The notes under the pieces: model-generated | The model's input: only the letters and a program-made list of their open reading frames with translations | What the model was told of the DNA's origin: nothing | Database searches by the model: none | Part shown: in pieces, positions 1-64,000 of the stretch | Layout: each line of letters begins with the position of its first letter | How positions within the stretch are numbered: the first letter of the stretch is position 1 | Source of the DNA: Runella aurantiaca | Lineage (GTDB): Bacteria > Bacteroidota > Bacteroidia > Cytophagales > Spirosomataceae | Assembly: GCF_003339505.1 (NCBI RefSeq) | Contig: NZ_QPIW01000003.1 | Span: 184,471-248,470 of the forward strand | Reading direction: 5' to 3' | Length of the DNA: 64,000 bases | Translations under genes and position numbers: made by a program

Positions 1-2669
1 GTACTGATATCACCCAGAGAATGGGTAAGCAGTACATCCAACTTACATTGCAGAAAAACTTCAAGGGTAAAGTCAGTATTGGTGCCATTTAGGTAGTAGC
101 CCGCAATATAAACCCTATCATAACTGCCTAAGGCAATGTCTCTCACAAGATATGGAGGCTCAAATAGTAGTTCTTCAGTATATCCTAGTGATGTTAGCAG
201 ATAAACCCCTTCTGTACCAAAACTATGGTCTAAAGTACCATCAGGCTTGAGGCGCATCAAAAATTCGGGATGGTAAATGAAGGAATTCTCACTGCTTCCG
301 CCTATCAACACATTGCCGTCCGGTTGGGCAATAACCGCAACGGGCTTGGTGGATACATTTGCCCCAAAGGACGTTGTAAATACGCCATCGCCCGAAAAAG
401 TGTTATCTATACTGCCGTCGGTATTGAACCGGGCTACCAAGGTTTGATTTGCTAAAATACCGGACAATATCAGCTTGTCGTTTGCCTGAACAGCGGCCTT
501 TATCCTCGTACTTTTACTTATTGCAACATTGGTCACTAATTTACCATCACCATCAAAAGTATTGTCTAAACTTCCGTTGGGATGTAAGCGATAGACCAGA
601 AAATGAGCACGGTCATCCTCAATTTCATCCATTTGAATAGACCCGCTCAAAACAATTTTATTGTTGGATAAAACGTGGATGTTGTATGCTCTTTCACTAC
701 AATTTAATGCTGCTCTCCGCTGATTGCTTTTTTTATTTTCAACACCACCAATACTTGTGTTGTCGAGACAACTGGTGGTCAAAATCTCCATTTTCCCATC
801 GGCGTCAAAAGCATTGTCCAAGCTCCCGTCGGTGGCATTGAGCCGAACCACAATTATCTTATTAACCGCATTTTGAATACTGTTACCCACCAACAGTATT
901 TTTCCGTCGGCCTGTTGAGTGATGCCGTACAAATAGTCTTCGCCCCCAATATTCATCATGACGCGCCCATTCGTCCCAAAAGTGTTGTCTAATGTTCCGT
1001 TGGCGTTTAATCTGACGACCACAAAATCCCGGTCGGTTCCATTGGAAATATGACCCGCCATTACGATTTTACCATCTGATTGTAACACCAGGCCATTGCC
1101 GTCAGGAACGTTGTCAATCACCGATTCAGCAAGGAGAAGTTTACCATCGCCGGAGAAAGTATCGTCTAAACGTCCAAAGCGCGTAAAGCGGGCAATGGCT
1201 ACGTAAGAGTTGGTCGTAACGGGGTCGTAGGCACTACCCACTTCAATGATTTTGTCGTCCGGCTGAACGACAATGTTTTGAGCACTTTCAATATATCCAT
1301 TCCCAAAAAAGGTGTAGATACGATTTTCCAGCGTTGCAAAACCATAAATGGAATGAATACGCGCCATGCAAAAATCCTGATTCGACCCGTTATCGGCCAT
1401 TCCTACAAGTACTATTTTTCCGTCGTTTTGCAGCGCCACGCCATATCCGTTGTCGTTTTCACCTTGTTCAAAAGCTATTTTCAGTTTGCCATCCGTCGAA
1501 AAAGTAGCGTTTAAATTACCAAAACGATCGTATTTCACTACGGCTACGTCGCTGTTGGCAGGTACAATGACACGCGTTCCGTCCAAAAGCACTATAATAG
1601 TCTCTTCCGTATGGCTCGACCCCACGGCTACAATGCTTCCGTCGGGAGAAAGGGTCACATCAAACGCAAGGTCATCTCCGGGGCCTACGGCGGTCGTTAA
1701 TTTACCATCGCCGCTAAACTGCGTATCCAAACTGCCGTTTGGATTGTACCTTATTAGGGCAAAGTCATTGTTTGAACCATTGGAGGAATAACCAGAAACG
1801 ACTATTTTTCCATCCGATTGGATAGCGAGCGCTTGCCCAAAATCATGACTCGTTCCAACAGGGGTGACCGCATAGCCATCTGCGTCAAAACCTGTATCCA
1901 AAGTGCCGTCAGGGTTGAGGCGGGCCGTTAAAAAGTCAAGGGTGTTCCCCCCAACCAAGGCATTATTACTGTTTCCTGCCACCACAATTTTACCATCGGT
2001 TTGGAGTTTTACCGATTTAGCTTCGCCTGCCGGGTAGTTGGTCATACTGTTGCCATAGAAGCCCATGTCTAAACTGCCGTCGGTATTGTATCTTCTGACC
2101 GCAATCTTTGGGTTGCTTATTCCTACTGCCACAATTTTGCCATCTGGCTGAATGGCCACATCATTAAATACATCCGAGCCATTTACACTTTCACGTACAA
2201 TGCCATCACCGCTGAATGTATTGTCTAAAGAGCCGTCTGTATTAAAGCGTAGCACCATAAACTCATAGTGATTAGGGTTGATGACAGAACGGGCAAAACC
2301 GACAACCACTATTTTATCATCCGACTGAAGGGCCACGGCCAGCCCTTGGGCCGTGCCACTTCCATCGGAGGCCGTTACCAATTGTGTCTTTTTGCCATTG
2401 CCCGCAAACGAATTGTCTAAAGTGCCGTTTTGAAGGTATTGGGCAATGAGCACCCGGTAAGCGTCGGTTTTGGCACCCACAACAATGAGTTTACCGGTCG
2501 AATTGATGGCTACATCATAAGCCGTTTCATTGGTTCCTGAAAAATCAGTAGTGACCTTCCCCGAAGTACTAAAAGGAATATCTAAAGCTCCCGACGATTG
2601 GGCTGCCGCCCCACGGGAAGCCATCAATAACAAGTAGGCAAATGCAAATGTCAAAACTGATTTTTTCAT
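1..2669 (-). CDS. delta-60 repeat domain secreted protein (5'-partial at window edge; N-terminus in window)
   Basis: ATG at 2667-2669 (reverse complement) gives MKKSVLTFAFAYLLLMASRGAAAQ signal peptide followed by repeated 'DGKIVVVG / NPDGSLDTxF' units. No stop-bounded minus ORF is listed for 1-2669, so the frame is open to position 1. Paralogous to the 10577-13381 gene. Confidence 0.7.
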   Translation of the reverse strand, partial: MKKSVLTFAFAYLLLMASRGAAAQSSGALDIPFSTSGKVTTDFSGTNETAYDVAINSTGKLIVVGAKTDAYRVLIAQYLQNGTLDNSFAGNGKKTQLVTASDGSGTAQGLAVALQSDDKIVVVGFARSVINPNHYEFMVLRFNTDGSLDNTFSGDGIVRESVNGSDVFNDVAIQPDGKIVAVGISNPKIAVRRYNTDGSLDMGFYGNSMTNYPAGEAKSVKLQTDGKIVVAGNSNNALVGGNTLDFLTARLNPDGTLDTGFDADGYAVTPVGTSHDFGQALAIQSDGKIVVSGYSSNGSNNDFALIRYNPNGSLDTQFSGDGKLTTAVGPGDDLAFDVTLSPDGSIVAVGSSHTEETIIVLLDGTRVIVPANSDVAVVKYDRFGNLNATFSTDGKLKIAFEQGENDNGYGVALQNDGKIVLVGMADNGSNQDFCMARIHSIYGFATLENRIYTFFGNGYIESAQNIVVQPDDKIIEVGSAYDPVTTNSYVAIARFTRFGRLDDTFSGDGKLLLAESVIDNVPDGNGLVLQSDGKIVMAGHISNGTDRDFVVVRLNANGTLDNTFGTNGRVMMNIGGEDYLYGITQQADGKILLVGNSIQNAVNKIIVVRLNATDGSLDNAFDADGKMEILTTSCLDNTSIGGVENKKSNQRRAALNCSERAYNIHVLSNNKIVLSGSIQMDEIEDDRAHFLVYRLHPNGSLDNTFDGDGKLVTNVAISKSTRIKAAVQANDKLILSGILANQTLVARFNTDGSIDNTFSGDGVFTTSFGANVSTKPVAVIAQPDGNVLIGGSSENSFIYHPEFLMRLKPDGTLDHSFGTEGVYLLTSLGYTEELLFEPPYLVRDIALGSYDRVYIAGYYLNGTNTDFTLEVFLQCKLDVLLTHSLGDIS

Positions 2670-2746
2670 GGTTTTGCTTTTAAATTGATTGCGGTTAACC
2701 TCTATATTAACATGCGTCGTAAATCATTCATTTTAAGCATTTTGTG

Positions 2747-5638
2747 CTAATTGCACCCGCCAATTTGAGCGGTAAACACCGCCCCAGTATCGGTTTTGAA
2801 TCCCGGGTTCAACTGTACATATTGGCTTGCCTGATAAATGACATTGGCCCCGCTGGGAATGGTATTAGGGCTTCCAGCAATTGAAATGACCGTCTCCGAA
2901 GCCAGTTGGTGGGTGGTGGCGGTTCCCGTAGGCGTAGCCGTAAACCCTTGCGGGCAGGGGGTGTACCGCCAGAGTTCAAAGCCGTGCTGTCCGTCATCGG
3001 CTACAAAGTATAGATTGCCTCCCATCTGCGTAAAATAGGGGGCAGTGGAAAATCCACTGTTATTGTCGGGGTTAAGGTCGGCAATCAGGACTGTACCGGC
3101 AGTAGTACCATTGCTTTTCCAAAGCTCCCGCCCGTGAAAACCGTCGGTTGCTGCAAAATAGGCCGTGCCACCAAAGTTGAAAAACCGGGTGGGATTGGAA
3201 CTGCTGCCTCCTGCCGCAATATCCTTGACCATCACCGTGCCGGCTGCAGTGCCATCACTTTTCCAGAATTCACGGCCGTTGGTCCCATCGCTTGCGGAGA
3301 AATAGAGGGTGTCTTTGATACTGACCAAACTCACAGCAAATGAGCTTCCCGTCGTATTGATGTCTTTGACCATCTCGGTTCCTGTCGCAGTGCCGTCACT
3401 TTTCCAAAGTTCTTCGCCATTAGTACCGTCATTGGCCTTAAAATACAATGTACCATTGATGTTCGTGAATGATCCCGGCGATGAGGGTGAGGTGCCGGAT
3501 CGAATATCTCTTACTAAAAAAATGGAAACTCCATCACTTTTAAAGAGTTCGATATCAGTAGCACTCGCATTAGGACCGGAAAAAAACAGGGTATTCCCAA
3601 TGGCGACGGGAGGTTCAATCTCATTCCAATCCATATTTATATCAGCTACTTTTACCGTCCCGGCGGTGGTCCCATCGCTTTTGTAGAGAGCGGGGCCCGT
3701 TGTAGTATAGGCAAAGAAAAATAAAGTCCCTGCAACGTTGGTAAGATATTTGGGCGCTCCGGGACCGGAATCGAGGTAAATATCTTTCACCATATCTGTT
3801 CCGCTCGCAGTACCGTCACTTTTCCACAATTCGGAACCGGCGGTATTGGTAGAAGCCCTAAAAAACAATGTCCCGTTCCATTCGGTTAGCTCTTCGGGAG
3901 AGGAAGAGTTTATCCCCAAGTTGATGTCTTTCACCAATACGGTTCCGGCAGCGGTGCCGTCGCTTCGCCAAAGTTCCCGGCCATGGATACCGTTTTCAGC
4001 AACAAAAAACAAGGTGTCATTGATATTGATAAGGTCGGTAGGTGAAGCGCTGAGGCTTCCAAAATTGAGGTCTTTTACCATGACTGTACCGGCAGAAGTG
4101 CCATCGCTTTTCCAAAGCTCTTCGCCGTTGATGCCATCATTTGCGGCGAAGAAAACTTTATTGCCCATCGTCACTACGTATTTGGGCTGAGCACTGACGG
4201 TATTGGCATTGGGCACTATCTTGCTCGTTCCGGGACCGGTGCCGTCGCTTTTCCAGAGTTCATTGATGGTGCTGTTGCTCCCATCTTGGGCCAGAAAGAT
4301 AAGGAATCCGGACAGGCTCACCGGTCCTTGTGGATAGCTGCTCCCGGCCCCGGCCCAAATGTCTTTGACTAAAGTTGTCCCTGCTGCCGACCCATTACTT
4401 TTCCAAAGTTCGGACCCATTGGTTCCATCATAGGCGGAAAAATAGAGCGTACTTCCTACCAATCTGAAAGAAGTAGGGTAACCGAAAGCCGCTCCACTGT
4501 TGATATCTTTAACCATCACCGTTCCCGCTGCAGTTCCGCTGCTTTTCCAGAGTTCCTGTCCGTTGGTTCCATCATTGGCTTCAAAATAAAAAACCAACGT
4601 GCTGGTATTGACGACAAAGGGCAGACCGTAATCAGTTATCCCACTTTCTGAGCCAGGATGTATATCTTTGACCAAGACGGTTCCGGCTCCTGTTCCATCA
4701 CTTTTCCAAAGTTCGCGACCGGCAGAGCCATTATCTGCGGTAAAATAAAGCGTCCCGTCTACATTTGTGAGTCTCTGAGGTGAAGGATCCGTCAAAGTTG
4801 CACTCGGAAAAATATCTCTGACCAATACCGTGCCGGCCGCAGTACCATCACTTTTCCAGAGTTCTCTTCCCTTTGTACCATTGTCAGCGGTAAAAAACAA
4901 AACATCCGTCGCAGCAACACCACCAAATGAACCGGCCCTGACAAGGGAGTTGGGATATGAGTGGGTAGTACCGGGATTGATGTCTTTGACCAATACAGTT
5001 CCCCCGGTAGTGCCATCGGTTTTCCACAATTCTCGACCATTGGCTGCATCAAAGGCCCCGAAATAGAGGATTCCCTGCACAATGGTAAAACTACTGGGAG
5101 CTGAATTGGCAGTTCCCGAATTGATATTTTTAATAATAACCGTTCCGGCAGCGGTGCCGTCGCTTTTCCAGAGTTCAAGCCCTTGCGAGGCAGTCATGGC
5201 CGCAAATACCAACTGCCCGTTGTAGGATACAAACCCCTGAGGTTCGGAACCAAGGCTGCCTGTATAAATATCTTTGACCATGACGGTACCGGCCGCGGTG
5301 CCGTCGCTTTTCCAAAGTTCTTCCCCATTGATGCCATCATTGGCGGTAAAGTAAAGTGTCCCGCTTACATTGATCAGGTTGAGAGGGTTAGAATCACCAA
5401 AGGCCGAAACGATGTGTTTGACCAATACCGTACCTGCTGCTGTTCCGTCGGTTTTCCACAGTTCAGAGGTACGTTTGACAAAATACATCTGTGAACCAAT
5501 GATCGCGGTGCCGTTATTTTCATCAACTTCAATTCCCGCCGCCACCGCATTGATGTCTTTGACTATTTGGAGGTTTTGGGCTTTGGGGATGAGGTATAAA
5601 AATTGCCAAATGAGCAATAAGAGAAATTGCTTTTTCAT
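2747..5638 (-). CDS. ELWxxDGT-repeat surface/secreted protein (963 aa)
   Basis: N-terminal signal peptide (MKKQFLLLLIWQFLYLIPKAQ). About 17 repeats of 'ELWKSDGTAAGTVLVKDI..' (ELWxxDGT repeat family). Conserved C-terminal tail '...LNPGFKTDTGAVFTAQIGGCN'. Confidence 0.85.
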   Translation of the reverse strand: MKKQFLLLLIWQFLYLIPKAQNLQIVKDINAVAAGIEVDENNGTAIIGSQMYFVKRTSELWKTDGTAAGTVLVKHIVSAFGDSNPLNLINVSGTLYFTANDGINGEELWKSDGTAAGTVMVKDIYTGSLGSEPQGFVSYNGQLVFAAMTASQGLELWKSDGTAAGTVIIKNINSGTANSAPSSFTIVQGILYFGAFDAANGRELWKTDGTTGGTVLVKDINPGTTHSYPNSLVRAGSFGGVAATDVLFFTADNGTKGRELWKSDGTAAGTVLVRDIFPSATLTDPSPQRLTNVDGTLYFTADNGSAGRELWKSDGTGAGTVLVKDIHPGSESGITDYGLPFVVNTSTLVFYFEANDGTNGQELWKSSGTAAGTVMVKDINSGAAFGYPTSFRLVGSTLYFSAYDGTNGSELWKSNGSAAGTTLVKDIWAGAGSSYPQGPVSLSGFLIFLAQDGSNSTINELWKSDGTGPGTSKIVPNANTVSAQPKYVVTMGNKVFFAANDGINGEELWKSDGTSAGTVMVKDLNFGSLSASPTDLININDTLFFVAENGIHGRELWRSDGTAAGTVLVKDINLGINSSSPEELTEWNGTLFFRASTNTAGSELWKSDGTASGTDMVKDIYLDSGPGAPKYLTNVAGTLFFFAYTTTGPALYKSDGTTAGTVKVADINMDWNEIEPPVAIGNTLFFSGPNASATDIELFKSDGVSIFLVRDIRSGTSPSSPGSFTNINGTLYFKANDGTNGEELWKSDGTATGTEMVKDINTTGSSFAVSLVSIKDTLYFSASDGTNGREFWKSDGTAAGTVMVKDIAAGGSSSNPTRFFNFGGTAYFAATDGFHGRELWKSNGTTAGTVLIADLNPDNNSGFSTAPYFTQMGGNLYFVADDGQHGFELWRYTPCPQGFTATPTGTATTHQLASETVISIAGSPNTIPSGANVIYQASQYVQLNPGFKTDTGAVFTAQIGGCN

Positions 5639-5714
5639 AAGTAATGCAGGGTTAAGAAAACTAAGAAGTTAAATCAAACAAGAGGCCTAAACTGCTCATT
5701 TTAATGGCTTTATA

Positions 5715-8564
5715 CTAGTTGCACCCATCAATTTTAGCAACAAACACCGCCCCAGTATCGGTTTTGAACCCTGGATTTAGCTGAACATATTTGCTTGCCT
5801 GATAAATGACATTGGCCCCGCTGGGAATGGTATTGGGGCTACCAGCAATTGAAATGACCGTCTCCGAAGCAAGTTGGTGAGTGGTAACGGTCCCCGTAGG
5901 GGTAGCCGTAAACCCTTGCGGGCATGGGGTGTACTTCCAGAGTTCAAAGCCATGCTGTCCGTCATCGGCTACAAAGTAGAGGGTGTTTCCAATAGAAGCA
6001 AAATGGGAGGTATAATAGGGCGCGCCGGGAAATCCGTTGTTATTGTCAGGGTTGAGGTCGGCAATCAGGACCGTACCGGCGGTGGTGCCATTGCTTTTCC
6101 ATAGCTCCCGGCCGTGAAGACCATCCGTTGCTGCAAAGTAGGCCATGCCACCCATATTGTAAATACCGTTAATCTCAGAATTACCTGCATAAATACCCTT
6201 TACTAAAGCAGTAGTAGCGGCACTACCGTTGCTTTTCCATAGACCCATGCCGTTAACACCATCATCTGCTTCAAAGAAAAGTGTACCATTAATATCGCAA
6301 AAACTATTGGGGCGTGAACTGCCTGTACTATTGATATCCGCAGCCAAAACGGTCCCTTCGACAGTCCCATCCGTTTTCCAAAGTTCCTGACCTTCAGGAA
6401 ACCTGTTTGCAGAAAAAAACAGGGTATTATTTACTTTGGTTAATCCAGAACAATAGAATTGATATCCCACATCTAATACTGTGGTTGTTATACCGTCGCT
6501 TTTAACAATTAACCAATAATTGTTTGAAACCTTCTCATAAGTAAAAAACAGACTATTGTCCATGACAGCCACCGAACCGATTCTCACATAAGGTCCAATA
6601 TTATCTACTTCTATAGTACCTGCGGCTGTACCATCACTTTTACAAAGAATGGTCTCCGGAGGCAAATCTCTTTCAATAAAGAAAAAGAGGGTGCCGTTTA
6701 CATTGGTAAGCCTGGTGGGGGTCGACGAATCAGTACCTGCGTTTAGGTCTTTTACCAATACAGTACCTGCTGATGTGCCATCTGTTTTCCAAAGTTCTCT
6801 CCCTGAATCACTTTTTGAAGCAACAAAAAAAAGGCGGTTTCCTATTCCCTCAAAATCAAAAGGAGAAGAATTACTGCTGCCCAGTTCAATGTCTTTTACC
6901 ATCACCGTGCCGGCATTCGTACCGTCAGACTTCCAAAGCTCTATGCCATTGGTTGAATTTGTGGCCGAAAAAAAGAGTGTTCCATTAAAATTGACCAGTG
7001 AGGACGGCGACGAACTTGAGCTGCCTACATTGATATCCTTTACCAATACAGTTCCTTCAGCCGTTCCATCAGATTTCCAAAGTTCCGTTCCGTTGATACC
7101 GTCGTTGGCTGAGAAGTAAATTAGTTGGCCAATACGCACTAGTTCTCGGGGTTCCCCTCCAAAGGTATGGCCTGGCATAATGATTTTATGCGTACCAAGC
7201 TCAGTACCATCACTTATCCAAAATTCTTGCTCTATCCCATCAGAAGCGCCAAAAATCAAACTTCCGGACAAATTGGCAAAAAAACCGGTGCTGGCATCAT
7301 TGCTGCCTGCCCTAATATCTTTTACCAATACCGTTCCTGCGGCTGAACCATCACTTTTCCATAATTCACGACCATGCACATCGTCATCAGCTGTAAAATA
7401 AAGGGTTGAACCAATATTCAATAAATTTGAGGGACTGCCGCTACCATTTGTATTGATGTCCTTTACCATGACTGTTCCTGCCGCGGTACCATTACTTTTC
7501 CAAAGTTCCCAATCGTTTGTGCCATCGTTTGCTCTGAAATAATACGTATTACCCACAACCCAAAAAACTGAACTAAATCCGGATTCACTGCCAACAAAAA
7601 TATCTTTTACCAATACTGTGTTGGCCGCAGTACCGCCTGATTTCCAAAGTTCTCGCCCAACGTCTGCACTGCTGGCTGAGAAGTAAAGCACTCCATCAAC
7701 ATTTGCCATCTCAGTGGGTGATGAAGATGCATCACCCACATATATATCTTCAACCATCACTGTCCCTGCTGTTGTACCATCGCTTTTCCACAATTCAAGG
7801 CCATGAGTTCCATCATTGGCCCTAAAAAATAACACACCGTTATTTACCAAATAACTACTCACATTGGTTAGTTTATCGGGGGTTGAAGAGTCATCTCCCG
7901 GATTAATGTCTTTCACTAAAACCGTACCGCCTGTTGTACCGTCCGTTTTCCAAAGTTCTTCTCCATTGGCGGTAGTTTGTGCTGAAAAATAAAGAACACC
8001 TTTGACCGCTTTGAACCCGTGAGGATACGAATTTGCACTGCCTGTCTCGATGTCTTTGACAATGGCAGTACCCGAATAAGTGCCGTCAGACTTCCAAATT
8101 TCAATCCCTTTTGCTTCATTTTTAGCCGAAAAAATCAGTTCACCATTGTATGCTGTAAAGTCTTCTGGGTTTGAATCGGAACTGCCGACAAAAATATCTT
8201 TCACCAAGATAGTACCGGCGGCCGTCCCATCAGTTTTCCAAAGTTCTTTGCCCGAAACGCCATCGTTCGCACTAAAAAAAACCGTTCCTGCTACATTAGT
8301 TAAATTATCAATTCTCGCATCCCCGCTGGCAGAAATAATATGTTTGACCAATACCGTTCCGATTGAAGTACCGTCAGTTTTCCAGATTTCTGAAGGCTCT
8401 TTTACAAAATATAAAATTGAGCCAACTACTGCCTGTTTGCCTACATTAGGCATCCCCGCCGCCACCGCATTGATGTCTTTGACCATTTGAGGATTTTGTG
8501 CAAGTACCAATTGCGCCATGCCAAACAATAGGCAGAATGTAAAGAGGTAGGGTTGTTTTTTCAT
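5715..8564 (-). CDS. ELWxxDGT-repeat surface/secreted protein, tandem paralog (about 950 aa)
   Basis: The ORF track's longest form (to 8699) begins with non-signal junk. The likely true start is MKKQPYLFTFCLLFGMAQLVLAQ, with ATG at 8562-8564. Same ELWKSDGT repeats; the C-terminal ~70 aa are nearly identical to the upstream paralog. Confidence 0.8.
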   Translation of the reverse strand: MKKQPYLFTFCLLFGMAQLVLAQNPQMVKDINAVAAGMPNVGKQAVVGSILYFVKEPSEIWKTDGTSIGTVLVKHIISASGDARIDNLTNVAGTVFFSANDGVSGKELWKTDGTAAGTILVKDIFVGSSDSNPEDFTAYNGELIFSAKNEAKGIEIWKSDGTYSGTAIVKDIETGSANSYPHGFKAVKGVLYFSAQTTANGEELWKTDGTTGGTVLVKDINPGDDSSTPDKLTNVSSYLVNNGVLFFRANDGTHGLELWKSDGTTAGTVMVEDIYVGDASSSPTEMANVDGVLYFSASSADVGRELWKSGGTAANTVLVKDIFVGSESGFSSVFWVVGNTYYFRANDGTNDWELWKSNGTAAGTVMVKDINTNGSGSPSNLLNIGSTLYFTADDDVHGRELWKSDGSAAGTVLVKDIRAGSNDASTGFFANLSGSLIFGASDGIEQEFWISDGTELGTHKIIMPGHTFGGEPRELVRIGQLIYFSANDGINGTELWKSDGTAEGTVLVKDINVGSSSSSPSSLVNFNGTLFFSATNSTNGIELWKSDGTNAGTVMVKDIELGSSNSSPFDFEGIGNRLFFVASKSDSGRELWKTDGTSAGTVLVKDLNAGTDSSTPTRLTNVNGTLFFFIERDLPPETILCKSDGTAAGTIEVDNIGPYVRIGSVAVMDNSLFFTYEKVSNNYWLIVKSDGITTTVLDVGYQFYCSGLTKVNNTLFFSANRFPEGQELWKTDGTVEGTVLAADINSTGSSRPNSFCDINGTLFFEADDGVNGMGLWKSNGSAATTALVKGIYAGNSEINGIYNMGGMAYFAATDGLHGRELWKSNGTTAGTVLIADLNPDNNNGFPGAPYYTSHFASIGNTLYFVADDGQHGFELWKYTPCPQGFTATPTGTVTTHQLASETVISIAGSPNTIPSGANVIYQASKYVQLNPGFKTDTGAVFVAKIDGCN

Positions 8565-8580
8565 CTTTTTGGATTCGGAT

Positions 8581-9897
8581 TTAAAAATCATTATCAAGTT
8601 CAGGCAGGATATTTCCATCTTCAGACTGTACAATGGCCGTGGGCTTGATTCCCAATACAGTAACGCGGTGATTGGCCAACGAAGAGTTTTCCTCATCATC
8701 GGTCAGTATAGTAGAAAGGGTGTATTTAAGCGTACCCCTCGAAGCGCGGAAGGGCTTACTGTAACTCCAATCGCTGATCCAGATCCCTATCTTTCGGACA
8801 TGATGGTCACCGTCAAGTGCTTCATAGTGCAAATCCCAGCCCGATAAGATGGGGATAGCGTTTTCGTAGGGAATATTAGAAATCGTAAACTCTTTAGTCA
8901 CCACCAGAGGACTGCCACTGGTAACAAACGACTCCCACCACCCCTCATCATCCAAAGGTGTAATGAGAAAAGGCGGATGGATTACCCCTAAATCCTTACC
9001 GCCTATCCCCGTAACCATCTCTCCAAAGTAGTATCCGTTTTTTTCTATATTGGGCTCCCAGCGCTCTTGGTTGTCTTTGAAAATAACTTGGGTACTCCAA
9101 CTCAATACCCCTGCTGAGTCAAAACGGCTGGAATTTTGGAGCAAAGGGTTGGTACTTTCGGGGTAGTTATCGTAGATTTTGTTCTGTAAGATTCTTTCAC
9201 TTCCAACGATATTATAAGACAGTTGGAGCAAGTGATGGTCTTCTTTTTGGGCTACCCGGAAAAAAAAACCGCGCGGAACCACCCCCGCCGTTACCCTTCG
9301 TTTGAAAACATTATTTTGGAGGTGTCCCGCAATGGGATACATGTTGTAAGTGGAAGTTCCTGAAGCACAGTTTTCGTCGTCATCTACCGCCAGATTTATC
9401 TTGGCCTCGTTCCAAGCAATTACAGTATAGTGGTAGCAAAAATTGTAAGCATCATCAAAATTATAATCTCCGAGCGCTCCAATAGCAGCCCAGGTCACCT
9501 CTTTCCTATTTTGATTAACGGTTAGGTTGATGTGACCAATTCCTACCCCAAGCGTTCGTACGTGGTGATCGTCGGATTCATACTCCAACTTCCAGCCATT
9601 CAAAAAGACGGTAGCATGCGTAGCCCAACGAGGTATTCGACGACTTCCTTGCAAGCTAATTTCATTTTCACTGATTTTTTGGGTCAATTTCCCGCAGGCC
9701 GAGCCATGATAAACTACGATTTGACTATCTTTTTCAAAAGTTTTTTTATCACTGAAATCGTAGGGTTCTACATAGCTGAGACCTGATGCCTCACCTCCAG
9801 AAATACAAAGTCCACCCCAACCTCTGGTATCAAATTCACAACTCCAAACCAAAGGCAATACAAAGGCAAACAAAACAGCAGCGGAGGAGCGTTTCAT
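8581..9897 (-). CDS. hypothetical lipoprotein with internally duplicated domain
   Basis: Lipobox-like LPLVWSC after a signal peptide. Two related segments (LNGWKLEYESDDHHVRTLGVGIGH / LSGWDLHYEALDGDHHVRKIGIW). Contains a T9 tract that encodes FFF. Confidence 0.6.
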   Translation of the reverse strand: MKRSSAAVLFAFVLPLVWSCEFDTRGWGGLCISGGEASGLSYVEPYDFSDKKTFEKDSQIVVYHGSACGKLTQKISENEISLQGSRRIPRWATHATVFLNGWKLEYESDDHHVRTLGVGIGHINLTVNQNRKEVTWAAIGALGDYNFDDAYNFCYHYTVIAWNEAKINLAVDDDENCASGTSTYNMYPIAGHLQNNVFKRRVTAGVVPRGFFFRVAQKEDHHLLQLSYNIVGSERILQNKIYDNYPESTNPLLQNSSRFDSAGVLSWSTQVIFKDNQERWEPNIEKNGYYFGEMVTGIGGKDLGVIHPPFLITPLDDEGWWESFVTSGSPLVVTKEFTISNIPYENAIPILSGWDLHYEALDGDHHVRKIGIWISDWSYSKPFRASRGTLKYTLSTILTDDEENSSLANHRVTVLGIKPTAIVQSEDGNILPELDNDF

Positions 9898-10451
9898 GGC
9901 AGTATGGCGTTTAGACTATCTACTGACACCCGTGATTTGGCATTCCAGAAAGCCGATACGTTGGCTATTTGCCAAGCTCCGTCGTGCTTTTCCATGAGGC
10001 GGGTTTCCTGACTGATGATGTAGTGGGTTTTTGCGCTGTTGGCGTTGTATTGTTTCCAGAGCAAATACGCTACATTCTCGCCGTAAAATTTCACCTGTGG
10101 TTTTTCCCGTTTTACGACCGGGTGTACGACATTTTTGCCATTTTTGTAATACTTCTCAATCCATTCTTTGCCTTGCGCGTTGATTTTTTCCCACCCAATG
10201 GCGGCATCATAGGTGCCATCGTCGTTGTTCCAAGCCTGCATTGCGTAGGGCTGATGCACCCAATGTTTGGCCCAACAATCATAATTTCCATCAAAAAAGC
10301 ATTTAGTTTCTCCTTCAATAACCTGTAGGATGGCGGCGGTTTCTTTGCCTTCATCAAAAGTGGTGGTGGCGGTTTGGGTTTGTGTATCGGCCTGACGGCA
10401 AGCCATGGGCAATACGAAAAGCAGTGTGCTGCAAATAAACAAGTGCTTCAT
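9894..10451 (-). CDS. hypothetical lipoprotein (NTF2/SnoaL-like size and composition)
   Basis: Signal peptide plus Cys (LPMACRQ). Its stop overlaps the downstream gene start by 4 bp (ATGA), suggesting an operon. Confidence 0.55.
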   Translation of the reverse strand: MKHLFICSTLLFVLPMACRQADTQTQTATTTFDEGKETAAILQVIEGETKCFFDGNYDCWAKHWVHQPYAMQAWNNDDGTYDAAIGWEKINAQGKEWIEKYYKNGKNVVHPVVKREKPQVKFYGENVAYLLWKQYNANSAKTHYIISQETRLMEKHDGAWQIANVSAFWNAKSRVSVDSLNAILP

Positions 10452-10576
10452 TTCAATACGATTTTGTTTAGTGTATTACATCAAGAAATTGGCCTTTTCG
10501 GACGAAGTGAATTTTTTAAATTCTAATGGGTACCGGTCTCCATTTTCCGGGGCCAATAAACCTTCAAATCAGTACT

Positions 10577-13381
10577 TTACGGATCGTTTGGGTTGAGGGT
10601 ATAAGAACAGACAAGCCCCATTTCGGCTTTAAAAACCGCTCCCGGCTCCACCTTAAAGCCCGGTTTTAATTCAATAAAATCCTTTGCTTTGCAGGCTACA
10701 TTTGCCGTTCCCAAGACCCAATTGGTTGCCTGAATCGCTTTGCCAGTTTCGGGGTTATTGATGCGATTGAGGCTGATGTCATCGTTGGGATGGGTCAACG
10801 AAACTATTTGAGGGTTGAGTTTACATTGGAGAAAAATAGAAAGGGTCATGTCGAAGTTGGTGCCATTGTCGTACGAACCTGCAACATACACCCGGTCGTA
10901 ATTGCCCAACGCCATAGCGCCGAAACGGTCGTCTTCGTATCCTAAATTAGGGAAGGTATAAGCACCATTGAATCCAAAATTGAGATCAGTCGTCCCGTTG
11001 GCATTGACCCGCAGGAGGGTTTTACTCCAAGTATTAAGGCCAAACACATCGCCTCCCACTAGGATTTTACCACTCGCCAATACCTTGATTGCATAAGCCC
11101 TGTTATCTGCTGGATAGCTAGTAGAAGTATAGATACCGTCGCCCGAGAACGTATTGTCGAGGCTACCGTCTACGTTATAGCGAACGAGCACCATCACCCC
11201 CGAAACCAGTGCAAGTCGTCCTCCTATGATGAGTTTACCGTCGGGCTGAATGGCCGAACACCAACCCAACGCCTGTTCCATCCCAAAATCAGTCACTGCT
11301 TTTCCATCCCCATCAAAGGTATTATCCAGACTTCCGTCGGCATTGAGCCGATAGGCTACAAAGTCTTGATTAAGTTCGTAGCCGCTGATGATGATCTTGT
11401 TGTTAAAAATATGGACCGAATTGATTTCATCGGTCCCGATGGTTCCCCCCAATTCTACCTTGCCGTCGGTATCGAATGAGACATCCAATGTACCGTTTGG
11501 CAAGAGCCTTGCCACCGTAGATTTATAAATACCTATGCCACCGGTAGAGATACTGTAGCCCGCCAACACGATTTTGCCGTCCGGTTGCAGGGCCATTGCT
11601 TTGCAATAGTCTAACCCGAAAATATTGACCAGCACTTTTCCATTGGTTCCGAAAGTATTGTCCGTCGTACCGTCAGGCAACAACCTTATCACCGCAAAGT
11701 CACTATCGGTGCCATTGTATGCTTGCCCCGCCACTACGATTTTTCCATCAGGCTGAAGGGCGATGGCATTGGCGTATGCCTCATTGGGCAGGATGGTACT
11801 GCTAATGATGAGTTTTCCATCTCCCGAGAATGTTTCATCCAAAGCTCCGCTCCTTAGATACCTCGCAATGGCAAATTGTTTAGCAGCGCTTGAAGTGGTA
11901 TAACCAGCCACCAGTATTTTTTCATCCGGCTGAACGACCATACAGCGCGCCTGCTCTGCTTCATCGCCAAAAGAGAGATACAACCTGTTTTCAAGGGTGT
12001 AAAAACGGTAAAAGCCATGCAAACGACAGATGCCAAAGTCTTCGTTGGTGCCATTATGAACCGAGCCGGCCACGATGATTTTGCCGTCATTTTGCAAAAG
12101 CATTGTATTCCCTTTGTCATGCTTTCCTTCTGTAAAAGGGATGGTGCGAATACCATCTCCTGAAAATAAGGTGTTTAAGTCCCCATCGGATTGATACACC
12201 AGCACCACAAAGTCGTCGTTGGCGGGAACATCAATAATAGCGCGGGTACCATCCAACAGAATTACTTCATAGCTATACGCCGGCGTTCGGGTGGTGCCGC
12301 CAACGACAATGTCGCCGTTGGGTTGGAGGGTTATCGCATTGCCCCGGTCGTCGCCGGGATTGATAGAGGTCGTTTGTTTACCAGTGTCGTTGAAGTTTAA
12401 ATCCAAACTGCCATTCTCGTTGTAGCGTACCAAGGCTACGTCATCGCTTGTACCGTTCCAGATTTTACCTGCCAAAACAATCTTTCCATCCTCCTGAACA
12501 GCTAGGTCGTAGGCATAGTCGTCGGTAGAGTTGCCAATGTCTGTGATGGCCTTGCCGTCGGTATCGAAGGTATTATCTAAAGTCCCGTTGGCATTCAGAC
12601 GCATCACCCCAAAATCTCTATCGGGTGCCATAAACTCCCACGTGTATCCTCCTACCACTATTTTACCGTCAGGTTGCAAAGCAACTCCCCGAGCTACGCC
12701 TTGAAAAACGCCGAAAACCGTACCTGCACTGCCAAAATCTGCATCTAATGTACCCGTACTCAAATAACGCCGTACCACAAACTGACTGTTTTGGGAGCCC
12801 GCCACCACTATTTTTCCATCCGTTTGGACTGCAACATCATAATAAAAGTCGTTCAAACTGGCATGGGTACGGATTGACCCCGTGCCGTTGAACGTATTGT
12901 CTATGTTGCCGTTGGGCAGATACCTCAAAATGACGAAATCGTACAATTTATTGGGGTCCGAAGTATCGTGTACCTGCCCGACCACCACTATTTTTCCGTC
13001 AGACTGGATGGCCACGGCATTGGCCTGTGCAGTAAGCCCTGAGTAACTGAAAACCACTTTACCATCAGTTGAGAAAGTATTGTCTAAAGTGCCGTTAGGC
13101 AGTAAACGTATGGTAGCGAGTCCACCGTTGCTGCTTCCAACCACTACTATTTTTCCGTCTGATTGCAGGGCTGAACCCAACGCAAATTCGATGCCGTTGC
13201 TGGCCCCCGGAAAGGTGATGGAGTTTTTTCCATTCGTGGAAAAATCAACGTCCAATGCGCCGTTAACCTGAGCTTGCACCGTTTGAAAGTAAAAGAGAAG
13301 CCAGCAAAGAGGAATCATTTGATGCCTAATTGTACGAAGGAGGCACTGCGCATAATAAGCAGGAGTGATAAAGGTTTTCAT
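10577..13381 (-). CDS. delta-60 repeat domain protein (934 aa; alternative start at 13318 possible)
   Basis: More than 15 repeats of 'LxPDGxLDxxFxxDGKxxxxxG' / 'DGKIVVAG', as in delta-60/β-propeller repeat proteins. Signal peptide ...FYFQTVQAQ. C-terminal tail 'DFIELKPGFKVEPGAVFKAEM' resembles the ELW protein tails. Confidence 0.8.
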   Translation of the reverse strand: MKTFITPAYYAQCLLRTIRHQMIPLCWLLFYFQTVQAQVNGALDVDFSTNGKNSITFPGASNGIEFALGSALQSDGKIVVVGSSNGGLATIRLLPNGTLDNTFSTDGKVVFSYSGLTAQANAVAIQSDGKIVVVGQVHDTSDPNKLYDFVILRYLPNGNIDNTFNGTGSIRTHASLNDFYYDVAVQTDGKIVVAGSQNSQFVVRRYLSTGTLDADFGSAGTVFGVFQGVARGVALQPDGKIVVGGYTWEFMAPDRDFGVMRLNANGTLDNTFDTDGKAITDIGNSTDDYAYDLAVQEDGKIVLAGKIWNGTSDDVALVRYNENGSLDLNFNDTGKQTTSINPGDDRGNAITLQPNGDIVVGGTTRTPAYSYEVILLDGTRAIIDVPANDDFVVLVYQSDGDLNTLFSGDGIRTIPFTEGKHDKGNTMLLQNDGKIIVAGSVHNGTNEDFGICRLHGFYRFYTLENRLYLSFGDEAEQARCMVVQPDEKILVAGYTTSSAAKQFAIARYLRSGALDETFSGDGKLIISSTILPNEAYANAIALQPDGKIVVAGQAYNGTDSDFAVIRLLPDGTTDNTFGTNGKVLVNIFGLDYCKAMALQPDGKIVLAGYSISTGGIGIYKSTVARLLPNGTLDVSFDTDGKVELGGTIGTDEINSVHIFNNKIIISGYELNQDFVAYRLNADGSLDNTFDGDGKAVTDFGMEQALGWCSAIQPDGKLIIGGRLALVSGVMVLVRYNVDGSLDNTFSGDGIYTSTSYPADNRAYAIKVLASGKILVGGDVFGLNTWSKTLLRVNANGTTDLNFGFNGAYTFPNLGYEDDRFGAMALGNYDRVYVAGSYDNGTNFDMTLSIFLQCKLNPQIVSLTHPNDDISLNRINNPETGKAIQATNWVLGTANVACKAKDFIELKPGFKVEPGAVFKAEMGLVCSYTLNPNDP

Positions 13382-13675
13382 GGTAAAGTGGTTTTATGGA
13401 TACTTCGGATTTATGACATTTACCTATGCTTGATTTGTGCAAGAATAGGGCAACGGCATTTTGAAAGCATGACTGTAAGCCATCCATTAAATGTTTCAAA
13501 GACGGTTAGGAAAACCAGTAAGCGACCGCTGAAAATGCCAACTTTACAGGGTATTGCGTGAAGGATTTGGTTAGGACAAAAGTCGGAAAGTTTAGAATAG
13601 GGGGAAATAACTAATAATAGGTATTTTTATACCTATTTCTCGGTATAAACAACAGATTTTGGGCCTGTTGTGTGT

Positions 13676-14317
13676 TTAAACAAGCTGATGTTGTACCGCG
13701 TATTTGATCAATGCAAATGAAGAATTGACGCCGAGTTTTCGGAAAATATTCCGACGATGGGTTTCAATGGTGAAATAGCTCAAATTAAGTTCCCGAGCCA
13801 TTTCAAGCCCGGTCATTTCTTGCGCAATTAGTCGGATGATTTCTATTTCGCGGCGAGTGAGGGCTTCGTCGTGTGGGAGCATTTTTTCCGCCTGCGTCAG
13901 TGGCTGTGTCAAGGTATCCATGACCGTTTCCGAAAAAAACGTATGTCCTTGCGACAAGCTTACGATGGCGCTTTGAAGTTCGGCTTTGGTGGCTTTTTTC
14001 GATAAATATCCTTTTACACCCGCTTGAATAGCGGTTCGGATTCCTTCGGCATCTTCACGGGTGGTAAGCATGAGTACTTTCAGGTGCGGGTGGGTTCTAC
14101 GCAGAGCAAGGGTCAATTGAACACCGTCCATCTGCGGCATAAAGTAGTCGCAGATGAGCACTTCAACCTCGCAAAAAGACAGCTTACTGAGGGCTTCCTC
14201 TCCACCAAAGGCCGTTCCCACCAACTCCACCCCCTCAATTGCCCCTAGTAGCATGGTCATACTCTCGATAAAAATGGTATGGTCGTCTACCAGAAATATT
14301 TTAATGGGGGAAGCCAT
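13676..14317 (-). CDS. two-component response regulator, NarL/LuxR family (REC + HTH_LuxR)
   Basis: IKIFLVDDH...D...LVICDYFMP (receiver motifs). C-terminal 'LTRREIEIIRLIAQEMTGLEMARELNLSYFTIETHRRNIFRKLG' is a LuxR-type HTH. Confidence 0.9.
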   Translation of the reverse strand: MASPIKIFLVDDHTIFIESMTMLLGAIEGVELVGTAFGGEEALSKLSFCEVEVLICDYFMPQMDGVQLTLALRRTHPHLKVLMLTTREDAEGIRTAIQAGVKGYLSKKATKAELQSAIVSLSQGHTFFSETVMDTLTQPLTQAEKMLPHDEALTRREIEIIRLIAQEMTGLEMARELNLSYFTIETHRRNIFRKLGVNSSFALIKYAVQHQLV

Positions 14318-14392
14318 GGTGTGTAGAAGTCATGATTTATGTTTTAATTAATAAAAAAACTATATTGGTTACAATACATCAAGGGAAAAAAT

Positions 14393-16282
14393 ATGAGAGC
14401 ATTTACCAAACGGTCGGTAGTACTGTCTATCATTATACTGTTTTCTGTGGTTACTTACGGGCAGTATTTTAGGGTCAGTTATTCCGTTGATAGTCTCAAA
14501 AAAGTATTATTAGCCGTTGAAAGCAAATCCGCGCCCACCCAAAAAAAAGAAATACTTACGCTCAATACCTTAATCGCAACTGCATTCAACAAAGATGCTC
14601 AGTTTGACAGCAGTTTGAGTTTGTTGAGAAAAATTCTCCCTGAATTGCAGGCTCAAAATATGCTTAATGAGATTGCCGAAGCTCATTTCCATATCGGGTG
14701 GGCACTGCAAAAAAGAGAGTTGTACTTTGAGGCCGTTAAATCTTTTGAGGAAGCCATCGTGGCGGCCCAAAAAGCAAAAAACGACAGTTTGCTTGCCATC
14801 AGTCATCACTGGGCAGGGATAAGCTATAGCGACCAAAAAGTCTATCCTAAAAGCCTTTGGCATTATAAAAAAGAGCTTGAAATTTGTAAAAAAGCAAAAC
14901 TTAAATTTCAACATGCCGATTGCCTAAACTCCATTGGACTCCACTATTTTGGGTTTGAAAAAATTGATTCAGCATTTTATTTTTTCGATGTATGTCGCAA
15001 AATTTCCGAGAAGAATCAGTTTGATATACTCCTCCCGATTTCTTACAAAAATGTAGGAAAATGCTACTGGGCGCTTGGCAATGAACAAAAGGGAACGGAC
15101 TTTATTTATCGCTCAATAGAACTTTTTCTGAATCACAAAAACCCTAGAATTCGATATTTGTCTATGTACAGCTACATTGAGCTGGCTCGCTATTATGCCA
15201 ACAAAAAAAACTATAATTTGTCAAACCAAAATGCTTTGAAAGGTTTAAAAATCAACGCATTGGCCAATTTTACCGATTTGCAGCAAGATTTTTCATTCCT
15301 TCTATATAAAAATCACAAAGCCACAAAACAAACTTTAGAAGCCCTGCAATATTTAGAAATATACCAAAAAGCTTCCGAAAAAATCAACCAAAATTATTTG
15401 GCACAACAGCACGCAGCATTGGATGAACGAGTGCAAAATGAGCAACAAAAAAACCAGATATACGTACTCAATCAAGAAAAAATAGCCAAACAACGAGAAA
15501 GAAACTGGTTAATAGGAGGGTTAACTGTTGCAGGAATGTTCCTATTTGTCATTGGCAAACTCTACCAGACAAATAGAAAACAAAAAAAAGTAATCCAAAA
15601 AGCTAATGAACAACTGGAAGAAAAAGTAAAACTGCGCACTGCTGAACTCCAAAGGGCATTAGACGAAATAAAACAAGCCATGCTCAAAGGTCAAAAATTG
15701 GAACGAACCCGCGTAGCTGCCGAGTTGCACGACAACCTAGGAAGTTTGCTTTCGGCCATTAGCATCAGTATGGAAGTGGTCGAAATTGGTGAACTATCTC
15801 TCCACGAGCAGCAAATTTTTGCGGGAATCCAACAACAAATAAATGCGGCTTATCACCATGTACGCCTGCTTGCTCATAATCTTCAGCCTGCTGAGCTGGA
15901 GAGAGAAGGATTAAAAAAGGCCTTGGAAATTTTTGCGGCTAAAATTAACCAAAGCAAATACTTTCACCTGACGCTTGATACCACTGCCCTTGTTCCTCTC
16001 TCTAAAGATTTGGAGTTTACATTGTACTCTATTTGCTTAGAGCTCATCAATAATACCCTTAAACATGCCCAAGCTACCCAAGTACGAATCGCTTTTGATC
16101 AACAAACGGCTCACCGCTGGCAGATGATTGTAGCCGATAATGGCAAAGGTATGATGCCCAACACAAAAGAGGGGTTTGGTATCCAAAACATCAGAAATCG
16201 TCTCGAACAAATAGGAGCAACTCTCCATATAATTCAAGAAAAGGGATTGACCTTTTTGATTGATTTTAAGACGGATGAATAA
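14393..16282 (+). CDS. sensor histidine kinase, TPR-repeat periplasmic/sensor region + HisKA_3 + HATPase_c
   Basis: N-terminal signal/TM, TPR-like repeats, internal TM (WLIGGLTVAGMFLFVIG), coiled coil, H-box 'RVAAELHDNLGSLLSAI', and a C-terminal ATPase (NGKGM...GFGIQNIRNR). Divergent from the NarL-type regulator. Confidence 0.85.
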   Translation: MRAFTKRSVVLSIIILFSVVTYGQYFRVSYSVDSLKKVLLAVESKSAPTQKKEILTLNTLIATAFNKDAQFDSSLSLLRKILPELQAQNMLNEIAEAHFHIGWALQKRELYFEAVKSFEEAIVAAQKAKNDSLLAISHHWAGISYSDQKVYPKSLWHYKKELEICKKAKLKFQHADCLNSIGLHYFGFEKIDSAFYFFDVCRKISEKNQFDILLPISYKNVGKCYWALGNEQKGTDFIYRSIELFLNHKNPRIRYLSMYSYIELARYYANKKNYNLSNQNALKGLKINALANFTDLQQDFSFLLYKNHKATKQTLEALQYLEIYQKASEKINQNYLAQQHAALDERVQNEQQKNQIYVLNQEKIAKQRERNWLIGGLTVAGMFLFVIGKLYQTNRKQKKVIQKANEQLEEKVKLRTAELQRALDEIKQAMLKGQKLERTRVAAELHDNLGSLLSAISISMEVVEIGELSLHEQQIFAGIQQQINAAYHHVRLLAHNLQPAELEREGLKKALEIFAAKINQSKYFHLTLDTTALVPLSKDLEFTLYSICLELINNTLKHAQATQVRIAFDQQTAHRWQMIVADNGKGMMPNTKEGFGIQNIRNRLEQIGATLHIIQEKGLTFLIDFKTDE

Positions 16283-16542
16283 ACCTTTGGCTCATTTGCT
16301 GTTGCCTTTTTCATTCTCATTTTAATCGGGCTATATTCGTTTCAGGAATAATCAGGTAGGTCATACCCATCGGAATCGTGCTTTCCTCATCGTTTTTGAA
16401 ATTTTTGATTTGACGATTTAAAATTACGGATACCGATTTCATGCTGATTGTAAAAATGCGACATTCTATTTTGTTTTTAGCACGCTAAAAACAGGTGAAT
16501 TATGAGAAGAGGTTGAAAATTAGACTTGAGGATACCATAATC

Positions 16543-16580
16543 AAAAATCCCTGCCATTCGAAGTAGCAGGGATTTTTTAA
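16543..16580. terminator. bidirectional rho-independent terminator (aaaatccctgc / gcagggatttt hairpin flanked by A/T runs)
   Basis: Perfect 11-bp stem, 11-nt loop, T-runs on both strands. Lies between the convergent HK gene (+) and susD-like gene (-). Confidence 0.7.
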
Positions 16581-16598
16581 TTTTGGGCAAACCGTAAA

Positions 16599-17981
16599 TT
16601 ACCGCGTTTTTACGTATTCATCCCAGTTGATTTCGGCCTGCGGGCGGGCCAATTGCCTGAAAATTGTACCACGGTCAATGGTTACATCTACGTTTGCGGC
16701 ATTGAGGCGATCGTAGCGACGCAAATCTACCCAACGATGTCCCCAAGGCTCGGCCCAAAGCGAATAACGGCGTTGGAACAAGATTTCGTCAATAAGGGCA
16801 TCTTTGGTCGTAGCGCCCGTGTAGTTTCCAATACCCGCAGCAGTACGAATACGGTTAATGGCCGCCACTGCTTCTGTGGTTTTATTGAGCTGGGCGTTGG
16901 CCTCAGCAGCAATCAGCACCAACTCTTCGTTACGGAAAAACTTTACCTCAGAGGTGTTGAGGGCAAAACGGTTGTCTTGGTACAAACCCGCCAGAGGTGT
17001 TCCATCTGATGTAACCGAGACAGGAGCCGTACGTCGGAAAAACTTCGCACGGACGCGTGCATCTCCCGCAATGGTATCACGTAAGACCGATGGGTGCACC
17101 ACCATCATGGTGCTTACATTGGCATTTTTGACAAAAAACAACGGGTTAAACGTATCTGGTGGCGCCCCGAAGGTATGGGCAGGGCCTGCTTCTAAACTAC
17201 CAGTTGCACTATAAAAGGATGCGGTTACTGCATCCAAAGCACCTTGCCAGTCCTGACGATACACGGCCAAGCGCGCCGCAATGGCACGATTCAGTTGACG
17301 CAGTCCAGCAATGGTTCCGAAGCCATTTCCTGTGAAACCAGACGTCAAACGTAGAGGAAAATTCCCTGTGCCAGCACCGCTCAATTCGGTATTGCCTTCG
17401 TCCAAGATGCGTTTGATTTGGGTAAACGACTCTGCAAGCGGCAAGAAAGGCCCTGGATTTTGAACGTCTTTGACATCAATTCGAATCCCATTGTCGTATT
17501 GCCCCATTGCCACAATCAGGTATTGGTACGCCATGAGGGTTTTGGCAAAGCCCGAAACCGCATTTTTCTCTTCGGTCGTAAAAGTATTGGTATTGCTAAC
17601 GGCATCAATCACTGTCTGCGCCTGACGAATGGCAAAGTAAGGTTGCTGATACGTATTCAAATATCCAAACATGTTGGCTGTTGCCTGACGCCCGTTCATG
17701 CCGAGCCAATCAGTTTGCCAACGAGGGTCAGAGGCGTTTAAGTACCACAATTCACGCCCCATTGTTCCGTACAACATTGTCACGGTAAAGAGATAATCAC
17801 GGTGACGCGATTCCAACCCAGTTACCAAGTTTTGCACTTGGGTACGAGACGCGTTTTGACTCACACTTCCCAGCGAAGGGTTGTTGGGGTCGTTGGGAGT
17901 ATCAAGGCTGAAAAAGTTACAAGAACTCATCATCAACAACAGCCCTGCAAAAACCGGAGTATATAAGTGTATTTTTTTCAT
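16599..17981 (-). CDS. susD: SusD/RagB-family nutrient-binding outer-membrane lipoprotein
   Basis: Lipoprotein signal MKKIH...LLMMSSC. Size of 460 aa, position immediately downstream of the TonB-dependent receptor, and SusD-like composition. Confidence 0.85.
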   Translation of the reverse strand: MKKIHLYTPVFAGLLLMMSSCNFFSLDTPNDPNNPSLGSVSQNASRTQVQNLVTGLESRHRDYLFTVTMLYGTMGRELWYLNASDPRWQTDWLGMNGRQATANMFGYLNTYQQPYFAIRQAQTVIDAVSNTNTFTTEEKNAVSGFAKTLMAYQYLIVAMGQYDNGIRIDVKDVQNPGPFLPLAESFTQIKRILDEGNTELSGAGTGNFPLRLTSGFTGNGFGTIAGLRQLNRAIAARLAVYRQDWQGALDAVTASFYSATGSLEAGPAHTFGAPPDTFNPLFFVKNANVSTMMVVHPSVLRDTIAGDARVRAKFFRRTAPVSVTSDGTPLAGLYQDNRFALNTSEVKFFRNEELVLIAAEANAQLNKTTEAVAAINRIRTAAGIGNYTGATTKDALIDEILFQRRYSLWAEPWGHRWVDLRRYDRLNAANVDVTIDRGTIFRQLARPQAEINWDEYVKTR

Positions 17982-17993
17982 GTCCGTAACGCA

Positions 17994-20900
17994 TTAAAAT
18001 TCAACAACTAAATGACCAAAAAAGCGACGCTGTGTAGGATAAGGAGCAATATCTACCCCCGATGCCACGGCTTGCAACCCAAAAGTGGAAGTTTCGGGAT
18101 CGTAGCCACGGTATTTGCTGAACGTCAATGGGTTTTGGCAAGAGAAACCTACGCGCACCCGTGATATTTTATTGTTGGACCATTTATTCAATGAGGTGGT
18201 AGGGACAGTGTAGTACAACGCTGCCTCGCGCAAACGAAGATAGGTGGCATCTTGTACCCAACGGTCGGCGCCGTTGTGAGGAGCTAAGCCCCGCTGACGG
18301 CCGTTAGGCACGCCGTCGCCGTTATCGTCATCGTCCCAGTCAGGAGAGGTTCCGCCGCCATCCCACAAAAACTCGGTTAGGTTGATATTATCCCCTCCTT
18401 TTTTCCAGTGCCAAAGCATGTTGAAATCAAAGTTTTTGAAGAAGTTGATTTCATTGCTCCACGACATCTGAAAATCAGGCTGGTTATCTCCCAAAATGTA
18501 CGCCCCTGTACGCACACCTTCAGCGGCAGGCGTATCATTGGCATCACGCGCTGGGCGTGTACCTACGATGGTCGTTGGCGAAAAGCCCTCTTGGTACAGG
18601 AATGTCCCCAATGTTACCCCAAAAGCCCCTAAGTTGTAGGCAGGGATCCCCAACTTGGTAAGAAGAATGTCGTTTTTCCACCACAACACCCGCGAACTCC
18701 AGCGAAACTTTTCTTTTTGGGCAATGGTTCCTCCCAACGAAAGCTCTACGCCACGGTTTTGGAGTTGGGCTAAGTTAGTAGGAATAGTACTGATACCCAC
18801 CGCAGGAGAAAGTTGCAAATTCTGAATATTACTGCGGGTTTGCTTATCGTAGTAGGTCGCTTCCAGTTGGATTCGGTTGTTGAACAATCCTAAATCTAGC
18901 CCAAACTCCAACTCACCCGCACGCTCAGGCTCAATGGCGGCATTGCCCGCCGCAGTGGTCACCACCGAGCCAAGCAATCCGCCGATATTGGCCGAGTTGA
19001 GCGGCGTAAATGTGGTTCCAAAACCTGGTACTCCAGCGGTTTGTCCATAGGCAACACGCGGCTTGATTTGTGAGAAAACAGAAGACAAGCTCGATGAGCG
19101 AATGAAGTCAAAGTTGGCAATGTTGATGGCCAAAGATGCTTTCGGGAAAGCCCAAAACTTGTCGGCATCGCCAATAAGGGTTGATTTATCCCAACGTACG
19201 CCCGCCGTAGCGATGATTTTATCATCCCAGTTGGCTTCTTGTTGAACAAACGCACCCACGTCGGTAATGGTCTGAAAACGTTGGTCAAAAATCTCTTGTA
19301 CGGTTCCTTGACGCAAGTTGGTTTGACCTCCTGCCAATCCACGCGAGCGGTTGAGCAAGCGGTCTTCGCGGAAGTTAAGCCGCACCGCACCCGCTTGCGA
19401 TGTAAGATTGACTTTCCTAATGTTCCAGTTATAAACCAATGCCGTTTGGAAGTTGGTATTCACGTTTTCGGTTTTTCCCCAAATCACATCGCCTGGGTTT
19501 CCTTGAGCGCGTTGGTATTGCAAATCTTCGGGAAGATAAACAAACGTTGTTCCTTGGGTATAGTCCAATCCTCCTTGTCCTACCAATTTCAGTAGTGATT
19601 TTTCTGACTTGTAAAGATTCGCCGTCAGGTTAAACGACTGAATAAATCGGTTGACATTGGTGTTGTTGATACCACGGTCGGTTACGGCCACGGGATTTTC
19701 GGAGAAGTAAGGGTTGTCGGGGTAGCGACCGCTTTCATCGGGGAAAAGGTTGTAATAATTGGGAACATAAGCGATGTTGTACCCAATACTCGCCCCTGAG
19801 TTATTTTGGTTTCCCGTAAAACCCCGGTCGGAGTTGGTATTGATGTAGTTTGACCCTACGGATAAGGTAATATCGTTGGTCAGTTTATGGTCGATATTGG
19901 CACGTAACGAATAGCGTTTAAAGCCCGTACGTCGAACAATGCCTTTTTCGTCGGTCAAGGCTCCCGAAATGAAAAACTTGGTTTTATCGTTCCCGCCCGA
20001 AATTCCCAAACGAGTGTTGGAAAGTGGTGCCGTGTTTCCGTAAAAATACTTTTCATAATCCCAGGTTTGGCCATTGGCCGCACGGAAGCGGTCTAACTCC
20101 GTCTGCCGACGAGCAGCGGCAAAAAATGTGTTGATTTTAGCTTCCGTCCAGTTGTCTACCCCAAATAGTCGTTGTGGAGTAGCAAATCCGTAGTCTTGGG
20201 CAAACGATACTTTTGTTTTGCCTGCACTACCGCGTTTGGTGGTGATGATGATTACCCCGGCATTGGCCCGGGTACCGTAGATAGCCGCCGCCGATGGGCC
20301 TTTGAGTACTTCTACGTTTTCGATGTCGTTGGGGTTTAAGTCTGAAATCCGGTTAGAGGCATCGTCTTGGGTTTCCGCTCCTGCGCCTGTGACCGAGGCA
20401 CGACCCGAACGATTAACCCCGTTGTTGGCATAAACTCCGTCAATAATGTATAGAGGCTGGGAAGCGCCTACCAGCGATGAAATCCCCCGCAACTGAATCG
20501 AAACCCCGCCTCCTGGTGCGCCACCGTTGGTGTTCATGTTGACCCCCGGCAGTTTTCCGTAAAATGCGTTGTCTACTGTTTGGATTTGGGTCGTTCCCAT
20601 GAGGTCTTTAGCCGAAAGGGTTCCTACCGCGTTGGCCAAGTTGGAACGTTTGATGCTCGACGCCAAACCTGTTACAACGACTTCCTGAAGGTTTGAAACG
20701 TCTTCGATGAGCGTTACATTAATGGTGCTGTTGTTGCCAACAGCCACCTCTTTCGATTGAAAACCAATGGAAGAAAAGACCAACGTCGCGTTGTTTTGAC
20801 GGAGCGTAATGGAGTACGTTCCATCTGCCCCGCTGGTGGTGCCAATTGTGGTGCCTTTCACAACGACATTTGTTCCTGGGATAGGGGAGCCATCGGCGGA

Positions 20901-21008
20901 TTTGACCGTCCCACTGACTTGGTTTTGGGCAAAGGCAATTGCGGTTAGTAACCACATCCCCGTCGCAAAGACTAGTCTTGCCATCGAAAAATAGGTAAAT
21001 TTTAACAT
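17994..21008 (-). CDS. susC: SusC/RagA-family TonB-dependent receptor
   Basis: Signal peptide, carboxypeptidase-regulatory-like N-domain (VSGTVKSADGSPIPGTNVVVKGTTIGTTSGADGTYSI), TonB-box region and plug. About 1000 aa, with a C-terminal aromatic residue (…VVEF). Confidence 0.9.
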   Translation of the reverse strand: MLKFTYFSMARLVFATGMWLLTAIAFAQNQVSGTVKSADGSPIPGTNVVVKGTTIGTTSGADGTYSITLRQNNATLVFSSIGFQSKEVAVGNNSTINVTLIEDVSNLQEVVVTGLASSIKRSNLANAVGTLSAKDLMGTTQIQTVDNAFYGKLPGVNMNTNGGAPGGGVSIQLRGISSLVGASQPLYIIDGVYANNGVNRSGRASVTGAGAETQDDASNRISDLNPNDIENVEVLKGPSAAAIYGTRANAGVIIITTKRGSAGKTKVSFAQDYGFATPQRLFGVDNWTEAKINTFFAAARRQTELDRFRAANGQTWDYEKYFYGNTAPLSNTRLGISGGNDKTKFFISGALTDEKGIVRRTGFKRYSLRANIDHKLTNDITLSVGSNYINTNSDRGFTGNQNNSGASIGYNIAYVPNYYNLFPDESGRYPDNPYFSENPVAVTDRGINNTNVNRFIQSFNLTANLYKSEKSLLKLVGQGGLDYTQGTTFVYLPEDLQYQRAQGNPGDVIWGKTENVNTNFQTALVYNWNIRKVNLTSQAGAVRLNFREDRLLNRSRGLAGGQTNLRQGTVQEIFDQRFQTITDVGAFVQQEANWDDKIIATAGVRWDKSTLIGDADKFWAFPKASLAINIANFDFIRSSSLSSVFSQIKPRVAYGQTAGVPGFGTTFTPLNSANIGGLLGSVVTTAAGNAAIEPERAGELEFGLDLGLFNNRIQLEATYYDKQTRSNIQNLQLSPAVGISTIPTNLAQLQNRGVELSLGGTIAQKEKFRWSSRVLWWKNDILLTKLGIPAYNLGAFGVTLGTFLYQEGFSPTTIVGTRPARDANDTPAAEGVRTGAYILGDNQPDFQMSWSNEINFFKNFDFNMLWHWKKGGDNINLTEFLWDGGGTSPDWDDDDNGDGVPNGRQRGLAPHNGADRWVQDATYLRLREAALYYTVPTTSLNKWSNNKISRVRVGFSCQNPLTFSKYRGYDPETSTFGLQAVASGVDIAPYPTQRRFFGHLVVEF

Positions 21009-21207
21009 GAATTTGGTGATTTAGTTTATATTGAAATGGTTTATTCAACTCAAAAACAAAAGCGAATGCTTCAATGTTTTGAAACCAAGTTGGCTATAAG
21101 CCACAGAAGATTTTTACGCTGTTGCTAGAGAGTTGTTGAGAGCAATAATATTGAAATAATTCTAATCTTAAAAAGAATATAACTAAAAATATTGCTACTT
21201 AGGGGCA

Positions 21208-21260
21208 CAATAAAAACAAAAAAGTAGAGCACCCTATCAATGGATATAGGGTGCTCTACT
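21208..21260 (-). terminator. rho-independent terminator after the TIM-barrel gene (15-bp perfect stem agtagagcaccctat / atagggtgctctact + T-run on minus strand)
   Basis: Perfect inverted repeat 21223-21237 / 21246-21260, followed on the minus strand by TTTTTTGTTTTT. Confidence 0.75.
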
Positions 21261-21277
21261 TAAAATCAATTTAGAAA

Positions 21278-22144
21278 TTACAAACTCTTCAAATAAGCAA
21301 TGCTTTTTGGCACTTGCTGATACCAAGTGGGGCTTTCGTCTTCGATGAAATAATGCTTAATACCGATTTTCTTGGCTTCCTTAATTACACCCGCCACGTC
21401 GACCTGTCCTGTGCCCAACACTACGTCGTTTATTAAGGGTGTACCGCCGGTCAAATCGCCTTTTACGCCATTTCTGAGGTCTTTGAGGTGAATGAGTTTG
21501 AAGCGATTGCCGTATTTTTTCAACAAACTAACGGGTTCAGCTCCTCCGTGAAATGCCCATAGGATGTCTAATTCAAAGGATACATATTCGGGGTTGGTGT
21601 TTTTGACAATGTAGTCAAACAAGGTTCCGTCTTCGTAAGGCTGGAATTCGTAGCCGTGGTTATGGTAGCAAAACGTGATGCCGTTTTCTTTCAACACTTT
21701 GCCAATCATATTAAAATCATCCACGGCTTTTTTGGCTTCCTCAAACGTAAAACCACCTTTGACTTTGTGCGGAATCCATGCGCACATCAGGTAGCTAGAG
21801 CCTAGCAATTTGGCCGTTTTGGCCGCCGCTGCGGGGTCTTTTACCAATTGTTCGTAGCCTCCGCCCGTTCCGGGGATTTTGATGCCACGCTCTTCGCACA
21901 TTTTTCTGAATTCTTCGGGCGTGGTGCCTTTGGCGGCTCCGCCTTCCAATTCGGTGACTCCCAACATTTTGAGGGTGTCGAGCGTGGCGGCTACGTCTTT
22001 AGGAAAACTGGCGCGGTAGGTGTACGCCTGCATTCCGATGGGGAACGTGTATAATTTGCCTTTTTGGGCAAAAACTTCGCCAACGGCACTGATAAACAAA
22101 AGGGAGAGGCTTAATAAAATGGTTGCTTTTTTCATTGTATTCAT
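21278..22144 (-). CDS. secreted sugar phosphate isomerase/epimerase (xylose-isomerase-like TIM barrel)
   Basis: Signal peptide, then TIM-barrel composition (HNHGYEF, ELDILWAFHGG). Genomic context with a GMC oxidoreductase. Confidence 0.7.
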   Translation of the reverse strand: MNTMKKATILLSLSLLFISAVGEVFAQKGKLYTFPIGMQAYTYRASFPKDVAATLDTLKMLGVTELEGGAAKGTTPEEFRKMCEERGIKIPGTGGGYEQLVKDPAAAAKTAKLLGSSYLMCAWIPHKVKGGFTFEEAKKAVDDFNMIGKVLKENGITFCYHNHGYEFQPYEDGTLFDYIVKNTNPEYVSFELDILWAFHGGAEPVSLLKKYGNRFKLIHLKDLRNGVKGDLTGGTPLINDVVLGTGQVDVAGVIKEAKKIGIKHYFIEDESPTWYQQVPKSIAYLKSL

Positions 22145-22209
22145 TTTGAGTTAGTTACTGTTTTTTAACCGCAGAGAAACAGAGTTACACAGAGGAAGGA
22201 GGATTTAGA

Positions 22210-23919
22210 TTATAACTTTCGTTTTTTCAGTTGCTTCACAGCATAATCGGCCGCGCGGGCGGTGATGGCCATGTAGGTCAGAGACGGATTTTGGGTACCA
22301 GTGGAAGTCATACAGGCACCGTCGGTCACGAACACGTTTTTGCAACTGTGTACTTGATTCCATTCGTTCAACATCGACGTTTTGGGGTCTTTGCCCATGC
22401 GAATGCCGCCCATCTCATGAATATCTGAACCCGGATTTGCGTGCGTATCCACACCACGAATGTTCTTAAAGCCTGCCAACGTAAACATTTCGGTGAGTTG
22501 TTCGAGGTAGTCTTTCACCATTTTATCGTCATTTTCCGTCCACTTCACCGACGTCACCAACTGAGGAATTCCGTAAGGGTCTTTTAAGTTCGGGTCCAAA
22601 CGCACATGGTTGCTTTCGATGGGCACGGTTTCGCCCATCATCCACGCGCTGAGGTTCCAGTTGCCCAATTGCGGATGCAGGAGCGCGTCTTTGAGTTCTT
22701 CGCCGATTTCGGCCTGTCGCGTGAGGCGTCCCCGGCCGCCACCGATGCCCGTGGCGTAGCCGCGCAGAAAATCACTTTCCTGTTTGTGGAGATTCCTAAA
22801 ACGCGGAATATAGGCGTTGCTCGGGTTTTTCCCGTCGGTCATTTTATCGTAGTAGCCTTCATATTCGGCGTTTATGCGGCCGCGATAATTATGCCACGCA
22901 ATGTATTTCCCTAAGGTACCGCTGTCGTTGCCTAGGCCGTTGGGGAAACGACTTGAAATGGAATTCAACAAAATCAGGTTGCTGTTGAGTGCCGAGCCGT
23001 TGACAAAAATGATTTTAGCGTAAAATTCTATCACTTCCTTTGTAGTGGCATCTACGACGCGTACACCCGAAGCCTTTCTTTTCTTCTCATCAAAAATAAT
23101 GGAATGCACCACTGAATGCGGGCGCAGAGTCATGTTGCCCGTTTTGGCCGCCCACGGTAAAGTGGAGGCATTGCTACTGAAATAACCGCCAAACGGACAG
23201 CCACGGTTGCAGAGCGACCGGTGCTGACATTTGGCGCGGCCTTGGTCGTAGTGGATTTGCTGCGGGTCGGTAATGTGGGCACAACGCCCCTGAATCACGT
23301 GGCGGTCTTTGTAATTTTTGGTGATGGCCTCCTGAAAATGTTTTTCGATGCAGCTCAATTCAATCGGCGGCAAAAACTCACCATCGGGCAATTCTGGCAA
23401 GCCGTCTTTATTGCCCGAAATCCCCGCAAATTTTTCGACGTGGCTGTACCAAGGCGCAATATCGGCGTAGCGGATGGGCCAATCGGTCGCAAACCCATCG
23501 CGGGCGGGGCCTTCAAAATCAAAGTCCGACCAACGCTGCGTTTGGCGCGCCCACAACAGCGATTTGCCGCCCACATGGTAGCCGCGCGTCCACTGAAACG
23601 GCTGTTCTTCCACAAACGGCTGTTCTCCTGGCTTTAAAGCCCAGTGCATGGTTTCTTCGCGCATGAAACTCGCTCGACCGTTGGGGTATTGATTGCGAAT
23701 TTCCAACGGTACCTGACCGCGATGCTCAAATTCCCACGGATGTTTATTGGCGGTTGGATAGTCGGTTACGTGTTGTACATCACGGCCACGCTCCAAAACA
23801 AGGGTTTTGAGCCCTTTTTCGCACAGCTCCTTCGCGGCCCAACCGCCGCTGATTCCTGAACCAATCACGATGGCGTCGTAGGTACGGTCTTTGATGGAAT
23901 CTATATTAAGGTATGACAT
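22210..23919 (-). CDS. GMC-family FAD-dependent oxidoreductase (no signal peptide)
   Basis: N-terminal Rossmann DAIVIGSGISGGWAAKEL. Size of 569 aa and GMC C-terminal region. Adjacent to the small TAT-signal subunit. Confidence 0.85.
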   Translation of the reverse strand: MSYLNIDSIKDRTYDAIVIGSGISGGWAAKELCEKGLKTLVLERGRDVQHVTDYPTANKHPWEFEHRGQVPLEIRNQYPNGRASFMREETMHWALKPGEQPFVEEQPFQWTRGYHVGGKSLLWARQTQRWSDFDFEGPARDGFATDWPIRYADIAPWYSHVEKFAGISGNKDGLPELPDGEFLPPIELSCIEKHFQEAITKNYKDRHVIQGRCAHITDPQQIHYDQGRAKCQHRSLCNRGCPFGGYFSSNASTLPWAAKTGNMTLRPHSVVHSIIFDEKKRKASGVRVVDATTKEVIEFYAKIIFVNGSALNSNLILLNSISSRFPNGLGNDSGTLGKYIAWHNYRGRINAEYEGYYDKMTDGKNPSNAYIPRFRNLHKQESDFLRGYATGIGGGRGRLTRQAEIGEELKDALLHPQLGNWNLSAWMMGETVPIESNHVRLDPNLKDPYGIPQLVTSVKWTENDDKMVKDYLEQLTEMFTLAGFKNIRGVDTHANPGSDIHEMGGIRMGKDPKTSMLNEWNQVHSCKNVFVTDGACMTSTGTQNPSLTYMAITARAADYAVKQLKKRKL

Positions 23920-24012
23920 TTGAGTATTGAGTAAAGAACATGGGGTATAAAGTATTAGGTATTGAGTACGAACATTGGTGTTTCCGTCTCAGTACTCAAT
24001 ACAAACTACTGG

Positions 24013-24534
24013 CTACGTTTTTACGGGCACACACCCGTAATAATGTCCTGGCGCTTGATTATATTTCAGGTGTTTGGTCTGGACGTATTCGGAGGTGGTA
24101 AACCCGAGAATTGTCAGTGATTTTACAAGTGCTAAATAGTCTTTTTGTGTCTGGTCGGCCGACATTGCTACCTTCCCCAAAACGTCTTTACGTTGGAGGG
24201 AATTGCAGTCAACGAAAGCCCGGAGATAGCGGTCTTTGGCAATGGCATCGGTTTTTTCAAGGCCTTTTTTGACATTTTCCTGCACGTCTTTTTCGTAACA
24301 ATCCAACAGCATTTTTTGGATAAAATCAGGTACGCCCAAGTCTTTGGCTCCGGGCGTATCGGTCGTTGGAATAATTGTATCCACCACCGAAACTAGCAAC
24401 GCTTCTTGTTTAGGCGAAAGATTTAACGCCCACCTTTGGATAGTGCTCGGGCTCCACGCTTCTGCCCAAGTGGGTAAAACGACCAATCCGCCTGCTGCTA
24501 AGGTGACATTTTTAAGAACTTCCCGTCGGTTCAT
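24013..24534 (-). CDS. gluconate 2-dehydrogenase subunit-3-family small subunit with twin-arginine signal
   Basis: MNRREVLKNVTLAAGGLVVLPTWAEA is a TAT signal (RR-x-x-L-K). 173 aa. Paired with the GMC oxidoreductase. Confidence 0.75.
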   Translation of the reverse strand: MNRREVLKNVTLAAGGLVVLPTWAEAWSPSTIQRWALNLSPKQEALLVSVVDTIIPTTDTPGAKDLGVPDFIQKMLLDCYEKDVQENVKKGLEKTDAIAKDRYLRAFVDCNSLQRKDVLGKVAMSADQTQKDYLALVKSLTILGFTTSEYVQTKHLKYNQAPGHYYGCVPVKT

Positions 24535-24631
24535 GTCATGAAAATCGTTTAGATAAAGTTGGGACAGTGCTATTGGAAGAAGAAATCATCTTTTTTATTA
24601 AAGTCCAGAGTACTATTTATTTACTGAATGG

Positions 24632-25777
24632 CTATTTTCTGTCCATTAACTGCCATGCTTGGTCAATTCCATCATAAATAAACATGAGACCTGTCATGCC
24701 TCTGTATTGTTGAACGGTATCAATGATAAAACCGCCCCCTATATCGAAATGAAGTTTATTGGCGGAATTAGTTGAGCTAGAAGCTAAATAGATTTTTAAT
24801 TCGGCTCCTCTCCCTACCATGATATAAACAACCCGACCATCTACGCCCCCGGCAATGCCTTTGAGATGTACTGTTCCTGGGCCATCAAATCGAATGACGG
24901 ATTTTCCATTTCGGTCTAAGTTGTCGAATGTAATATCGTTTGTGTTAAAACTTTTGGTTTCAATAGCCAACTCAAGGGCGCCATTTAGGGTAAGTGTAGA
25001 AGAGGGAGTGTCATCGCCGATTCCTACATTACCATTGCCCTGAATAGTCATTTTATTGGTGGTGTTGATGGAGTTATTTTCGGTCGTATAAAAATTTATT
25101 TTTGCTCCATTGTTGACATCGGTCCAGTTTTGGTTAGCTACCATCTCAATCCGAGCTCTGGAAGAAGTATAGCCAGTGCCGTTATACCCTTTGGCTCCGA
25201 AGCGTGCCAGGATATCGTCTTGGAGGGTGGGGGTGGGAGTGATAGTACTGCCTCGGGCTCCAATCCCGAAAATGGCCGGGGCATCACCACCATAGCGATA
25301 AATAGCAATTCCTCGATCTGAATCGTTTGGTTGTTGTACTTCTAATTGATGATCGGGAACCGTAGTTAGATAATTGCCAATTCCTACTTTCCCGTCATGG
25401 TTTACAAATAGCCGACTCAAGGCCAGAGTTGTATTGTTTTGAGTCGTAAAAATCTCAGCTTGCGTTCCCCTGTTATTGTCGTTCCAGTTTTGGGTAGCTT
25501 TAAATCGTATTGCTCCCTGAATACCCGTAAATGACCCGCCTGCGTACCCGCGTCCTTCAACGCTGAGCAACAAATTACCCGATTCGGTGGCGGACGGGTT
25601 GGCATGACTTCCATTGATTTTCACTCCGATGAGATTGGGAATGGCCGTACTTCGAAGAAATACATTCTCATATTGGGTATAATCCGTCTCGATTCGGTTG
25701 GGTCGAATCAGAATACTTTGGCAAAAAGAAGCGATGTTGGCACACACGATGGCGAGGGTAAGGATAGGCTTTTTCAT
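24632..25777 (-). CDS. hypothetical secreted protein with internal 'NWxDxNNG..I.F.TT.NN' repeats
   Basis: Signal peptide MKKPILTLAIVCANIASFCQS. Two similar segments. No recognisable catalytic motif. Confidence 0.5.
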   Translation of the reverse strand: MKKPILTLAIVCANIASFCQSILIRPNRIETDYTQYENVFLRSTAIPNLIGVKINGSHANPSATESGNLLLSVEGRGYAGGSFTGIQGAIRFKATQNWNDNNRGTQAEIFTTQNNTTLALSRLFVNHDGKVGIGNYLTTVPDHQLEVQQPNDSDRGIAIYRYGGDAPAIFGIGARGSTITPTPTLQDDILARFGAKGYNGTGYTSSRARIEMVANQNWTDVNNGAKINFYTTENNSINTTNKMTIQGNGNVGIGDDTPSSTLTLNGALELAIETKSFNTNDITFDNLDRNGKSVIRFDGPGTVHLKGIAGGVDGRVVYIMVGRGAELKIYLASSSTNSANKLHFDIGGGFIIDTVQQYRGMTGLMFIYDGIDQAWQLMDRK

Positions 25778-25858
25778 AGTCTGATTAAGTAATTGAGTAA
25801 AATACTATTGCAGCAGAAATGACAATTCTAAGTTACTCAAATCTCAAACGGGAAAGCA

Positions 25859-26668
25859 TTAGTATCCCAACTTTCTCATCGCTTCCGCGTAGCGGCGGCC
25901 TAGCTCGCGGGCGGCAGGTGCGTCAAAATGCGTTTTATCGCCTTTCTCCGCCAACCCTGCGGCTTCAACGCAAGCCGTGTGTTTAACTTTTTTGGGTAAT
26001 TGGCGAAGTTGCTCATTGATGTCTTTTGCTTCGGGAATACGATTCACGAAGAAATCGCCCAACGTACCGACCACAAACGGCACCTTACGGGCCGATAATT
26101 CTTTACGAAAACGCTTGATGAGCGCCTCTAATTTTTGGGTATAACTTCCTACCAATGCGGGTTTGCTGTCGCTTTCGCCCTGGTGCCACAAAATTCCTTT
26201 CAATTTCCCCGCGGGCAGCGCTGCTTTCGCCCGACGAAGGGCATCGTCGTAGGGATAGCTTTTGGTTTGGTCGTGGTAGCCACCCGGTTGCCACGAGTCA
26301 ATGGCCGACCCACCCACGGCCGCGGGTATAAGACCTATGATGACAGATGTATCAACCTCGGCCATTACGCGGGCAAATTCCAGCCCAGGCCCAACGCCCG
26401 CTTCGGGTTTGTCGAAGTGCATGGGTGCAACGGCAGGGACCCACTGATTGTCTTTGTTAAGCATCCAAATACGCGGATGTGGCGTGCGGTCAGACTCTTC
26501 CACCTTGCCGCGCCCCGCCATGTTTGATTGACCAACGAGCAGATATAAATGCAGTTTTTTACCCTTAAAATTAGGGTTTTGGGCCACTGCTTCCAAAGAA
26601 AAGAGGGCGAAAACATAGAAGAATAAGTATTTCATAAGGGATTGAATGGTTTTTCGCAAAGGGCGCAA
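25859..26668 (-). CDS. SGNH/DUF303-type carbohydrate esterase (sialate O-acetylesterase-like)
   Basis: Motifs LLVGQSNMAGRG and GILWHQGESD. Signal peptide present (start may be the internal MKYLFFYVF). Confidence 0.75.
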   Translation of the reverse strand: MRPLRKTIQSLMKYLFFYVFALFSLEAVAQNPNFKGKKLHLYLLVGQSNMAGRGKVEESDRTPHPRIWMLNKDNQWVPAVAPMHFDKPEAGVGPGLEFARVMAEVDTSVIIGLIPAAVGGSAIDSWQPGGYHDQTKSYPYDDALRRAKAALPAGKLKGILWHQGESDSKPALVGSYTQKLEALIKRFRKELSARKVPFVVGTLGDFFVNRIPEAKDINEQLRQLPKKVKHTACVEAAGLAEKGDKTHFDAPAARELGRRYAEAMRKLGY

Positions 26669-26674
26669 GGGGGA

Positions 26675-28114
26675 TTAGTCTTTAAAATATTTTTCCAAGA
26701 CCTCTTTCGGTTGCCATTGGTCGGGTTTGCGTACAACGTTTTTATAATCAAATACTTGTGATGAAATCTCAGCTGCAGTCAGCGGGAAGGTATCACCGTA
26801 TAATTGCTGATGTTTTCTTAGATCTTCCATCATTGTTTTTACCTTGGCGGTGTATTCGGGTTTTTGAGCCAAGTTGTTAAGTTCGTGCGGGTCAGTTTGT
26901 AAATCAAATAGTTGGACAAAATCGACTTTTGGATAACGAATCAACTTCCAACGTCGATCACGAATAGCGCGCTGCGAGAACGTATAGGCCGTAAAGACTT
27001 GCTCACGCACCGATTGGGTTTTGTTCTGAATAATTCCCGACAAATCTTTCCCTTCCAAATCTTTGGGAGCGGCTACGTTGAGCATTTTACAGATTGTCGG
27101 AAACAGGTCGAACAGATACACAAAAGCGTCACTTTTTTGGTTTTTAGGAATGCCCTTTCCGCTCATAATCAGCGGCACCCTCATGCTGTGTTCGTAAAGG
27201 TTTTGTTTGCCCAACAGGCCATGACTTCCCATTGCTAGGCCGTTGTCAGCGGCAAAAACGATGATGGTATTTTTGTCTAATCCTTTCTCTTTCAGCTTCG
27301 CCAGAATCTTCCCAATGGCTTCGTCTAAGTGCGTAATCATGGCGTAATACTCCGTAAGTTGTGATTTGATAACCTCGGTGGTTCGCGGATAAGCGGCCAG
27401 CATCTCGTCGCGCACGGTCATATCGCTGCCAAAATTGAAGGGATGCGCGGGCATAAAGTTTGGCGGAAGTGGCACGGTACCGTAGCGTTTGAGATAATCG
27501 GGCAAAGGCGAGCGCGGGTCGTGCGGGGCCGTAAACGCTACATAAGTGGCAAAAGGCTTGTTGGCCGATTGTTTGTCTAAAAACTGAATGGCCGTTTCGG
27601 CAAAATGATCGGTAGAGAATCCTTTTTTGATGGGGGTCGTAAAGGTTCCGTCGGGTTTCAAATCACACATCGGAGTTTGATAATGGTCGGCCATTCCGCC
27701 GAGCATCACGTTTTTGGCTTCCATAAAACTCGCTCCCACGGCCGCGGGTTCGTTGTGCCATTTGCCCGTCATAAAAGTAGCGTAGCCATTTTGGCGCAGT
27801 AGCATCGGCCACGTAGTGACGCCATTTAGTTTGTCAGTTACTCTAAAAAAGCCTTTTCCGCTCATCAACATGGCGCGGCTCGGCGCACAAACGGCCCCGT
27901 GATTGCCCCCCAAAATATGCGCTTCGCTGAACAACATACCATTACGCGCCAATTGGTCGAGATTGGGCGTTTGGACGTAAGGATTGCCGTAACAACCCAA
28001 AGCATCGGCGCGGAGGTCGTCGGCAAAAAGAAAGAGAATATTGGGTTTGGGAGATTGGGCGTAAACTGACTGATAAAGCAGAAAACAGAGCAATAAAGAT
28101 ACGTTCCGAATCAT
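26675..28114 (-). CDS. sulfatase (formylglycine-dependent arylsulfatase family)
   Basis: Signal peptide. LFLFADDLRADALGCYGN and CAPSRAMLMSGK give the C-x-P-x-R sulfatase signature. Confidence 0.9.
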   Translation of the reverse strand: MIRNVSLLLCFLLYQSVYAQSPKPNILFLFADDLRADALGCYGNPYVQTPNLDQLARNGMLFSEAHILGGNHGAVCAPSRAMLMSGKGFFRVTDKLNGVTTWPMLLRQNGYATFMTGKWHNEPAAVGASFMEAKNVMLGGMADHYQTPMCDLKPDGTFTTPIKKGFSTDHFAETAIQFLDKQSANKPFATYVAFTAPHDPRSPLPDYLKRYGTVPLPPNFMPAHPFNFGSDMTVRDEMLAAYPRTTEVIKSQLTEYYAMITHLDEAIGKILAKLKEKGLDKNTIIVFAADNGLAMGSHGLLGKQNLYEHSMRVPLIMSGKGIPKNQKSDAFVYLFDLFPTICKMLNVAAPKDLEGKDLSGIIQNKTQSVREQVFTAYTFSQRAIRDRRWKLIRYPKVDFVQLFDLQTDPHELNNLAQKPEYTAKVKTMMEDLRKHQQLYGDTFPLTAAEISSQVFDYKNVVRKPDQWQPKEVLEKYFKD

Positions 28115-28169
28115 GGCGTTGCCGTTGGTTTATTTCTGCTTTTAAAAAGCATTTTTTGGCAATCAACTA

Positions 28170-28213
28170 CTAAATAAAAGAACCGTATAAGGCCATAAAA
28201 AACTTATACGGTT
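28170..28213 (-). terminator. rho-independent terminator downstream of the Pnkp gene (11-bp stem aaccgtataag / cttatacggtt)
   Basis: Perfect inverted repeat 28181-28191 / 28203-28213, with a T-rich run on the minus strand. Confidence 0.65.
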
Positions 28214-28221
28214 CAACGCTT

Positions 28222-29103
28222 TTAAAAATCCCCGTAATTCACCTGCAAACACGGCAAACCCAGCTCCAAGCGCCACAAATCCACGACTTGGTTGCGGTCG
28301 TCGAGCACAAATTGCACGAAATATTGCCCTTTTACGTGCGCTTCGTAAAGCTCTTTTTTGACAACAGCATCTTTGCGCATATCTCCCGTCGTACGCATAT
28401 AGAGCGCGTGATAAGGGATATTGTTGTATTTCAGCCAATTGAGCGTCGGCGTCCGCGCTTTCTCTTCTCGACCCGACATCAAAATAATTTTGACACCCAA
28501 AGTGTAATAATTTTTGATGATTTCGGCAATGGGTTGGTTGAGATCATCCAATTCGCACGACATGGTATCGTAAGGGCTTCGGTTTCTCAAAATAGCCAAC
28601 GTGCCGTCCAAATCACACAGGATAGCAGGCGGCAAAGTTGGGTCTTGGGGCTGATAATGCGGCCCGCGCTCATCGCCCAACACGTGGGTTTTGTACATAC
28701 GTAAAATCACGTCGCGGCCTACTTTTTTCTCCCGTACTTCATCCCGTGCTAAGCTTTCTTCCAATGAAGTGTTCATTTCCCGAACCTCTATCTGCACCTG
28801 TTCTCCCGTTTCTTTGCAGTATTTCTGCACCACCTGACGAATGCGCTCCACTGGGCGGTCTGATAAATTTGTATCATCAATGATGACGTGTTTTCCATCG
28901 CGCAGAGCTTCCACTAACATCAAATCACGGACTCGCTCTACAAACTTTTCGTTGTGTTTTGAATGTTCGCTGTTGTCGAGCATGGCGCGGAGTTCGTCTT
29001 TGTTCAGCCGTTTGTACATGCCCTTGTTCTCGTCCAACAGTTGTCGGGCGAGAGTCGATTTTCCGCTGGCGGGCAGTCCCCGCAGTAAGATTACTTTTTT
29101 CAT
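28222..29103 (-). CDS. polynucleotide 5'-kinase/3'-phosphatase, T4 Pnkp-like (N-terminal P-loop kinase + C-terminal HAD/DxDGT phosphatase)
   Basis: Walker A 'LLRGLPASGKSTLA' at the N-terminus. C-terminal 'ILCDLDGTLA ... LMSGR ... RKD ... LDDRNQVV' gives HAD motifs I-IV. Domain order matches phage T4 polynucleotide kinase. Confidence 0.8.
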   Translation of the reverse strand: MKKVILLRGLPASGKSTLARQLLDENKGMYKRLNKDELRAMLDNSEHSKHNEKFVERVRDLMLVEALRDGKHVIIDDTNLSDRPVERIRQVVQKYCKETGEQVQIEVREMNTSLEESLARDEVREKKVGRDVILRMYKTHVLGDERGPHYQPQDPTLPPAILCDLDGTLAILRNRSPYDTMSCELDDLNQPIAEIIKNYYTLGVKIILMSGREEKARTPTLNWLKYNNIPYHALYMRTTGDMRKDAVVKKELYEAHVKGQYFVQFVLDDRNQVVDLWRLELGLPCLQVNYGDF

Positions 29104-29106
29104 TTT

Positions 29107-30177
29107 TTATACATCATAATTGGCAAACGGCTTCTGAAATACGGGGCGCAGTTGCTTCCAAATCACGTCGTCATAGGGCTTTTGGTCAAACATTTTGAAC
29201 AAAACCGCTGGGTAACGACAGGTTTGAAAATACAGCGCAGTGTCTTTACGCGTTTCTAAAATTTTGAAATCAGCCTTACAGATCGCTTCAATTTCCGCAA
29301 ATTGCGCCAAAAGTTGCGCGTGGGTTTCCTTGACCCACTCATAAAATTCATCGGGTACTTTTTCCAGAATCGGCGTTAAATCCTGTCCTGCTTTCAAATA
29401 CTCCCAAATGCTGACGGTTGAAACGCCCGTCACAATTCGGTGGACGCGCTGGTATTCTTCAAACTTCACTTTCAAACGATATCCACTTTGAAAACGCACC
29501 ACAAATCCTTCTTTGTTTTCTTCCTCCAGCGTTTTCAGCAACTGTAAATCGTTCAGGCCGTCGTAGCGTTTGACGATTTCAAAACCGCCTTCTTTTAGAA
29601 ATGCATGATGTTGCGTTTCTAAAACATCAATTCCCGTTTGGTTATCAATGACCGCCAAAAGAACCAATTTGCGTTCGGCTCCGTAATCCACCACAATGCG
29701 GTTTTCGGGATAAATGATTTCGAATAAATACGTCTTGGTCGGGTCTAAATTCGGAATAACGGGGGCGTATTGGGTATGCAACATGTCCGTAGCCATCAGC
29801 GCCTGCTCGCTCGAAAACGACCCGCGCGAAGCGATAAACGGCTTATTATCATACCAATACAAAATCCCTAATGAACCGTCAAGTTTCTCAAACACTTCAA
29901 AAGGCTCGTTGGGAATGACTTGGTTTTCCATTTCGCCCAAATTGAAAAACTTCCCAAAAGGGCGTGCCACGATGTTATATTCCTCATCTAAAATCAAGCC
30001 TCTGCACGCCAGCGTCAATTCATTCCAAACGCGGTCGTATTGGGTTTTGGGGGTATAGTTGTAGATGTACAACGGTGCCGTGGGGTGCTTTTGCACCTTG
30101 ATGTAATCATCGGCAATGAGTTGTTGTAAGGCTGCGATATTCATCGTTTTAGGTAGACTTGCCAAGTTTTTCAGCAT
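29107..30177 (-). CDS. ATP-dependent RNA ligase, T4 Rnl1 family
   Basis: Nucleotidyltransferase motif I 'KLDGSLG', motif IV 'EGFVVRF' and motif V 'YRLKVK'. Rnl1-like segments 'CRGLIL', 'RPFGKFFNL' and 'SRGSFSSEQALMA' (compare T4 Rnl1 'CRGIMF', 'RPMEKFFNL', 'SKGSIKSEQALMA'). Its stop lies 3 nt before the Pnkp start. Confidence 0.8.
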   Translation of the reverse strand: MLKNLASLPKTMNIAALQQLIADDYIKVQKHPTAPLYIYNYTPKTQYDRVWNELTLACRGLILDEEYNIVARPFGKFFNLGEMENQVIPNEPFEVFEKLDGSLGILYWYDNKPFIASRGSFSSEQALMATDMLHTQYAPVIPNLDPTKTYLFEIIYPENRIVVDYGAERKLVLLAVIDNQTGIDVLETQHHAFLKEGGFEIVKRYDGLNDLQLLKTLEEENKEGFVVRFQSGYRLKVKFEEYQRVHRIVTGVSTVSIWEYLKAGQDLTPILEKVPDEFYEWVKETHAQLLAQFAEIEAICKADFKILETRKDTALYFQTCRYPAVLFKMFDQKPYDDVIWKQLRPVFQKPFANYDV

Positions 30178-30201
30178 ACCTGAGGTAAACTTGGCAAGTC
30201 T
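30155..30201 (-). promoter_or_regulatory. 14-bp perfect inverted repeat (agacttgccaagtt ... aacttggcaagtct) enclosing the annotated Rnl start codon
   Basis: Arms at 30155-30168 and 30188-30201. The ATG at 30175-30177 sits in the 19-nt loop. No T-run follows, so it is not a terminator. Confidence 0.5.
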
Positions 30202-30209
30202 TGTTGATT

Positions 30210-39073: not shown

Positions 39074-41569
39074 CTAGCTAAGTGAGTAAACGGGAAGGTT
39101 TTCATGGTGAGTTTCTAACAAGGACGTAATGTCGTTGACCGTGTCTAAGTGATTTGCTAAAGGATTATAAGGCACAAACTCCCCATTTCTAAACACTGAA
39201 ATTTCCTGTGTTTCGGGGTTTATCACGGCCAAATTGACCCATTCGTTGATAAACCACTCATACGTTGCGGGATTTTTTTGAATCGTTTTCAAGACTAATT
39301 CTGGGAAGTGTTCCACAATCATCAGAAGACGCACTGGGTCGTGTACCTCAATCATTTGGCTCGGCAGTCCAGGACGCAAATCGCCGTCGATTCCGTTGGC
39401 AACGCCAAAAAGTCCCATTACATTGTGCGGCAATTTGGTTCCTGCACCGAGTTTTTGATTATCTACGCGTGAGAAAAAGTACTCCAGATTAATGCCTCCG
39501 CACACGGGCGCGGCCGCGTTGAGAATATTGAGTAGGTACTTTCCTTCGGGGTCTACTTGGTAGTCAAACGAATTTAAAAACGCTCGTCTGTCCAGAAAAA
39601 CATCTTTCGATAAGCTCCGCCGGCCAATGATACAAAGGGCGTTGGTGGCGTGGTTGAGCTCAGGCCGAGGCTCAAACAACGATACTGAGCGGGTTCTTAT
39701 CTTTTCGTGGATTTTTTGAGGGCTCAGTGTGGTATCAATGGATTCAAATCTCCGAGAGCGTTCTTTGGCGTTATAATCCAACGCTTTCTCAAAAATTGTT
39801 TCATTCTTTTTGTGTCTTTCCTGATTTTTGGGCGAGAGCGTATTTTCGTCAAAGTACACTATTTCGTCGCGGGTGGTATCGTGAAGACCTCCTATAAACT
39901 GGGTATCGGCAGGAATCACAATGCCTCGGTCGCTCAAAATAGCCCTGACTTTGGGGTGGTTGGCCATGAAAGAAATCACCCGGGAGTTGACCGAGCCAGC
40001 CCGACCCGCGCAGGCACCACAGTCGTAGGCGGCGTAGTGAGGGTTGTTTACGCTGCTCGCTCCGTGTCCAATCACGTATACAATAGGCGCAAAATTATCT
40101 ACTAAACCAATACTTTTTAGCAGGTTTTCGACACGAATGGCCATTTCGTCAATCGTGAACCCAATTTGAAGGTTGTTTTCGTGGTGATTGGCATGTTTGT
40201 TTTCGATGGTAAGCGTCGAAAACCGGTCCATGTGTTTAAAAGAAGACGCCGTAGCGGGACTCATCGAAGGCCGAAAGATATTGATAAACAGCTTCGCGGC
40301 CGACCAAAATCCCAGCGTTTGAGAAATCAGCCAACCTCCGTAAAAAGAGTGGGAGTGTTTGCTGAAATGCACATCTTTTTTGCGTCGGTGTTTGTTGCCT
40401 ATTTCTTTAATTAAGTATTTGGGCGTGACGGGAGCGGGGCAAACTTTGGTATAAAATTTCCCGTCTTCGGGTTGATAGAAGAACTCCACCCCAAAAAAAC
40501 CAGGCGTACCAAATGTCGCGCAGGCAGGGTCAAACTCTTCCAGATAGCGGCGCAGGGAGCATTCACGGTCGTCGATACAAAACATGGCCTGAAAGCTTTT
40601 GCGAGAGCTATCAACGCTCTCCTTCTTTTTGTTTTGGAGTCCCGTTAGTACTTGGTCATAATAACTCCATTCAAAAGCCTCCTGCCACAGCGAAAGCACT
40701 TCGTTCAGTTCGGTTTTTTCGACGGGGGCAAAAAGCGGTGTTGGCGCTTGAATCATGCGCTCTTTTAACGGTTGCCAATCTCCACCGCAGTGAAAGTCGA
40801 GGGCGTCGATTTCCAACAAAAGTTCAAACACAACCACATCATGGAGTGATATTTTGCGGCGGTCGAGCAATGTTTGTGGTTGGTCTTCAATGGCCGATAC
40901 CATCCCCGACCATCCCTGATGCGCGAATTGCTGATCGTAGAGGTATTGTTGATATAATTCTTTTTTGCCTACCAGAATTTTCAACAACGAGCTGATTTCG
41001 CAACTATTGTTTAAAAGCAAATCTTTGGCGCGAGAAGCCCTAAAAATGCTCGAAAAACTATTTTTTTCGAGCTCCCGCATGGAAGCAAGAAACGTTTTGT
41101 CTTTAATGGGGAAATTCCAAATCGAAATGCCTTGGTCAAGATAACTGCAAAGCACTCGGAAAAGAATCGGATGCACGAGAGAATCCAAATCAATGCGGTA
41201 ATGCTTTTTCCAGTTGGCCCGCAATGCGCCAACCCTCGGTAAGGCCGCAGGAGCGTATTTTTTGGAAATAAGGTTGTTTTGCCATTCCTTAAGGGCTTTT
41301 GTTCCTTTCTTTTCGACAATGATTTTGTCAAGCACCTCTTTTTTGATGCGCTCCGACTTATATAATTCACGAAATTCATCCAGCGAAAGCGAGACTTTGT
41401 ATCCAAACAATTCAGATGCTCTTTGTGTAGCTTCGTAGAATTTGTCCGTCTGAAATGCGTGTAGCGTATTGTGGTGGATAAAGTCTTTGAGTGGCGCTTG
41501 AGCAGGCAAGAAGTGCTTCAAATCATGGAGTACTGCGTGTTCATCGAACAATGAATCATGTGTTTTCAT
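39074..41569 (-). CDS. dabA: DabA (DUF2309) cytoplasmic subunit of the DAB inorganic-carbon pump
   Basis: 831 aa. 'DFIHHNTLHAF' and 'VIGHGASSVNNPHYAAYDCGACAG' match DUF2309 signatures with Cys/His candidate zinc ligands. Confidence 0.75.
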   Translation of the reverse strand: MKTHDSLFDEHAVLHDLKHFLPAQAPLKDFIHHNTLHAFQTDKFYEATQRASELFGYKVSLSLDEFRELYKSERIKKEVLDKIIVEKKGTKALKEWQNNLISKKYAPAALPRVGALRANWKKHYRIDLDSLVHPILFRVLCSYLDQGISIWNFPIKDKTFLASMRELEKNSFSSIFRASRAKDLLLNNSCEISSLLKILVGKKELYQQYLYDQQFAHQGWSGMVSAIEDQPQTLLDRRKISLHDVVVFELLLEIDALDFHCGGDWQPLKERMIQAPTPLFAPVEKTELNEVLSLWQEAFEWSYYDQVLTGLQNKKKESVDSSRKSFQAMFCIDDRECSLRRYLEEFDPACATFGTPGFFGVEFFYQPEDGKFYTKVCPAPVTPKYLIKEIGNKHRRKKDVHFSKHSHSFYGGWLISQTLGFWSAAKLFINIFRPSMSPATASSFKHMDRFSTLTIENKHANHHENNLQIGFTIDEMAIRVENLLKSIGLVDNFAPIVYVIGHGASSVNNPHYAAYDCGACAGRAGSVNSRVISFMANHPKVRAILSDRGIVIPADTQFIGGLHDTTRDEIVYFDENTLSPKNQERHKKNETIFEKALDYNAKERSRRFESIDTTLSPQKIHEKIRTRSVSLFEPRPELNHATNALCIIGRRSLSKDVFLDRRAFLNSFDYQVDPEGKYLLNILNAAAPVCGGINLEYFFSRVDNQKLGAGTKLPHNVMGLFGVANGIDGDLRPGLPSQMIEVHDPVRLLMIVEHFPELVLKTIQKNPATYEWFINEWVNLAVINPETQEISVFRNGEFVPYNPLANHLDTVNDITSLLETHHENLPVYSLS

Positions 41570-42033
41570 GTACTTAACTATGGTGTTTACTATGAACTCA
41601 GTAGACGGATTGAGTAACGGCAGCTGAGCAATCGGGCGTGGCCGTTTTTGCTAATGAATATTCAAATCTACGCGGAGAAGAATTTCGAGAGATTAATTTG
41701 CCATTAAAATAGAAATAGTACTTTATTTTCCAATACCAAAACTTTGCTTTGTTGAAAATAAAAACAAAAACAATTTGTATTTAATGATTTGATTATTAAA
41801 TGATTAATGTCAGTATTTTGGTTTTGATGATAGAAAAATAGCCGTAAAATTTAGAACTGCACCATCTTTTTTTAATTCTATTTTAATGTATTGATTTTGA
41901 ATATTTTTGAGATTTTCTGGCCTCATCCCTGAAAATTCAAAAGTAGATTGTCATTTTTACAGTATCTTATGCCCTCTCAATCATTTCCAATCCATTGCTT
42001 TCAACCGCCCATTTGTTTTTAAAATACGTTAGA

Positions 42034-42594
42034 ATGAAGAATAATAAACTGACTAACCGAGCGCTTATCGTCGTTTTTATTTTGTGTTTTGCTGCTTCGT
42101 CGCTGTTCGCACAACAACCCCCGAGTTCTCGGAGAGATACTGCTTTTTTTCAACCTCTGCTGGAAAATGTTCATTTAAAACCCATTATCATTGGCAGCAA
42201 CGGCCGGTATTATTACGGTGGACAACGCCTCCGTAACCAATATTCGCTTGAAATTCCTTTTGGTGAAATGGATGACCCAGCCGTGAATCGTTATTTTACT
42301 CGGGCACGCACCATACGCGCGGTTGGCTCCGTAATATCGGCTTTGCCGGGTATCTACTTCTTGGTTACGTCGCGCTCGGTGGGTGGAAGAGGTGTGAGTC
42401 GTCAAACGTTCTGGATTACATATTTTGGGGCTATCGGTGTTTCGTTGACTTCCAATCTCGTTGCAAACGCTCAACTGCGGCGAGCCGTCAATACCTACAA
42501 TTCGCGTTTGGGCCGGCCCCGCATTGGGCTTTCGGCCGAACCCTTACAGAACAACGCGGTGGCGTTTGGCCTTCGTTTGAAGAAGGAATTTTAA
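42034..42594 (+). CDS. hypothetical secreted protein
   Basis: The track ORF starts at a TTG (41995). The internal ATG at 42034 gives MKNNKLTNRALIVVFILCFAASSLFAQ, a signal peptide. Confidence 0.5.
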   Translation: MKNNKLTNRALIVVFILCFAASSLFAQQPPSSRRDTAFFQPLLENVHLKPIIIGSNGRYYYGGQRLRNQYSLEIPFGEMDDPAVNRYFTRARTIRAVGSVISALPGIYFLVTSRSVGGRGVSRQTFWITYFGAIGVSLTSNLVANAQLRRAVNTYNSRLGRPRIGLSAEPLQNNAVAFGLRLKKEF

Positions 42595-42631
42595 TCAGTA
42601 AGGGCAGGCCTTGCGTCTGCCCCTATAATAT

Positions 42632-43498
42632 TTACGAAAATTTATCGCGCTGGGCTACGTAGAGGCCCGAAATTACCAAGGCTGTTCCCGCAAAAGTGTG
42701 CCAAGAGAGCGGTTCATCGAGCAGGAGGTTGGAATAGGTAAATCCAAAAATGGGGCACAAAAATAGCCAAAGTGAAGCCTTTACCGCATCAAGACGCAAC
42801 AAATAAAACCAAAGTTGCAGCGAAATAACCGACACTGGAATAATTAGCCACGCCACGGAAGCCCAAAATTGAATATCCCATTGCGTACGTTGCCAATCGG
42901 CAAAATAGATGGTAAATGGCAACAACATCAGTCCACCGAGCATCACTTGCCAACCGTTAATCAACAGGTTGGACAATTGCCATTTTACTTTAGAATAATA
43001 GACACTTGCCGCCGACACAGCCACAATCCCCGCCATCAGAATGGATAATCCTTTTGCGCTGGCGTAGCTGTTTTGAAGCAAAGGCCAAGTGGCCATGGCT
43101 GCCCCCGACAGGCCAAGTACTACGCCAACCGCCTCGTACCAGCGCAATCGACGCTGGAGCCAAAACGCCGAAATGATAATCACAAAAAGTGGACCCGTGG
43201 CCGTTGAAAGACTGCCGATGCCCGCCGCAACCTCGCGCATTGAAATCACAAAGGCACTCAAATACAGCGTTGTATTGAGAAAGGCAAAAATGAGGAGTTG
43301 GCCCCATTCTTTGCCCTTGGGCAGCGGATTTTTACGCCCTTGCACCACGTAAGCGAAGCCGAGCATCAAACCACCCGCAATCAAAAAACGCACATTGGCC
43401 AAAATGAGTGGGTCGGCTGATCTGATGCCGAATTTAGTGGCTACCGAAGCCGACGCCCACAAAGCCGCAAAAAATAAGCCAATGATAATATTTTTCAA
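42632..43498 (-). CDS. EamA/DMT-family transporter
   Basis: About 10 predicted TM helices in two EamA-like halves. 288 aa. Confidence 0.8.
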   Translation of the reverse strand: MKNIIIGLFFAALWASASVATKFGIRSADPLILANVRFLIAGGLMLGFAYVVQGRKNPLPKGKEWGQLLIFAFLNTTLYLSAFVISMREVAAGIGSLSTATGPLFVIIISAFWLQRRLRWYEAVGVVLGLSGAAMATWPLLQNSYASAKGLSILMAGIVAVSAASVYYSKVKWQLSNLLINGWQVMLGGLMLLPFTIYFADWQRTQWDIQFWASVAWLIIPVSVISLQLWFYLLRLDAVKASLWLFLCPIFGFTYSNLLLDEPLSWHTFAGTALVISGLYVAQRDKFS

Positions 43499-43553
43499 GA
43501 AAGTAAAGGTGGGTTATAAAGTGAGCAAAAGGTGTGGTTAACGCGTCAAAGTA

Positions 43554-44660
43554 TTATTTACAGTGTTGATCGTATTTGGTAGAAGATGCTTCGTCGCCCA
43601 AAGATTGTCCTTGTCGCCACATTTTGCAGGCTTTTTCTTTTTGACTGTTTAACAAAAGTGCTTCGCCGAGCCAAGCGTGAATCTGGTCGGTGGAAGGGTC
43701 GAGATTATACGCCTTTTGGAGTGCTTCCAAAGCCTCGGCTTTTTGGCCTTTACGGAGAAAATATAGACCTACATTGCGGTGTGCATAACTGTTTTTGGGC
43801 GATTTGGTCAGCGACTGGTCAATCAGTTTTTTGGCTTCTTCCAACTGATTTTGCAGCAGCAGTACGTAACCCTTGTTGTTTAAATAAATCGGGTTGACTA
43901 CGTCAAAATCCAAGGCCCGATTAATGAATTGCAGGGCTTTCTCGGGTTGGTTATTGCGCGCAAAAATCAAGGCCAAGTTATTGTAAGCCAAATCCTGTTG
44001 TGGATTAAGCTTGAGAGCACTTTCGAAATCGTCTTGTGCTTCTTTAAAATTTTTCTTGGCAAAATAAACAACTCCCCGGTTGACCCGCGCCTGCTCGTTT
44101 CCTGCCTGCAAAGCAAGCGCACGGTCGTATTCCGAAAGCGCCTGTTCGTAATAACCCTGTTGGGATTTTAAATCGCCCCATTTTAAGTAATAATTGGAGG
44201 AATCTTGGTACACCTTACGAATCTGCTCTAAATCGGCCGCCGCTATCGACAACTCACTTTTATCAATCAACACACCCGCCCGGTTGAAATAAGCTTCGGC
44301 AAAGTCTTTATCAATCTCCAGCGCCTGATTAAAATCCTCCAGCGCCTTGTCCCACTCGCCTATCCGCAAATAAGCAATCCCACGATTGCTGTGAACATCC
44401 GCAAAATCCTTTTTTTTCTCCAAAGCCTCGTTGTAGTAGCGAATGGCATTGGCGTATTCTTTTTGTTCCAGCGCGAGATTCCCCTTTAAAAAAAATTGCG
44501 CTGCTTCGCTCTGATTTTGGTCAGAACAAGCCGTGAGAACCAGTGTAAAGAAGAATAAAATGAAAACGTAACCCGAAAAAATGAACTGAATGAAAGTTTT
44601 TCGGGTGGGGGCTTTTTTGAAGAAAAATGTGGCCATAAACAATCGATATTGAAGTCGCAA
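43554..44660 (-). CDS. TPR-repeat lipoprotein
   Basis: LVLTACSDQ lipobox. Multiple 34-aa TPR units (YxxAIxYYNxALExxP…). Confidence 0.8.
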   Translation of the reverse strand: MRLQYRLFMATFFFKKAPTRKTFIQFIFSGYVFILFFFTLVLTACSDQNQSEAAQFFLKGNLALEQKEYANAIRYYNEALEKKKDFADVHSNRGIAYLRIGEWDKALEDFNQALEIDKDFAEAYFNRAGVLIDKSELSIAAADLEQIRKVYQDSSNYYLKWGDLKSQQGYYEQALSEYDRALALQAGNEQARVNRGVVYFAKKNFKEAQDDFESALKLNPQQDLAYNNLALIFARNNQPEKALQFINRALDFDVVNPIYLNNKGYVLLLQNQLEEAKKLIDQSLTKSPKNSYAHRNVGLYFLRKGQKAEALEALQKAYNLDPSTDQIHAWLGEALLLNSQKEKACKMWRQGQSLGDEASSTKYDQHCK

Positions 44661-44915
44661 AGATAATGCCTTCCTCGGAGGTTTTACCGAAACTGCTTTT
44701 TTTAATTAAAACCTCTTTTATTGGAAAAGTCATACGAAAAAAGCTGCTCTTTTTGAGGCTTTAAAGTAACTAATTTTGGGTGTAAAATAAGTTAATTAAC
44801 TATCTGTTAATTAGGAAAATATGCTACAATGTGGAGCTGGTTTAGGAGGAACTTTTAATTGTGTTTTTTCGTTGTTTATTTACAATGATGTTTTATTGAA
44901 ATAATACCAAAAACA

Positions 44916-45920
44916 ATGATAAAGCAGCCAGAAAATCAATTAATAAATGCTGATGAGCAGTGGCAAAAATCCATTCCTGCGCAGGTGTTTTTAAATCACT
45001 TTAGAGGGATTGATTACCACATTCGTCACTTGGTAGGTTCTAACAAAATCGGGCATTTGGCAGGGTTGCGCAGGTTCCGCCCAAAGCAGGAAGCTGAACG
45101 CCTAAATCTCACCAGAAAATGGCTCCTCAACGCGTGGAATGCGGAGTATACATTGCGAACCACCGCCGCCAATCCTGACGAGAATTTCCTCAAATATGCC
45201 CTTCACTCCACCTTCCCGCAGGCGTATTATAGCGTGTTGTATAGCGCCAAGGCTTTCCTGTCCATTCAGGGGATTAATGTGAATGCCGAAGCCATTATCA
45301 GGCAGATTATCAACGGGTACGTGGTCAAAGGCTGGTATCCCAAATCGGTGAGTTTTTACGCAGAGGGGCCCGTTGGGCACTATACCCTTCATCATTTGCT
45401 TGATAGTGATGAGCAAGCTCTTTTATTGCCCATCCAAACGCCTAAGCAGGCGGAAGCACACGTGGCTCAATTTCTGAAAACCACGCGTAACTTATCGGCG
45501 CGGGCGTTTCGGCAGCGTTTACAGGCCAATCCTGAAAAGGCACTCCGTACCAAGAAGGGAAAGATATTGACGAAGTTTGGCGTACGAAATTGGGAACAAA
45601 TTGCTAAAAGTATGGGTGTTACGACTTATTTTGACATCATGGCAAGACTAAAAGTATCGGGTAGTCAGCGCCAATTAGAGCGGTTTGTTGAAGCAGATAT
45701 TGATATTTCCCAATTTCACCATTCGTTGCTCAACATCGTGAAATACCTCAATTTTGTGCATGAATGTTATGTAGCAAAAGCGGTAGGAATAGACCAATAT
45801 TCGCAGTGGATTGATGCGCTTCCTGCTTATTTGCGCGATGGATTCGTAAAACAACGCTTAGAACTAAACACCCGACCGTTGTTGGATTCGCTCTGGCCCA
45901 ATCGACGACTTACTACTTAA
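44916..45920 (+). CDS. hypothetical protein (334 aa, no recognised motif)
   Basis: Long ORF with Bacteroidota-like codon usage and no conserved catalytic signature visible. Confidence 0.4.
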   Translation: MIKQPENQLINADEQWQKSIPAQVFLNHFRGIDYHIRHLVGSNKIGHLAGLRRFRPKQEAERLNLTRKWLLNAWNAEYTLRTTAANPDENFLKYALHSTFPQAYYSVLYSAKAFLSIQGINVNAEAIIRQIINGYVVKGWYPKSVSFYAEGPVGHYTLHHLLDSDEQALLLPIQTPKQAEAHVAQFLKTTRNLSARAFRQRLQANPEKALRTKKGKILTKFGVRNWEQIAKSMGVTTYFDIMARLKVSGSQRQLERFVEADIDISQFHHSLLNIVKYLNFVHECYVAKAVGIDQYSQWIDALPAYLRDGFVKQRLELNTRPLLDSLWPNRRLTT

Positions 45921-45978
45921 ATTAAAAGCCCGACCATATTTGGCAGGGCTTTTAATTTAGGCGCTGTTATATATAAAA

Positions 45979-47493
45979 CTAAAACACGTCGTCGTCATCA
46001 TCAGCATCGGGGCCCGAAAACATACTGCTGAGCAAATCTTTAAAATGAAGCCCATTGTCCATCGCTTGCTTGCCCACGAGTGAGTATTCGGCCATTCCGT
46101 GCAGGGCAAATTCCATTAAAAACAGTTTTTCTTCGCGACCCAATCCCCGGTGGAAATCATCCACCAAGTCGTCCAGACCTTCAATGGTACGCAAACGCGC
46201 TTCGTATTCGCGGTTGGTGAGGTCGCTCAAAATATCCATTTCATTTTCACCAAACCAATCCTGGATTTTTTGGAAAGGGTTTTTAGCTCCTTTTTTCTTT
46301 TTCAGGGATTCAGGATTGATGAAATAATTCAGGAATTGGGTACGAATGGCTTTGCCAATCAGGTTTTGGGCCACAATTACGGGCCCTTCTACTTCACCTT
46401 CATAGACCAGCTCTACCTTTCCACAGATGGCGGGCACTACGCCATAAAGGTCAGAAATACGTACGTAGGTTTCTTTTTCACCGTTGAGAAGCACACGCCG
46501 TTCCGCCGCCGAAAGTAGGTTTTCGTAAGCCGCAATCGTTAGGCGAGCCGACACCCCGCTTTTAGAATCCACGTACTCGCTTTCGCGGGCTTCAAAGGCA
46601 ATCTGCTCAATCAAATCTTTGATGATTTCATTGGTCTTAATCATGCCTTTTTGTTCAGTTTTGACAATCGCCTCTTGCTGCGTAATCTTGCGGCCTATTT
46701 CGAGCGACTTAGGATAGTGCGTAACAATTTGACTGTCAATCCGGTCTTTCAGAGGAGTCACAATGCTCCCGCGATTGGTATAGTCTTCGGGGTTGGCGGT
46801 AAATACAAATTGAATATCCAGTGGTAAACGAAGTTTAAAACCACGAATCTGAATATCTCCTTCTTGCAAAATATTGAACAAAGAAACCTGAATACGTGCC
46901 TGTAAATCGGGTAACTCGTTGATGACAAAGATACAACGGTGCGAACGCGGAATAAGTCCAAAATGGATAACCCGCTCATCCGAATAAGGAAGCTTGAGCG
47001 TAGCCGCTTTGATGGGGTCAACATCGCCAATTAAGTCAGCGATGGAAACGTCGGGCGTGGCGAGTTTTTCGGCGTAGCGATCGTCGCGGTGCATCCACCC
47101 AATTGGGGTATCGTCTCCTTTTTCATGGATGATATCCCGGGCAAAACGCGAAAGTGGCTCCAAAGGGTCGTCGTTCAGGTCTGAGCCAGCCACCACCGGA
47201 ATGTACTCATCCAACAAATTGACCATTAATCGTGCAATACGTGTTTTGGCCTGCCCTCTCAGTCCCAATAGATTGATGTGGTGCATTGACAAAATCGCCC
47301 GTTCCACATCAGGAATAACGGTATCTTCATATCCCCAAATACCCGGAAAAACCGATTCTTTGGCCCGTAATTTTTCAATAAGATTATCTCTTAATTCCTG
47401 TTTAATGGATTTTGGCTGATAACCCGCCGCTTTTAACTCTCCAAGCGTGTGGATTTTGAGAAGCTGTTTAGACTTCAACTCACGATAGGTCAT
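45979..47493 (-). CDS. AAA+ ATPase, MoxR/Mg-chelatase-like (likely start MTYRELKSK at 47493)
   Basis: Walker A-like 'GLRGQAKT' (GxxGxAKT as in MoxR/ChlI), 'CIFVINELPD' Walker B-like, and an acidic C-terminal tail DADDDDDVF. Confidence 0.5.
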   Translation of the reverse strand: MTYRELKSKQLLKIHTLGELKAAGYQPKSIKQELRDNLIEKLRAKESVFPGIWGYEDTVIPDVERAILSMHHINLLGLRGQAKTRIARLMVNLLDEYIPVVAGSDLNDDPLEPLSRFARDIIHEKGDDTPIGWMHRDDRYAEKLATPDVSIADLIGDVDPIKAATLKLPYSDERVIHFGLIPRSHRCIFVINELPDLQARIQVSLFNILQEGDIQIRGFKLRLPLDIQFVFTANPEDYTNRGSIVTPLKDRIDSQIVTHYPKSLEIGRKITQQEAIVKTEQKGMIKTNEIIKDLIEQIAFEARESEYVDSKSGVSARLTIAAYENLLSAAERRVLLNGEKETYVRISDLYGVVPAICGKVELVYEGEVEGPVIVAQNLIGKAIRTQFLNYFINPESLKKKKGAKNPFQKIQDWFGENEMDILSDLTNREYEARLRTIEGLDDLVDDFHRGLGREEKLFLMEFALHGMAEYSLVGKQAMDNGLHFKDLLSSMFSGPDADDDDDVF

Positions 47494-47688
47494 ATTGTCG
47501 AAAAATTGGTTAGTTTGGGTATGTGTGTGTAACAGCCCAAAGGATAGAATAGTTTTGCATAGCTTCCCGAAAGTTAACAACTTTAAGTAAGTTTAGAGAT
47601 TGCCGAGCAGTTTTTTATCCTGTTCATTTGCAACCTATTTCATTTTTCCGATATTTGTTCATACTCTGCTTGCAGAATAAATCAACCA

Positions 47689-49035
47689 TTGAGAACCATT
47701 ATGCAAATTGTTCAACAACTTCTTTTTGTCGCAGCACTCGGCCTCACGTCTTGGCTGATTAGCAAACGCATCGGGATTATTAAAAAGACGATTCAACTCG
47801 GCAAAGCCGTTGATCGGACCGACCGCCCTGCCGAACGATTGTCTACCATGCTACGGGTGGCTTTTGCGCAAAAGAAGATGTTTGACCGCCCCATTGTGGG
47901 TCTAATGCACTTTGTGATTTACGCGGGTTTTTTGCTCATCAACGTTGAAGTGCTCGAAATCGTGTTGGATGGGGTATTTGGCACTCACCGGTTGTTTGCC
48001 CCATTATTGGGCGATTTTTACCCAATCCTCATCAATTTCTTTGAGTTTTTGGCCGTGGGTGTACTCGCCGTCTGCGTCATTTTTCTGATTCGGCGCAACA
48101 TCACCAAAGTAGAGCGCCTTCAACCCACTCGTCACCGTGAGCTGAACGGCTGGCCTGCACTGGATGCCAATACCATTTTAGGCATTGAAATTGTGCTGAT
48201 GCTAGCAATTTTGAGCATGAATGCCGCCGATAGCTTATTACAAGAACGCGGTGCGGAGCATTATCCATTAGTAGGAGGTTTCTTTTTTAGCGGGTTCCTG
48301 CAACCTATCTTTACCAATCTTTCGGATGGCGCTTTGGTAGCAGTAGAGCGCGTCGCGTGGTGGGCGCACATTTTGGGCATTTTTGGCTTCGCGTTGTACG
48401 TAACTTATTCTAAGCATTTGCACATTTTTTTGGCGTTCCCCAATACCTATTTTACCAATTTAACTCCCAAAGGTGAAATGTCAAACATGCCAGATATTAC
48501 CAAAGAAGTCAAAATCATGTTGGGACTTGAACAACCGGATGCCAATGAAGTGCCCGCCGAAATCGGGCGTTTTGGCGCCAAAGATGTGGCTGATTTAAGC
48601 TGGAAAAATCTCATGGATGCGTACTCTTGCACGGAGTGCGGCCGATGTACGTCGGCCTGTCCGGCAAACATTACGGGCAAAAAACTCTCTCCGCGCAAAA
48701 TCATGATGGATACCCGCGACCGTTTGGAAGATGTCGGTAAAAACATGCTGGCCAACGGGGGAGAGTTTAAGGACGATGGCAAAAGCCTGCTTGGTGATTA
48801 TATTTCAGAAGAAGAAATTTTGGCGTGTACTACCTGCAACGCTTGCGTGCAAGAGTGCCCCGTGCTAATCAATCCATTAGAAATTATTCTGCAATTGCGC
48901 CGCTACAAAATCATGGATGAAGCCCAAGCGCCGGGCTCATGGAATGGCATGTTTAACAACCTTGAAACTAACCAAGCTCCGTGGAAATTTTCGCCAGACG
49001 ACCGTTTCAATTGGGCTGATAATCTTAAAAGCTAA
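47689..49035 (+). CDS. membrane-anchored (Fe-S)-binding oxidoreductase (N-terminal TM domain + two CxxCxxCxxxCP clusters)
   Basis: 'CTECGRCTSACP' and 'CTTCNACVQECP' with 5-6 N-terminal TM helices. Confidence 0.75.
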   Translation: MRTIMQIVQQLLFVAALGLTSWLISKRIGIIKKTIQLGKAVDRTDRPAERLSTMLRVAFAQKKMFDRPIVGLMHFVIYAGFLLINVEVLEIVLDGVFGTHRLFAPLLGDFYPILINFFEFLAVGVLAVCVIFLIRRNITKVERLQPTRHRELNGWPALDANTILGIEIVLMLAILSMNAADSLLQERGAEHYPLVGGFFFSGFLQPIFTNLSDGALVAVERVAWWAHILGIFGFALYVTYSKHLHIFLAFPNTYFTNLTPKGEMSNMPDITKEVKIMLGLEQPDANEVPAEIGRFGAKDVADLSWKNLMDAYSCTECGRCTSACPANITGKKLSPRKIMMDTRDRLEDVGKNMLANGGEFKDDGKSLLGDYISEEEILACTTCNACVQECPVLINPLEIILQLRRYKIMDEAQAPGSWNGMFNNLETNQAPWKFSPDDRFNWADNLKS

Positions 49036-49352
49036 TGGCGGAGATATACATTTTTGGAATTACGGGTAGCTTGTTGATTGGCTTAGGGGTGTTTATTTGG
49101 AAAAAACAGGCGCTTTATCTGCTTTCTAACTTTCCGCATGACCCCAACAAACTAACTGACCCAGCGGGTCTGGCTCGTTGGGCTGGGATTTTTATCATTT
49201 TTATAGGGCTGATTTTTTTTATTTCGGGCGGGTTGGCTATGTGGCTGAAAGGAACAAAATATGAGTTGCTCACTATCGTATTTCTTTTGATTTCTACATT
49301 TTTACTTACCATAACTTATCTCATTGGTGGACAACGATTCGTGAAAAAGTAA
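49035..49352 (+). CDS. small membrane protein (3 TM)
   Basis: Its ATG overlaps the upstream TAA (tAATGg). Hydrophobic helices. Confidence 0.5.
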   Translation: MAEIYIFGITGSLLIGLGVFIWKKQALYLLSNFPHDPNKLTDPAGLARWAGIFIIFIGLIFFISGGLAMWLKGTKYELLTIVFLLISTFLLTITYLIGGQRFVKK

Positions 49353-49386
49353 GGCCGATTTTCACTGGAAGGCTATAAAATGCAAA

Positions 49387-49418
49387 AACGGGACAGTTGC
49401 CTGCCCCGTTTTTTTTAG
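49387..49418 (+). terminator. rho-independent terminator (aacgggacag-ttgc-ctgccccgtt + T8)
   Basis: GC-rich hairpin followed by ttttttttagtttttt, downstream of the small membrane protein gene. Confidence 0.7.
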
Positions 49419-49659
49419 TTTTTTGAGTAAGTTTCTTGTTTGCACCTTAGTTCACCAAAATTTTTAAGGAAACTAATCATCAATCATTCACTTGAATCCT
49501 GATTTTTAACTTGCTTAAACCACTTTGTGACTGCTTTTCAGCATTTGAGACGCTTTTGGCGTTTCTTACTCACTGTTTTATTTCCTATTTCTAAAAATAA
49601 AAGCACTGAACGAAAAGAAACACTTACCCAAAGAACAGTACGAATATAGTTCTTTTTTT

Positions 49660-50760
49660 TTATTCTCCAAAATGTTTTCGAACTTTTGCAAGGGCCGACC
49701 CAATCACTTGGTGCATGTCATAATAACGGTATTCTGCCAAGCGCCCACCAAAAATCACATTCGGTTCATTGTCAACTAGTTTACGGTATTCACGTAATAG
49801 CTTATCGTTCTTATCGTCATTTACAGGATAATAAGGTTCCTGACCGGGCGTCCACTCTTGCGGATATTCGTGTGTAATGACCGTTTTGTCTTGCGTCCCA
49901 AACTCAAAATGCTTGTGTTCAATGATTCGCGTATAGGCCGTTTCGCCGTCGGTATAGTTAACTACGGCATTACCTTGATGGTTGGGGGTATCCAACGTTT
50001 GGTGCTCAAAACGCAGGCTGCGGTATTCCAGATAGCCGAGTTTAAAGTCAAAATACTCGTCCAATTGACCCGTGTACACAATTTGCTTGGCCGATGCATC
50101 CAATTCCGCCCGGTTTTTAAAGTAATCTACGCCTAAACGTACATCAATTCCTTCCAACAAGGCTTCGTTGAGTTTATTATAGCCACCAATCGGAATCCCC
50201 TGATAACGGTCGTTAAAATAGTTATTATCAAATGTAAACCGGACTGGCAGACGCTTGATAATAAAAGCTGGCAAATCTACACACTTACGTCCCCATTGTT
50301 TTTCGGTGTAGCTTTTAATGAGTTTTTCGTAAATATCGGTTCCTACCAATGAGATGGCCTGTTCTTCCAGATTTTTAGGCTCTTTGATATTGGCGGCTTC
50401 AATTTGTTCCTGAATTTTTGCTTTAGCTTCTTCAGGAGTACGTACCTTCCACATTTGGTAGAAAGTATTCATATTGAAGGGCAAATTGTAGAGTTCACCG
50501 TAATAATTTGCCACGGGCGAATTGGTATAACGGTTAAATTCTACAAATGAGTTGACATAATCCCAAATGTCTTTGTCATTGGTGTGAAAAATGTGTGCAC
50601 CGTAGTAGTGAACATTAATTCCTTCTACATTTTCGCAGTAAGTATTTCCGCCAATGTGGTTCCGACGGTCTACCACTAAGCATTTTTTGCCTCTTTTGGT
50701 GGCTTCGTGTGCCCATACATTTCCAAATAGCCCTGCACCCACAATAAGATAATCGTACAT
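49660..50760 (-). CDS. glf: UDP-galactopyranose mutase
   Basis: MYDYLIVGAGLFGNVWAHEATKRGKKCLVVDRRNHIGGNTY… gives the FAD-binding UGM N-terminus (ATG at 50758-50760). 366 aa. Confidence 0.9.
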   Translation of the reverse strand: MYDYLIVGAGLFGNVWAHEATKRGKKCLVVDRRNHIGGNTYCENVEGINVHYYGAHIFHTNDKDIWDYVNSFVEFNRYTNSPVANYYGELYNLPFNMNTFYQMWKVRTPEEAKAKIQEQIEAANIKEPKNLEEQAISLVGTDIYEKLIKSYTEKQWGRKCVDLPAFIIKRLPVRFTFDNNYFNDRYQGIPIGGYNKLNEALLEGIDVRLGVDYFKNRAELDASAKQIVYTGQLDEYFDFKLGYLEYRSLRFEHQTLDTPNHQGNAVVNYTDGETAYTRIIEHKHFEFGTQDKTVITHEYPQEWTPGQEPYYPVNDDKNDKLLREYRKLVDNEPNVIFGGRLAEYRYYDMHQVIGSALAKVRKHFGE

Positions 50761-50852
50761 TTTTTTTTGTTTATGGCCCAATAGTATAGCCTTTCGGTTT
50801 TGGCTATCTAAAAATTTATTTCAGTTGGAGAATAATCGTTTACAACTATTAG

Positions 50853-52142
50853 TTACAATCTCCAATACGTTATATTTTCCTCTGTGTTTTTATACATTCC
50901 TTTCAAGTCCATCAAAATTGGCTCAGTATTCATAATAGACTTGAAATAGTTAATATCCAGTGTTTTATATCCGTCATGGCCTACCGAAACAATAACCGCA
51001 TCATAGTCTTTGGAAGGCTTATCAATGAGCGTCAATCCATATTCATGGGCGACTTCATTGGGGGAAGCATACGGGTCAACAAGGTGAACATTGATGGAGA
51101 AGCTCATCAGTTCTTTGACCAAATCCGCCACTTTTGAGTTGCGAATATCCGAGACATTTTCCTTAAAAGTAATACCCATCATCAGCACTTTGGCATTCTG
51201 AGGGCTTTTTCCTTTTTGAATCAACATCTGTACCAATCGTTTAGCGATAAACCCAGGCATACCGTCATTGATACGTCGTCCGCTGTGGATTACTTGCGGG
51301 TCGTAGCCTAATTTTTTGGCCTTATAGAGCAAATAATACGGGTCAACACCGATGCAATGTCCGCCTACCAAGCCAGGGTATAGTTTAATAAAATTCCATT
51401 TGGTCCCCGCTGCTTCAATCACATCTTTGGTATCAATTCCCATCATGTCAAAAATAATGGCCAACTCATTCATCAATGAGATATTGAGGTCGCGTTGGGT
51501 GTTTTCGATTACTTTAGCGGCTTCGGCCACTTTGATGGTTGGGGCTTTGTATATGCCTGCGGTGATGATTTTGCCATAGACTTGGGCAATTTCTTCTAAC
51601 GCTTCGGCGTCACTCCCTGAAACAATTTTTAGGATTTTATCAATGGTGCGTTCTTTGTCTCCAGGATTGATTCGTTCTGGAGAGTATCCAATTTTGAAAT
51701 CTTGACCTAATGTCAGCCCAGATTCGGCCTCCAAAATCGGCAAACAATCTTCTTCGGTACAGCCAGGATAGACCGTTGATTCATAAATCACGTAATCTCC
51801 CTTTTTTAGGGCTTCCCCAATCGCGTGCGACGCCCCGATGAGAGGTTTCAAATCGGGTACTTTGTAATCATCAACGGGGGTAGGAACGGCTACAATAAAA
51901 AAATGAGCCTGTTGCAAATCGTCGGGATTGGCCGTAAAGAAGATGTCTTTACCTTCAAAAACGGTTGAATCCAATTCGTTGGAAGGGTCTTGGCCAGCCC
52001 TCATCATATCGATACGATGTTGATTAATATCAAATCCAATGACTCGAAAATATTTGGCAAATTCTAAAGCAATGGGAAGTCCTACATATCCAAGGCCAAT
52101 AATTGCTATTTGTTTCTCTTTCTGGAGGAGTTGCTGGTACAT
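50853..52142 (-). CDS. nucleotide-sugar dehydrogenase (UDP-glucose/GDP-mannose dehydrogenase family)
   Basis: N-terminal Rossmann 'IAIIGLGYVGLPIALEFA' and catalytic-region 'GGHCIGVDPYY'. 429 aa. Confidence 0.85.
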   Translation of the reverse strand: MYQQLLQKEKQIAIIGLGYVGLPIALEFAKYFRVIGFDINQHRIDMMRAGQDPSNELDSTVFEGKDIFFTANPDDLQQAHFFIVAVPTPVDDYKVPDLKPLIGASHAIGEALKKGDYVIYESTVYPGCTEEDCLPILEAESGLTLGQDFKIGYSPERINPGDKERTIDKILKIVSGSDAEALEEIAQVYGKIITAGIYKAPTIKVAEAAKVIENTQRDLNISLMNELAIIFDMMGIDTKDVIEAAGTKWNFIKLYPGLVGGHCIGVDPYYLLYKAKKLGYDPQVIHSGRRINDGMPGFIAKRLVQMLIQKGKSPQNAKVLMMGITFKENVSDIRNSKVADLVKELMSFSINVHLVDPYASPNEVAHEYGLTLIDKPSKDYDAVIVSVGHDGYKTLDINYFKSIMNTEPILMDLKGMYKNTEENITYWRL

Positions 52143-52248
52143 TTTATTTATTAATCTGACCGTAAAGATACAATACGTGTGTGGTTAGTACCAAATGAAA
52201 AGACCTTGACGTTTGCCAAGGTCTTTTCATTTGGGAGGCCTTTAGATA

Positions 52249-53760
52249 TTAAGGCATCAATTTCAATTCTACGCGACGGTTTTTCTTCAATCCGTCTACC
52301 GTTCCGTTATCAGCAATTGGCTTAAATGAACCGTAGGCATCTACCACAATGCGGTTTGGATCTTTCAAACCTGCTTGCGCGAGGTATTGTTTTACGGCAT
52401 TTACGCGGCGTTCAGAAAGAGCTACGTTGTAGCGGTCTGAAGCACGGCGGTCAGCGTGACCAGCCATTTGCAGGCGGCATTGTGTTTTATTCATCAACTC
52501 AACCACTTTGTTAAGCAAGTCATAAAACTCTGGTTTGATGATGGCTTTATCGGTATCGAACAATATGTTGGCAAATATTTCATTGCAAGCCATGCCAGGA
52601 AGGGCATCTCTTACATATTTATCAAAGTCGATTTTCTGACCAGCACCCGTTACGATACTTCCTGCGGGAGTGTTAGGCTCTTTATCGAAGTAGTCAGAAA
52701 CGCCGTCGTTATCTGTATCTTGCAACAAACGAGGGTCAATTTCTTTAGGTTTATTGGCTTTCGCAATTGAATCAATTTCAGCCAATGAAAGAATTCTCGG
52801 GGGTTTTACGAGCAACTTAGGATCGGTATAACGCAAGTGGTAAAAACCTTTGCCAGCATCAAGTGCGTTGAAGTCATACGCCCATTTGCCGTTTTTCTTC
52901 TCTACACGTAATGGGTTTTTACCCAATTTGTAGGTCAACGTTACAGCAAGGTAGCCGTATTTATCAAGCGCCGAGCTACCTTTAGGCGTTCCTAAGAAAC
53001 TGTTTGCATCACTAGCTTCATACAAACGACCACCAGATGGACCATCATAAATAGAAGAAGGGTCTCCGCCTACTGTTGCGTCCAATTTCTCAGTATTTAC
53101 GTTGTTCAACCGAAAATCAAGACCTAAATCAAGTGACTTTGTTAGTTCATAAGAAGCGGTAAAACCAACAGGGATAACCCATTCCTGAGTATAAGAAGAC
53201 GCCTTCTTGTTGAGTTCAGCCGTATTGTTACGCAAGGTAGGTGAGTCATCAGAGCGGCGCTGTAAACGGCCAGAGCCTAACTGGTAAGCGGTAGATTTGA
53301 ACCAAACTTGACCAGCACCAGCGTACACATCCATTTTCCAGCGTTTTAATTTTGTGGGTCCAAAAAGAAGACCTTTAATGTTTACAGTGGCTGAGACATC
53401 GGCTTGAAAATAATTGGCATTAAAATAAGATTGGTAGATACGGCGTTTCATCCCTTTCAAATTTCCTGCACCAACGTCCAATCTTGCCCCAAAGAGGTAG
53501 GTGAGTTGTTTTCCAAGAGATACACCAAAATGCATGGTTCCACGTTCTGAACGGCTGTCAAAATTGTCAGTACCTACAGGGAAGAAGTCATATTCACGTA
53601 AATCGCCGTAAAATTGACTTGGACCAAGATAAGCACTTAAAGACCAAGTGTTCAGCTTGTAGGGGCCTTCGTAAGGAGCCTTTGGATTGTACTGCGCTTG
53701 AGTTTCAAGCAAACAGAATCCCAACAATACGAATGTGACAAGCAGAGATACTTTTTTCAT
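52249..53760 (-). CDS. OmpA-family outer-membrane protein (β-barrel + C-terminal OmpA peptidoglycan-binding domain)
   Basis: Signal peptide from the MKKVSLLVTF start (ATG at 53758-53760). C-terminal 'GHADRRASDRYNVALSERRVNAVKQYL…NRRVELK' is an OmpA_C domain. Calcium-binding 'DTDNDGVSD' is present. Confidence 0.85.
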   Translation of the reverse strand: MKKVSLLVTFVLLGFCLLETQAQYNPKAPYEGPYKLNTWSLSAYLGPSQFYGDLREYDFFPVGTDNFDSRSERGTMHFGVSLGKQLTYLFGARLDVGAGNLKGMKRRIYQSYFNANYFQADVSATVNIKGLLFGPTKLKRWKMDVYAGAGQVWFKSTAYQLGSGRLQRRSDDSPTLRNNTAELNKKASSYTQEWVIPVGFTASYELTKSLDLGLDFRLNNVNTEKLDATVGGDPSSIYDGPSGGRLYEASDANSFLGTPKGSSALDKYGYLAVTLTYKLGKNPLRVEKKNGKWAYDFNALDAGKGFYHLRYTDPKLLVKPPRILSLAEIDSIAKANKPKEIDPRLLQDTDNDGVSDYFDKEPNTPAGSIVTGAGQKIDFDKYVRDALPGMACNEIFANILFDTDKAIIKPEFYDLLNKVVELMNKTQCRLQMAGHADRRASDRYNVALSERRVNAVKQYLAQAGLKDPNRIVVDAYGSFKPIADNGTVDGLKKNRRVELKLMP

Positions 53761-53925
53761 AATAAACCTTTTTGTTGAATAAGGGGGATACGTTTCACTA
53801 TACCTATAAATTCTACTATCGCAAAAATAGTCTTTCCTGACCAGATTCGCCAACAAAAGTATGGATTCAATTTTTATTTCAAAAAATATTTTGATACTCT
53901 AAAGAAAATTCTTTTTTACCAGCTT

Positions 53926-55059
53926 TCAAAGTCTGTACATTAATTTTCTCAAAATTTCAGCCTTCCAAAGAAGGAACGTTCCCGCAATAATTTGCTCCCG
54001 AGCCTGTCCTACAAGCCATAAATAAAAGCTTAAATTATGAACACTTGCGATCTGTGCCCCGAGGATTTCTTCTGATTTGATGAGGTGCCTTAAGTATCCT
54101 TTTGTGTAAGAAGTGCTTACGTAGCCCCCTAAACGCTCATCAATAGGACTGAAATCATCTTTCCACTTCTCATTTTTAATATTTATTACGCCTTCTGTTG
54201 TGTATAAAATACCATGCCGGGCATTCCTAGTAGGCATCACGCAATCAAACATGTCGATACCTAATGCAATGCTCTCCAAAATATTTTCTGGGGTGCCTAC
54301 GCCCATCAGATAACGAGGCTTATCGGCGGGCAAAATACCACAAACTAGCTCGGTCATTTCGTACATATCTTCGGCTGGTTCTCCCACAGATAATCCTCCA
54401 ATAGCATTACCTTCTCGCTCCATGCTGGCAATAAACTCGGCTGATTGTTTTCTCAAATCTTTATAAACGCTTCCTTGAACAATCGGGAATAGTGTTTGTT
54501 GGTAGCCATAAATAGACTGTGTGTTGTCAAAACGGTCGCAACAGCGCTTCAGCCAGCGATGTGTCATATCCATAGACGTCCTCGCGTAGGAAAAGTCACA
54601 TGGGTAAGGCGTACATTCGTCAAAAGCCATGATAATGTCTGCACCGATTCGGCGCTGAATATCCATGACGCCCTCTGGAGTAAAAAAGTGGGTAGACCCG
54701 TCGATATGCGATTTGAATTTTACACCCTCTTCGCTGATTTTACGCCCTGTTTTTGCCAACGAATAGACCTGATACCCGCCGCTATCGGTTAAAATAGGTC
54801 TGTCCCATCCGTTAAAACGATGTAATCCGCCTGCCTTTTCTAAAATATCCAACCCTGGGCGTAAATAAAGATGGTAGGTATTCCCTAAAATAATCTGTGC
54901 CTTTATATCATCCCTTAATTCACGCTGATGTACTGCCTTGACAGTACCAGCGGTACCAACGGGCATAAAAATGGGGGTTTGAATGGTACCATGGTCGGTC
55001 TGAATCACTCCAGCCCGGGCCTTGGTGCCAGAATCTTTATGAATAATATCGAATTTCAT
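53926..55059 (-). CDS. tgt: queuine tRNA-ribosyltransferase (tRNA-guanine transglycosylase)
   Basis: MKFDI…KARAGVIQTDHGTIQTPIFMPVGT, a zinc site CxCxxC…H-like region, and a 377-aa length typical of bacterial Tgt. Confidence 0.9.
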   Translation of the reverse strand: MKFDIIHKDSGTKARAGVIQTDHGTIQTPIFMPVGTAGTVKAVHQRELRDDIKAQIILGNTYHLYLRPGLDILEKAGGLHRFNGWDRPILTDSGGYQVYSLAKTGRKISEEGVKFKSHIDGSTHFFTPEGVMDIQRRIGADIIMAFDECTPYPCDFSYARTSMDMTHRWLKRCCDRFDNTQSIYGYQQTLFPIVQGSVYKDLRKQSAEFIASMEREGNAIGGLSVGEPAEDMYEMTELVCGILPADKPRYLMGVGTPENILESIALGIDMFDCVMPTRNARHGILYTTEGVINIKNEKWKDDFSPIDERLGGYVSTSYTKGYLRHLIKSEEILGAQIASVHNLSFYLWLVGQAREQIIAGTFLLWKAEILRKLMYRL

Positions 55060-55151
55060 GAAAGTGAATTAACTTTTGAGGCACAAAATTAGAATACTAT
55101 ATCATTTAATCTATCATAAGGTCTTTAGCATCTGCCCAACCCCTGTTATAT

Positions 55152-56345
55152 TTGCGGACTTTTTACTACCGCATGGATATATTCTACTCGACCAATTGGT
55201 TCCTTTATCCTTTCTTAAACATTTTACTAGGCCTGTTTGTCGTAATTGTCTTAGTTCAATTGTATTACATCCTGTTCGTATTTGCGAAACTTCTTTTCCA
55301 ACAGCCTCCCGTTGAAAAAAAACACTGGCCTGCTGTAACGGTGGTAGTTTGTGCGCACAATGAATTAGAAAATTTACGCGAGTTGTTGCCCATGCTTAAC
55401 GAGCAAGACTATCCTAACTATGAAGTGGTTGTGATGAATGACCGCTCGTGGGATGGAACTGAAGAATTTGCGGAAGAAGAAGCAAACGTCTGGAACAAGG
55501 TTCGTTTTGTACATATCAGGCAAGAATACGACCACGTTACGCCCAAAAAGTACGCCGTTACAACCGCAGTGCGAGGCGCGAAGCATGAGGTAATATTATT
55601 GACCGATGCAGATTGTCGGCCAACAACCGATCAGTGGATTAAAGGGATGGCGGCCTGTCTTACGGAGGAAAAGCAGATTGTTATTGGATTTTCTCCCTAC
55701 CAAAAACTTGACGGTTTTCTCAATCGCTTGATTCGTTTTGAGACATTTTATGTAGCTATTCAATACTTATCTTTAGCCTTAGCAGGAAAGCCCTACATGG
55801 CAGTAGGTAGGAATTTAATGTATAGCAAGTCGCTTTTTACCCAAAACAAAGGCTTTTATACGCATTTACGGGTTACGGGTGGTGATGATGATTTGTTGAT
55901 GAATGAAATTGCCACTGGGCACAATACGGCTGTTTGCCTAAACGCCGATGCATTTATGGTTTCACTTCCAAAAACAACGTGGAAAGATTGGTATCGCCAA
56001 AAGAAACGACATTTATCGGTTAGCAAATACTATAAAACGGGAAATAAAGTTCGTTTAGCGGTATTGTCAGGTGCGCATGTACTGTCGTGGATGTTATTTT
56101 TAGGGTTGATTTTAGGCTGCTTATGGAATTATCAGGCTTTCTTAGCCTACATCATCATCATAGGCGTGCTTTTTAGTATACGTCTTGTGACACAATGGAT
56201 TGTACTGGGCCTTGCTTCTCGTAAACTTCACAAATCAGTAGGTTGGTTTGCCATTCCATTGATGGACTTGACGCTCTTTGTCTATTATTTTACAATGTCG
56301 TTTGTGATGTGGTACAATCGACGCAAAAAAGTAAGATGGAGGTAA
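55152..56345 (+). CDS. membrane-bound family-2 glycosyltransferase
   Basis: 'VVVCAHNELENL', 'VVVMNDRSWDGT' and 'LLTDADC' give the GT2 DxD core, flanked by TM helices. Confidence 0.8.
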   Translation: MRTFYYRMDIFYSTNWFLYPFLNILLGLFVVIVLVQLYYILFVFAKLLFQQPPVEKKHWPAVTVVVCAHNELENLRELLPMLNEQDYPNYEVVVMNDRSWDGTEEFAEEEANVWNKVRFVHIRQEYDHVTPKKYAVTTAVRGAKHEVILLTDADCRPTTDQWIKGMAACLTEEKQIVIGFSPYQKLDGFLNRLIRFETFYVAIQYLSLALAGKPYMAVGRNLMYSKSLFTQNKGFYTHLRVTGGDDDLLMNEIATGHNTAVCLNADAFMVSLPKTTWKDWYRQKKRHLSVSKYYKTGNKVRLAVLSGAHVLSWMLFLGLILGCLWNYQAFLAYIIIIGVLFSIRLVTQWIVLGLASRKLHKSVGWFAIPLMDLTLFVYYFTMSFVMWYNRRKKVRWR

Positions 56346-56367
56346 TACCCAAATGAATCAGTAAAAC

Positions 56368-57000
56368 ATGAATGATATGCAAATAGTAGAAAAATATTTT
56401 CCAAAGTTATCGCCTCAGCAAAAGGCACAGTTTGGGCAATTGCAAGAGCTTTATGCTTTCTGGAACGCACAGATTAATGTTATTTCTCGACAAGACGTGG
56501 AGAATCTTTACGAGCGCCACGTATTACACTCGATGAGCATTGCCAAAGTGGTAAAATTCAGAGAGTTTGCCAATATTTTAGATGTAGGTACGGGTGGTGG
56601 ATTCCCTGGGATTCCGTTGGCAATTCTATTTCCTGAGTCGGAGTTCCATTTGGTGGATAGTATCGGGAAGAAAATCAAAGTTGTGCAAGAAATCGCCAAT
56701 GCCCTTGACTTGAAAAATGTTCGAGCAGAACATTGCCGGGCCGAACAAGCCGATGGAGACTACGACTTTGTGGTTACGCGGGCGGTGACGCGCATTGCAC
56801 CGTTGTATAGTTGGGTGCGTAGTAAAATTAGCCGGAACCATGTTCACCCCATCACAAACGGTATTTTAGCACTGAAGGGAGGCGATTTGGATGAAGAGTT
56901 GGCCGAACTAAAGCGCAAAAGCCGTATCTTTGAACTTCAAGATTTCTTTGAGGAGGAATTTTTTGAGACAAAAAAAATAGTTTATGTACCCATAGGATAG
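56368..57000 (+). CDS. rsmG: 16S rRNA (guanine527-N7)-methyltransferase RsmG
   Basis: 'ILDVGTGGGFPGIPLAI' SAM motif and a GidB-like N-terminus (…LYAFWNAQINVISRQ…). Confidence 0.85.
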   Translation: MNDMQIVEKYFPKLSPQQKAQFGQLQELYAFWNAQINVISRQDVENLYERHVLHSMSIAKVVKFREFANILDVGTGGGFPGIPLAILFPESEFHLVDSIGKKIKVVQEIANALDLKNVRAEHCRAEQADGDYDFVVTRAVTRIAPLYSWVRSKISRNHVHPITNGILALKGGDLDEELAELKRKSRIFELQDFFEEEFFETKKIVYVPIG

Positions 57001-57032
57001 TATCCTACTATTATACGTTAAATTTTAAACTC

Positions 57033-57308
57033 ATGAATGAAGTATTCAAATCGAGCAGTATAAAAGACCCCGTTAGGCCGAATGAGGTTCAGTTGACCGA
57101 CAAAGGTGTAAGTTTTAAAATGAGAAAACTCATCGGCGGTACCGAGCAATTTGTATTTTATAGCGATATCTCTGGTGTTGAAATTGACAGTGGTATGTTT
57201 TTCGCGACCATCAGGGTTATTCCCCGCGCAAGGCCCGAAATTGTGATTGAAAATTTTACAAAAAGCGACGCACAACGCATAAAGGCACTTATTTTGGAGC
57301 GAGTTTAA
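57033..57308 (+). CDS. small hypothetical protein (91 aa)
   Basis: ORF on the same strand as rsmG. The overlapping minus-strand ORF is judged antisense. Confidence 0.4.
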   Translation: MNEVFKSSSIKDPVRPNEVQLTDKGVSFKMRKLIGGTEQFVFYSDISGVEIDSGMFFATIRVIPRARPEIVIENFTKSDAQRIKALILERV

Positions 57309-57425
57309 GAAGTTTTTGCCTCCTCTTACCGATGCATGATTTATTTATCTGTCATTTTTGGTAGGTTTAACCTATAGAATGTCAGGCAATAAGCGAAAAG
57401 GGAGTAAAGTTTTTTCAAAAATTTC

Positions 57426-57456
57426 TTGCATTGAAATACTGAACTACTTACTTTTG
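57426..57456 (+). promoter_or_regulatory. putative Bacteroidota σA-type promoter for the tRNA (TTG … 19-21 bp … TActTTTG)
   Basis: -33-like TTG at 57426-57428 and -7-like TAnnTTTG at 57449-57456, about 37 bp upstream of the tRNA 5' end. Confidence 0.35.
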
Positions 57457-57492
57457 CACCACCAAAATCGGAAACGACGTAGGCATTCAAAT

Positions 57493-57566
57493 TCCCGAGT
57501 AGCTCAGTCGGTTAGAGCATCTGACTGTTAATCAGAGGGTCGCTGGTTCGAGCCCAGCCTCGGGAG
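57493..57566 (+). tRNA. tRNA-Asn (anticodon GTT)
   Basis: Cloverleaf: acceptor TCCCGAG/CTCGGGA, D-arm GCTC-AGTCGGTTA-GAGC, anticodon arm TCTGA-CTGTTAA-TCAGA, T-arm GCTGG-TTCGAGC-CCAGC, discriminator G. CCA is not encoded. Confidence 0.9.
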
Positions 57567-57577
57567 CCCTAAAAATC

Positions 57578-57616
57578 AAGCACTTACGAGATAATTCTTG
57601 TAAGTGCTTTTTTTAT
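57578..57616 (+). terminator. rho-independent terminator after the tRNA (aagcacttac / gtaagtgctt + T7)
   Basis: 10-bp perfect stem, 12-nt loop, then tttttttat. Confidence 0.75.
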
Positions 57617-57638
57617 TTGATACACAATTTGATACACA
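57615..57638. repeat. tandem direct repeat 2 x 'atttgatacaca'
   Basis: Exact 12-bp unit repeated head-to-tail just 3' of the tRNA-Asn terminator, at the edge of the island-like region. Confidence 0.6.
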
Positions 57639-57661
57639 ACTCACTGCTCACCCATTCTTCT

Positions 57662-57922
57662 TTACCCTTTTAAATAAATGCTAAAGAGGGAATGTGTGTA
57701 CGTTTTCCCTGAAATAACATAGAATATCCGACTGGGAGGTTCAAGTTTAACCATTTCTACCTTGTATTGGTAGCCTTCAAAAATTTCTTCCCAATTGAGT
57801 CTGCCAATTACAATGAAGGGACAATACAACCTACGTAATTCTCCTTTCTGATTCACTACCATAATTGAGAATGGGTCCAAATAATTAAATTGTTCATATC
57901 GGTCAATTGTAGGTGTTTCCAT
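57662..57922 (-). CDS. small hypothetical protein (86 aa)
   Basis: ORF between the tRNA and the DUF3871-like gene. No recognised motif. Confidence 0.4.
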   Translation of the reverse strand: METPTIDRYEQFNYLDPFSIMVVNQKGELRRLYCPFIVIGRLNWEEIFEGYQYKVEMVKLEPPSRIFYVISGKTYTHSLFSIYLKG

Positions 57923-57970
57923 AAAATTGTTGGATTAAGGGACCGTATTTAACCGGTCCCCTTTGGTGAA

Positions 57971-58957
57971 TCAAGATAAAAACCAATGATACTGCTGATG
58001 CTGTACGGCATTGCCAATACTGTTTATCAACTCAAAAGCATTCACTGACCGCCCCAAAAAGGAGTCAATGTAACTTTGTTTATTGGCTCCAGTGAAGAGA
58101 TTGTACACTTTCCATAGGTTGATGTCTCCATTTTGTTCCCTACAAAAGGAGGTATCGTGGTAGTAATCTTTGGCAATAGTGTTAATCTGAGAATCTACAA
58201 AATTCAGTTTGGTCACCTCCTTTTTATCGTTAGGGGGTAAAAATTGGTATAATCGTGCTCTCCCAATCAATGTAGCAAATTGATGTTCGGTCAAATAAGA
58301 TTCCGTTAGGGATTGCATTGCTTTGAGATGATTGTTCATTTTGTAGCCCAATACCAGTTCATAAATCCCCTTCATTAGCTGAGATAGGTGCTTTGCTTTC
58401 AGGTTAAGAACTAATCCATCGGACCAAACACACAGGTTACAGCATACTTTGTTCTGAAAACCAATGAAAATTTTGAAATGCTCATCTGCTCCTTTTCTAT
58501 TGTAAAGGTTATCAAGATTGTAAGACTTCACACCACCAATGGTCAGACATAACTCATTTCCATTGATTCTATCCCTAATGCTGGCTACTTCAATCACAAA
58601 CATCATTCGCTCAAAATAAAGTGTTTCTTCATGTGGTAATAGGTCTTTGGCTCGCTTGTCCTTGGCTTCGGGAATCCTGCCTTTGATCGGGTGAGATACT
58701 CTGATGGCAGGGGACAGGACAGTTTCATTTGGAAAAACCTGATGGACAATTTCTAAGGCACAATTGATAAAATCCTGATGGGAAATTACGGGCTCATTGT
58801 CCTTGACAAAGACAGGAATCAGGTGTTGGTGCTCCAATTCAACCAAAGACATGGGAAGAGTATTGGCCTGTATAAAAGCCACTTCTGTTGAGGGTGTGAT
58901 AATTTCCTGCTGAATAACAGGAGCCAAAGAGTGGTTATTGACGAGTTGCAGTTCCAT
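57971..58957 (-). CDS. DUF3871-like protein of Bacteroidota mobile elements
   Basis: '…HQHLIPVFVKDNEPVISHQDFI…' resembles DUF3871-family proteins found on Bacteroidales conjugative/mobilizable elements. Overlaps the upstream ATPase gene by 23 bp. Confidence 0.45.
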   Translation of the reverse strand: MELQLVNNHSLAPVIQQEIITPSTEVAFIQANTLPMSLVELEHQHLIPVFVKDNEPVISHQDFINCALEIVHQVFPNETVLSPAIRVSHPIKGRIPEAKDKRAKDLLPHEETLYFERMMFVIEVASIRDRINGNELCLTIGGVKSYNLDNLYNRKGADEHFKIFIGFQNKVCCNLCVWSDGLVLNLKAKHLSQLMKGIYELVLGYKMNNHLKAMQSLTESYLTEHQFATLIGRARLYQFLPPNDKKEVTKLNFVDSQINTIAKDYYHDTSFCREQNGDINLWKVYNLFTGANKQSYIDSFLGRSVNAFELINSIGNAVQHQQYHWFLS

Positions 58958-59798
58958 TGGTAGATAGAGTTTGAGGTGAAATGGTAGAAATAGGGCTTTG
59001 TAGCTGGGCTTTACGCAGGTTAAAGTAGTTCAGATGTGATTGCTGATACTCAGGATGAGACATGTACAGCTCCCTCAGTTCATCCACTGTTTGACATTCA
59101 TTGACATACTCGTGAAAAGGTTTCTCAGGCTGTCCCAATTGACACCAATCCTGAATGAGTTTTCCAGTTTGGGTAGTGATGGTAAATTCAGGTTGTCCTG
59201 CAAATAAGCCTGTACGGTCTTTGGTAGCAATGGCGTGGTGTTTACTGTCCAGTTCAAAGACCAAAGTGAGTTCATAATCAGTACCTTCTCTTTGGATAGG
59301 CTTCATTCCTACCTTTTCAGGCACCTGCTTGCCATTCTTTTCGTTTAGGACATAATCTTGTTTTGCTCTGAGGGTACAGATGATATGGCAATCTGCTTGT
59401 AGAATAGCTTGAATCAGCTGTTGATGTCTAGGAGTGAATTTAGCCCAGTTGGTATAGCTGTTGCCTGTCAGCTGTGAATGGGCATCCAAGATATACTCCC
59501 ATTCCAAGCTCAAACTGTCAAGAATAACCACCCGTATTTGGGCCTCAGTGCATACTTTAATGGCCTGAATGTAGCGTTCAGGAGAGAAAGGTGGCTTTAG
59601 GGGTAGAATATAAAAACGGCCTAAATGAGCATAAAGCGAAGCACTTTGGTTTTCAGTATCAATAACAGCTATTTGCTTCCAGTCATTGACAAGCCCATAG
59701 GCTAAAAGTAAAGCTGAATAAGTTTTGCCGCTGCCTGAGCTTCCTTGTAGCCCTAATTTTATTTTGACATTTTTACGCTGTGCTGGTTGTAGTTGCAT
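58935..59798 (-). CDS. AAA_24/Sak4-like RecA-fold ATPase (start at MQLQPAQRK, 59796-59798)
   Basis: 'KIKLGLQGSSGSGKTYSALLLA' Walker A followed by 'IAVIDTEN' (the AAA_24 pattern). The longer track ORF upstream translates a poly-T terminator. Confidence 0.6.
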   Translation of the reverse strand: MQLQPAQRKNVKIKLGLQGSSGSGKTYSALLLAYGLVNDWKQIAVIDTENQSASLYAHLGRFYILPLKPPFSPERYIQAIKVCTEAQIRVVILDSLSLEWEYILDAHSQLTGNSYTNWAKFTPRHQQLIQAILQADCHIICTLRAKQDYVLNEKNGKQVPEKVGMKPIQREGTDYELTLVFELDSKHHAIATKDRTGLFAGQPEFTITTQTGKLIQDWCQLGQPEKPFHEYVNECQTVDELRELYMSHPEYQQSHLNYFNLRKAQLQSPISTISPQTLSTNGTATRQ

Positions 59799-59814
59799 TT
59801 TAGAGAATGTTTTT

Positions 59815-59862
59815 GGTGAAAAAAGAAAAAAAAAAGGGTAGAGCCTTTTGAAAGACCCTACC
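59815..59862 (-). terminator. rho-independent terminator (gggtag…ctaccc hairpin + T10-rich run on the minus strand)
   Basis: Hairpin 59835-59862 is followed on the minus strand by TTTTTTTTTTCTTTTTT, immediately downstream of the 59887 gene stop. Confidence 0.6.
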
Positions 59863-59886
59863 CCAAAGTAGATGAGTGGTGAACTG

Positions 59887-64000: not shown

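What the first reader, a model, noticed from the sequence alone, without database searches (positions are those of the whole stretch)
2747..8564. Tandem ELWxxDGT giant paralogs with near-identical 3' ends
The two about 950-aa repeat proteins are clearly diverged over most of their length. However, the last ~270 bp, up to the stop codon, are roughly 90% identical at the nucleotide level (2747-3015 vs 5715-5983). A further ~120 bp upstream is similarly conserved. This pattern is typical of gene conversion, or of strong selection on a shared C-terminal targeting module. It also offers a recombination substrate for deleting or duplicating the repeat arrays.
Basis: seen in the sequence. Interest (0 to 1): 0.6.

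Follow-up and report, generated by a model that had tools for sequence, protein, structure and literature searches.

The report
Mosaic tandem propeller genes sharing tails
Two neighbouring genes for large secreted repeat proteins in the bacterium Runella aurantiaca are old, very different copies. DNA recombination has kept or made their last ~0.45 kb alike, which is a familiar way for surface-protein gene families to evolve and not a new kind of system.

Summary
Window 2747-3015 and 5715-5983 are 240/269 (89%) identical, and a further ~120 bp upstream is 86% identical. The gene bodies are 57% identical at nucleotide level, with synonymous sites saturated.

The two genes are A (2747-5638) and B (5715-8564), both on the minus strand. 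Each encodes a signal peptide, ~17 ELWxxDGT repeats (TIGR04534) and a C-terminal GCX_COOH "3-coathanger stack" domain (NF045639). The organism is Runella aurantiaca.

The shared tail comes from recombination, not from protein-level selection alone:
- Third-codon positions are 69-80% identical in the tail and 37% in the body.
- Similarity runs 38 nt past the stop codon.
- A's body groups with its Runella rosea orthologue, but in the tail A and B are each other's closest relatives.

The event is not recent: tail dS is about 0.42, close to the between-species divergence.

Related Runella loci carry one, two or remnant copies. They show every tested combination of two 5' leaders, three bodies and two tails. 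The 5' leaders join the bodies at a universal 45-nt box.

Whether the GCX_COOH domain is a targeting signal is plausible but untested. This is an ordinary example of a known phenomenon.

The parts
2747..5638 (-). Gene A: 963-aa protein with a signal peptide, ~17 ELWxxDGT repeats and a C-terminal GCX_COOH domain
   Evidence: ORF and translation. TIGR04534 scores 1010.6 bits (cut-off 65) and NF045639 scores 64 bits (cut-off 26). The body is orthologous to R. rosea ros_974 at 89% nt identity.
5715..8564 (-). Gene B: 949-aa paralogue with the same architecture. The ORF runs up to 8699, but the MKKQ start at 8564 lies 17 nt after the stop of the upstream gene.
   Evidence: TIGR04534 907 bits, NF045639 61.8 bits. 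The body has no orthologue in four related loci (53-60% aa identity) and has GC3 0.36, against 0.48-0.50 for all other bodies.
2709..3010 (-). Shared tract 2, copy in A: the last 87 codons (end of the last repeat, linker, GCX_COOH), the stop codon and 38 nt downstream
   Evidence: 90% nt and 80% third-position identity to the B copy. dS is 0.42. Downstream, 24/38 nt match.
5677..5978 (-). Shared tract 2, copy in B
   Evidence: Same evidence as the A copy. GC3 within B jumps from about 0.33-0.37 to 0.52-0.57 at the start of the shared 3' region.
3059..3175 (-). Shared tract 1, copy in A (codons 822-860, penultimate and last ELWxxDGT repeat)
   Evidence: 87% nt and 69% third-position identity. 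Corresponds to repeat family D9.
6039..6155 (-). Shared tract 1, copy in B
3011..3058 (-). Divergent patch between the two tracts, in A (16 codons). A matches the R. rosea orthologue here and B does not.
   Evidence: Site patterns: A=R but not B at 14 sites, B=R but not A at 4, A=B but not R at 0. The 12-nt indel is visible.
5979..6038 (-). Divergent patch in B (20 codons, B-specific)
2750..2968 (-). C-terminal module of A (73 aa): a Cys-Pro start, a Thr/Pro linker and the GCX_COOH domain, ending in GGCN-COOH
   Evidence: NF045639 matches aa 925-963. A profile search found 1059 relatives, nearly all at the extreme C-terminus of the protein. AF2 model: all-beta, pLDDT 76-82 over the last 40 residues.
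5718..5936 (-). C-terminal module of B (73 aa), 92% identical to that of A, ending in DGCN-COOH
5532..5581 (-). Conserved 5' box in A (encodes AQNLQIVKDINAVAAGI, just after the signal peptide)
   Evidence: 44/50 nt identical to the B copy. The box is shared by all 7 Runella genes at this locus, whatever leader or body they carry.
8452..8501 (-). Conserved 5' box in B
5639..5714 (-). B-to-A intergenic spacer. Its first ~38 nt are homologous to the spacer after A. Its last ~20 nt (TAACCCTGCATT) are the 'beta' upstream element seen before the 949-aa gene in locus L083.
1..2669 (-). Partial delta-60 repeat gene (d60') downstream of A. It has 889 codons and runs off the left end of the window.
   Evidence: Open frame from the ATG at 2669; 91% aa identity to L083_972. 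Repeat families D6/D7 are shared with 10577-13381.
10577..13381 (-). Delta-60 repeat protein, the third protein in the window that carries a GCX_COOH-type tail
   Evidence: TIGR02608 539.8 bits and NF045639 47 bits. Its tail is only 30% identical to that of A. The protein is WP_114460192, Runella aurantiaca.

Best explanation
A and B are ancient, collinear paralogues. Each encodes a Sec-exported ELWxxDGT repeat protein (probably a beta-propeller) of Runella aurantiaca that ends in a GCX_COOH domain.

Their near-identical 3' ends are a recombination mosaic. About 0.45 kb has a much younger common ancestor than the rest of the two genes. This stretch covers the last one and a half repeats, the linker, the GCX_COOH domain and ~38 nt of downstream spacer, and it is interrupted by one B-specific patch. 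The cause is non-reciprocal homologous exchange, that is, gene conversion or segmental replacement.

The exchange is old, roughly as old as the split between Runella species. Since then both copies have been under purifying selection.

The locus as a whole behaves as a set of exchangeable modules:
- two 5' leader types (alpha and beta), joined to the bodies at a universal ~45-nt box;
- three very different repeat bodies (A, B, C);
- two tail types (T1, T2).

The conserved ends act as homology handles, and bodies are swapped, duplicated or deleted between them.

Shown here: the mosaic structure, the synonymous-site contrast, the conflict between tract and body relationships, and the copy-number and chimeric variants.

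Inferred, not shown:
- B's body is the foreign piece, sitting between ends native to the locus (argued from GC3).
- The proteins are exported.
- The GCX_COOH tail is a sorting or anchoring module.
For: (1) Segment-limited identity. The body is 57% nt and 37% third-position identical. The tracts are 87-90% nt and 69-80% third-position identical. Permutation tests gave 0/2000.

(2) Synonymous divergence. Body pS is 0.77 (saturated). Tract pS is 0.32 for codons 875-963 and 0.41 for codons 822-874, giving dS 0.42 and 0.59.

(3) Non-coding extension. 24/38 nt match after the stop codon, in fixed register, P = 6e-6.

(4) Conflicting relationships when R. rosea ros_974 (R) is added. In the body, sites where A=R but B differs number 166-233 per 200 codons, against 10-20 for each other pattern. 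In the tracts, A=B-not-R is 37, A=R-not-B is 20 and B=R-not-A is 18. Tract p-distances are A-B 0.108, A-R 0.153 and B-R 0.158, and A-B is the closest pair in 98.5% of bootstraps.

(5) Composition. Within B, GC3 steps from 0.36 in the body to 0.54 in the tail. All other bodies have GC3 0.48-0.50 and all tails 0.48-0.55.

(6) Modular variants in related loci. L080/L081 have one gene (alpha + C + T2). R. rosea has two (alpha + A + T1 and alpha + C + T2). L083/L086 have a 90-aa A-type remnant, then d60', then beta + C + T2. The window has alpha + B + T1 and beta + A + T1.

(7) A contrast case. In the Pirellula pair L028 the tail has high aa identity but background third-position identity, which is what selection alone produces. 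Tandem ELWxxDGT pairs in other phyla (L008, L072, L036, and L032 at the 5' end) show the same terminal synonymous-site homogenisation as here.

(8) The tail is not strongly conserved as a protein across species. T1 and T2 tails are about 36% different at nucleotide level, and the best external match to the module is 41% aa.
Against: - The tract is not young. Its dS of about 0.42 is similar to the flanking-gene dS between R. aurantiaca and R. rosea (0.50) or L080 (0.31).
- Outgroup-polarised sites in the tract are almost star-like: 8 derived sites shared by A and B, 6 by A and R, 5 by B and R. An exchange within this genome after speciation is therefore favoured but not proven.
- Direction cannot be fixed. 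Both A's and B's tails are further from ros_974's tail (dS 0.76-0.79) than A's body is from ros_974's body (dS 0.28).
- No close relative of B's body or of the T1 tail exists in the searched collections, so the donor is unknown.
- Only 87 + 39 codons carry the signal, so the dS estimates have large errors.
Confidence: 0.82

Rival explanations
1. No exchange happened inside this genome. B arrived by horizontal transfer or allelic replacement from a related Runella lineage and already carried a T1-type tail. The tail similarity is then simply the ordinary divergence between lineages of a slowly diverging module, while the bodies belong to ancient allele classes.
For: Tract dS (0.42) is about the same as species-level dS (0.31-0.50). 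Polarised site patterns are nearly star-like. B's body has an atypical GC3 of 0.36. A-body to ros_974 dS (0.28) is below flank dS, which hints at allele movement between species.
Against: A-B is the closest pair in 98.5% of bootstraps. B's 5' leader and upstream DNA are syntenic and native to the locus, so B is in any case a recombinant. A B-specific patch interrupts the tract, as expected from patchy heteroduplex repair. The spacer after B's stop is homologous to the spacer after A's. This rival still requires recombination at the body/tail junction and differs only in where that recombination took place.
Confidence: 0.2
2. Purifying selection on a functionally critical C-terminal module, without any recombination, keeps the two tails alike.
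For: dN/dS in the tract is about 0.1. The GCX_COOH domain is a widespread conserved module.
Against: Selection on the protein does not conserve synonymous sites (80% vs 37% third-position identity) or non-coding DNA past the stop. The related T2 tails and external GCX_COOH domains are far more diverged. L028 shows what selection alone looks like.
Confidence: 0.03
3. A recent whole-gene tandem duplication was followed by very rapid diversifying evolution of the repeat body, with the tail lagging behind.
For: The genes are collinear, tandem and of equal architecture.
Against: Body synonymous sites are saturated while tail sites are not. A's body has changed little since the split from R. rosea (dS 0.28, dN 0.054), so the body is not fast-evolving. 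The GC3 of B's body differs from the locus norm.
Confidence: 0.03
4. Assembly artefact: a repeat was collapsed or duplicated by the assembler.
For: Repeat-rich genes are hard to assemble. The exact A and B proteins are absent from the protein collection although their neighbours are present.
Against: The copies differ at 29 of 269 positions and by a 12-nt indel. Both frames are intact. The bodies are 43% different. Related genomes from independent assemblies show the same modules.
Confidence: 0.01

Closest known systems
Helicobacter pylori bab (babA/babB/babC) and other Hop outer-membrane-protein paralogues
   Same: The paralogues have divergent middle regions and homologous 5' and 3' regions. 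Intragenomic homologous recombination and gene conversion at those ends produce chimeric genes and variable copy number and locus occupancy among strains (PMC4552749, which cites Pride & Blaser 2002 for concerted evolution of duplicated elements).
   Different: The proteins are unrelated: autotransporter-like OMP adhesins there, ELWxxDGT propeller repeats with a GCX_COOH tail here. bab conversions are frequent and observable within infections. Here the exchange is old (dS about 0.4), the genes are tandem rather than at dispersed loci, and no phase-variable repeats were seen.
ELWxxDGT repeat proteins (NCBIfam TIGR04534)
   Same: A and B are clear members, with ~17 repeats of 46-56 aa each. Like homologues in other phyla, they pair the repeat body with a lineage-specific C-terminal module. 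Tails resembling T9SS CTD, PEP-CTERM, MYXO-CTERM and RTX/T1SS types appear among relatives.
   Different: The tail here is GCX_COOH rather than a characterised sorting signal. The family has no published functional study in the searched literature.
GCX_COOH / 3-coathanger stack domain (NCBIfam NF045639)
   Same: Both tails score above the cut-off and end in G-C-X-COOH. They share the upstream Cys-Pro seen in most relatives.
   Different: Nothing is known about what the domain does. No solved structure is related by fold or by sequence profile.
T9SS C-terminal sorting domains of Bacteroidota (type A TIGR04183/PF18962, type B TIGR04131)
   Same: Both sit in the same position (extreme C-terminus of Sec-exported proteins in Bacteroidota) and attach promiscuously to many kinds of secreted protein. 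The T9SS CTD is a C-terminal export signal (PMC4804311).
   Different: No sequence match to either T9SS CTD model. The GCX_COOH core is shorter (~50-70 aa), is bracketed by two cysteines and is predicted to be solenoid-like rather than a beta-sandwich (moderate confidence).

Membership tests
ELWxxDGT repeat protein (TIGR04534) | HMM score above the curated cut-off (65 bits) | tested here: met
   A scores 1010.6 bits over 18 stretches; B scores 907.1 bits over 16 stretches.
ELWxxDGT repeat protein (TIGR04534) | Tandem ~47-aa units carrying the E-L-W-x-x-D-G-T motif | tested here: met
   17 motif anchors in A and 16 in B, spaced 46-56 aa apart (one 88-aa gap in B). The 144-nt DNA periodicity appears.
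GCX_COOH / 3-coathanger stack domain (NF045639) | HMM score above the curated cut-off (26 bits) | tested here: met
   A 64.0 bits, B 61.8 bits, d60 47.0 bits.
GCX_COOH / 3-coathanger stack domain (NF045639) | Located at the extreme C-terminus and ending in Gly-Cys-X | tested here: met
   A ends in GGCN and B in DGCN. 114 of 149 representative hits have a Cys within the last 4 residues.
GCX_COOH / 3-coathanger stack domain (NF045639) | Three-layer stacked 'coathanger' fold | tested here: inconclusive
   The AF2 model with a 58-sequence alignment has mean pLDDT 66.6 (76-82 over the last 40 residues) and is all-beta. The layers were not inspected. No PDB match has E < 1.
T9SS C-terminal sorting domain (type A TIGR04183/PF18962; type B TIGR04131) | Match to a T9SS CTD profile at the C-terminus | tested here: not met
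   No such hit at E <= 0.01 in NCBIfam or Pfam for A, B or d60.
T9SS C-terminal sorting domain | T9SS-dependent secretion and cleavage of the CTD | not testable with these tools
   Needs T9SS mutants and proteomics.
Gene conversion / concerted evolution between paralogues | Segment-limited excess identity that includes synonymous sites | tested here: met
   Third-position identity is 0.69-0.80 in the tracts and 0.37 in the body. pS is 0.32-0.41 in the tracts and 0.77 in the body. Permutations gave 0/2000.
Gene conversion / concerted evolution between paralogues | Phylogenetic conflict between the segment and the rest of the gene | tested here: met
   The body groups as ((A, ros_974), B). In the tract A-B is the closest pair, with 98.5% bootstrap support.
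Gene conversion / concerted evolution between paralogues | Homology continues into adjacent non-coding DNA | tested here: met
   24/38 nt match after the stop codon, P = 6e-6.
Gene conversion / concerted evolution between paralogues | Identified donor and recipient (polarity) | tested here: inconclusive
   GC3 suggests that B's ends are native to the locus and its body is foreign. However, both tails are equally far from ros_974's tail (dS 0.76 and 0.79).
Programmed antigenic-variation or shufflon-type cassette system | A site-specific recombinase, or silent donor cassettes, next to the expression locus | tested here: not met
   Pfam found no recombinase among seven proteins at the locus: genes A and B themselves plus five proteins encoded upstream. 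The only truncated copy seen is a 90-aa remnant in L083. The rest of the genome was not available.

The most novel reading that the evidence does not exclude
The locus is a standing cassette-exchange system. A universal 45-nt 5' box and the ~0.45-kb tail serve as portable homology handles. They let Runella lineages swap whole propeller bodies, within and between genomes. This would be driven by diversifying selection on a surface-exposed protein, for example a target of phages or grazers. In this reading GCX_COOH is a previously uncharacterised C-terminal sorting or anchoring signal of Bacteroidota that must travel with every body.
Probability: 0.2. Interest if true: 0.55.

Novelty: new member of a known kind. 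Interest (0 to 1): 0.3.

Why it matters
This is a clean, quantified example of mosaic evolution in a large family of secreted repeat proteins that nobody has characterised. The conserved ends are homology handles maintained at the DNA level, not just conserved protein domains. Similar terminal homogenisation appears in tandem ELWxxDGT pairs from several other phyla.

For annotation, the result warns that such paralogues cannot be placed on one tree.

For biology, it points to the GCX_COOH tail as an obligatory, always-terminal module. That tail occupies the slot that known sorting signals fill in homologues, so it is a reasonable candidate for an uncharacterised export or anchoring signal. None of this changes current understanding of recombination.

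Tried and rejected
- Exact-sequence look-ups of A, B, the response regulator and d60 in the gene-position index all failed. The organism was identified only through cluster look-up of neighbouring proteins.
- A genome-collection scan with the 128-aa tail found no close relative; the best match was 41%.
- Word-indexed protein searches gave little. The 128-aa tail returned only repeat-region hits. The 73-aa module returned nothing. B's body returned only relatives at 49% identity or less.
- Two metagenome scans gave no relative of B's body and only 40-50% relatives of the T1 module. The origin of B's body therefore stays unknown.
- Single-sequence AlphaFold of the last 177 aa was useless (pLDDT 35).
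- With the alignment-based model, the PDB fold search gave nothing below E = 1.8 and the PDB profile search nothing meaningful. The afdb50 library was unavailable.
- The promoter/terminator scan was at background level.
- Rfam gave only a sub-threshold SECIS_4 hit.
- A literature search for ELWxxDGT, GCX_COOH and "coathanger stack" found no paper.
- Rejected explanations: selection only, rapid body divergence after a recent duplication, and assembly artefact (see the rival explanations).
Full report
**What is there**

The region holds two tandem genes on the minus strand. Gene A is 2747-5638 (963 aa). Gene B is 5715-8564 (949 aa). B's ORF is open up to 8699, but the MKKQ start at 8564 lies 17 nt after the stop of the upstream 438-aa gene.

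Both proteins start with a hydrophobic signal-peptide-like leader that ends in AQN (read directly from the sequence). Both score far above the cut-off for the ELWxxDGT repeat model TIGR04534 (1010.6 and 907.1 bits; cut-off 65). Both end in the NCBIfam GCX_COOH "3-coathanger stack" domain NF045639 (64.0 and 61.8 bits; cut-off 26). Pfam adds nothing specific. Motif anchors give 17 units in A and 16 in B, spaced about 48 aa apart. For most of the first ten units the best match, or a near-best one, lies on the diagonal, so the two genes are collinear whole-gene paralogues.

The same strand carries more genes. Downstream of A is a partial delta-60 repeat gene (d60', 1-2669, running off the window). 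Upstream of B are a 438-aa gene, a 185-aa SnoaL-like gene and a complete delta-60 repeat protein (10577-13381) that also ends in a GCX_COOH-type tail. Cluster look-up of the neighbouring proteins identifies the organism as Runella aurantiaca (WP_147277005, WP_114460191, WP_114460192).

**Checking the observation**

The quoted stretch 2747-3015 vs 5715-5983 is 240/269 = 89.2% identical. The "further ~120 bp" (3055-3175 vs 6035-6155) is 104/121 = 86% identical. The repeat finder and blastn recover the same blocks and find no third copy in the window.

| A codons | aa identity | nt identity | third-position identity |
|---|---|---|---|
| 37-821 (body) | 54% | 57% | 37% |
| 822-860 (tract 1) | 92% | 87% | 69% |
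| 861-876 (patch) | 50% | 63% | 50% |
| 877-963 (tract 2) | 93% | 90% | 80% |

The maximal identity segment scores 199, against a permutation mean of 23 and maximum of 49 (0/2000). Third positions alone also give 0/2000.

**Selection or recombination**

Nei-Gojobori estimates give pS 0.77 (saturated) for the first 835 codons. For codons 875-963, pS is 0.32 (dS 0.42) and dN is 0.043. Protein-level selection cannot hold synonymous sites.

The similarity also continues past the stop codon. In fixed register, 24 of the next 38 nt match (P = 6e-6), after which identity falls to 5/40. No Rfam family reaches its gathering score in the region, so nothing suggests a nucleotide-level element.

A useful contrast comes from other tandem ELWxxDGT pairs found in the genome scan. 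In the Pirellula pair L028 the tail has raised aa identity (about 0.8) but background third-position identity (0.33-0.5). That is the signature of selection alone. Terminal blocks with third-position identity of 0.85-1.0 occur in L008 (a cyanobacterium), L072 (Bacteroidota), L036, and at the 5' end in L032 (Actinomycetota). Terminal homogenisation at the DNA level therefore recurs in this family.

**Comparative evidence**

Four related loci were recovered through the conserved neighbours.

| Locus | Gene order between the 438-aa gene and DUF2279 |
|---|---|
| L080 / L081 | 438 -> one ELWxxDGT gene C (952 aa) -> DUF2279 |
| Runella rosea (L082) | 436 -> ros_974 -> two small ORFs -> ros_961 -> DUF2279 |
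| L083 / L086 | 439 -> 90-aa remnant -> d60' (972 aa) -> 949-aa gene -> DUF2279 |
| Window (R. aurantiaca) | 438 -> B -> A -> d60' -> (off the window) |

There are two tail types. T1 is carried by A, B and ros_974. T2 is carried by L080_C, ros_961, L083_949 and L086_949.

ros_974 is the orthologue of A from codon 33 to the end (89% nt identity). Its first 30 codons and upstream DNA, however, are B-like. B's body has no orthologue anywhere (53-60% aa identity to all).

Three-way site patterns make the conflict explicit, with R standing for ros_974:
- In the body, sites where A=R but B differs number 166-233 per 200 codons, against 10-20 for each other pattern.
- In the two tracts the counts are A=B-not-R 37, A=R-not-B 20 and B=R-not-A 18.
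- In the 16-codon patch between the tracts B keeps its own sequence (14 vs 4 vs 0).

Tract p-distances are A-B 0.108, A-R 0.153 and B-R 0.158. A-B is the closest pair in 98.5% of bootstraps. So the body groups as ((A, ros_974), B), while in the tail A and B are each other's closest relatives. This is the signature of recombination.

**Age and direction**

The exchange is not recent. Tract dS (0.42) is about the same as the flanking-gene dS between R. aurantiaca and R. rosea (0.50) or L080 (0.31). Outgroup-polarised sites in the tract are nearly star-like (8, 6 and 5).

Composition gives a hint on polarity. B's body has GC3 0.36. Every other body at this locus has 0.48-0.50 and every tail 0.48-0.55. 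Within B, GC3 steps up exactly at the tract boundary. My inference is that B's ends are native to the locus and its body is the foreign piece.

Polarity is still unresolved, because the tails of A and B are equally distant from ros_974's tail (dS 0.76 and 0.79), and that distance is larger than A-body to ros_974-body (0.28).

**A modular locus**

Aligning the first 180 nt plus 60 nt upstream of all seven genes shows a universal ~45-nt box, GCCCAAAAC..CA.ATGGTCAAAGACATCAATGCGGTGGCGGCGGG. In A it lies at 5532-5581 and in B at 8452-8501, with 44/50 nt identical.

Two unrelated leader/upstream types precede the box. Alpha follows the 438-aa gene. Beta is preceded by TAACCCTGCATT. Three unrelated bodies follow the box. 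The combinations alpha+A, alpha+B, alpha+C, beta+A and beta+C all exist.

The B-to-A spacer is itself composite. It has ~38 nt homologous to the spacer after A, followed by the ~20-nt beta upstream element that lies between d60' and the 949-aa gene in L083.

The single-gene loci L080/L081 (alpha+C+T2) look like deletion chimeras formed through the box. The 3' tracts remain usable substrates, since their longest exact match is 42 nt.

**What the tail may do**

A profile of the three window tails found 1059 representatives at E <= 1e-3 among 1.84 billion proteins, in proteins of 57-2473 aa. The match sits at the extreme C-terminus in nearly all of them. Of 149 representatives, 114 have a Cys within the last four residues.

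The bodies attached to this tail are diverse secreted-type proteins: metalloproteases, an ExeM/NucH-like nuclease, Ycf48/BNR-like and SBBP propellers, parallel beta-helices and other ELWxxDGT proteins. Two of them also carry "choice-of-anchor Q" domains. Most share a Cys-Pro about 70 residues before the terminal Gly-Cys-X. A bracketing disulfide is my inference from this.

ELWxxDGT homologues in other phyla end instead in tails whose sequences I recognise as T9SS CTD, PEP-CTERM-like, MYXO-CTERM-like or RTX/T1SS-type. GCX_COOH therefore occupies the slot of a sorting or anchoring signal. It does not match the T9SS CTD models.

An AlphaFold model built with 58 aligned sequences is all-beta, with pLDDT 76-82 over the last 40 residues. 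It has no significant PDB neighbour by fold or by profile. The function is therefore inferred, not shown.

**Comparison with known systems, and verdict**

The closest analogue in behaviour is the H. pylori bab/Hop outer-membrane-protein paralogues. There, homologous 5' and 3' regions flank divergent middles and mediate gene conversion, chimeras and variable copy number (PMC4552749). In membership, A and B belong to the ELWxxDGT and GCX_COOH families and are not T9SS-CTD proteins.

The finding is real and its gene-conversion reading is supported, with the qualifiers that the exchange is old and of unresolved polarity. It is a new example of a well-known kind of event in an unstudied protein family. 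Interest is modest.

Noticed in passing
window 5532-5581 and 8452-8501; L080, L082, L083: A ~45-nt box encoding AQNxQxVKDINAVAAG is nearly identical in all seven Runella ELWxxDGT genes at this locus. It sits exactly where leader type (alpha/beta) and body type (A/B/C) are reassorted, so it is a likely recombination junction.
   Followed up: yes
window 1-2669 (-): A partial delta-60 repeat gene (889 codons with no stop, running off the left edge). It is 91% identical to the 972-aa gene of L083. Its GCX-type tail begins right at the window edge, so what follows it in R. aurantiaca is unknown.
   Followed up: partly
window 10577-13381 (-): The delta-60 protein has a GCX_COOH-type domain that does not end in Gly-Cys-X. 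It continues ...MGLVCSYTLNPNDP, and this extension is conserved in four Runella loci. It may be a variant tail class.
   Followed up: partly
window 5639-5714: The B-to-A spacer is composite. About 38 nt are homologous to the spacer after A, and these are followed by a ~20-nt TAACCCTGCATT element that precedes the 949-aa gene in L083. This suggests a past deletion of a d60' copy between two ELWxxDGT genes.
   Followed up: partly
L082 (Runella rosea CP030850) 15427-15700: The 60 nt upstream of ros_961 duplicate the 3' end of the 436-aa gene (a 62-aa ORF remnant). In R. rosea, therefore, a segment that included the upstream gene's end was duplicated along with the alpha leader.
   Followed up: partly
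window 2750-5540 vs L082 ros_974: A's body is closer to its R. rosea orthologue (dS 0.28) than the flanking genes are (dS 0.50). This may reflect transfer of the A allele between species, or codon bias.
   Followed up: no
window 2747-8564: The exact A and B protein sequences are absent from the 15-billion-protein collection, although the three upstream neighbours from the same contig are present. The public annotation may treat A and B as pseudogenes or may use different gene models.
   Followed up: no
L008, L072, L036, L032 (other phyla): Tandem ELWxxDGT paralogues in a cyanobacterium, a Bacteroidota MAG, a Planctomycetota MAG and an Actinomycetota MAG also have terminal blocks with third-position identity of 0.85-1.0, against 0.4-0.6 bodies. 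The tail types differ from the one here.
   Followed up: partly
window 13676-16282: A LuxR-type response regulator and a TPR-containing HisKA_3 histidine kinase sit next to the locus and are syntenic in all related loci. They may regulate the surface-protein genes.
   Followed up: no
window 8476-8508 (-): A sub-threshold Rfam SECIS_4 hit (24.2 bits against a gathering score of 38, E 0.055) overlaps the conserved 5' box of B. It is most likely chance.
   Followed up: no

Follow-up and report, generated by a model that had tools for sequence, protein, structure and literature searches.

A 64,000-nucleotide stretch of the Runella aurantiaca genome (the window) encodes neighboring β-propeller repeat proteins of unrelated families that end in a common C-terminal tail. 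A preliminary description regarded this tail as an unnamed module and as a possible sorting, anchoring or processing tag. The locus raises the question of whether the tail represents a new family and whether it acts as a signal or as a domain.

Module-bearing genes in the window

Four genes of the window, all on the reverse strand, carry the module. The gene for p1 (2747..5638) encodes a 963-amino-acid protein with a signal peptide ending in PKAQ, approximately 18 ELWxxDGT repeats (TIGR04534, 1010.6 bits) and then the module, and p2 (5715..8564) likewise has a signal peptide and ELWxxDGT repeats (TIGR04534, 905.8 bits) before the module. The p2 open reading frame spans 5715-8699, and its real start is probably at 8564 (MKKQPYLF...) rather than at the first ATG, at 8699. 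The third protein, p3 (10577..13381; WP_114460192.1), has 934 amino acids and consists of a signal peptide, 12 delta-60/DUF5122 repeats (TIGR02608 and PF17164) and the module. These positions, tails and repeat families agree with those originally assigned to p1, p2 and p3. At the left edge, p0 (1..2669), the 3' end of which lies off the window, encodes a signal peptide and delta-60 repeats followed by the module; the corresponding open reading frame (3-2723) is 100% identical over 889 amino acids to P0191 (WP_114460188.1) of R. aurantiaca.

Copy 1 of the module (2750..2965) comprises the last 72 amino acids of p1 (residues 892-963, with Cys895 and Cys962), which ends in ...QYVQLNPGFKTDTGAVFTAQIGGCN, with a final GGCN-COOH. 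Copy 2 (5718..5933) comprises the last 72 amino acids of p2, which ends in ...KYVQLNPGFKTDTGAVFVAKIDGCN, with a final DGCN-COOH. The two tails are 93% identical, and p1 and p2 have a 3' conversion-like tract in common; identity between the p1 and p3 tails is 31%. Copy 3 (10604..10831) covers approximately residues 851-926 of p3, with Cys853 and Cys925, and the protein ends in ...DFIELKPGFKVEPGAVFKAEMGLVCSYTLNPNDP; its internal Cys897 is not kept in a close relative. A 9-amino-acid extension, SYTLNPNDP (10580-10606), follows copy 3. The visible start of copy 4 in p0 is LQCKLDVLLTHSLGDIS (3..53), the remainder being off the window; in P0191 the module occupies residues 872-943, and the C terminus is KIGGHCYYSQNPSDLLP. 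Since 9 to 11 residues follow the Cys in p3 and P0191, these proteins do not have GCX-COOH ends. When all six frames of the window were scanned with a tail hidden Markov model, only the p1, p2 and p3 copies were recovered, and the next best match had an E value of 1.9.

The tail belongs to a cataloged family

The Runella tails belong to a known family, NCBIfam NF045639.1, the GCX_COOH or 3-coathanger stack domain, and are not new. The curated cutoff of this model (26 bits) is passed by p1 (residues 925-963, window 2750-2866; 64.0 bits, E = 7.8e-18), p2 (61.6 bits, E = 4.4e-17) and p3 (residues 879-925; 47.0 bits, E = 1.7e-12). RefSeq names both delta-60 proteins of the window, WP_114460192.1 and WP_114460188.1, after NF045639. 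The module had been called unnamed pending a match to a named family; NF045639 is that match, and the name is already in use. The same scores bear out the common tail proposed for p1, p2 and p3, and the module is, as suggested, genuinely portable among unrelated β-propeller proteins. No Pfam model covers the tail.

In an exhaustive HMMER search, 1046 cluster representatives carried the module, and almost all related loci came from Bacteroidota. Word-indexed searches were less productive. The 72-amino-acid tail gave no matches, being too short a query, and with the last 200 amino acids of p1, the tail was absent from at least 120 ELWxxDGT fragments among the matches listed. A 60-sequence module alignment returned only 29 short proteins and fragments, which were uninformative on architecture but were used as rows in the alignments behind the structure predictions. 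One candidate, P0128, in which nine stretches scored strongly with a three-sequence profile, was negative with both the refined profile and NCBIfam and is treated as a false positive from another repeat. A literature search on the coathanger stack domain and ELWxxDGT found no relevant paper or experiment.

Extent, cysteine pair and predicted fold

The conserved unit spans ~70 amino acids, bounded by an upstream and a terminal Cys, and the NF045639 model, with 49 positions, is shorter than this unit. There is otherwise no essential difference between the family and the window tails; p1 and p2 end in Gly-Cys-Asn-COOH, and the three rungs tentatively predicted would agree with the family name. 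A C-terminal Cys is present in 129 of 131 strong homologues, and in 110 of these 129 it is paired with an upstream Cys ~69-70 residues before it, which substantiates the earlier remark that a Cys-containing segment precedes the motif. Intervening Cys residues are almost absent. The GCX-COOH end is common across the family but not universal. The Cys pair is conserved equally in non-terminal forms of the module and is therefore a feature of the domain rather than of a tag.

The structure predicted for copy 1 is all-β with six strands (pLDDT 67.8, moderate), and that for copy 3 has the same strand pattern at low confidence (pLDDT 56.0). From these models we infer, with moderate confidence, a three-rung mini β-solenoid. 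A Foldseek comparison of the module model with the PDB gave only E values of >4; the closest folds, none significant, were mostly those of β-helical adhesins, ice-binding proteins and polysaccharide-active enzymes. Unlike the β-helix passengers of autotransporter and two-partner secretion systems and the β-solenoid ice-binding proteins, the module would have three rungs only and probably an end-to-end disulfide, and it has no detectable sequence relationship with them (module profile against PDB sequences, no match at E < 0.8).

Position of the module across the Bacteroidota

The position of the module was analyzed in 149 best hits, all of them recovered again with the refined profile. It lies ≤12 residues from the C terminus in 136 of them and is internal in the other 13, and 56 of the 149 have the exact end GGCN, in a ranking skewed toward this end by a query set in which two of three sequences carry it. 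The near-terminal positions and the GGCN ends look tag-like and, within this biased ranking, stand against a structural reading. Approximately 10 of the 149 hits contain tandem copies.

In all eight proteins tested from orders outside the Cytophagales, the module is followed by a genuine T9SS type A domain, and this arrangement occurs in Flavobacterium, Chitinophagales and Bacteroidales. The module is found between other domains at locus L010 (Emticicia) and in P0203 and P0142, one interdomain architecture being Big_9–module–GH5 cellulase. Membrane-anchored proteins carry Cys-less tandem triplets of the module after a transmembrane helix.

Within the Cytophagales, the module is terminal in 18 of 19 module-containing open reading frames, which stop 1 to 9 residues past the second Cys, and none of the 19 has a recognizable T9SS domain. 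Genera in which the module is usually terminal are Runella, Emticicia and Jiulongibacter. An obligatory extreme C-terminal position is thus restricted to the Cytophagales and fails for the family as a whole. Passengers are many and unrelated, ranging from 250 to 1800 amino acids, with propeller repeat proteins, a GH5 cellulase and a Laminin_G_3 lectin-like protein among them; several neighboring genes per locus carry the module.

Comparison with known C-terminal signals

The T9SS type A C-terminal domain (CTD; TIGR04183 and PF18962, Por_Secre_tail) resembles the module in several respects: both occur in Bacteroidota, in the C-terminal region of diverse exported passengers, both have ~70-80 amino acids, and both have many paralogous carriers per genome. 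A T9SS CTD is by definition both required and enough for export through T9SS, and PorU removes it. They are Ig-like β-sandwiches, whereas the module, in a model of moderate confidence, is predicted to be solenoid-like. Sequence similarity is also lacking in p1, p2 and p3, although the same models do detect type A domains downstream of the module elsewhere. The module precedes the type A domain within a single polypeptide and also occurs internally and in tandem. Neither type B (TIGR04131) nor type C (NF033708) CTDs matched p1, p2 or p3 at E ≤ 0.01.

PGF-CTERM, PEP-CTERM and LPXTG signals share with the module a short conserved motif near the C terminus, and the PGF tripeptide of the module superficially recalls PGF-CTERM. 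In these signals, the motif precedes a transmembrane helix and a basic cluster, whereas the window proteins end with 1 to 10 polar residues after the Cys and have no hydrophobic segment. The corresponding NCBIfam models gave no match to p1, p2 or p3. The initial view that the tail matches neither T9SS type A or B CTDs nor PEP-CTERM or LPXTG signals is upheld by NCBIfam and Pfam, in which p1, p2 and p3 matched none of these and no type C domain (E ≤ 0.01).

Genomic neighborhood

The module genes had been described as part of a six-gene secretome cluster. Four genes carry the module, but the remaining two, predicted lipoprotein genes orf438 (8581-9897) and orf185 (9894-10451) located between module genes, have homologues at none of 33 other module loci. 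PorP/SprF is the partner of type B CTDs; the absence of orf438 and orf185 from those 33 loci rules them out as an analogous, dedicated partner of the module. No conserved partner gene was found beside module genes, and a Pfam scan of 20 window open reading frames between 14.4 and 44.7 kb detected no secretion machinery.

Pfam and NCBIfam matches identify a LuxR-type response regulator (13676-14317, reverse strand) and a TPR/HisKA_3 histidine kinase (14393-16282, forward strand) next to the cluster. Homologues of this pair adjoin module genes at three other loci (L002, L003 and L031), and the layout is the same in a close relative. The pair is a conserved neighbor of Cytophagales module clusters and, lying outside the module itself, a candidate regulator.

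Function of the module

We consider the module to be probably a stable structural end-piece or spacer, a self-contained domain of exported Bacteroidota proteins rather than a secretion signal. The chain would fold into three stacked β-rungs forming a mini β-solenoid, in which the stretch L-N-P-G-F...G-x-V-F-x-A-x-I would provide a tight turn and core residues. The Cys residues at the two ends would probably pair as a disulfide and close the unit after the protein has crossed the inner membrane. In the mature passenger, the module would lie at the C-terminal end. Export would be supplied in most orders by the T9SS type A sorting domain that comes after the module and a linker; in the Cytophagales, including the Runella window, the chain simply ends 1 to 10 residues after the second Cys. 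The module is unlike a terminal signal because it occurs upstream of T9SS type A domains, between domains and in tandem. For the family as a whole, these arrangements argue against the sorting, anchoring or processing tag first envisaged, which may survive as a lineage-specific role in the Cytophagales. If the module were purely structural, the large propeller proteins of Cytophagales, with their signal peptides, would lack any known way of crossing the outer membrane.

A role in binding or adhesion is unlikely but deserves consideration. One flat face of the solenoid might bind a glycan, some component of the cell surface or another protein as partner, and the passenger would thereby be held at the surface or in a complex. 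The structural neighbors of the model, mostly β-helical adhesins, ice-binding proteins and polysaccharide-active enzymes, are consistent with this, as are hosts such as the GH5 cellulase, the Laminin_G_3 lectin-like protein and the propeller repeat proteins. The module also adjoins the cell-proximal end of T9SS cargo, which fits attachment.

It is improbable that the terminal module of Cytophagales serves as a signal for sorting or anchoring, whether as a new class of T9SS CTD or as the recognition element of another export or attachment system. The 18 of 19 terminal open reading frames without a type A domain suggest such a signal, as do the signal peptides of p1, p2 and p3 in the absence of type A, B or C CTDs. 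The variety of unrelated passengers is that expected of sorting domains, several module genes adjoin at single loci, and the name chosen by the curators, GCX_COOH, mirrors the terminal Gly-Cys-Xaa pattern. The C-terminal region of Flavobacterium johnsoniae ChiA is an earlier example of a CTD that resembles neither type A nor type B. T9SS genes have also been reported in related Cytophagales (PMC10821818, PMC12584681). Against these points, a type A domain follows the module in every protein tested from other orders, and the module is internal at L010 and in P0203 and P0142 and forms tandem arrays after a transmembrane helix. The predicted β-solenoid differs from the sandwich of known CTDs, no partner gene is conserved (orf438 and orf185 being confined to this locus among those compared), and the Cys pair is no less conserved in non-terminal forms. 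Also improbable is the specific proposal that the Gly-Cys-Xaa-COOH module of Cytophagales is a fourth, structurally unrelated (β-solenoid) class of outer-membrane export or surface attachment signal that replaces the T9SS CTD; the proteins concerned would be large propeller-repeat proteins with no other recognizable signal. That the tails are alike by chance or low complexity, with no real common domain, is extremely improbable, as the shortness of the motif is all that favors it and it conflicts with curated-model E values of 1e-12 to 1e-18, the 1046 homologues and the conserved spacing of the Cys pair.

Implications

The main gain is that the annotation question is settled, the tail being a cataloged domain and not a new one. 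For curators, the conserved unit of ~70 amino acids, with a Cys at each end, exceeds the 49-position model. The position of Cytophagales module clusters beside a conserved LuxR-type two-component system may also be worth recording. For research on T9SS, the family reveals a lineage split, with the module terminal in the Cytophagales but followed by a type A domain elsewhere. If the terminal form did prove to direct export or anchoring, a new class of cargo would be added to type IX or other secretion in environmental Bacteroidota.

Identity of the module and its host genes

The Cys-bracketed C-terminal tails of p1, p2, and p3, three of the four repeat proteins of the window, almost certainly belong to NCBIfam family NF045639.1, which they match with 64.0, 61.6, and 47.0 bits, respectively (curated cut-off, 26 bits; E values, 7.8e-18 to 1.7e-12). 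The family has the short name GCX_COOH and the product name “3-coathanger stack domain-containing protein”, already carried in RefSeq by the two delta-60 proteins (p0 and p3). The module is an already known, functionally uncharacterized domain; no Pfam model covers the tail, and a literature search found no paper on the NF045639 domain. The tails quoted in the preliminary description occur in p1 to p3 exactly as written, but the module that it called unnamed has a name: HMM search placed the tails well above the cut-off in a known family, the outcome that the description had set against its own reading. This family is not a variant of the type IX secretion system (T9SS), the example it had offered.

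All four genes lie on the minus strand. p0, a delta-60 protein (1-2669, with its 3' end beyond the left window edge), is identical by exact look-up to the first 889 residues of WP_114460188.1, whose residues 872-943 are a module copy; the cluster therefore comprises four module proteins, not three. p1 (2747-5638; 963 amino acids) and p2 (ORF 5715-8699) are ELWxxDGT proteins (NCBIfam TIGR04534, 1010.6 and 905.8 bits), and p3 (10577-13381; 934 amino acids) is a delta-60/DUF5122 protein (TIGR02608, 539.8 bits) identical by exact look-up to WP_114460192.1. All four have signal peptides ending “AQ”. That of p2 (MKKQPYLFTFCLLFGMAQLVLAQ) begins at ATG 8564, the probable true start, though the longest ORF opens at 8699; the 45 codons 5' of this ATG overlap the end of a 438-amino-acid ORF (8581-9897) and probably remain untranslated. 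Both delta-60 proteins have a short, similar extension after the terminal Cys, 'CSYTLNPNDP' in p3 (10580-10606) and CYYSQNPSDLLP in full-length p0 (P0191, residues 944-954), which is kept in a close Runella relative as 'CSYTVNPGDT' and CYYSQNPSDLIP, whereas the ELWxxDGT proteins terminate one residue past the Cys.

Family extent, conserved Cys pair, and predicted fold

An exhaustive search of 1.84 billion cluster representatives with a profile built from the three tails returned 1046 proteins (E <= 1e-3). In reference genomes, a pattern scan located 33 loci, nearly all from Bacteroidota (Runella, Emticicia, Jiulongibacter, Saprospiraceae, Chitinophagales, Flavobacterium, Bacteroidales, and Aureispira). 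The sole locus without a Bacteroidota label is a 3.2-kb contig binned as Sedimenticola (CAYXOS010000241.1), a very short MAG contig that may be mis-binned.

A C-terminal Cys is present in 129 of 131 strong module copies, and in 110 of these 129 another Cys lies 55-85 residues farther upstream (mode, 69-70), many of the copies without the pair being N-terminally truncated fragments. The region between the paired Cys is almost Cys free. The paired Cys and the “L-N-P-G-F” Leu are the only invariant positions in a 60-sequence alignment; positions at least 90% conserved are Ala, Gly, Phe, and Phe, residue types of cores or turns. The ~70-residue Cys spacing and these conserved positions indicate a conserved unit of ~70 amino acids, beyond the 49 positions of the curated NF045639 model. 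The third Cys of p3, C897, is absent from the close relative, so the conserved pair in p3 is C853 and C925.

The AlphaFold2 model of the p1 tail (28 aligned sequences) is all beta, with a mean pLDDT of 67.8 (75-81 across the conserved half) and six strands forming three pairs with a period of ~22 residues. The model of the p3 tail repeats this strand pattern but is less confident (pLDDT, 56). The module is best explained as a Cys-bracketed unit with a predicted three-rung beta-solenoid fold.

Cluster dynamics and neighboring genes

The bodies of p1 and p2 share 55% identity, but their last ~130 residues share 80-95%, with nucleotide identity of about 86-89% over the last 216-300 nt and about 89% over the last 216 nt (2747-3150 versus 5715-6120). 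From sequence comparison, this looks like a gene-conversion-like tract that takes in the final blades as well as the tail. The delta-60 paralogues lack a tail excess (43% identity in both tail and body). In the close Runella relative (L034 9387-9981 and 12940-15789, Logan SRR4244063; 87-90% nucleotide identity), p2 is absent, p1 is internally deleted, leaving a 50-amino-acid ORF that is essentially tail, and the p0 homologue is followed by another ELWxxDGT gene, which ends 'SGGCN'; L035 shows the same. Several other loci likewise have module genes in adjacent pairs or triplets. The cluster is dynamic, with paralogues gained, lost, and rearranged.

Two ORFs between p2 and p3 (8581-9897 and 9894-10451) encode predicted lipoproteins; neither has a homologue at any other module locus, and they are therefore not conserved partners. 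The cluster is adjoined by genes for a LuxR-type response regulator and a TPR/HisKA_3 histidine kinase (13676-16282), homologues of which are immediate neighbors of module genes in Emticicia (L002 1265-4483 and L003 1963-4507), in Jiulongibacter (L031 7551-9071), and in the close Runella relative (L034 1675-4277). The response regulators from the three genera are 31-44% identical. This conserved synteny suggests that the two-component system regulates the module genes.

A Pfam scan of 20 ORFs between 14.4 and 44.7 kb found ordinary genes and no secretion machinery. A polynucleotide kinase-phosphatase (AAA_33 plus PNKP HAD domain) adjoining a T4 Rnl1-type RNA ligase (28222-30177) is likely an RNA-repair pair and is followed by a DUF4143 AAA ATPase (30210-31364). 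DabA (PF10070, 744 bits) and an adjoining proton-antiporter-like subunit (37197-41569) are a probable DabAB inorganic-carbon uptake pair.

Structural domain or sorting tag

The module was recovered with a refined profile in 149 of the best 150 representatives. It lies <=12 residues from the C terminus in 136 and is internal in 13; 56 end “GGCN”, in a ranking that favors query-like sequences (two of the three query tails end GGCN). All eight tested proteins with ~100-150 post-module residues have a genuine T9SS type A C-terminal domain (CTD) there (TIGR04183, 31.9-53.1 bits; cut-off, 23), downstream of the module in the same polypeptide. Elsewhere, the module precedes a PQQ-dependent dehydrogenase (Emticicia L010), lies between Big_9 and a GH5 cellulase (P0203), or follows Laminin_G_3 (P0142). 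About ten of the best representatives are ~350-amino-acid proteins with three tandem Cys-less copies. Seven representatives of ~350-380 amino acids (P0122, P0129, P0135, P0145, P0170, P0190, and P0194) combine one TM helix with three such copies (ITLKPGFHAKAG...). P0122 matches NF045639 with 108 bits in three stretches, and the N terminus of this type has a weak, sub-threshold anti-sigma-factor match (NCBIfam). Tandem copies behind a TM helix mean that the unit can be strung together and can serve in membrane-anchored proteins. Of 109 full-length hosts, 81 have a signal-peptide-like N terminus, versus 8 of 109 internal-segment controls, which marks the hosts as exported proteins.

Architecture differs by lineage across the 33 loci and the window. 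Among Cytophagales module ORFs (Runella, Emticicia, Jiulongibacter, and “Spirosomataceae” MAGs; the NCBI taxonomy assigns Emticicia and Jiulongibacter to Leadbetterellaceae), 18 of 19 end 1-9 residues past the second Cys, and a T9SS type A domain is missing from the C terminus of every one. The 23 non-Cytophagales ORFs have a type A CTD after the module in 12 cases (detected with a local profile derived from the eight confirmed cases), an unrecognized extension of ~105-117 amino acids in 5, and a terminal or near-terminal module in 6. The extension, found in Saprospiraceae and Aureispira (L017, L025, L028, and L033) and at L018, could be a divergent or unmodeled C-terminal sorting domain; neither NCBIfam nor Pfam recognized it, L018 alone giving a sub-threshold Por_Secre_tail match. 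The motif 'Y-x-K-R-[IF]-R-T-K-K-L' is common to four extensions (L017 6196-6546, L025 3665-3997, L028 6073-6405, and L033 6199-6513).

The module can precede genuine sorting domains, lie between catalytic domains, or be repeated in tandem; it is therefore a portable structural unit of extracytoplasmic proteins and not a signal that must be terminal, and across the family it is mostly unlike a sorting tag. We hold with moderate confidence that its role is structural and not that of a signal. The shared, portable module of the preliminary description is real and occurs in several architectures, but the non-Cytophagales architectures disfavor the suggested sorting role. For the ~950-amino-acid, signal-peptide-bearing propeller proteins of Runella, NCBIfam models detected no T9SS type A, B, or C CTD in p1 to p3, and the related Cytophagales Aquirufa (PMC10821818) and Dyadobacter (PMC12584681) are reported to have T9SS and gliding genes; two readings of their localization in Runella therefore stand. 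The propeller proteins may remain periplasmic, a location that the PQQ-dehydrogenase and anti-sigma-like hosts suggest is possible for the module. Recognition of the terminal module of these proteins by an export or attachment system is unlikely, given those same non-Cytophagales architectures, and is kept alive by the terminal module without a type A CTD in Cytophagales. As a structural domain, the module would serve as an end-piece or spacer in exported Bacteroidota proteins, and its terminal-only architecture in Cytophagales is the one lead worth keeping.

Follow-up and report, generated by a model that had tools for sequence, protein, structure and literature searches.

A candidate oxidative deglycosylation operon beside a SusC/SusD pair in Runella

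Genes and transcription-unit boundaries

Eight ORFs, all on the minus strand, lie within positions 16599-28114 of the 64-kb stretch of a Runella genome that was analysed here (the window; Table 1). An earlier note had described the same genes; each ORF was located where it had first been placed, and Pfam searches of every predicted product agree with the domain identities then given. That note also held that GH and PL genes are missing, and we found no such domain among the window's 45 ORFs of 150 aa or longer, although three large neighbouring proteins (2747-9897) with no significant Pfam match may be exceptions. Nor did domain searches of the window turn up regulators of the HTCS, SusR or ECF/anti-sigma type, a Gfo/Idh/MocA oxidoreductase or a DUF1080 protein.

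Table 1. Genes and predicted terminators of the region, in window coordinates
Feature	Position	Strand	Basis
Terminator-like hairpin and U-run, past the upstream PNKP gene	28172..28214	-	12-bp stem, -16 kcal/mol, z -3.55, then UUUUAUUU
S1 formylglycine sulfatase, secreted, carbohydrate-sulfatase type	26675..28114	-	Pfam Sulfatase and SGSH_C
SASA/DUF303 (CE6-like) O-acetylesterase, secreted	25859..26668	-	Pfam SASA, E 2e-67
Fibre-repeat protein, secreted, 381 aa	24632..25777	-	No Pfam family; PDB matches to fibre proteins
Tat-signal hitch-hiker small subunit	24013..24534	-	Gluconate_2-dh3 (PF13618), E 4e-32
GMC flavoprotein dehydrogenase, signal-less	22210..23919	-	GMC_oxred_N and GMC_oxred_C
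Xylose-isomerase-like TIM barrel, Sec signal peptide, last gene of unit 1	21278..22144	-	PF01261
Predicted intrinsic terminator, TIM/SusC gap	21211..21261	-	16-bp perfect stem, 8-nt loop, then UUUUUUGUUUUU
SusC-like TonB-dependent transporter	17994..21008	-	TIGR04056, E 5e-167
SusD-like lipoprotein	16599..17981	-	Pfam SusD_RagB (PF07980); lipoprotein signal ...LMMSSC
Terminator-like hairpin and U-run, past SusD	16543..16577	-	-22.8 kcal/mol, z -4.73

The 270-bp gap between the TIM-barrel and SusC genes carries a predicted terminator that folds at -26.9 kcal/mol (z -6.98), and none of 200 shuffled sequences folds equally well. This element has the top terminator score between 13.5 and 29.5 kb, is unique in the window, and is retained in R. 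salmonicolor, where a compensatory change turns an A-U pair into C-G. No riboswitch or other known RNA was found in the same gap. The hairpin past the PNKP gene is likely to mark the 5' boundary of the sulfatase-to-TIM unit, and folding of the four gaps within that unit revealed no terminator; its genes may be co-transcribed. Unit 1 (28114-21278) is thus bounded by predicted terminators, and unit 2 (21008-16599) consists of SusC and SusD, separated by 12 bp, with SusC as its first gene.

The earlier note had proposed a single PUL built around the oxidative enzymes, a claim that it tied to their not being transcribed separately from SusC/SusD. In silico they do appear to be transcribed separately, since no other predicted terminator of the region is as strong as the one in the TIM/SusC gap, although some read-through into SusC may occur. 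In a single GH-free PUL, SusC and SusD would take up a glycoside or oligosaccharide carrying sulfate or acetyl groups, and the upstream enzymes would desulfate, deacetylate and cleave it oxidatively. Such an arrangement is suggested by eight co-directional, contiguous genes whose products are all predicted to be exported, by a unit 1 without its own importer in a window without GH or PL genes, and by the retention of the arrangement in R. salmonicolor. Besides the conserved terminator, the lack of a known RNA in the gap, the absence of a PUL-type regulator and that of an STN domain in SusC argue against it.

Comparative evidence points the same way. SusD homologues (55-94% identity) are found in several orders, and orthologues of the SusC/SusD pair (55-86% identity; 57-86% for SusC) always remain paired but occur in unrelated contexts, standing alone at four loci, in R. 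zeae, Rudanella, Haliscomenobacter and Algoriphagus. The R. zeae pair is on a different contig from that of its sulfatase-esterase-TIM locus, and R. slithyformis and three other Runella-clade assemblies carry the same sulfatase-to-TIM block without a downstream SusC/SusD. Conversely, we surveyed 80 loci with GMC orthologues, of which one (L001) is from R. salmonicolor, counted as the same species, and 79 are from other species. None of the 79 has this SusC/SusD pair, and only L001 shares the linkage. With the linkage missing from these 79 loci and from the four SusC/SusD loci, the proposal of a PUL around the oxidative module is not supported, and we consider it quite improbable. By its conservation pattern, SusC/SusD is an orphan pair, conserved across the phylum as a bare two-gene unit.

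Classical Bacteroidota sulfatase PULs, such as those for mucin, glycosaminoglycans and carrageenan, also place SusC/SusD near an exported S1 sulfatase and a carbohydrate esterase. Unlike them, the Runella region lacks GH/PL genes and HTCS, SusR or ECF regulators, its linkage has not been kept in related genomes, and its transporter and enzymes are split by a terminator. Because this terminator separates TIM from SusC and the orthologous SusC/SusD pairs stand alone, we distinguish two units, not one PUL. We favour, with reasonable but not high confidence, a reading of the 11.5-kb region as two independent units side by side, of which unit 1 is an oxidative deglycosylation operon.

The small subunit, GMC dehydrogenase and TIM-barrel protein

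Among the GMC loci, the small subunit gene is directly upstream of GMC in 66 of 68, and a TIM-barrel gene is directly downstream in 50 of 74, the other 24 having no adjacent TIM. These arrangements are spread over Cytophagales, Saprospiraceae, Chitinophagaceae, Sphingobacteriales and Flavobacteriaceae, and GMC itself is 68-99% identical across Bacteroidota. Any other neighbouring gene family occurs in at most 8 of the 80 loci. DUF1080 genes, which belong to the 3-keto-disaccharide hydrolase family, are within 10 kb in five loci and adjoin the small subunit in two of these (L020 and L042); fusions of TIM to GH43 are present in five loci, as are Gfo/Idh/MocA genes. The small subunit, GMC and TIM form a widespread module that probably cleaves glycosides by oxidation. 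The 3-keto-glycoside module of the earlier note survives as a plausible and conserved periplasmic trio, while the PUL built around it is contradicted by the terminator and by synteny.

The secreted repeat protein, which had been suggested to be a binding or accessory component, is not a conserved part of the module. It matches no Pfam family; in the PDB it resembles proteins of Bdellovibrio that form fibres or surface anchors (8oml, 8on4, 8ond), together with the L-shaped tail fibre of phage T5. The protein, a member of a fibre-repeat superfamily, has 5241 representative homologues, among which the repeat is present in as many as 16 copies and protein length reaches 3293 aa. Of the GMC loci, that of R. 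salmonicolor (L001) alone has the gene. The gene belongs to a fibre-repeat family and was inserted, in this species only, between the esterase and the conserved core.

The N-terminus of the small subunit, MNRREVLK, is a twin-arginine motif, whereas GMC lacks a signal peptide and begins directly with its FAD fold (GSGISGG from residue 20). The earlier note regarded this hitch-hiker arrangement as a hallmark of glycoside 3-dehydrogenases, but it is common to the whole class of FAD-dependent dehydrogenase complexes. The PDB relatives that align with GMC over its full length are FDH (7w2j, E 3e-27) and Burkholderia cepacia FAD-GDH (BcGDH; 6a2u, E 3e-22). A match to choline oxidase is confined to the FAD-binding N-terminus. 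GMC C231, C237 and C241 (C-x5-C-x3-C) align with the Cys cluster of FDH, and the spacing is the same as that of the BcGDH 3Fe-4S ligands Cys212, Cys218 and Cys222 (PMC6719666). H501 and N544 align with the catalytic His/Asn pair of FDH. GMC belongs to the sugar-dehydrogenase class and has a predicted 3Fe-4S cluster.

FDH and BcGDH, which also have a Tat hitch-hiker subunit, differ from the Runella enzyme in acting on free monosaccharides and in having a three-haem cytochrome c subunit. In addition, GMC has Q232 in place of the Cys that forms their inter-subunit disulfide, and a Leu at the site of the His in the WHW motif of FDH. This His is presumably the site of covalent FAD attachment (His105 in BcGDH; PMC6719666). 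Of the ORFs of 80 aa or more, none anywhere in the 64-kb window contains a CxxCH motif, and any ORF with CxxCH lies within 5 kb in only 11 of 77 orthologous loci, five of them nrfAH-like. Unlike in lacABC, a cytochrome c gene is neither present in the window nor conserved near the orthologues.

TIM had been likened to 3-keto-glycoside lyases, and this resemblance is borne out. Its best PDB matches are 8tct, 8tcs and 8tcd (E 1e-27 to 7e-27), followed at a distance by 8bvk (AtOGE, E 7e-10). We infer that the first three entries represent the lyases BT1 and AL1, on account of constant offsets from the published BT1/AL1 residue numbering (21 at six residues for BT1 and 23 at five for AL1, with His107 checked in BT1 only). 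In alignment with BT1, TIM residues H161, H163, D193, W196 and H219 correspond to H182, H184, D214, W217 and H240. Thus, the metal ligands of AL1/BT1 (His178/182, Asp211/214 and His237/240) are retained as H161, D193 and H219, and substrate-binding His180/184 and Trp214/217 as H163 and W196. The position of His103/107 falls in a four-residue gap in TIM (IPGT....GGG against LSSHCTRG). The HMMER alignment stops at residue 233-235, before the catalytic Glu272/275, whose likely counterpart is E268 (YFIEDES), 49 residues past H219 compared with 35 in AL1/BT1. TIM is a predicted metal-dependent, Sec-exported 3-keto-glycoside 1,2-lyase.

The trio could instead act without cleaving a glycosidic bond. 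The small subunit and GMC would then be a periplasmic enzyme that oxidises a free monosaccharide, a polyol or a sugar acid, and TIM a keto-sugar isomerase, epimerase or dehydratase acting on its product; models for such a system are the fructose, glucose, sorbitol and gluconate 2-dehydrogenases. FDH and FAD-GDH are the nearest solved relatives of GMC, and the Pfam name of the small subunit derives from gluconate 2-dehydrogenase. Moreover, the best NCBIfam match of TIM is myo-inosose-2 dehydratase (at 56 bits, far under the cut-off of 290), His103/107 of AL1/BT1 falls opposite a gap in TIM, and conservation as high as that of the module across orders (68-80% identity) is expected for a common, simple substrate. 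However, TIM is far closer to the AL1/BT1 lyases than to solved isomerases or dehydratases, and it retains both their metal ligands and the substrate residues of the H-x-H and D-x-x-W motifs. Near the orthologues there are DUF1080 genes and GH43 fusions, and genetic evidence shows that Bacteroidota use enzymes of the LacA type to grow on glycosides (PMC9007349). Both observations also argue for glycosides, and we consider action on free sugars unlikely.

If the substrate of GMC is a glycoside, the position oxidised is most likely C3, based on the association with TIM and DUF1080 genes. The nearest solved relatives of GMC oxidise fructose at C5 and glucose at C1.

Relation to known oxidative systems

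GMC dehydrogenases of the LacABC type, known from Caulobacter crescentus, are periplasmic enzymes that oxidise the C3 position of glycosides, and genetic data show that Pedobacter sp. GW460-11-11-14-LB5 requires a putative LacA-type dehydrogenase to grow on lactose, salicin and other glycosides (PMC9007349, PMC8121099). These systems share with the Runella operon a periplasmic GMC flavoprotein and its small subunit, and their genes lie close to homologues of the 3-keto-glycoside enzymes BT2156-2159 (PMC9007349, PMC8121099). They differ in that LacABC has a LacB-type cytochrome c gene, which is found neither in the operon nor in the 64 kb, and in that the Runella operon lacks a DUF1080 gene and has a sulfatase and an esterase upstream.

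The BT2156-BT2160 genes of Bacteroides thetaiotaomicron and AL1-AL5 of Alistipes encode an alternative pathway of oxidation, elimination and hydration (bioRxiv 10.1101/2024.03.25.586180; PMC8121099). The lyases BT1 (BT2156) and AL1 are homologous to TIM, with shared metal ligands, H-x-H and D-x-x-W motifs and a signal peptide, and the same logic of periplasmic oxidation followed by 1,2-elimination would apply. The oxidant in those systems is a Tat-exported Gfo/Idh/MocA enzyme with bound NAD, whereas the Runella operon would use a respiration-linked GMC complex with FAD and 3Fe-4S. A DUF1080 lyase/hydratase and a SusR-like regulator are also missing here, and His103/107 appears not to be conserved.

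A third comparison is with Agrobacterium tumefaciens, whose FAD-containing glucoside 3-dehydrogenase has a hitch-hiker subunit and passes electrons to a separately encoded cytochrome c, according to Miyazaki 2018 as cited in PMC9915066. The combination of FAD dehydrogenase and hitch-hiker subunit is common to both. The O-glycoside beta-eliminase AtOGE is a Mn-dependent TIM barrel with H-x-H, Asp, His and Glu as metal and catalytic residues (PMC10628242). It is more distant from TIM than are AL1 and BT1, and the A. tumefaciens genes do not form one module.

Sulfatase, acetylesterase and the proposed pathway

The sulfatase (PF00884, E 8e-52, with SGSH_C) has the formylglycine motif C76-A-P-S-R of the C/S-x-P-x-R type and the export signal peptide MIRNVSLLLCFLLYQSVYAQ, and its closest solved structure is the GlcNAc-6-sulfatase 5g2v (E 4e-53). 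The esterase starts 6 bp past the sulfatase stop codon, or 39 bp if an internal ATG is the true start. Among solved structures, the CE6 esterases 1zmb and 2apj come closest to it, and it has a GQSN motif at residue 46. R. slithyformis and four Runella-clade assemblies have both genes ahead of the module, and among the loci examined their linkage to the GMC module is found only in Runella-clade genomes.

Sulfatase and esterase might be unrelated passengers, a pair of their own for some sulfated or acetylated glycan that came to lie upstream of the module by chance. None of the roughly 70 GMC loci outside the Runella clade has either gene, sulfatase homologues in other genomes (53-62% identity) sit in classical GH-rich clusters, beside GH97, GH2, GH29 and other sulfatase genes, and the small subunit opens the module in most genomes, where it is expected to have its own promoter. 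Since the module occurs without both genes outside the clade, the linkage could reflect an inherited neighbourhood instead of shared function. On the other hand, no terminator separates the two genes from the module, and the linkage persists across Runella species with sulfatase identities down to 86%. In addition, sulfatase and TIM are adjacent again in R. zeae and in Rhabdobacter (62% and 58% identity), and at the R. zeae site, sulfatase, esterase and TIM are present even though the small subunit and GMC have been lost. An uncharacterised 422-aa protein with a Tat signal accompanies the sulfatase and TIM orthologues in relatives. We regard the chance association as a genuine alternative, but a rather doubtful one.

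As a functional unit, the sulfatase and esterase probably act first, taking sulfate and acetyl groups off a small substrate that they share with the core. The core of unit 1 would comprise a Tat-exported heterodimer, of small subunit and GMC with FAD and 3Fe-4S, followed by the Sec-exported TIM lyase. The dehydrogenase would oxidise a ring hydroxyl of the glycoside, most likely the C3-OH, and its 3Fe-4S cluster would relay electrons to a respiratory acceptor encoded outside the locus. TIM would then beta-eliminate the aglycone or next sugar from the 3-keto-glycoside, leaving a 2-hydroxy-3-keto-glycal. In Runella-clade genomes, the carbohydrate sulfatase and CE6-like esterase are placed immediately upstream of this core without an intervening terminator.

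A more speculative proposal, to which we assign a low probability, is that the operon in Runella-clade Spirosomataceae links the removal of sulfate and acetyl groups to beta-elimination and to a C3 oxidation that feeds respiration, carried out by an FAD and 3Fe-4S enzyme without a dedicated cytochrome c. If so, glycosides decorated with sulfate or acetyl groups would be processed in the periplasm by a GH-free route; to our knowledge, such a route has not been described so far. The pairing of sulfatase with TIM, even where GMC is missing, would then indicate a branch of lyases specialised for sulfated or formerly sulfated sugars, and the 422-aa Tat-signal protein would likewise point to such a branch.

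Organization of the SusC/SusD region

The SusC/SusD pair and the six genes upstream of it are listed in the table below, and the gene for the GMC flavoprotein among them is 99% identical to its counterpart in R. salmonicolor strain S5. The gene list of the earlier note is borne out by Pfam, NCBIfam and PDB sequence searches, and the absence of GH and PL genes likewise holds, with no such domain in any of the 45 ORFs of 150 amino acids or more in the 64-kb window. Because the domain searches agree and detect no GH or PL, the observed gene content is confirmed. The further claim, that these genes form a single GH-free PUL built around oxidative cleavage, does not survive. Our best reading is that the region consists of two units, a terminator-bounded operon running from the sulfatase gene to that of the xylose-isomerase-like TIM-barrel protein (TIM), and an unrelated, conserved orphan SusC/SusD pair.

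Features of the window and of related loci (locus numbers with a prefixed L denote loci in relatives)
Feature	Position	Strand	Size	Remarks
Eight head-to-tail ORFs	16599-28114	-		
Sulfatase-to-TIM block	28114-21278	-		
S1 sulfatase		-		Sulfatase plus SGSH_C; formylglycine motif CAPSR, residue 76
Esterase		-		SASA/DUF303; closest solved structures are the CE6 enzymes 1zmb and 2apj
Secreted repeat protein		-	381 aa	No Pfam family
Small subunit		-		Gluconate_2-dh3; N-terminus MNRREVLK
GMC flavoprotein		-	569 aa	No signal peptide
Xylose-isomerase-like TIM barrel		-	288 aa	Sec signal
SusC/SusD pair	21008-16599	-		
SusC		-		TIGR04056, E 5e-167
SusD		-		Lipoprotein
TIM-SusC hairpin	21261-21211			Directly after TIM stop codon
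Small subunit/GMC spacer hairpin	23960-24002	-		-18.7 kcal/mol, z -2.6; no U-run
Histidine kinase and response regulator	13676-16282	+ (kinase)		TPR/HisKA_3 kinase, convergent with SusD; NarL/GerE-type regulator
Variable island	28222-34186			Between DHDPS and sulfatase genes; PNKP kinase/phosphatase, T4-Rnl1-like RNA ligase, DUF4143 ATPase, SPFH protein, WYL/WCX regulator
Inorganic carbon transporter pair, DabA/DabB-type	37197-41569	-		DabA, E 3e-223; Proton_antipo_M subunit
DUF5122 beta-propeller paralogues	10577-13381; 3-2687	-		Two large proteins, 43% identical
Three large ORFs	2747-9897	-	963, 994, 438 aa	No significant Pfam match
R. zeae sulfatase, esterase and TIM	L087:10001-13254			
TIM-GH43 fusion	L013:12136-13959			C-terminal GH43 domain, Pfam E 5e-28
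Tat-signal protein of relatives	L003:5541-6809; L004; L005; L087:8518-9786; L089:11506-12768; L054:7866-9122		422 aa	Absent from window; no Pfam match; no usable PDB match

Between the TIM and SusC genes, a hairpin of 16 perfectly paired bp closes an 8-nt loop and leads into UUUUUUGUUUUU. No other terminator-like site between 13.5 and 29.5 kb comes near it in strength, and the others are as frequent as chance predicts (23 found, 22.4 expected). The folding energy of the hairpin is -26.9 kcal/mol (z -7.0). The hairpin persists in R. salmonicolor, where a compensatory change turns A-U into C-G; in R. zeae, another terminator hairpin takes its place. Hairpins with U-runs of a similar kind are found 3' of the upstream PNKP gene and 3' of SusD; the four intergenic gaps within the sulfatase-to-TIM block have none. 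A dispersed repeat is ruled out by the single occurrence of the hairpin in the window. Searches for riboswitches and other known RNAs return only one tRNA above threshold in the window, and the sub-threshold matches in the TIM-SusC spacer are merely the hairpin itself. A sigma-70 promoter scan (28 found, 22 expected) is uninformative, and the promoters of Bacteroidota are different anyway.

R. zeae, Rudanella, Haliscomenobacter hydrossis and Algoriphagus each carry an orthologous pair of ~1000-aa SusC and ~459-aa SusD on its own among unrelated genes. The R. zeae pair (85-86% identical) and the R. zeae sulfatase locus are on different contigs, and R. slithyformis and three Runella-clade assemblies carry the same sulfatase-to-TIM block with no SusC/SusD downstream. 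No PUL-type regulator is present at the locus, and SusC lacks an STN domain. The terminator, the stand-alone pairs, the split contigs and the lack of a regulator and of an STN domain therefore indicate that, as far as sequence can show, the two units are transcribed separately, an outcome named in advance as counting against one PUL.

SusD orthologues from several orders are 55-94% identical, which is unusually conserved for SusD. The SusC/SusD group (L081, L083, L084 and L085) spans Cytophagales, Saprospiraceae and Chitinophagaceae, and its members are invariably two genes by themselves among unrelated neighbours. The histidine kinase and response regulator directly downstream of SusD were rejected as regulators of the locus, since they have no orthologous linkage to either unit in relatives; the response regulator of Rhabdobacter is only 31% identical to that of the window. 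On the other side of the region, the variable island resembles an insertion of the RNA-repair or defence type, and R. slithyformis (L086) has PNKP alone at this site.

Among the GMC loci studied, the secreted repeat protein, proposed previously as a binding or accessory component, is shared at this position by the window and R. salmonicolor (L001) alone. It matches Bdellovibrio fibre and surface-anchor proteins (8oml, E 1e-11; 8on4, E 3e-10) and, weakly, the L-shaped tail fibre of phage T5. Its superfamily comprises 5241 representative clusters, with a unit of ~100 amino acids in up to 16 copies and proteins of up to 3293 amino acids. This restricted occurrence and the fibre-repeat relationship speak against the proposed role, and this is a surface-fibre gene inserted at the locus.

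The dehydrogenase and TIM-barrel module

[quoted passage not shown] With choline oxidases the similarity is confined to the FAD N-terminus (the first ~50 residues, E >1e-4), which rules out a choline or alcohol oxidase. Cysteines C231, C237 and C241 (C-x5-C-x3-C) fall on the FDH cysteine cluster in the alignment. The GMC protein thus belongs to the FAD-dependent dehydrogenase complexes, a class that includes fructose-, glucose-, sorbitol- and gluconate-specific enzymes as well as enzymes for glycoside C3. Because the class spans several substrates, the hitch-hiker arrangement, which the earlier note took as a mark of glycoside 3-dehydrogenases, is by itself no pointer to such an enzyme. In BcGDH, Cys212, Cys218 and Cys222, which have the same spacing, ligate a surface 3Fe-4S cluster through which electrons leave FAD for an external acceptor, and the small subunit is a Tat hitch-hiker (PMC6719666). 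The small subunit of the window has no usable match in the PDB.

In lacABC, FDH and GDH a cytochrome c is encoded with the complex, whereas the 64-kb window contains no CxxCH ORF of at least 80 amino acids that might encode a cytochrome c or local electron acceptor. No cytochrome c gene conserved beside GMC orthologues was found either. A separately encoded mono-haem cytochrome c is used likewise by the A. tumefaciens glucoside 3-dehydrogenase (PMC9915066). Five Cyclobacteriaceae loci (L057, L060, L066, L068 and L071) have the small subunit-GMC pair without a TIM gene, and there the pair adjoins, divergently, an nrfH/nrfA-like multi-haem cytochrome cluster and cytochrome c biogenesis genes; these neighbours could hint at the electron acceptor, or be coincidental. 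The 93-bp small subunit/GMC spacer of the window contains a hairpin and three copies of the decamer TACTCAATAC or its complement, which together could act in processing or regulation.

With one genome scanned per species, 137 relatives of the GMC protein were found, and the best 80 of these were studied by tblastn with all window proteins and by de novo ORF clustering. GMC identity is 68-99% among the 80 loci, and 68-80% across Cytophagales, Saprospiraceae, Chitinophagaceae, Sphingobacteriales and Flavobacteriaceae. Only the small subunit, GMC and TIM genes travel together. The small subunit is directly upstream of GMC in 66 of the 68 loci with enough sequence, a TIM orthologue (at least 50% identity) is directly downstream in 50 of 74, and any further gene family occurs in at most 8 of the 80.

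Among solved structures TIM is closest to 8tct (E 1e-27), then to 8tcs and 8tcd/8tcr (E 7e-27). Two structural-genomics proteins come next (E 1e-18 and 3e-17), ahead of 8bvk (E 7e-10), the Mn-dependent A. tumefaciens enzyme AtOGE, an O-glycoside beta-eliminase (PMC10628242). In AL1 and BT1, the 3-keto-glycoside 1,2-lyases of Alistipes and Bacteroides, the metal ligands are His178/182, Asp211/214 and His237/240, and the substrate residues are His180/184, Trp214/217 and His103/107 (bioRxiv 10.1101/2024.03.25.586180). HMMER alignments place the His, His, Asp, Trp, His and His of 8tct at chain positions 161, 163, 193, 196, 219 and 86, a constant offset of 21 from BT1 for all six residues, and their 8tcd counterparts at 155, 157, 188, 191 and 214, a constant offset of 23 from AL1. 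From these offsets we infer that 8tct is probably BT1 and 8tcd probably AL1. The window TIM has H161, H163, D193, W196 and H219 at the aligned positions, and E268 is likely the catalytic Glu. The proposed likeness to 3-keto-glycoside lyases is therefore upheld, both by the match to 8tct and by the retained metal ligands and substrate residues H163 and W196. At the His103/107 position TIM has an alignment gap, and its sugar pocket therefore differs from that of AL1 and BT1.

Several associations suggest a function for the module. In five loci a DUF1080 gene (PF06439, 3-keto-disaccharide hydrolase) is no more than 10 kb away, and in L020 and L042 it adjoins the small subunit; Gfo/Idh/MocA genes are near GMC orthologues in five loci. 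TIM is fused to GH43 in L013 and four other Saprospiraceae loci, and Emticicia has GH9 and GH32 genes as neighbours. LacABC-type enzymes have been studied genetically in Caulobacter and Pedobacter (PMC9007349, PMC8121099). Because of these associations and the LacABC-type genetics, C3 oxidation followed by 1,2-elimination is the best-supported candidate function. The core module is best read as a LacAC-type dehydrogenase with a BT2156-type (BT1) lyase.

Sulfatase and esterase in Runella

The sulfatase-to-TIM block is best read as an operon for periplasmic oxidative glycoside cleavage, in which sulfatase and esterase are a Runella extension of a phylum-wide core. Between the two genes there are 6 bp. 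R. salmonicolor, R. slithyformis and four Runella-clade assemblies have them upstream of the module, whereas none of the ~70 loci of other genera does. The R. zeae locus keeps sulfatase, esterase and TIM (84% identity), with the small subunit and GMC missing there. In Rhabdobacter roseus, a sulfatase orthologue (62%) adjoins a TIM orthologue (58%) within a cluster of SusD, FAD oxidoreductases and GH97. Since R. zeae keeps all three genes and Rhabdobacter roseus repeats the sulfatase-TIM pairing, we argue that this linkage is more than inherited neighbourhood. More distant sulfatase homologues (53-61%) are found among GH97, GH2, GH29, apiosidase-like and other sulfatase genes, and among solved structures the GlcNAc-6-sulfatase 5g2v is closest; the protein is a carbohydrate sulfatase. 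Sulfatase and esterase possibly share a substrate with the module. That this Runella extension is new seems rather unlikely.

A 175-bp gap separates the esterase and TIM genes of R. zeae, and the sulfatase, esterase and TIM genes are followed in that locus by an ECF sigma, FecR, SusC, SusD and FAD-protein cluster. The Tat-signal protein of relatives adjoins the sulfatase in Runella. Its Rhabdobacter homologue (61% identity) is two genes downstream, near the sulfatase-TIM pair, and that of Negadavirga (56%) adjoins the small subunit-GMC pair.

Probable oxidation-elimination in environmental Bacteroidota

Glycoside cleavage by oxidation and elimination has recently been worked out in gut Bacteroides and Alistipes, in Agrobacterium and in C-glycoside degraders. 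Environmental Bacteroidota appear to carry a very widespread and highly conserved version of this route, and the oxidant in that version would be a respiration-linked GMC iron-sulfur flavoprotein, in place of an NAD-bound Gfo/Idh/MocA enzyme. For automated PUL calling, the region is a warning that co-directional SusC/SusD genes beside sulfatases and esterases can be accidental. Being widespread and easy to test, the module is a good target for biochemistry. In Runella, a link between it and desulfation is possible and would be of interest.

Follow-up and report, generated by a model that had tools for sequence, protein, structure and literature searches.

Why should a bacterial chromosome carry, side by side, relatives of the two enzymes with which phage T4 repairs tRNA? 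T4 polynucleotide kinase-phosphatase (Pnkp) and the RNA ligase Rnl1 are textbook phage counter-defence enzymes, and a sequence-only reading of a stretch of the Runella aurantiaca genome had left two origins open for such a pair, namely phage origin or a bacterial RNA-healing system. We analysed the pair within its window (the whole stretch of DNA under study, 64 kb). The evidence favours the second origin: with a probability of about 0.8, we interpret the pair as a chromosomal RNA heal-and-seal module of R. aurantiaca that is widespread in Bacteroidota.

The ligase and Pnkp genes

The two genes and the element that follows them are located as follows.

29107..30177, minus strand: ATP-dependent RNA ligase of the Rnl1 family (T4 RnlA-type); open reading frame of 356 aa with matches to PF09511, PHROG 562 and T4 Rnl1
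28222..29103, minus strand: Pnkp, polynucleotide 5'-kinase and 2',3'/3'-phosphatase (Pnkp1/T4-type), 293 aa; assigned through Pfam, PHROG and solved structures
28172..28213, minus strand: terminator-like hairpin read from the sequence, with an 11-bp stem (AACCGTATAAG/CTTATACGGTT), an 11-nt loop and a T-rich tail, directly past the Pnkp stop

Both reading frames are on the minus strand and fall exactly where the sequence-only reading had placed the pair, with one probable amendment. The most likely true start of the ligase is Met12 (ATG at 30144), giving 345 aa, because homologues are about 339 aa long and the RefSeq protein WP_158549980.1, named 'T4 RnlA family RNA ligase', begins there. The proposed membership in the Rnl1 family, based on short peptides, was borne out. 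The translation contains CRGLIL, RPFGKFFNL, KLDGSLG and SRGSFSSEQALMA; Pfam RNA_lig_T4_1 (PF09511) matches at 3e-22, its 79.9 bits passing the gathering score of 28.3; PHROG 562 (T4 Rnl1) matches at 2e-71 over residues 12-351 of 356; and the top sequence match among solved structures is T4 Rnl1 (2c5u, 4e-16). The NCBIfam equivalog TIGR02308 gave a score of 80.5, below its cut-off of 242.25, and the ligase is therefore a distant member of the family rather than an orthologue of T4 RnlA. To our knowledge, no bacterial Rnl1-type ligase has been characterised so far.

An AlphaFold model of the ligase (pLDDT 82) is helical from 240 to 342. When this model was searched with Foldseek, the best match was T4 Rnl1 (5tt6, E 1e-18, 367 columns) followed by the LIG domains of fungal Trl1, so that T4 Rnl1 and fungal tRNA ligase rank ahead of any DNA ligase. 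The closest relatives of the pair are RNA ligases and polynucleotide kinases, and not the DNA ligases that the earlier reading had named as a refuting outcome.

Essential residues of T4 Rnl1 were taken from Wang et al. 2003, as cited in PMC6097658, and from general background on the enzyme. In motif I (KxDGS), K98-L-D-G-S of the ligase aligns with K99-E-D-G-S of T4, and none of the K, D, G and S varies among 76 bacterial homologues. The counterparts of Arg54, Lys75 and Phe77 upstream of motif I (R59, K76 and F78), of Glu159 in motif III (E153), of Glu227/Gly228 in motif IV (E223 and G224) and of Lys240/Lys242 in motif V (K236 and K238) are likewise invariant in the clade. Lys119, which is essential in T4, is replaced by Arg118 in the ligase and by Arg in all 76 homologues, with the positive charge kept. 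The ligase apparently is intact, retaining the catalytic residues of the T4 enzyme except for this one Lys-to-Arg change.

Pnkp is a single polypeptide in which an N-terminal P-loop kinase (AAA_33, 3e-19, residues 4-136) precedes a C-terminal HAD phosphatase of the DxDxT type (HAD_PNKP, 4e-50, residues 158-293); the T4 domain order had thus been recognised correctly. The translation contains CDLDGTLA and matches PHROG 505 at 2e-84. Among solved structures it aligns over the full length with Pnkp1 (4xrp_A, 9e-57) and with T4 Pnkp (1ltq_A, 5e-39), the closest being Pnkp1 from the Capnocytophaga Pnkp1-Rnl-Hen1 complex. Every essential residue of T4 Pnkp is kept: Lys15, Ser16, Asp35, Arg38 and Arg126 of the kinase correspond to K15, S16, D36, R39 and R124; Asp165, Asp167, Arg176, Ser211 and Arg213 of the phosphatase to D164, D166, R175, S210 and R212; and Asp254, Lys258, Asp277 and Asp278 to D245, K249, D268 and D269. 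These catalytic positions are invariant in 67 homologues except for that of Ser16 (Ser in 65, Thr in 2), and Pnkp appears to be intact. The nucleophile K98 and the DxDGT aspartates D164 and D166, the positions singled out for checking by the earlier reading, are kept in the Runella proteins and in every bacterial homologue aligned.

The 3-nt gap noticed between the ligase stop and the Pnkp start is real (GTA TAA-AAA-ATG AAA), and by this arrangement the two genes appear translationally coupled, which argues that both enzymes work together. The hairpin past Pnkp is the probable end of the operon. A pattern scan for sigma70 promoters and terminators gave nothing useful. It missed this hairpin because the loop of 11 nt exceeds the scanner's limit of 8 nt, and its promoter part was uninformative because Bacteroidetes promoters differ.

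A predicted operon with a tRNA-like RNA and a WYL regulator

Ligase and Pnkp would be the last cistrons of a single transcription unit, in the order palindrome promoter, YrlA-like RNA, SPFH/Band-7 protein, DUF4143 ATPase, ligase, Pnkp and hairpin. This larger unit, a putative RNA-repair operon that is headed by WYL, includes a tRNA-like RNA and has the pair as its tail, had been missed by the sequence-only reading. Its remaining elements are listed below.

30156..30200, unstranded: perfect inverted repeat of 12 nt (GACTTGCCAAGT) in the gap from the ATPase stop to Met12, the probable ligase start
30210..31364, minus strand: AAA_14 and DUF4143 ATPase (Pfam 2.5e-45 and 7e-29; PADLOC candidate PDC-S01, 9e-97)
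31451..32611, minus strand: SPFH/Band-7 (stomatin-like) protein (Pfam Band_7 3.9e-33; stomatin structures 2e-15)
32852..32963, minus strand: predicted YrlA-like (Y RNA-like) tRNA mimic with T-arm, closed acceptor-like hairpin and D-arm (Rfam RF02553 match and covariation)
33062..33067, minus strand: TTTG-containing box (CATTTG) in a conserved column block, 10 nt downstream of the palindrome
33078..33098, unstranded: operator-like palindrome GTGCGCA-N7-TGCGTAG in the divergent promoter region (family consensus CTRCGCA-N7-TGCGYAG)
33155..34186, plus strand: divergent HTH-WYL-WCX transcription regulator, YafY/PafBC-like (Pfam WYL 2.6e-10, WCX 1.8e-14; PADLOC WYL 1.7e-24)

The predicted RNA has a permuted tRNA-like core, in which a T stem-loop lies 5' of the closed acceptor-like stem and a D stem-loop follows. 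Using cmscan, RF02553 (YrlA) matched it with 42.1 bits (E 7e-8) over the full model, short of the gathering score of 69; a Rfam scan of the entire window at gathering threshold found tRNA-Asn alone. When 13 syntenic copies are aligned, compensatory changes occur at 13 of the 15 pairs. A covariance model built from syntenic copies gave 25 matches scoring 50 bits or more, all on the ligase strand, across the window and 13 related loci; eight of these loci (window included) had supplied the seed sequences and hence match by construction. ARAGORN called no true tRNA at any of the 13 sites, out of these 14, that it scanned (the window and 12 loci, the two sites of L024 lying outside the scan). Covariance matches of 41 bits or less were excluded from the count of Y-like RNAs. 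For the window and the bacterial loci, five such matches fall on genuine tandem tRNAs called by ARAGORN or Rfam, and those in viral loci were assumed to be likewise tandem tRNAs. A strict regular expression caught 2 true sites of the permuted element, and a looser pattern, the Rfam scan and the covariance model were needed for its detection. Minimum free energy folds of the region were no better than those of shuffled sequences (z = -0.55 and -0.63). The flanks of the window RNA are without the GGGTTAC...GTTACCC stem of the Ro-linked copies, and this RNA may correspond to the class of 'Band-7-associated tRNA-like RNA'.

The palindrome emerged from an alignment of five SPFH-type loci. The window copy aligns with perfect copies in two loci (L009, L075) and with 1-mismatch copies in two others (L066, L072); it departs from the strict consensus at 2 positions and, taken alone, is not significant. 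Across the bacterial loci, CTRCGCA-N7-TGCGYAG occurs at 103 sites in 57 of the 81 loci, as compared to roughly 10 in shuffles (about 10-fold enrichment), and there are none in the 0.96 Mb of viral loci. The sites lie immediately upstream of LIG, Hen1, c7, SPFH and TROVE, and the palindrome is also present in 32 of the 36 loci that carry a WYL gene. Shared 10-mers in WYL-proximal intergenic regions were AT-rich words only. Going by the published promoter consensus of Bacteroidetes, the CATTTG box is a candidate -7 element that would drive the RNA-SPFH-ligase-Pnkp unit. The 12-nt inverted repeat upstream of the ligase gave 2 matches, versus 0.2 expected by chance.

Of the 60 loci whose upstream sequence extends for at least 4 kb, 32 have an orthologue of the regulator gene ahead of the ligase and in opposite orientation. 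WYL transcription factors have been proposed as regulators of RNA-repair pathways (PMC9503650). The Runella protein would most likely bind the palindrome and switch the unit on or off upon a nucleic-acid damage signal.

Other genes recur around the ligase. RlaP, TROVE/Ro60, SPFH and Hen1 with a PNKP_ligase-type Rnl are recurrent neighbours across the related loci. The SPFH cluster (c18) is a recurrent island component, preceding the ligase in 8 loci, one of which is the window. Ro/TROVE precedes the ligase in the close relatives L001, L024, L039 and L058; a tblastn search found no Ro/TROVE gene in the 64-kb window. In Flavobacterium islands a TatD DNase recurs, and a full Hen1-Rnl-Pnkp1 cassette is located beside the Rnl1-type ligase. 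The DUF4143 ATPase, present in just 2-3 of the 81 related loci and differently positioned in L010, is a sporadic insert of the island.

These neighbours bear on an unlikely alternative, in which the module would belong to a DNA-damage regulon, with DNA or mixed DNA/RNA ends as the substrates that it heals and seals and with a WYL protein that senses single-stranded DNA as in PafBC/DriD. The sole solved relative of the regulator, weakly matched, is PafBC (7p5x). WYL/PafBC-type regulators are best known for the DNA-damage response, so the trigger could be DNA rather than RNA damage. T4 Pnkp is active on DNA ends as well, as stated in the T4 annotation, and the recurring TatD DNase of the Flavobacterium islands fits this view. 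However, the ligase is Rnl1-type, its fold closer to RNA-sealing enzymes than to DNA ligases as described above, and the island partners are RNA-specific, including the tRNA-like RNA, Ro/TROVE, the RNA 3'-nucleotidyltransferase RlaP (PMC12776372) and the RNA 2'-O-methyltransferase Hen1.

Distribution of the pair and the question of phage origin

Relatives occur in at least 559 GTDB species genomes. Among the 80 best loci, almost all with a Bacteroidota label, 67 have a Pnkp gene that follows the ligase in the same orientation, and in 33 the two genes are direct neighbours. Judged informally from the tabulated loci, identity drops with taxon label, from 89% in Runella through 62-71% in Emticicia/Arcicella to 56-61% in Flavobacterium, a gradient that counts against a prophage source.

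A prophage source for the pair, which would then be the chromosomal remainder of a counter-defence module as in T4, seems very improbable to us. The family is very common in phages, with 2227 and 2635 matching phage records. Arthrobacter phage Bauer has the ligase-then-Pnkp order of the window, IMG/VR contigs reach 57-58% identity, and in a tree rooted on T4 the bacterial clade emerges within viral diversity. Yet in the phylogeny, a check that the sequence-only reading had suggested, 77 bacterial ligases form a single clade by neighbour joining, and none of the 80 nearest viral ligases falls inside it. The best homologues from deposited phages are only 37-41% identical. Nor did the flanks yield the prophage remnants envisaged there, since the 21 flanking ORFs scanned against Pfam have cellular functions or no family, with no integrase, structural, capsid, terminase or lysis gene among them. 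The flanks hold ordinary chromosomal genes by Pfam (sulfatase, sialate esterase, SusC/D, DHDPS, AraC, DabA), the GC content of the pair resembles theirs, and the nearest tRNA is 27 kb off. The regulator, operator and RNA common to the cellular loci are absent from the 80 viral loci, which contain none of the WYL, SPFH and TROVE genes and have Pnkp within 6 kb of the ligase in only 7 cases. The phage half of the original proposal is thus disfavoured, and its other half, a bacterial RNA-healing system, stands.

There is equally little chance that Pnkp serves as the Pnkp1 subunit of a Pnkp1-Rnl-Hen1 complex with Rnl and Hen1 encoded elsewhere and the adjacent Rnl1-type ligase independent: the solved structure that it matches best is indeed the Pnkp1 found there (9e-57), Capnocytophaga has hen1 unlinked from its pnkp1-rnl genes (PMC4411300), and Hen1, Rnl and Pnkp1 accompany the Rnl1-type ligase in Flavobacterium islands, but the Pnkp that stands beside Hen1-Rnl in Flavobacterium is a separate paralogue, sharing only 39-41% identity with the window Pnkp, as opposed to 50-91% for Pnkps adjoining the Rnl1-type ligase, both paralogues occur in L059, and the 3-nt junction speaks for joint work with the Rnl1-type ligase. 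The window ligase, a PF09511 protein, has no match to the Rnl chain of 4XRP. Membership in the Pnkp1-Rnl-Hen1 system was rejected, as tblastn found neither Hen1 nor a PNKP_ligase-type (PF16542) Rnl in the 64-kb window.

Proposed mechanism and relation to known systems

As a cellular heal-and-seal module, the pair would act in three steps. The HAD domain of Pnkp would remove a cyclic or 3' phosphate via an acyl-phosphate intermediate on Asp164; its P-loop kinase (Lys15, Asp36, Arg39, Arg124) would phosphorylate the 5'-OH; and the ligase, adenylylated on Lys98, would pass AMP to the 5'-phosphate and seal the nick, producing an ordinary 3'-5' junction. More tentatively, the locus may represent a minimal, Bacteroidota-wide, WYL-controlled RNA-damage regulon with CTRCGCA-N7-TGCGYAG as its operator. 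In this speculative scheme the WYL protein would sense broken-RNA ends (e.g. 2',3'-cyclic-phosphate tRNA halves) in an RtcR-like way, and would induce the tRNA mimic and the Band-7 protein, which would serve a tRNA-specific repair pair of Rnl1 and Pnkp1 as cofactor or scaffold. In a still more unusual variant, the ligase could act on the permuted tRNA-like RNA itself, with end joining and acceptor-loop processing resulting in a functional or decoy tRNA.

The ligase family is already named in RefSeq, and the pair is widespread in Bacteroidota; the most useful new details are the operator motif and the regulon. They extend known families and a predicted system type and do not overturn current understanding. 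The locus offers a compact and tractable cellular version of the T4 pair, with one regulator, an operator, a tRNA-like RNA, a Band-7 protein and two enzymes, in a cultivable species of Runella. Because the palindrome is conserved, the regulon can be computed across whole genomes, and it provides a direct handle on the signal sensed by the WYL regulator; a bacterial Rnl1-type ligase could serve as a reagent.

The biochemistry of T4 Pnkp/Rnl1 and of Pnkp1 has been described (PMC4411300, PMC3592404). T4 tRNA repair by Pnkp (PseT) and Rnl1 (gp63/RnlA) uses the same two enzyme families and Pnkp domain order; the ligase fold match is full-length, including the helical C-terminal domain, and in T4 also the ligase gene is upstream of pseT on the same strand. 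However, the Runella ligase is only about 21-23% identical to the T4 protein and has Arg in place of Lys119, and Pnkp identity is roughly 35%, as extrapolated from T4-like Escherichia phages at 36.7-37.9%. The T4 genes are separated by 1.4 kb and four genes, whereas those of Runella appear translationally coupled. The Runella pair is cellular, shares a predicted WYL-regulated operon with genes for a tRNA-like RNA and a Band-7 protein, and presumably serves to protect RNA of the cell itself instead of counteracting a host defence.

Within Bacteroidota, T4-like Pnkp1 was already known and has been crystallised (PMC4411300), a point missed by the sequence-only reading, as was the RefSeq name of the ligase family. 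The Capnocytophaga Pnkp1-Rnl-Hen1 system belongs to the same phylum and its Pnkp is close to ours, but its ligase is a PF16542 Rnl instead of a PF09511 protein. The Runella window is without Hen1, and 2'-O-methyl 'immunisation' of the junction is therefore not expected. In the same genus, the HD-Pnk/LIG/Tpt1/MTase-HIT cluster of Runella slithyformis also has an end-healing kinase-phosphatase ORF directly after a ligase ORF, there overlapping; however, its enzyme families are not related to ours, the healing enzyme joining an HD phosphoesterase to a C-terminal kinase and the ligase being of another kind that did not seal standard nicks (PMC6097658). That cluster is a separate system.

The RtcR-controlled rsr-yrlBA-rtcBA operon of Salmonella and E. 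coli resembles the Runella unit in having a ligand-sensing regulator beside an operon of a Y RNA-like mimic and end-processing and ligase genes (PMC7790460; bioRxiv 10.1101/312249). There the regulator is a sigma54 CARF-type enhancer-binding protein rather than an HTH-WYL-WCX protein, the enzymes are the GTP-dependent 3'-phosphate ligase RtcB and the cyclase RtcA rather than an ATP-dependent 5'-PO4/3'-OH Rnl1 and Pnkp, and the place of Ro is taken in our window by SPFH/Band-7. Ro/YrlA, and Band-7 with a tRNA-like RNA, were placed beside RNA ligases by Burroughs & Aravind 2016, as cited in bioRxiv 10.1101/312249, and WYL factors were proposed as sensors for these systems (NAR 44:8525, as cited in PMC7824862, PMC9503650 and bioRxiv 10.1101/312249). 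The neighbourhoods so reported share with Runella a Band-7 gene by a tRNA-like RNA and an RNA ligase, with RlaP, Ro-vWA and PNK-HAD as partners, and differ, according to the citing papers, in that Band-7 and the tRNA-like RNA lie mainly beside RtcB. To the extent that these sources describe them, the RNA-repair islands earlier predicted by comparative genomics are matched by the Runella unit.

The ligase and kinase-phosphatase genes

Reading the ORFs of the window recovered both co-directional genes that the sequence-only reading had placed here, and all of the peptides it had cited were found in the translations.

Features of the locus in the window (position, strand, description)
33155..34186, plus strand, regulator, currently annotated 'WYL domain-containing protein'
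33078..33098, palindrome GTGCGCA-N7-TGCGTAG
32852..32963, minus strand, YrlA-like tRNA-mimic RNA, inside the 543 nt that separate WYL from SPFH
31451..32611, minus strand, SPFH gene
30210..31364, minus strand, AAA_14/DUF4143 ATPase, matching the PADLOC candidate PDC-S01 (9e-97)
30156..30167 and 30189..30200, 12-nt perfect inverted repeat spanning the start codon of the longer ligase ORF, between the stop of the DUF4143 ATPase and the Met12 start of the ligase
29107..30177, minus strand, ligase, 356 aa
28222..29103, minus strand, Pnkp, 293 aa
28172..28213, minus strand, terminator-like hairpin just past the Pnkp stop (11-bp stem, 11-nt loop, T-rich tail)

The stop of the ligase and the start of Pnkp are indeed 3 nt apart, since the junction reads ...GTA TAA AAA ATG AAA... 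The ligase probably starts at Met12 (ATG 30144), to judge from its homologues, which are about 339 aa long, and from the RefSeq form, whose 345 aa begin at this methionine. RefSeq names it 'T4 RnlA family RNA ligase' (WP_158549980.1) and GenBank calls it hypothetical, while Pnkp is annotated as 'AAA family ATPase / phosphatase domain-containing protein' and, in UniProt, as 'Polynucleotide kinase'. The predicted hairpin after Pnkp, overlooked by a consensus terminator scanner because of the scanner's limit on loop length, probably ends the transcription unit ahead of the sulfatase gene.

The proposed assignment of the ligase to the Rnl1 type was borne out by its matches to Pfam RNA_lig_T4_1 (3e-22) and, over residues 12-351, to PHROG 562, the T4 Rnl1 family (2e-71). 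Its top solved relative by sequence is T4 Rnl1 (2c5u, 4e-16), and its AlphaFold model (mean pLDDT 82) has T4 Rnl1 as top structural match (5tt6, E 1e-18, 367 aligned columns), followed by the LIG domains of fungal tRNA ligases and then by archaeal Rnl3, with DNA ligases far lower. When 76 bacterial homologues and T4 Rnl1 were aligned with the ligase in MAFFT, T4 residues R54, K75, F77, K99, D101, G102, E159, E227, G228, K240 and K242 proved conserved and invariant; the position of T4 K119 is an invariant Arg in the bacterial ligases.

Pnkp is likewise T4-type, with matches to Pfam HAD_PNKP (4e-50) and AAA_33 and a full-length match to 1ltq (5e-39) when compared with T4 Pnkp. It also matches, full length, the Pnkp1 of the Capnocytophaga gingivalis Pnkp1-Rnl-Hen1 complex (4xrp_A, 9e-57); a crystal structure exists for a T4-like Pnkp from Bacteroidota. 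By alignment, all of the kinase residues K15, S16, D35, R38 and R126 and phosphatase residues D165, D167, R176, S211, R213, D254, K258, D277 and D278 (T4 numbering) are conserved. Given these family and structure matches and conserved residues, the best homologues are neither DNA ligases nor unrelated kinases, and the key lysine and the DxDGT aspartates are in place. Both enzymes fall in known families of studied chemistry, and the pair is, as judged from sequence, a T4-type heal-and-seal duo.

A probable cellular RNA-repair island

Phage origin and a bacterial RNA-healing system had both been offered for the pair; the flanks, the ligase tree and the genes of the island argue for a cellular module and against phage origin. 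A Pfam scan of 21 flanking ORFs turned up no phage gene. The flanks encode a sulfatase, a sialate O-acetylesterase, a GMC oxidoreductase, a SusC/SusD pair, DHDPS, an AraC regulator, an Exo_endo_phos protein and DabA/DabB, and the GC content of the pair shows nothing unusual relative to its surroundings. The SusC/SusD pair (16599..21008, minus strand), the DabA/DabB-type inorganic-carbon transporter pair (37197..41569, minus strand) and a tRNA-Asn (57492..57569) are unconnected to the repair locus.

Phages do encode relatives. Among deposited phage genomes the top matches, in Streptomyces and Arthrobacter phages, have 37-41% identity, and in Arthrobacter phage Bauer the ligase precedes Pnkp as in the window; in IMG/VR contigs ligase identity reaches 57-58%. 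T4 has rnlA and pseT on one strand and in the order seen in the window, rnlA first, but 1.4 kb apart. Only 7 of the 80 IMG/VR contigs bearing the nearest viral ligases have a Pnkp within 6 kb of the ligase, and WYL, SPFH and TROVE genes occur in none of the 80. Bacterial relatives are encoded in at least 559 stretches of GTDB species genomes, and the best 80 of these are nearly all labelled Bacteroidota (Runella, Emticicia, Arcicella, Saprospiraceae, Chitinophagaceae, Flavobacterium, Taibaiella and others), with two MAGs labelled otherwise. Across these best 80 of at least 559, ligase identity appears to drop with taxonomic distance, an impression drawn from the taxon labels. In a T4-rooted neighbour-joining tree without support values, built from the top 80 hits per collection, 77 bacterial ligases form one clade with no viral member inside. 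We take the locus to be a cellular module of long standing, from a family that phages share.

When the ORFs of the 80 bacterial loci were clustered and the cluster representatives scanned against Pfam, a variable yet recognisable RNA-repair island emerged. In 67 of the 80, Pnkp follows the ligase on the same strand, directly adjacent in 33 and 0.25-4 kb off in 34, and the genes in between are mostly RlaP RNA nucleotidyltransferases (PF10127, about 30 loci). The Flavobacterium insert consists of a complete Hen1 (PF22032), a PNKP_ligase-type Rnl (PF16542) and a second Pnkp1 (39-41% identical), then TatD. With an Rnl1-type ligase standing beside this complete cassette, two ligase systems share one regulon.

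Flavobacterium loci with an Rnl1-type ligase and a complete Hen1/Rnl/Pnkp1 cassette
L050, L051, L063, L065, L068, L071, L073, L074, L077, L078

These ten islands also hold, besides TatD, a conserved 746-aa protein and SUKH-family genes. Upstream of the ligase, the Pfam scan found TROVE/Ro60-vWA, SPFH/Band-7, the 746-aa protein (a weak Prok-RING_4 match), SUKH and further nucleotidyltransferases across the loci. Of the 60 loci with at least 4 kb of upstream sequence, 32 have an orthologue of the window's WYL regulator there, encoded on the opposite strand. The DUF4143 ATPase gene recurs in only 2-3 related loci and may be mobile or independently acquired; in L010 a 72% identical copy is placed after the ligase instead. 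The window holds the island's minimal form, with WYL on the plus strand, then SPFH, ATPase, ligase and Pnkp on the minus strand, and none of Hen1, the PF16542 ligase, RlaP, TROVE and TatD is encoded in its 64 kb.

Some islands carry genuine tRNA arrays near the ligase or SPFH gene: L029 410..642 (Gln-Lys-Phe), L061 226..1789 (eight tRNAs), L073 15936..16212 and L079 11810..12042. By analogy with phage genomes, these may be spare tRNAs.

A tRNA-mimic RNA and a shared palindrome

The RNA in the WYL-SPFH gap matches Rfam YrlA at 32862..32953 on the minus strand with 42.1 bits (E 7e-8 for that search), which is below the gathering score of 69. The matched portion is a permuted tRNA core of T-arm, closed acceptor-like hairpin and D-arm. 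The element also occurs at syntenic sites in relatives, at times as arrays.

Tandem YrlA-like arrays of 3-6 genes, with TROVE/Ro on one side and the ligase on the other
L039 6057..7772, six copies
L001 1932..2428, three hits, two of them strong
L041 6171..6762

An alignment of 13 copies showed compensatory changes in 13 of 15 consensus pairs. Searched against the window and the 80 loci, the covariance model built from it gave 47 hits (E <= 0.01), all of them on the ligase strand. Twenty-five of the 47 score 50 bits or more and come from the window and 13 loci; in 8 of these 14 strong sources, the window included, the hits match by construction because those sources gave the seed sequences. ARAGORN found no genuine tRNA at the strong-hit sites of 13 sources scanned (the window and 12 loci, leaving out the two sites of L024). 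Weaker hits precede the 746-aa gene in Flavobacterium loci, and the lowest-scoring ones, which overlap true tandem tRNAs, were not counted as Y-like RNAs. In the viral loci, all hits of the model were at most 41 bits; the low hits in L084-L091, L099 and L157, a few kb from viral ligases, look like tandem tRNA arrays.

Ro-linked copies have a GGGTTAC...GTTACCC terminal stem, which is missing from SPFH-linked copies, that of the window included. A leader of about 90 nt (32964..33058, minus strand) separates the tRNA-like core from the predicted promoter and contains blocks conserved in L009, L066 and L075 (GAACCTGAYGTTGGTYTC..., CGATATGCT). The RNA may extend beyond the Rfam match.

An alignment of the intergenic regions next to the WYL gene, taken from the five SPFH-type loci, revealed the palindrome CTACGCA-N7-TGCGTAG and, about 10-13 nt downstream of it, a conserved TTTG-containing box. 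With up to 2 mismatches there are 103 sites in 57 of the 81 bacterial sources (the 80 loci and the window), against 7-13 in block shuffles. The consensus CTRCGCA-N7-TGCGYAG is enriched about 10-fold in bacterial loci, and none was found across 0.96 Mb of viral loci. All but 5 of the 103 sites have the 7-nt spacer (98 sites in 53 loci). The motif is present in 32 of the 36 loci bearing a WYL gene.

Palindromes (for example L003 1359..1379 and L050 9037..9057) sit immediately 5' of transcription units: 35 sites are within 150 nt of a ligase start and 11 within 150 nt of a Hen1 start, and the next gene is the 746-aa gene at 24 sites, SPFH at 12 and TROVE at 4, usually with the RNA in between. Ligase genes are preceded, in order, by an A/T-rich stretch, the palindrome, a spacer of about 11 nt, TAnTTTG and some 20-30 nt up to the ATG. 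Going by the published consensus, TAnTTTG may be the Bacteroidetes -7 element, in which case the palindrome would occupy the -33 region. This position would fit a repressor, or a PafBC-style activator replacing -35 recognition; PafBC, a weak match, is the sole solved relative of the WYL protein. The single window site is not significant alone, but it is syntenic and alignable. The palindrome probably serves the WYL regulator as operator. Near the ligase of the window there is no copy, the DUF4143 gene occupying the corresponding position, and expression of this ligase and of Pnkp therefore probably relies on the promoter further upstream. The transcript is predicted to begin near 33055.

Proposed mechanism and relation to known systems

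Homology and residue conservation suggest that Pnkp would convert 2',3'-cyclic-PO4/5'-OH ends to 3'-OH/5'-PO4, and that the ligase would then seal them through ligase-AMP (K98) and AppRNA into a clean junction. Such heal-and-seal chemistry is established for T4 Pnkp/Rnl1 and for Pnkp1 (PMC3592404, PMC4411300, PMC6097658). The natural substrates would be RNAs of translation, tRNAs among them, that ribotoxins have cut. We propose that the unit is a single transcript, and that the WYL protein responds to a ligand generated by damage and has the palindrome as its binding site. For WYL transcription factors in control of RNA repair, Aravind-lab papers have proposed cyclic-phosphate RNA ends as ligands (PMC9503650). 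A DNA-damage trigger or a DNA substrate may apply instead. The tRNA-like RNA and the Band-7 protein could assist or target the enzymes.

In the accessible literature, biochemical work on any bacterial Rnl1-type ligase appears to be lacking, and both the Rnl1-Pnkp1 pairing as core of a WYL-headed regulon and the operator sequence appear to be undescribed. Already known are the RefSeq name of the ligase family and the neighbourhood type, predicted by comparative genomics; the locus is a good experimental entry point, not a surprise. As cited by Wang et al. (bioRxiv 10.1101/312249), Burroughs & Aravind 2016 describe Rsr/YrlA as occasionally adjoining non-RtcB ligases, YrlA as occasionally adjoining Band-7, and RtcB as accompanied in some bacteria by a Band-7 protein and a tRNA-like RNA. 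Going by that citation, the window is an instance of the type of system that Burroughs & Aravind 2016 predicted.
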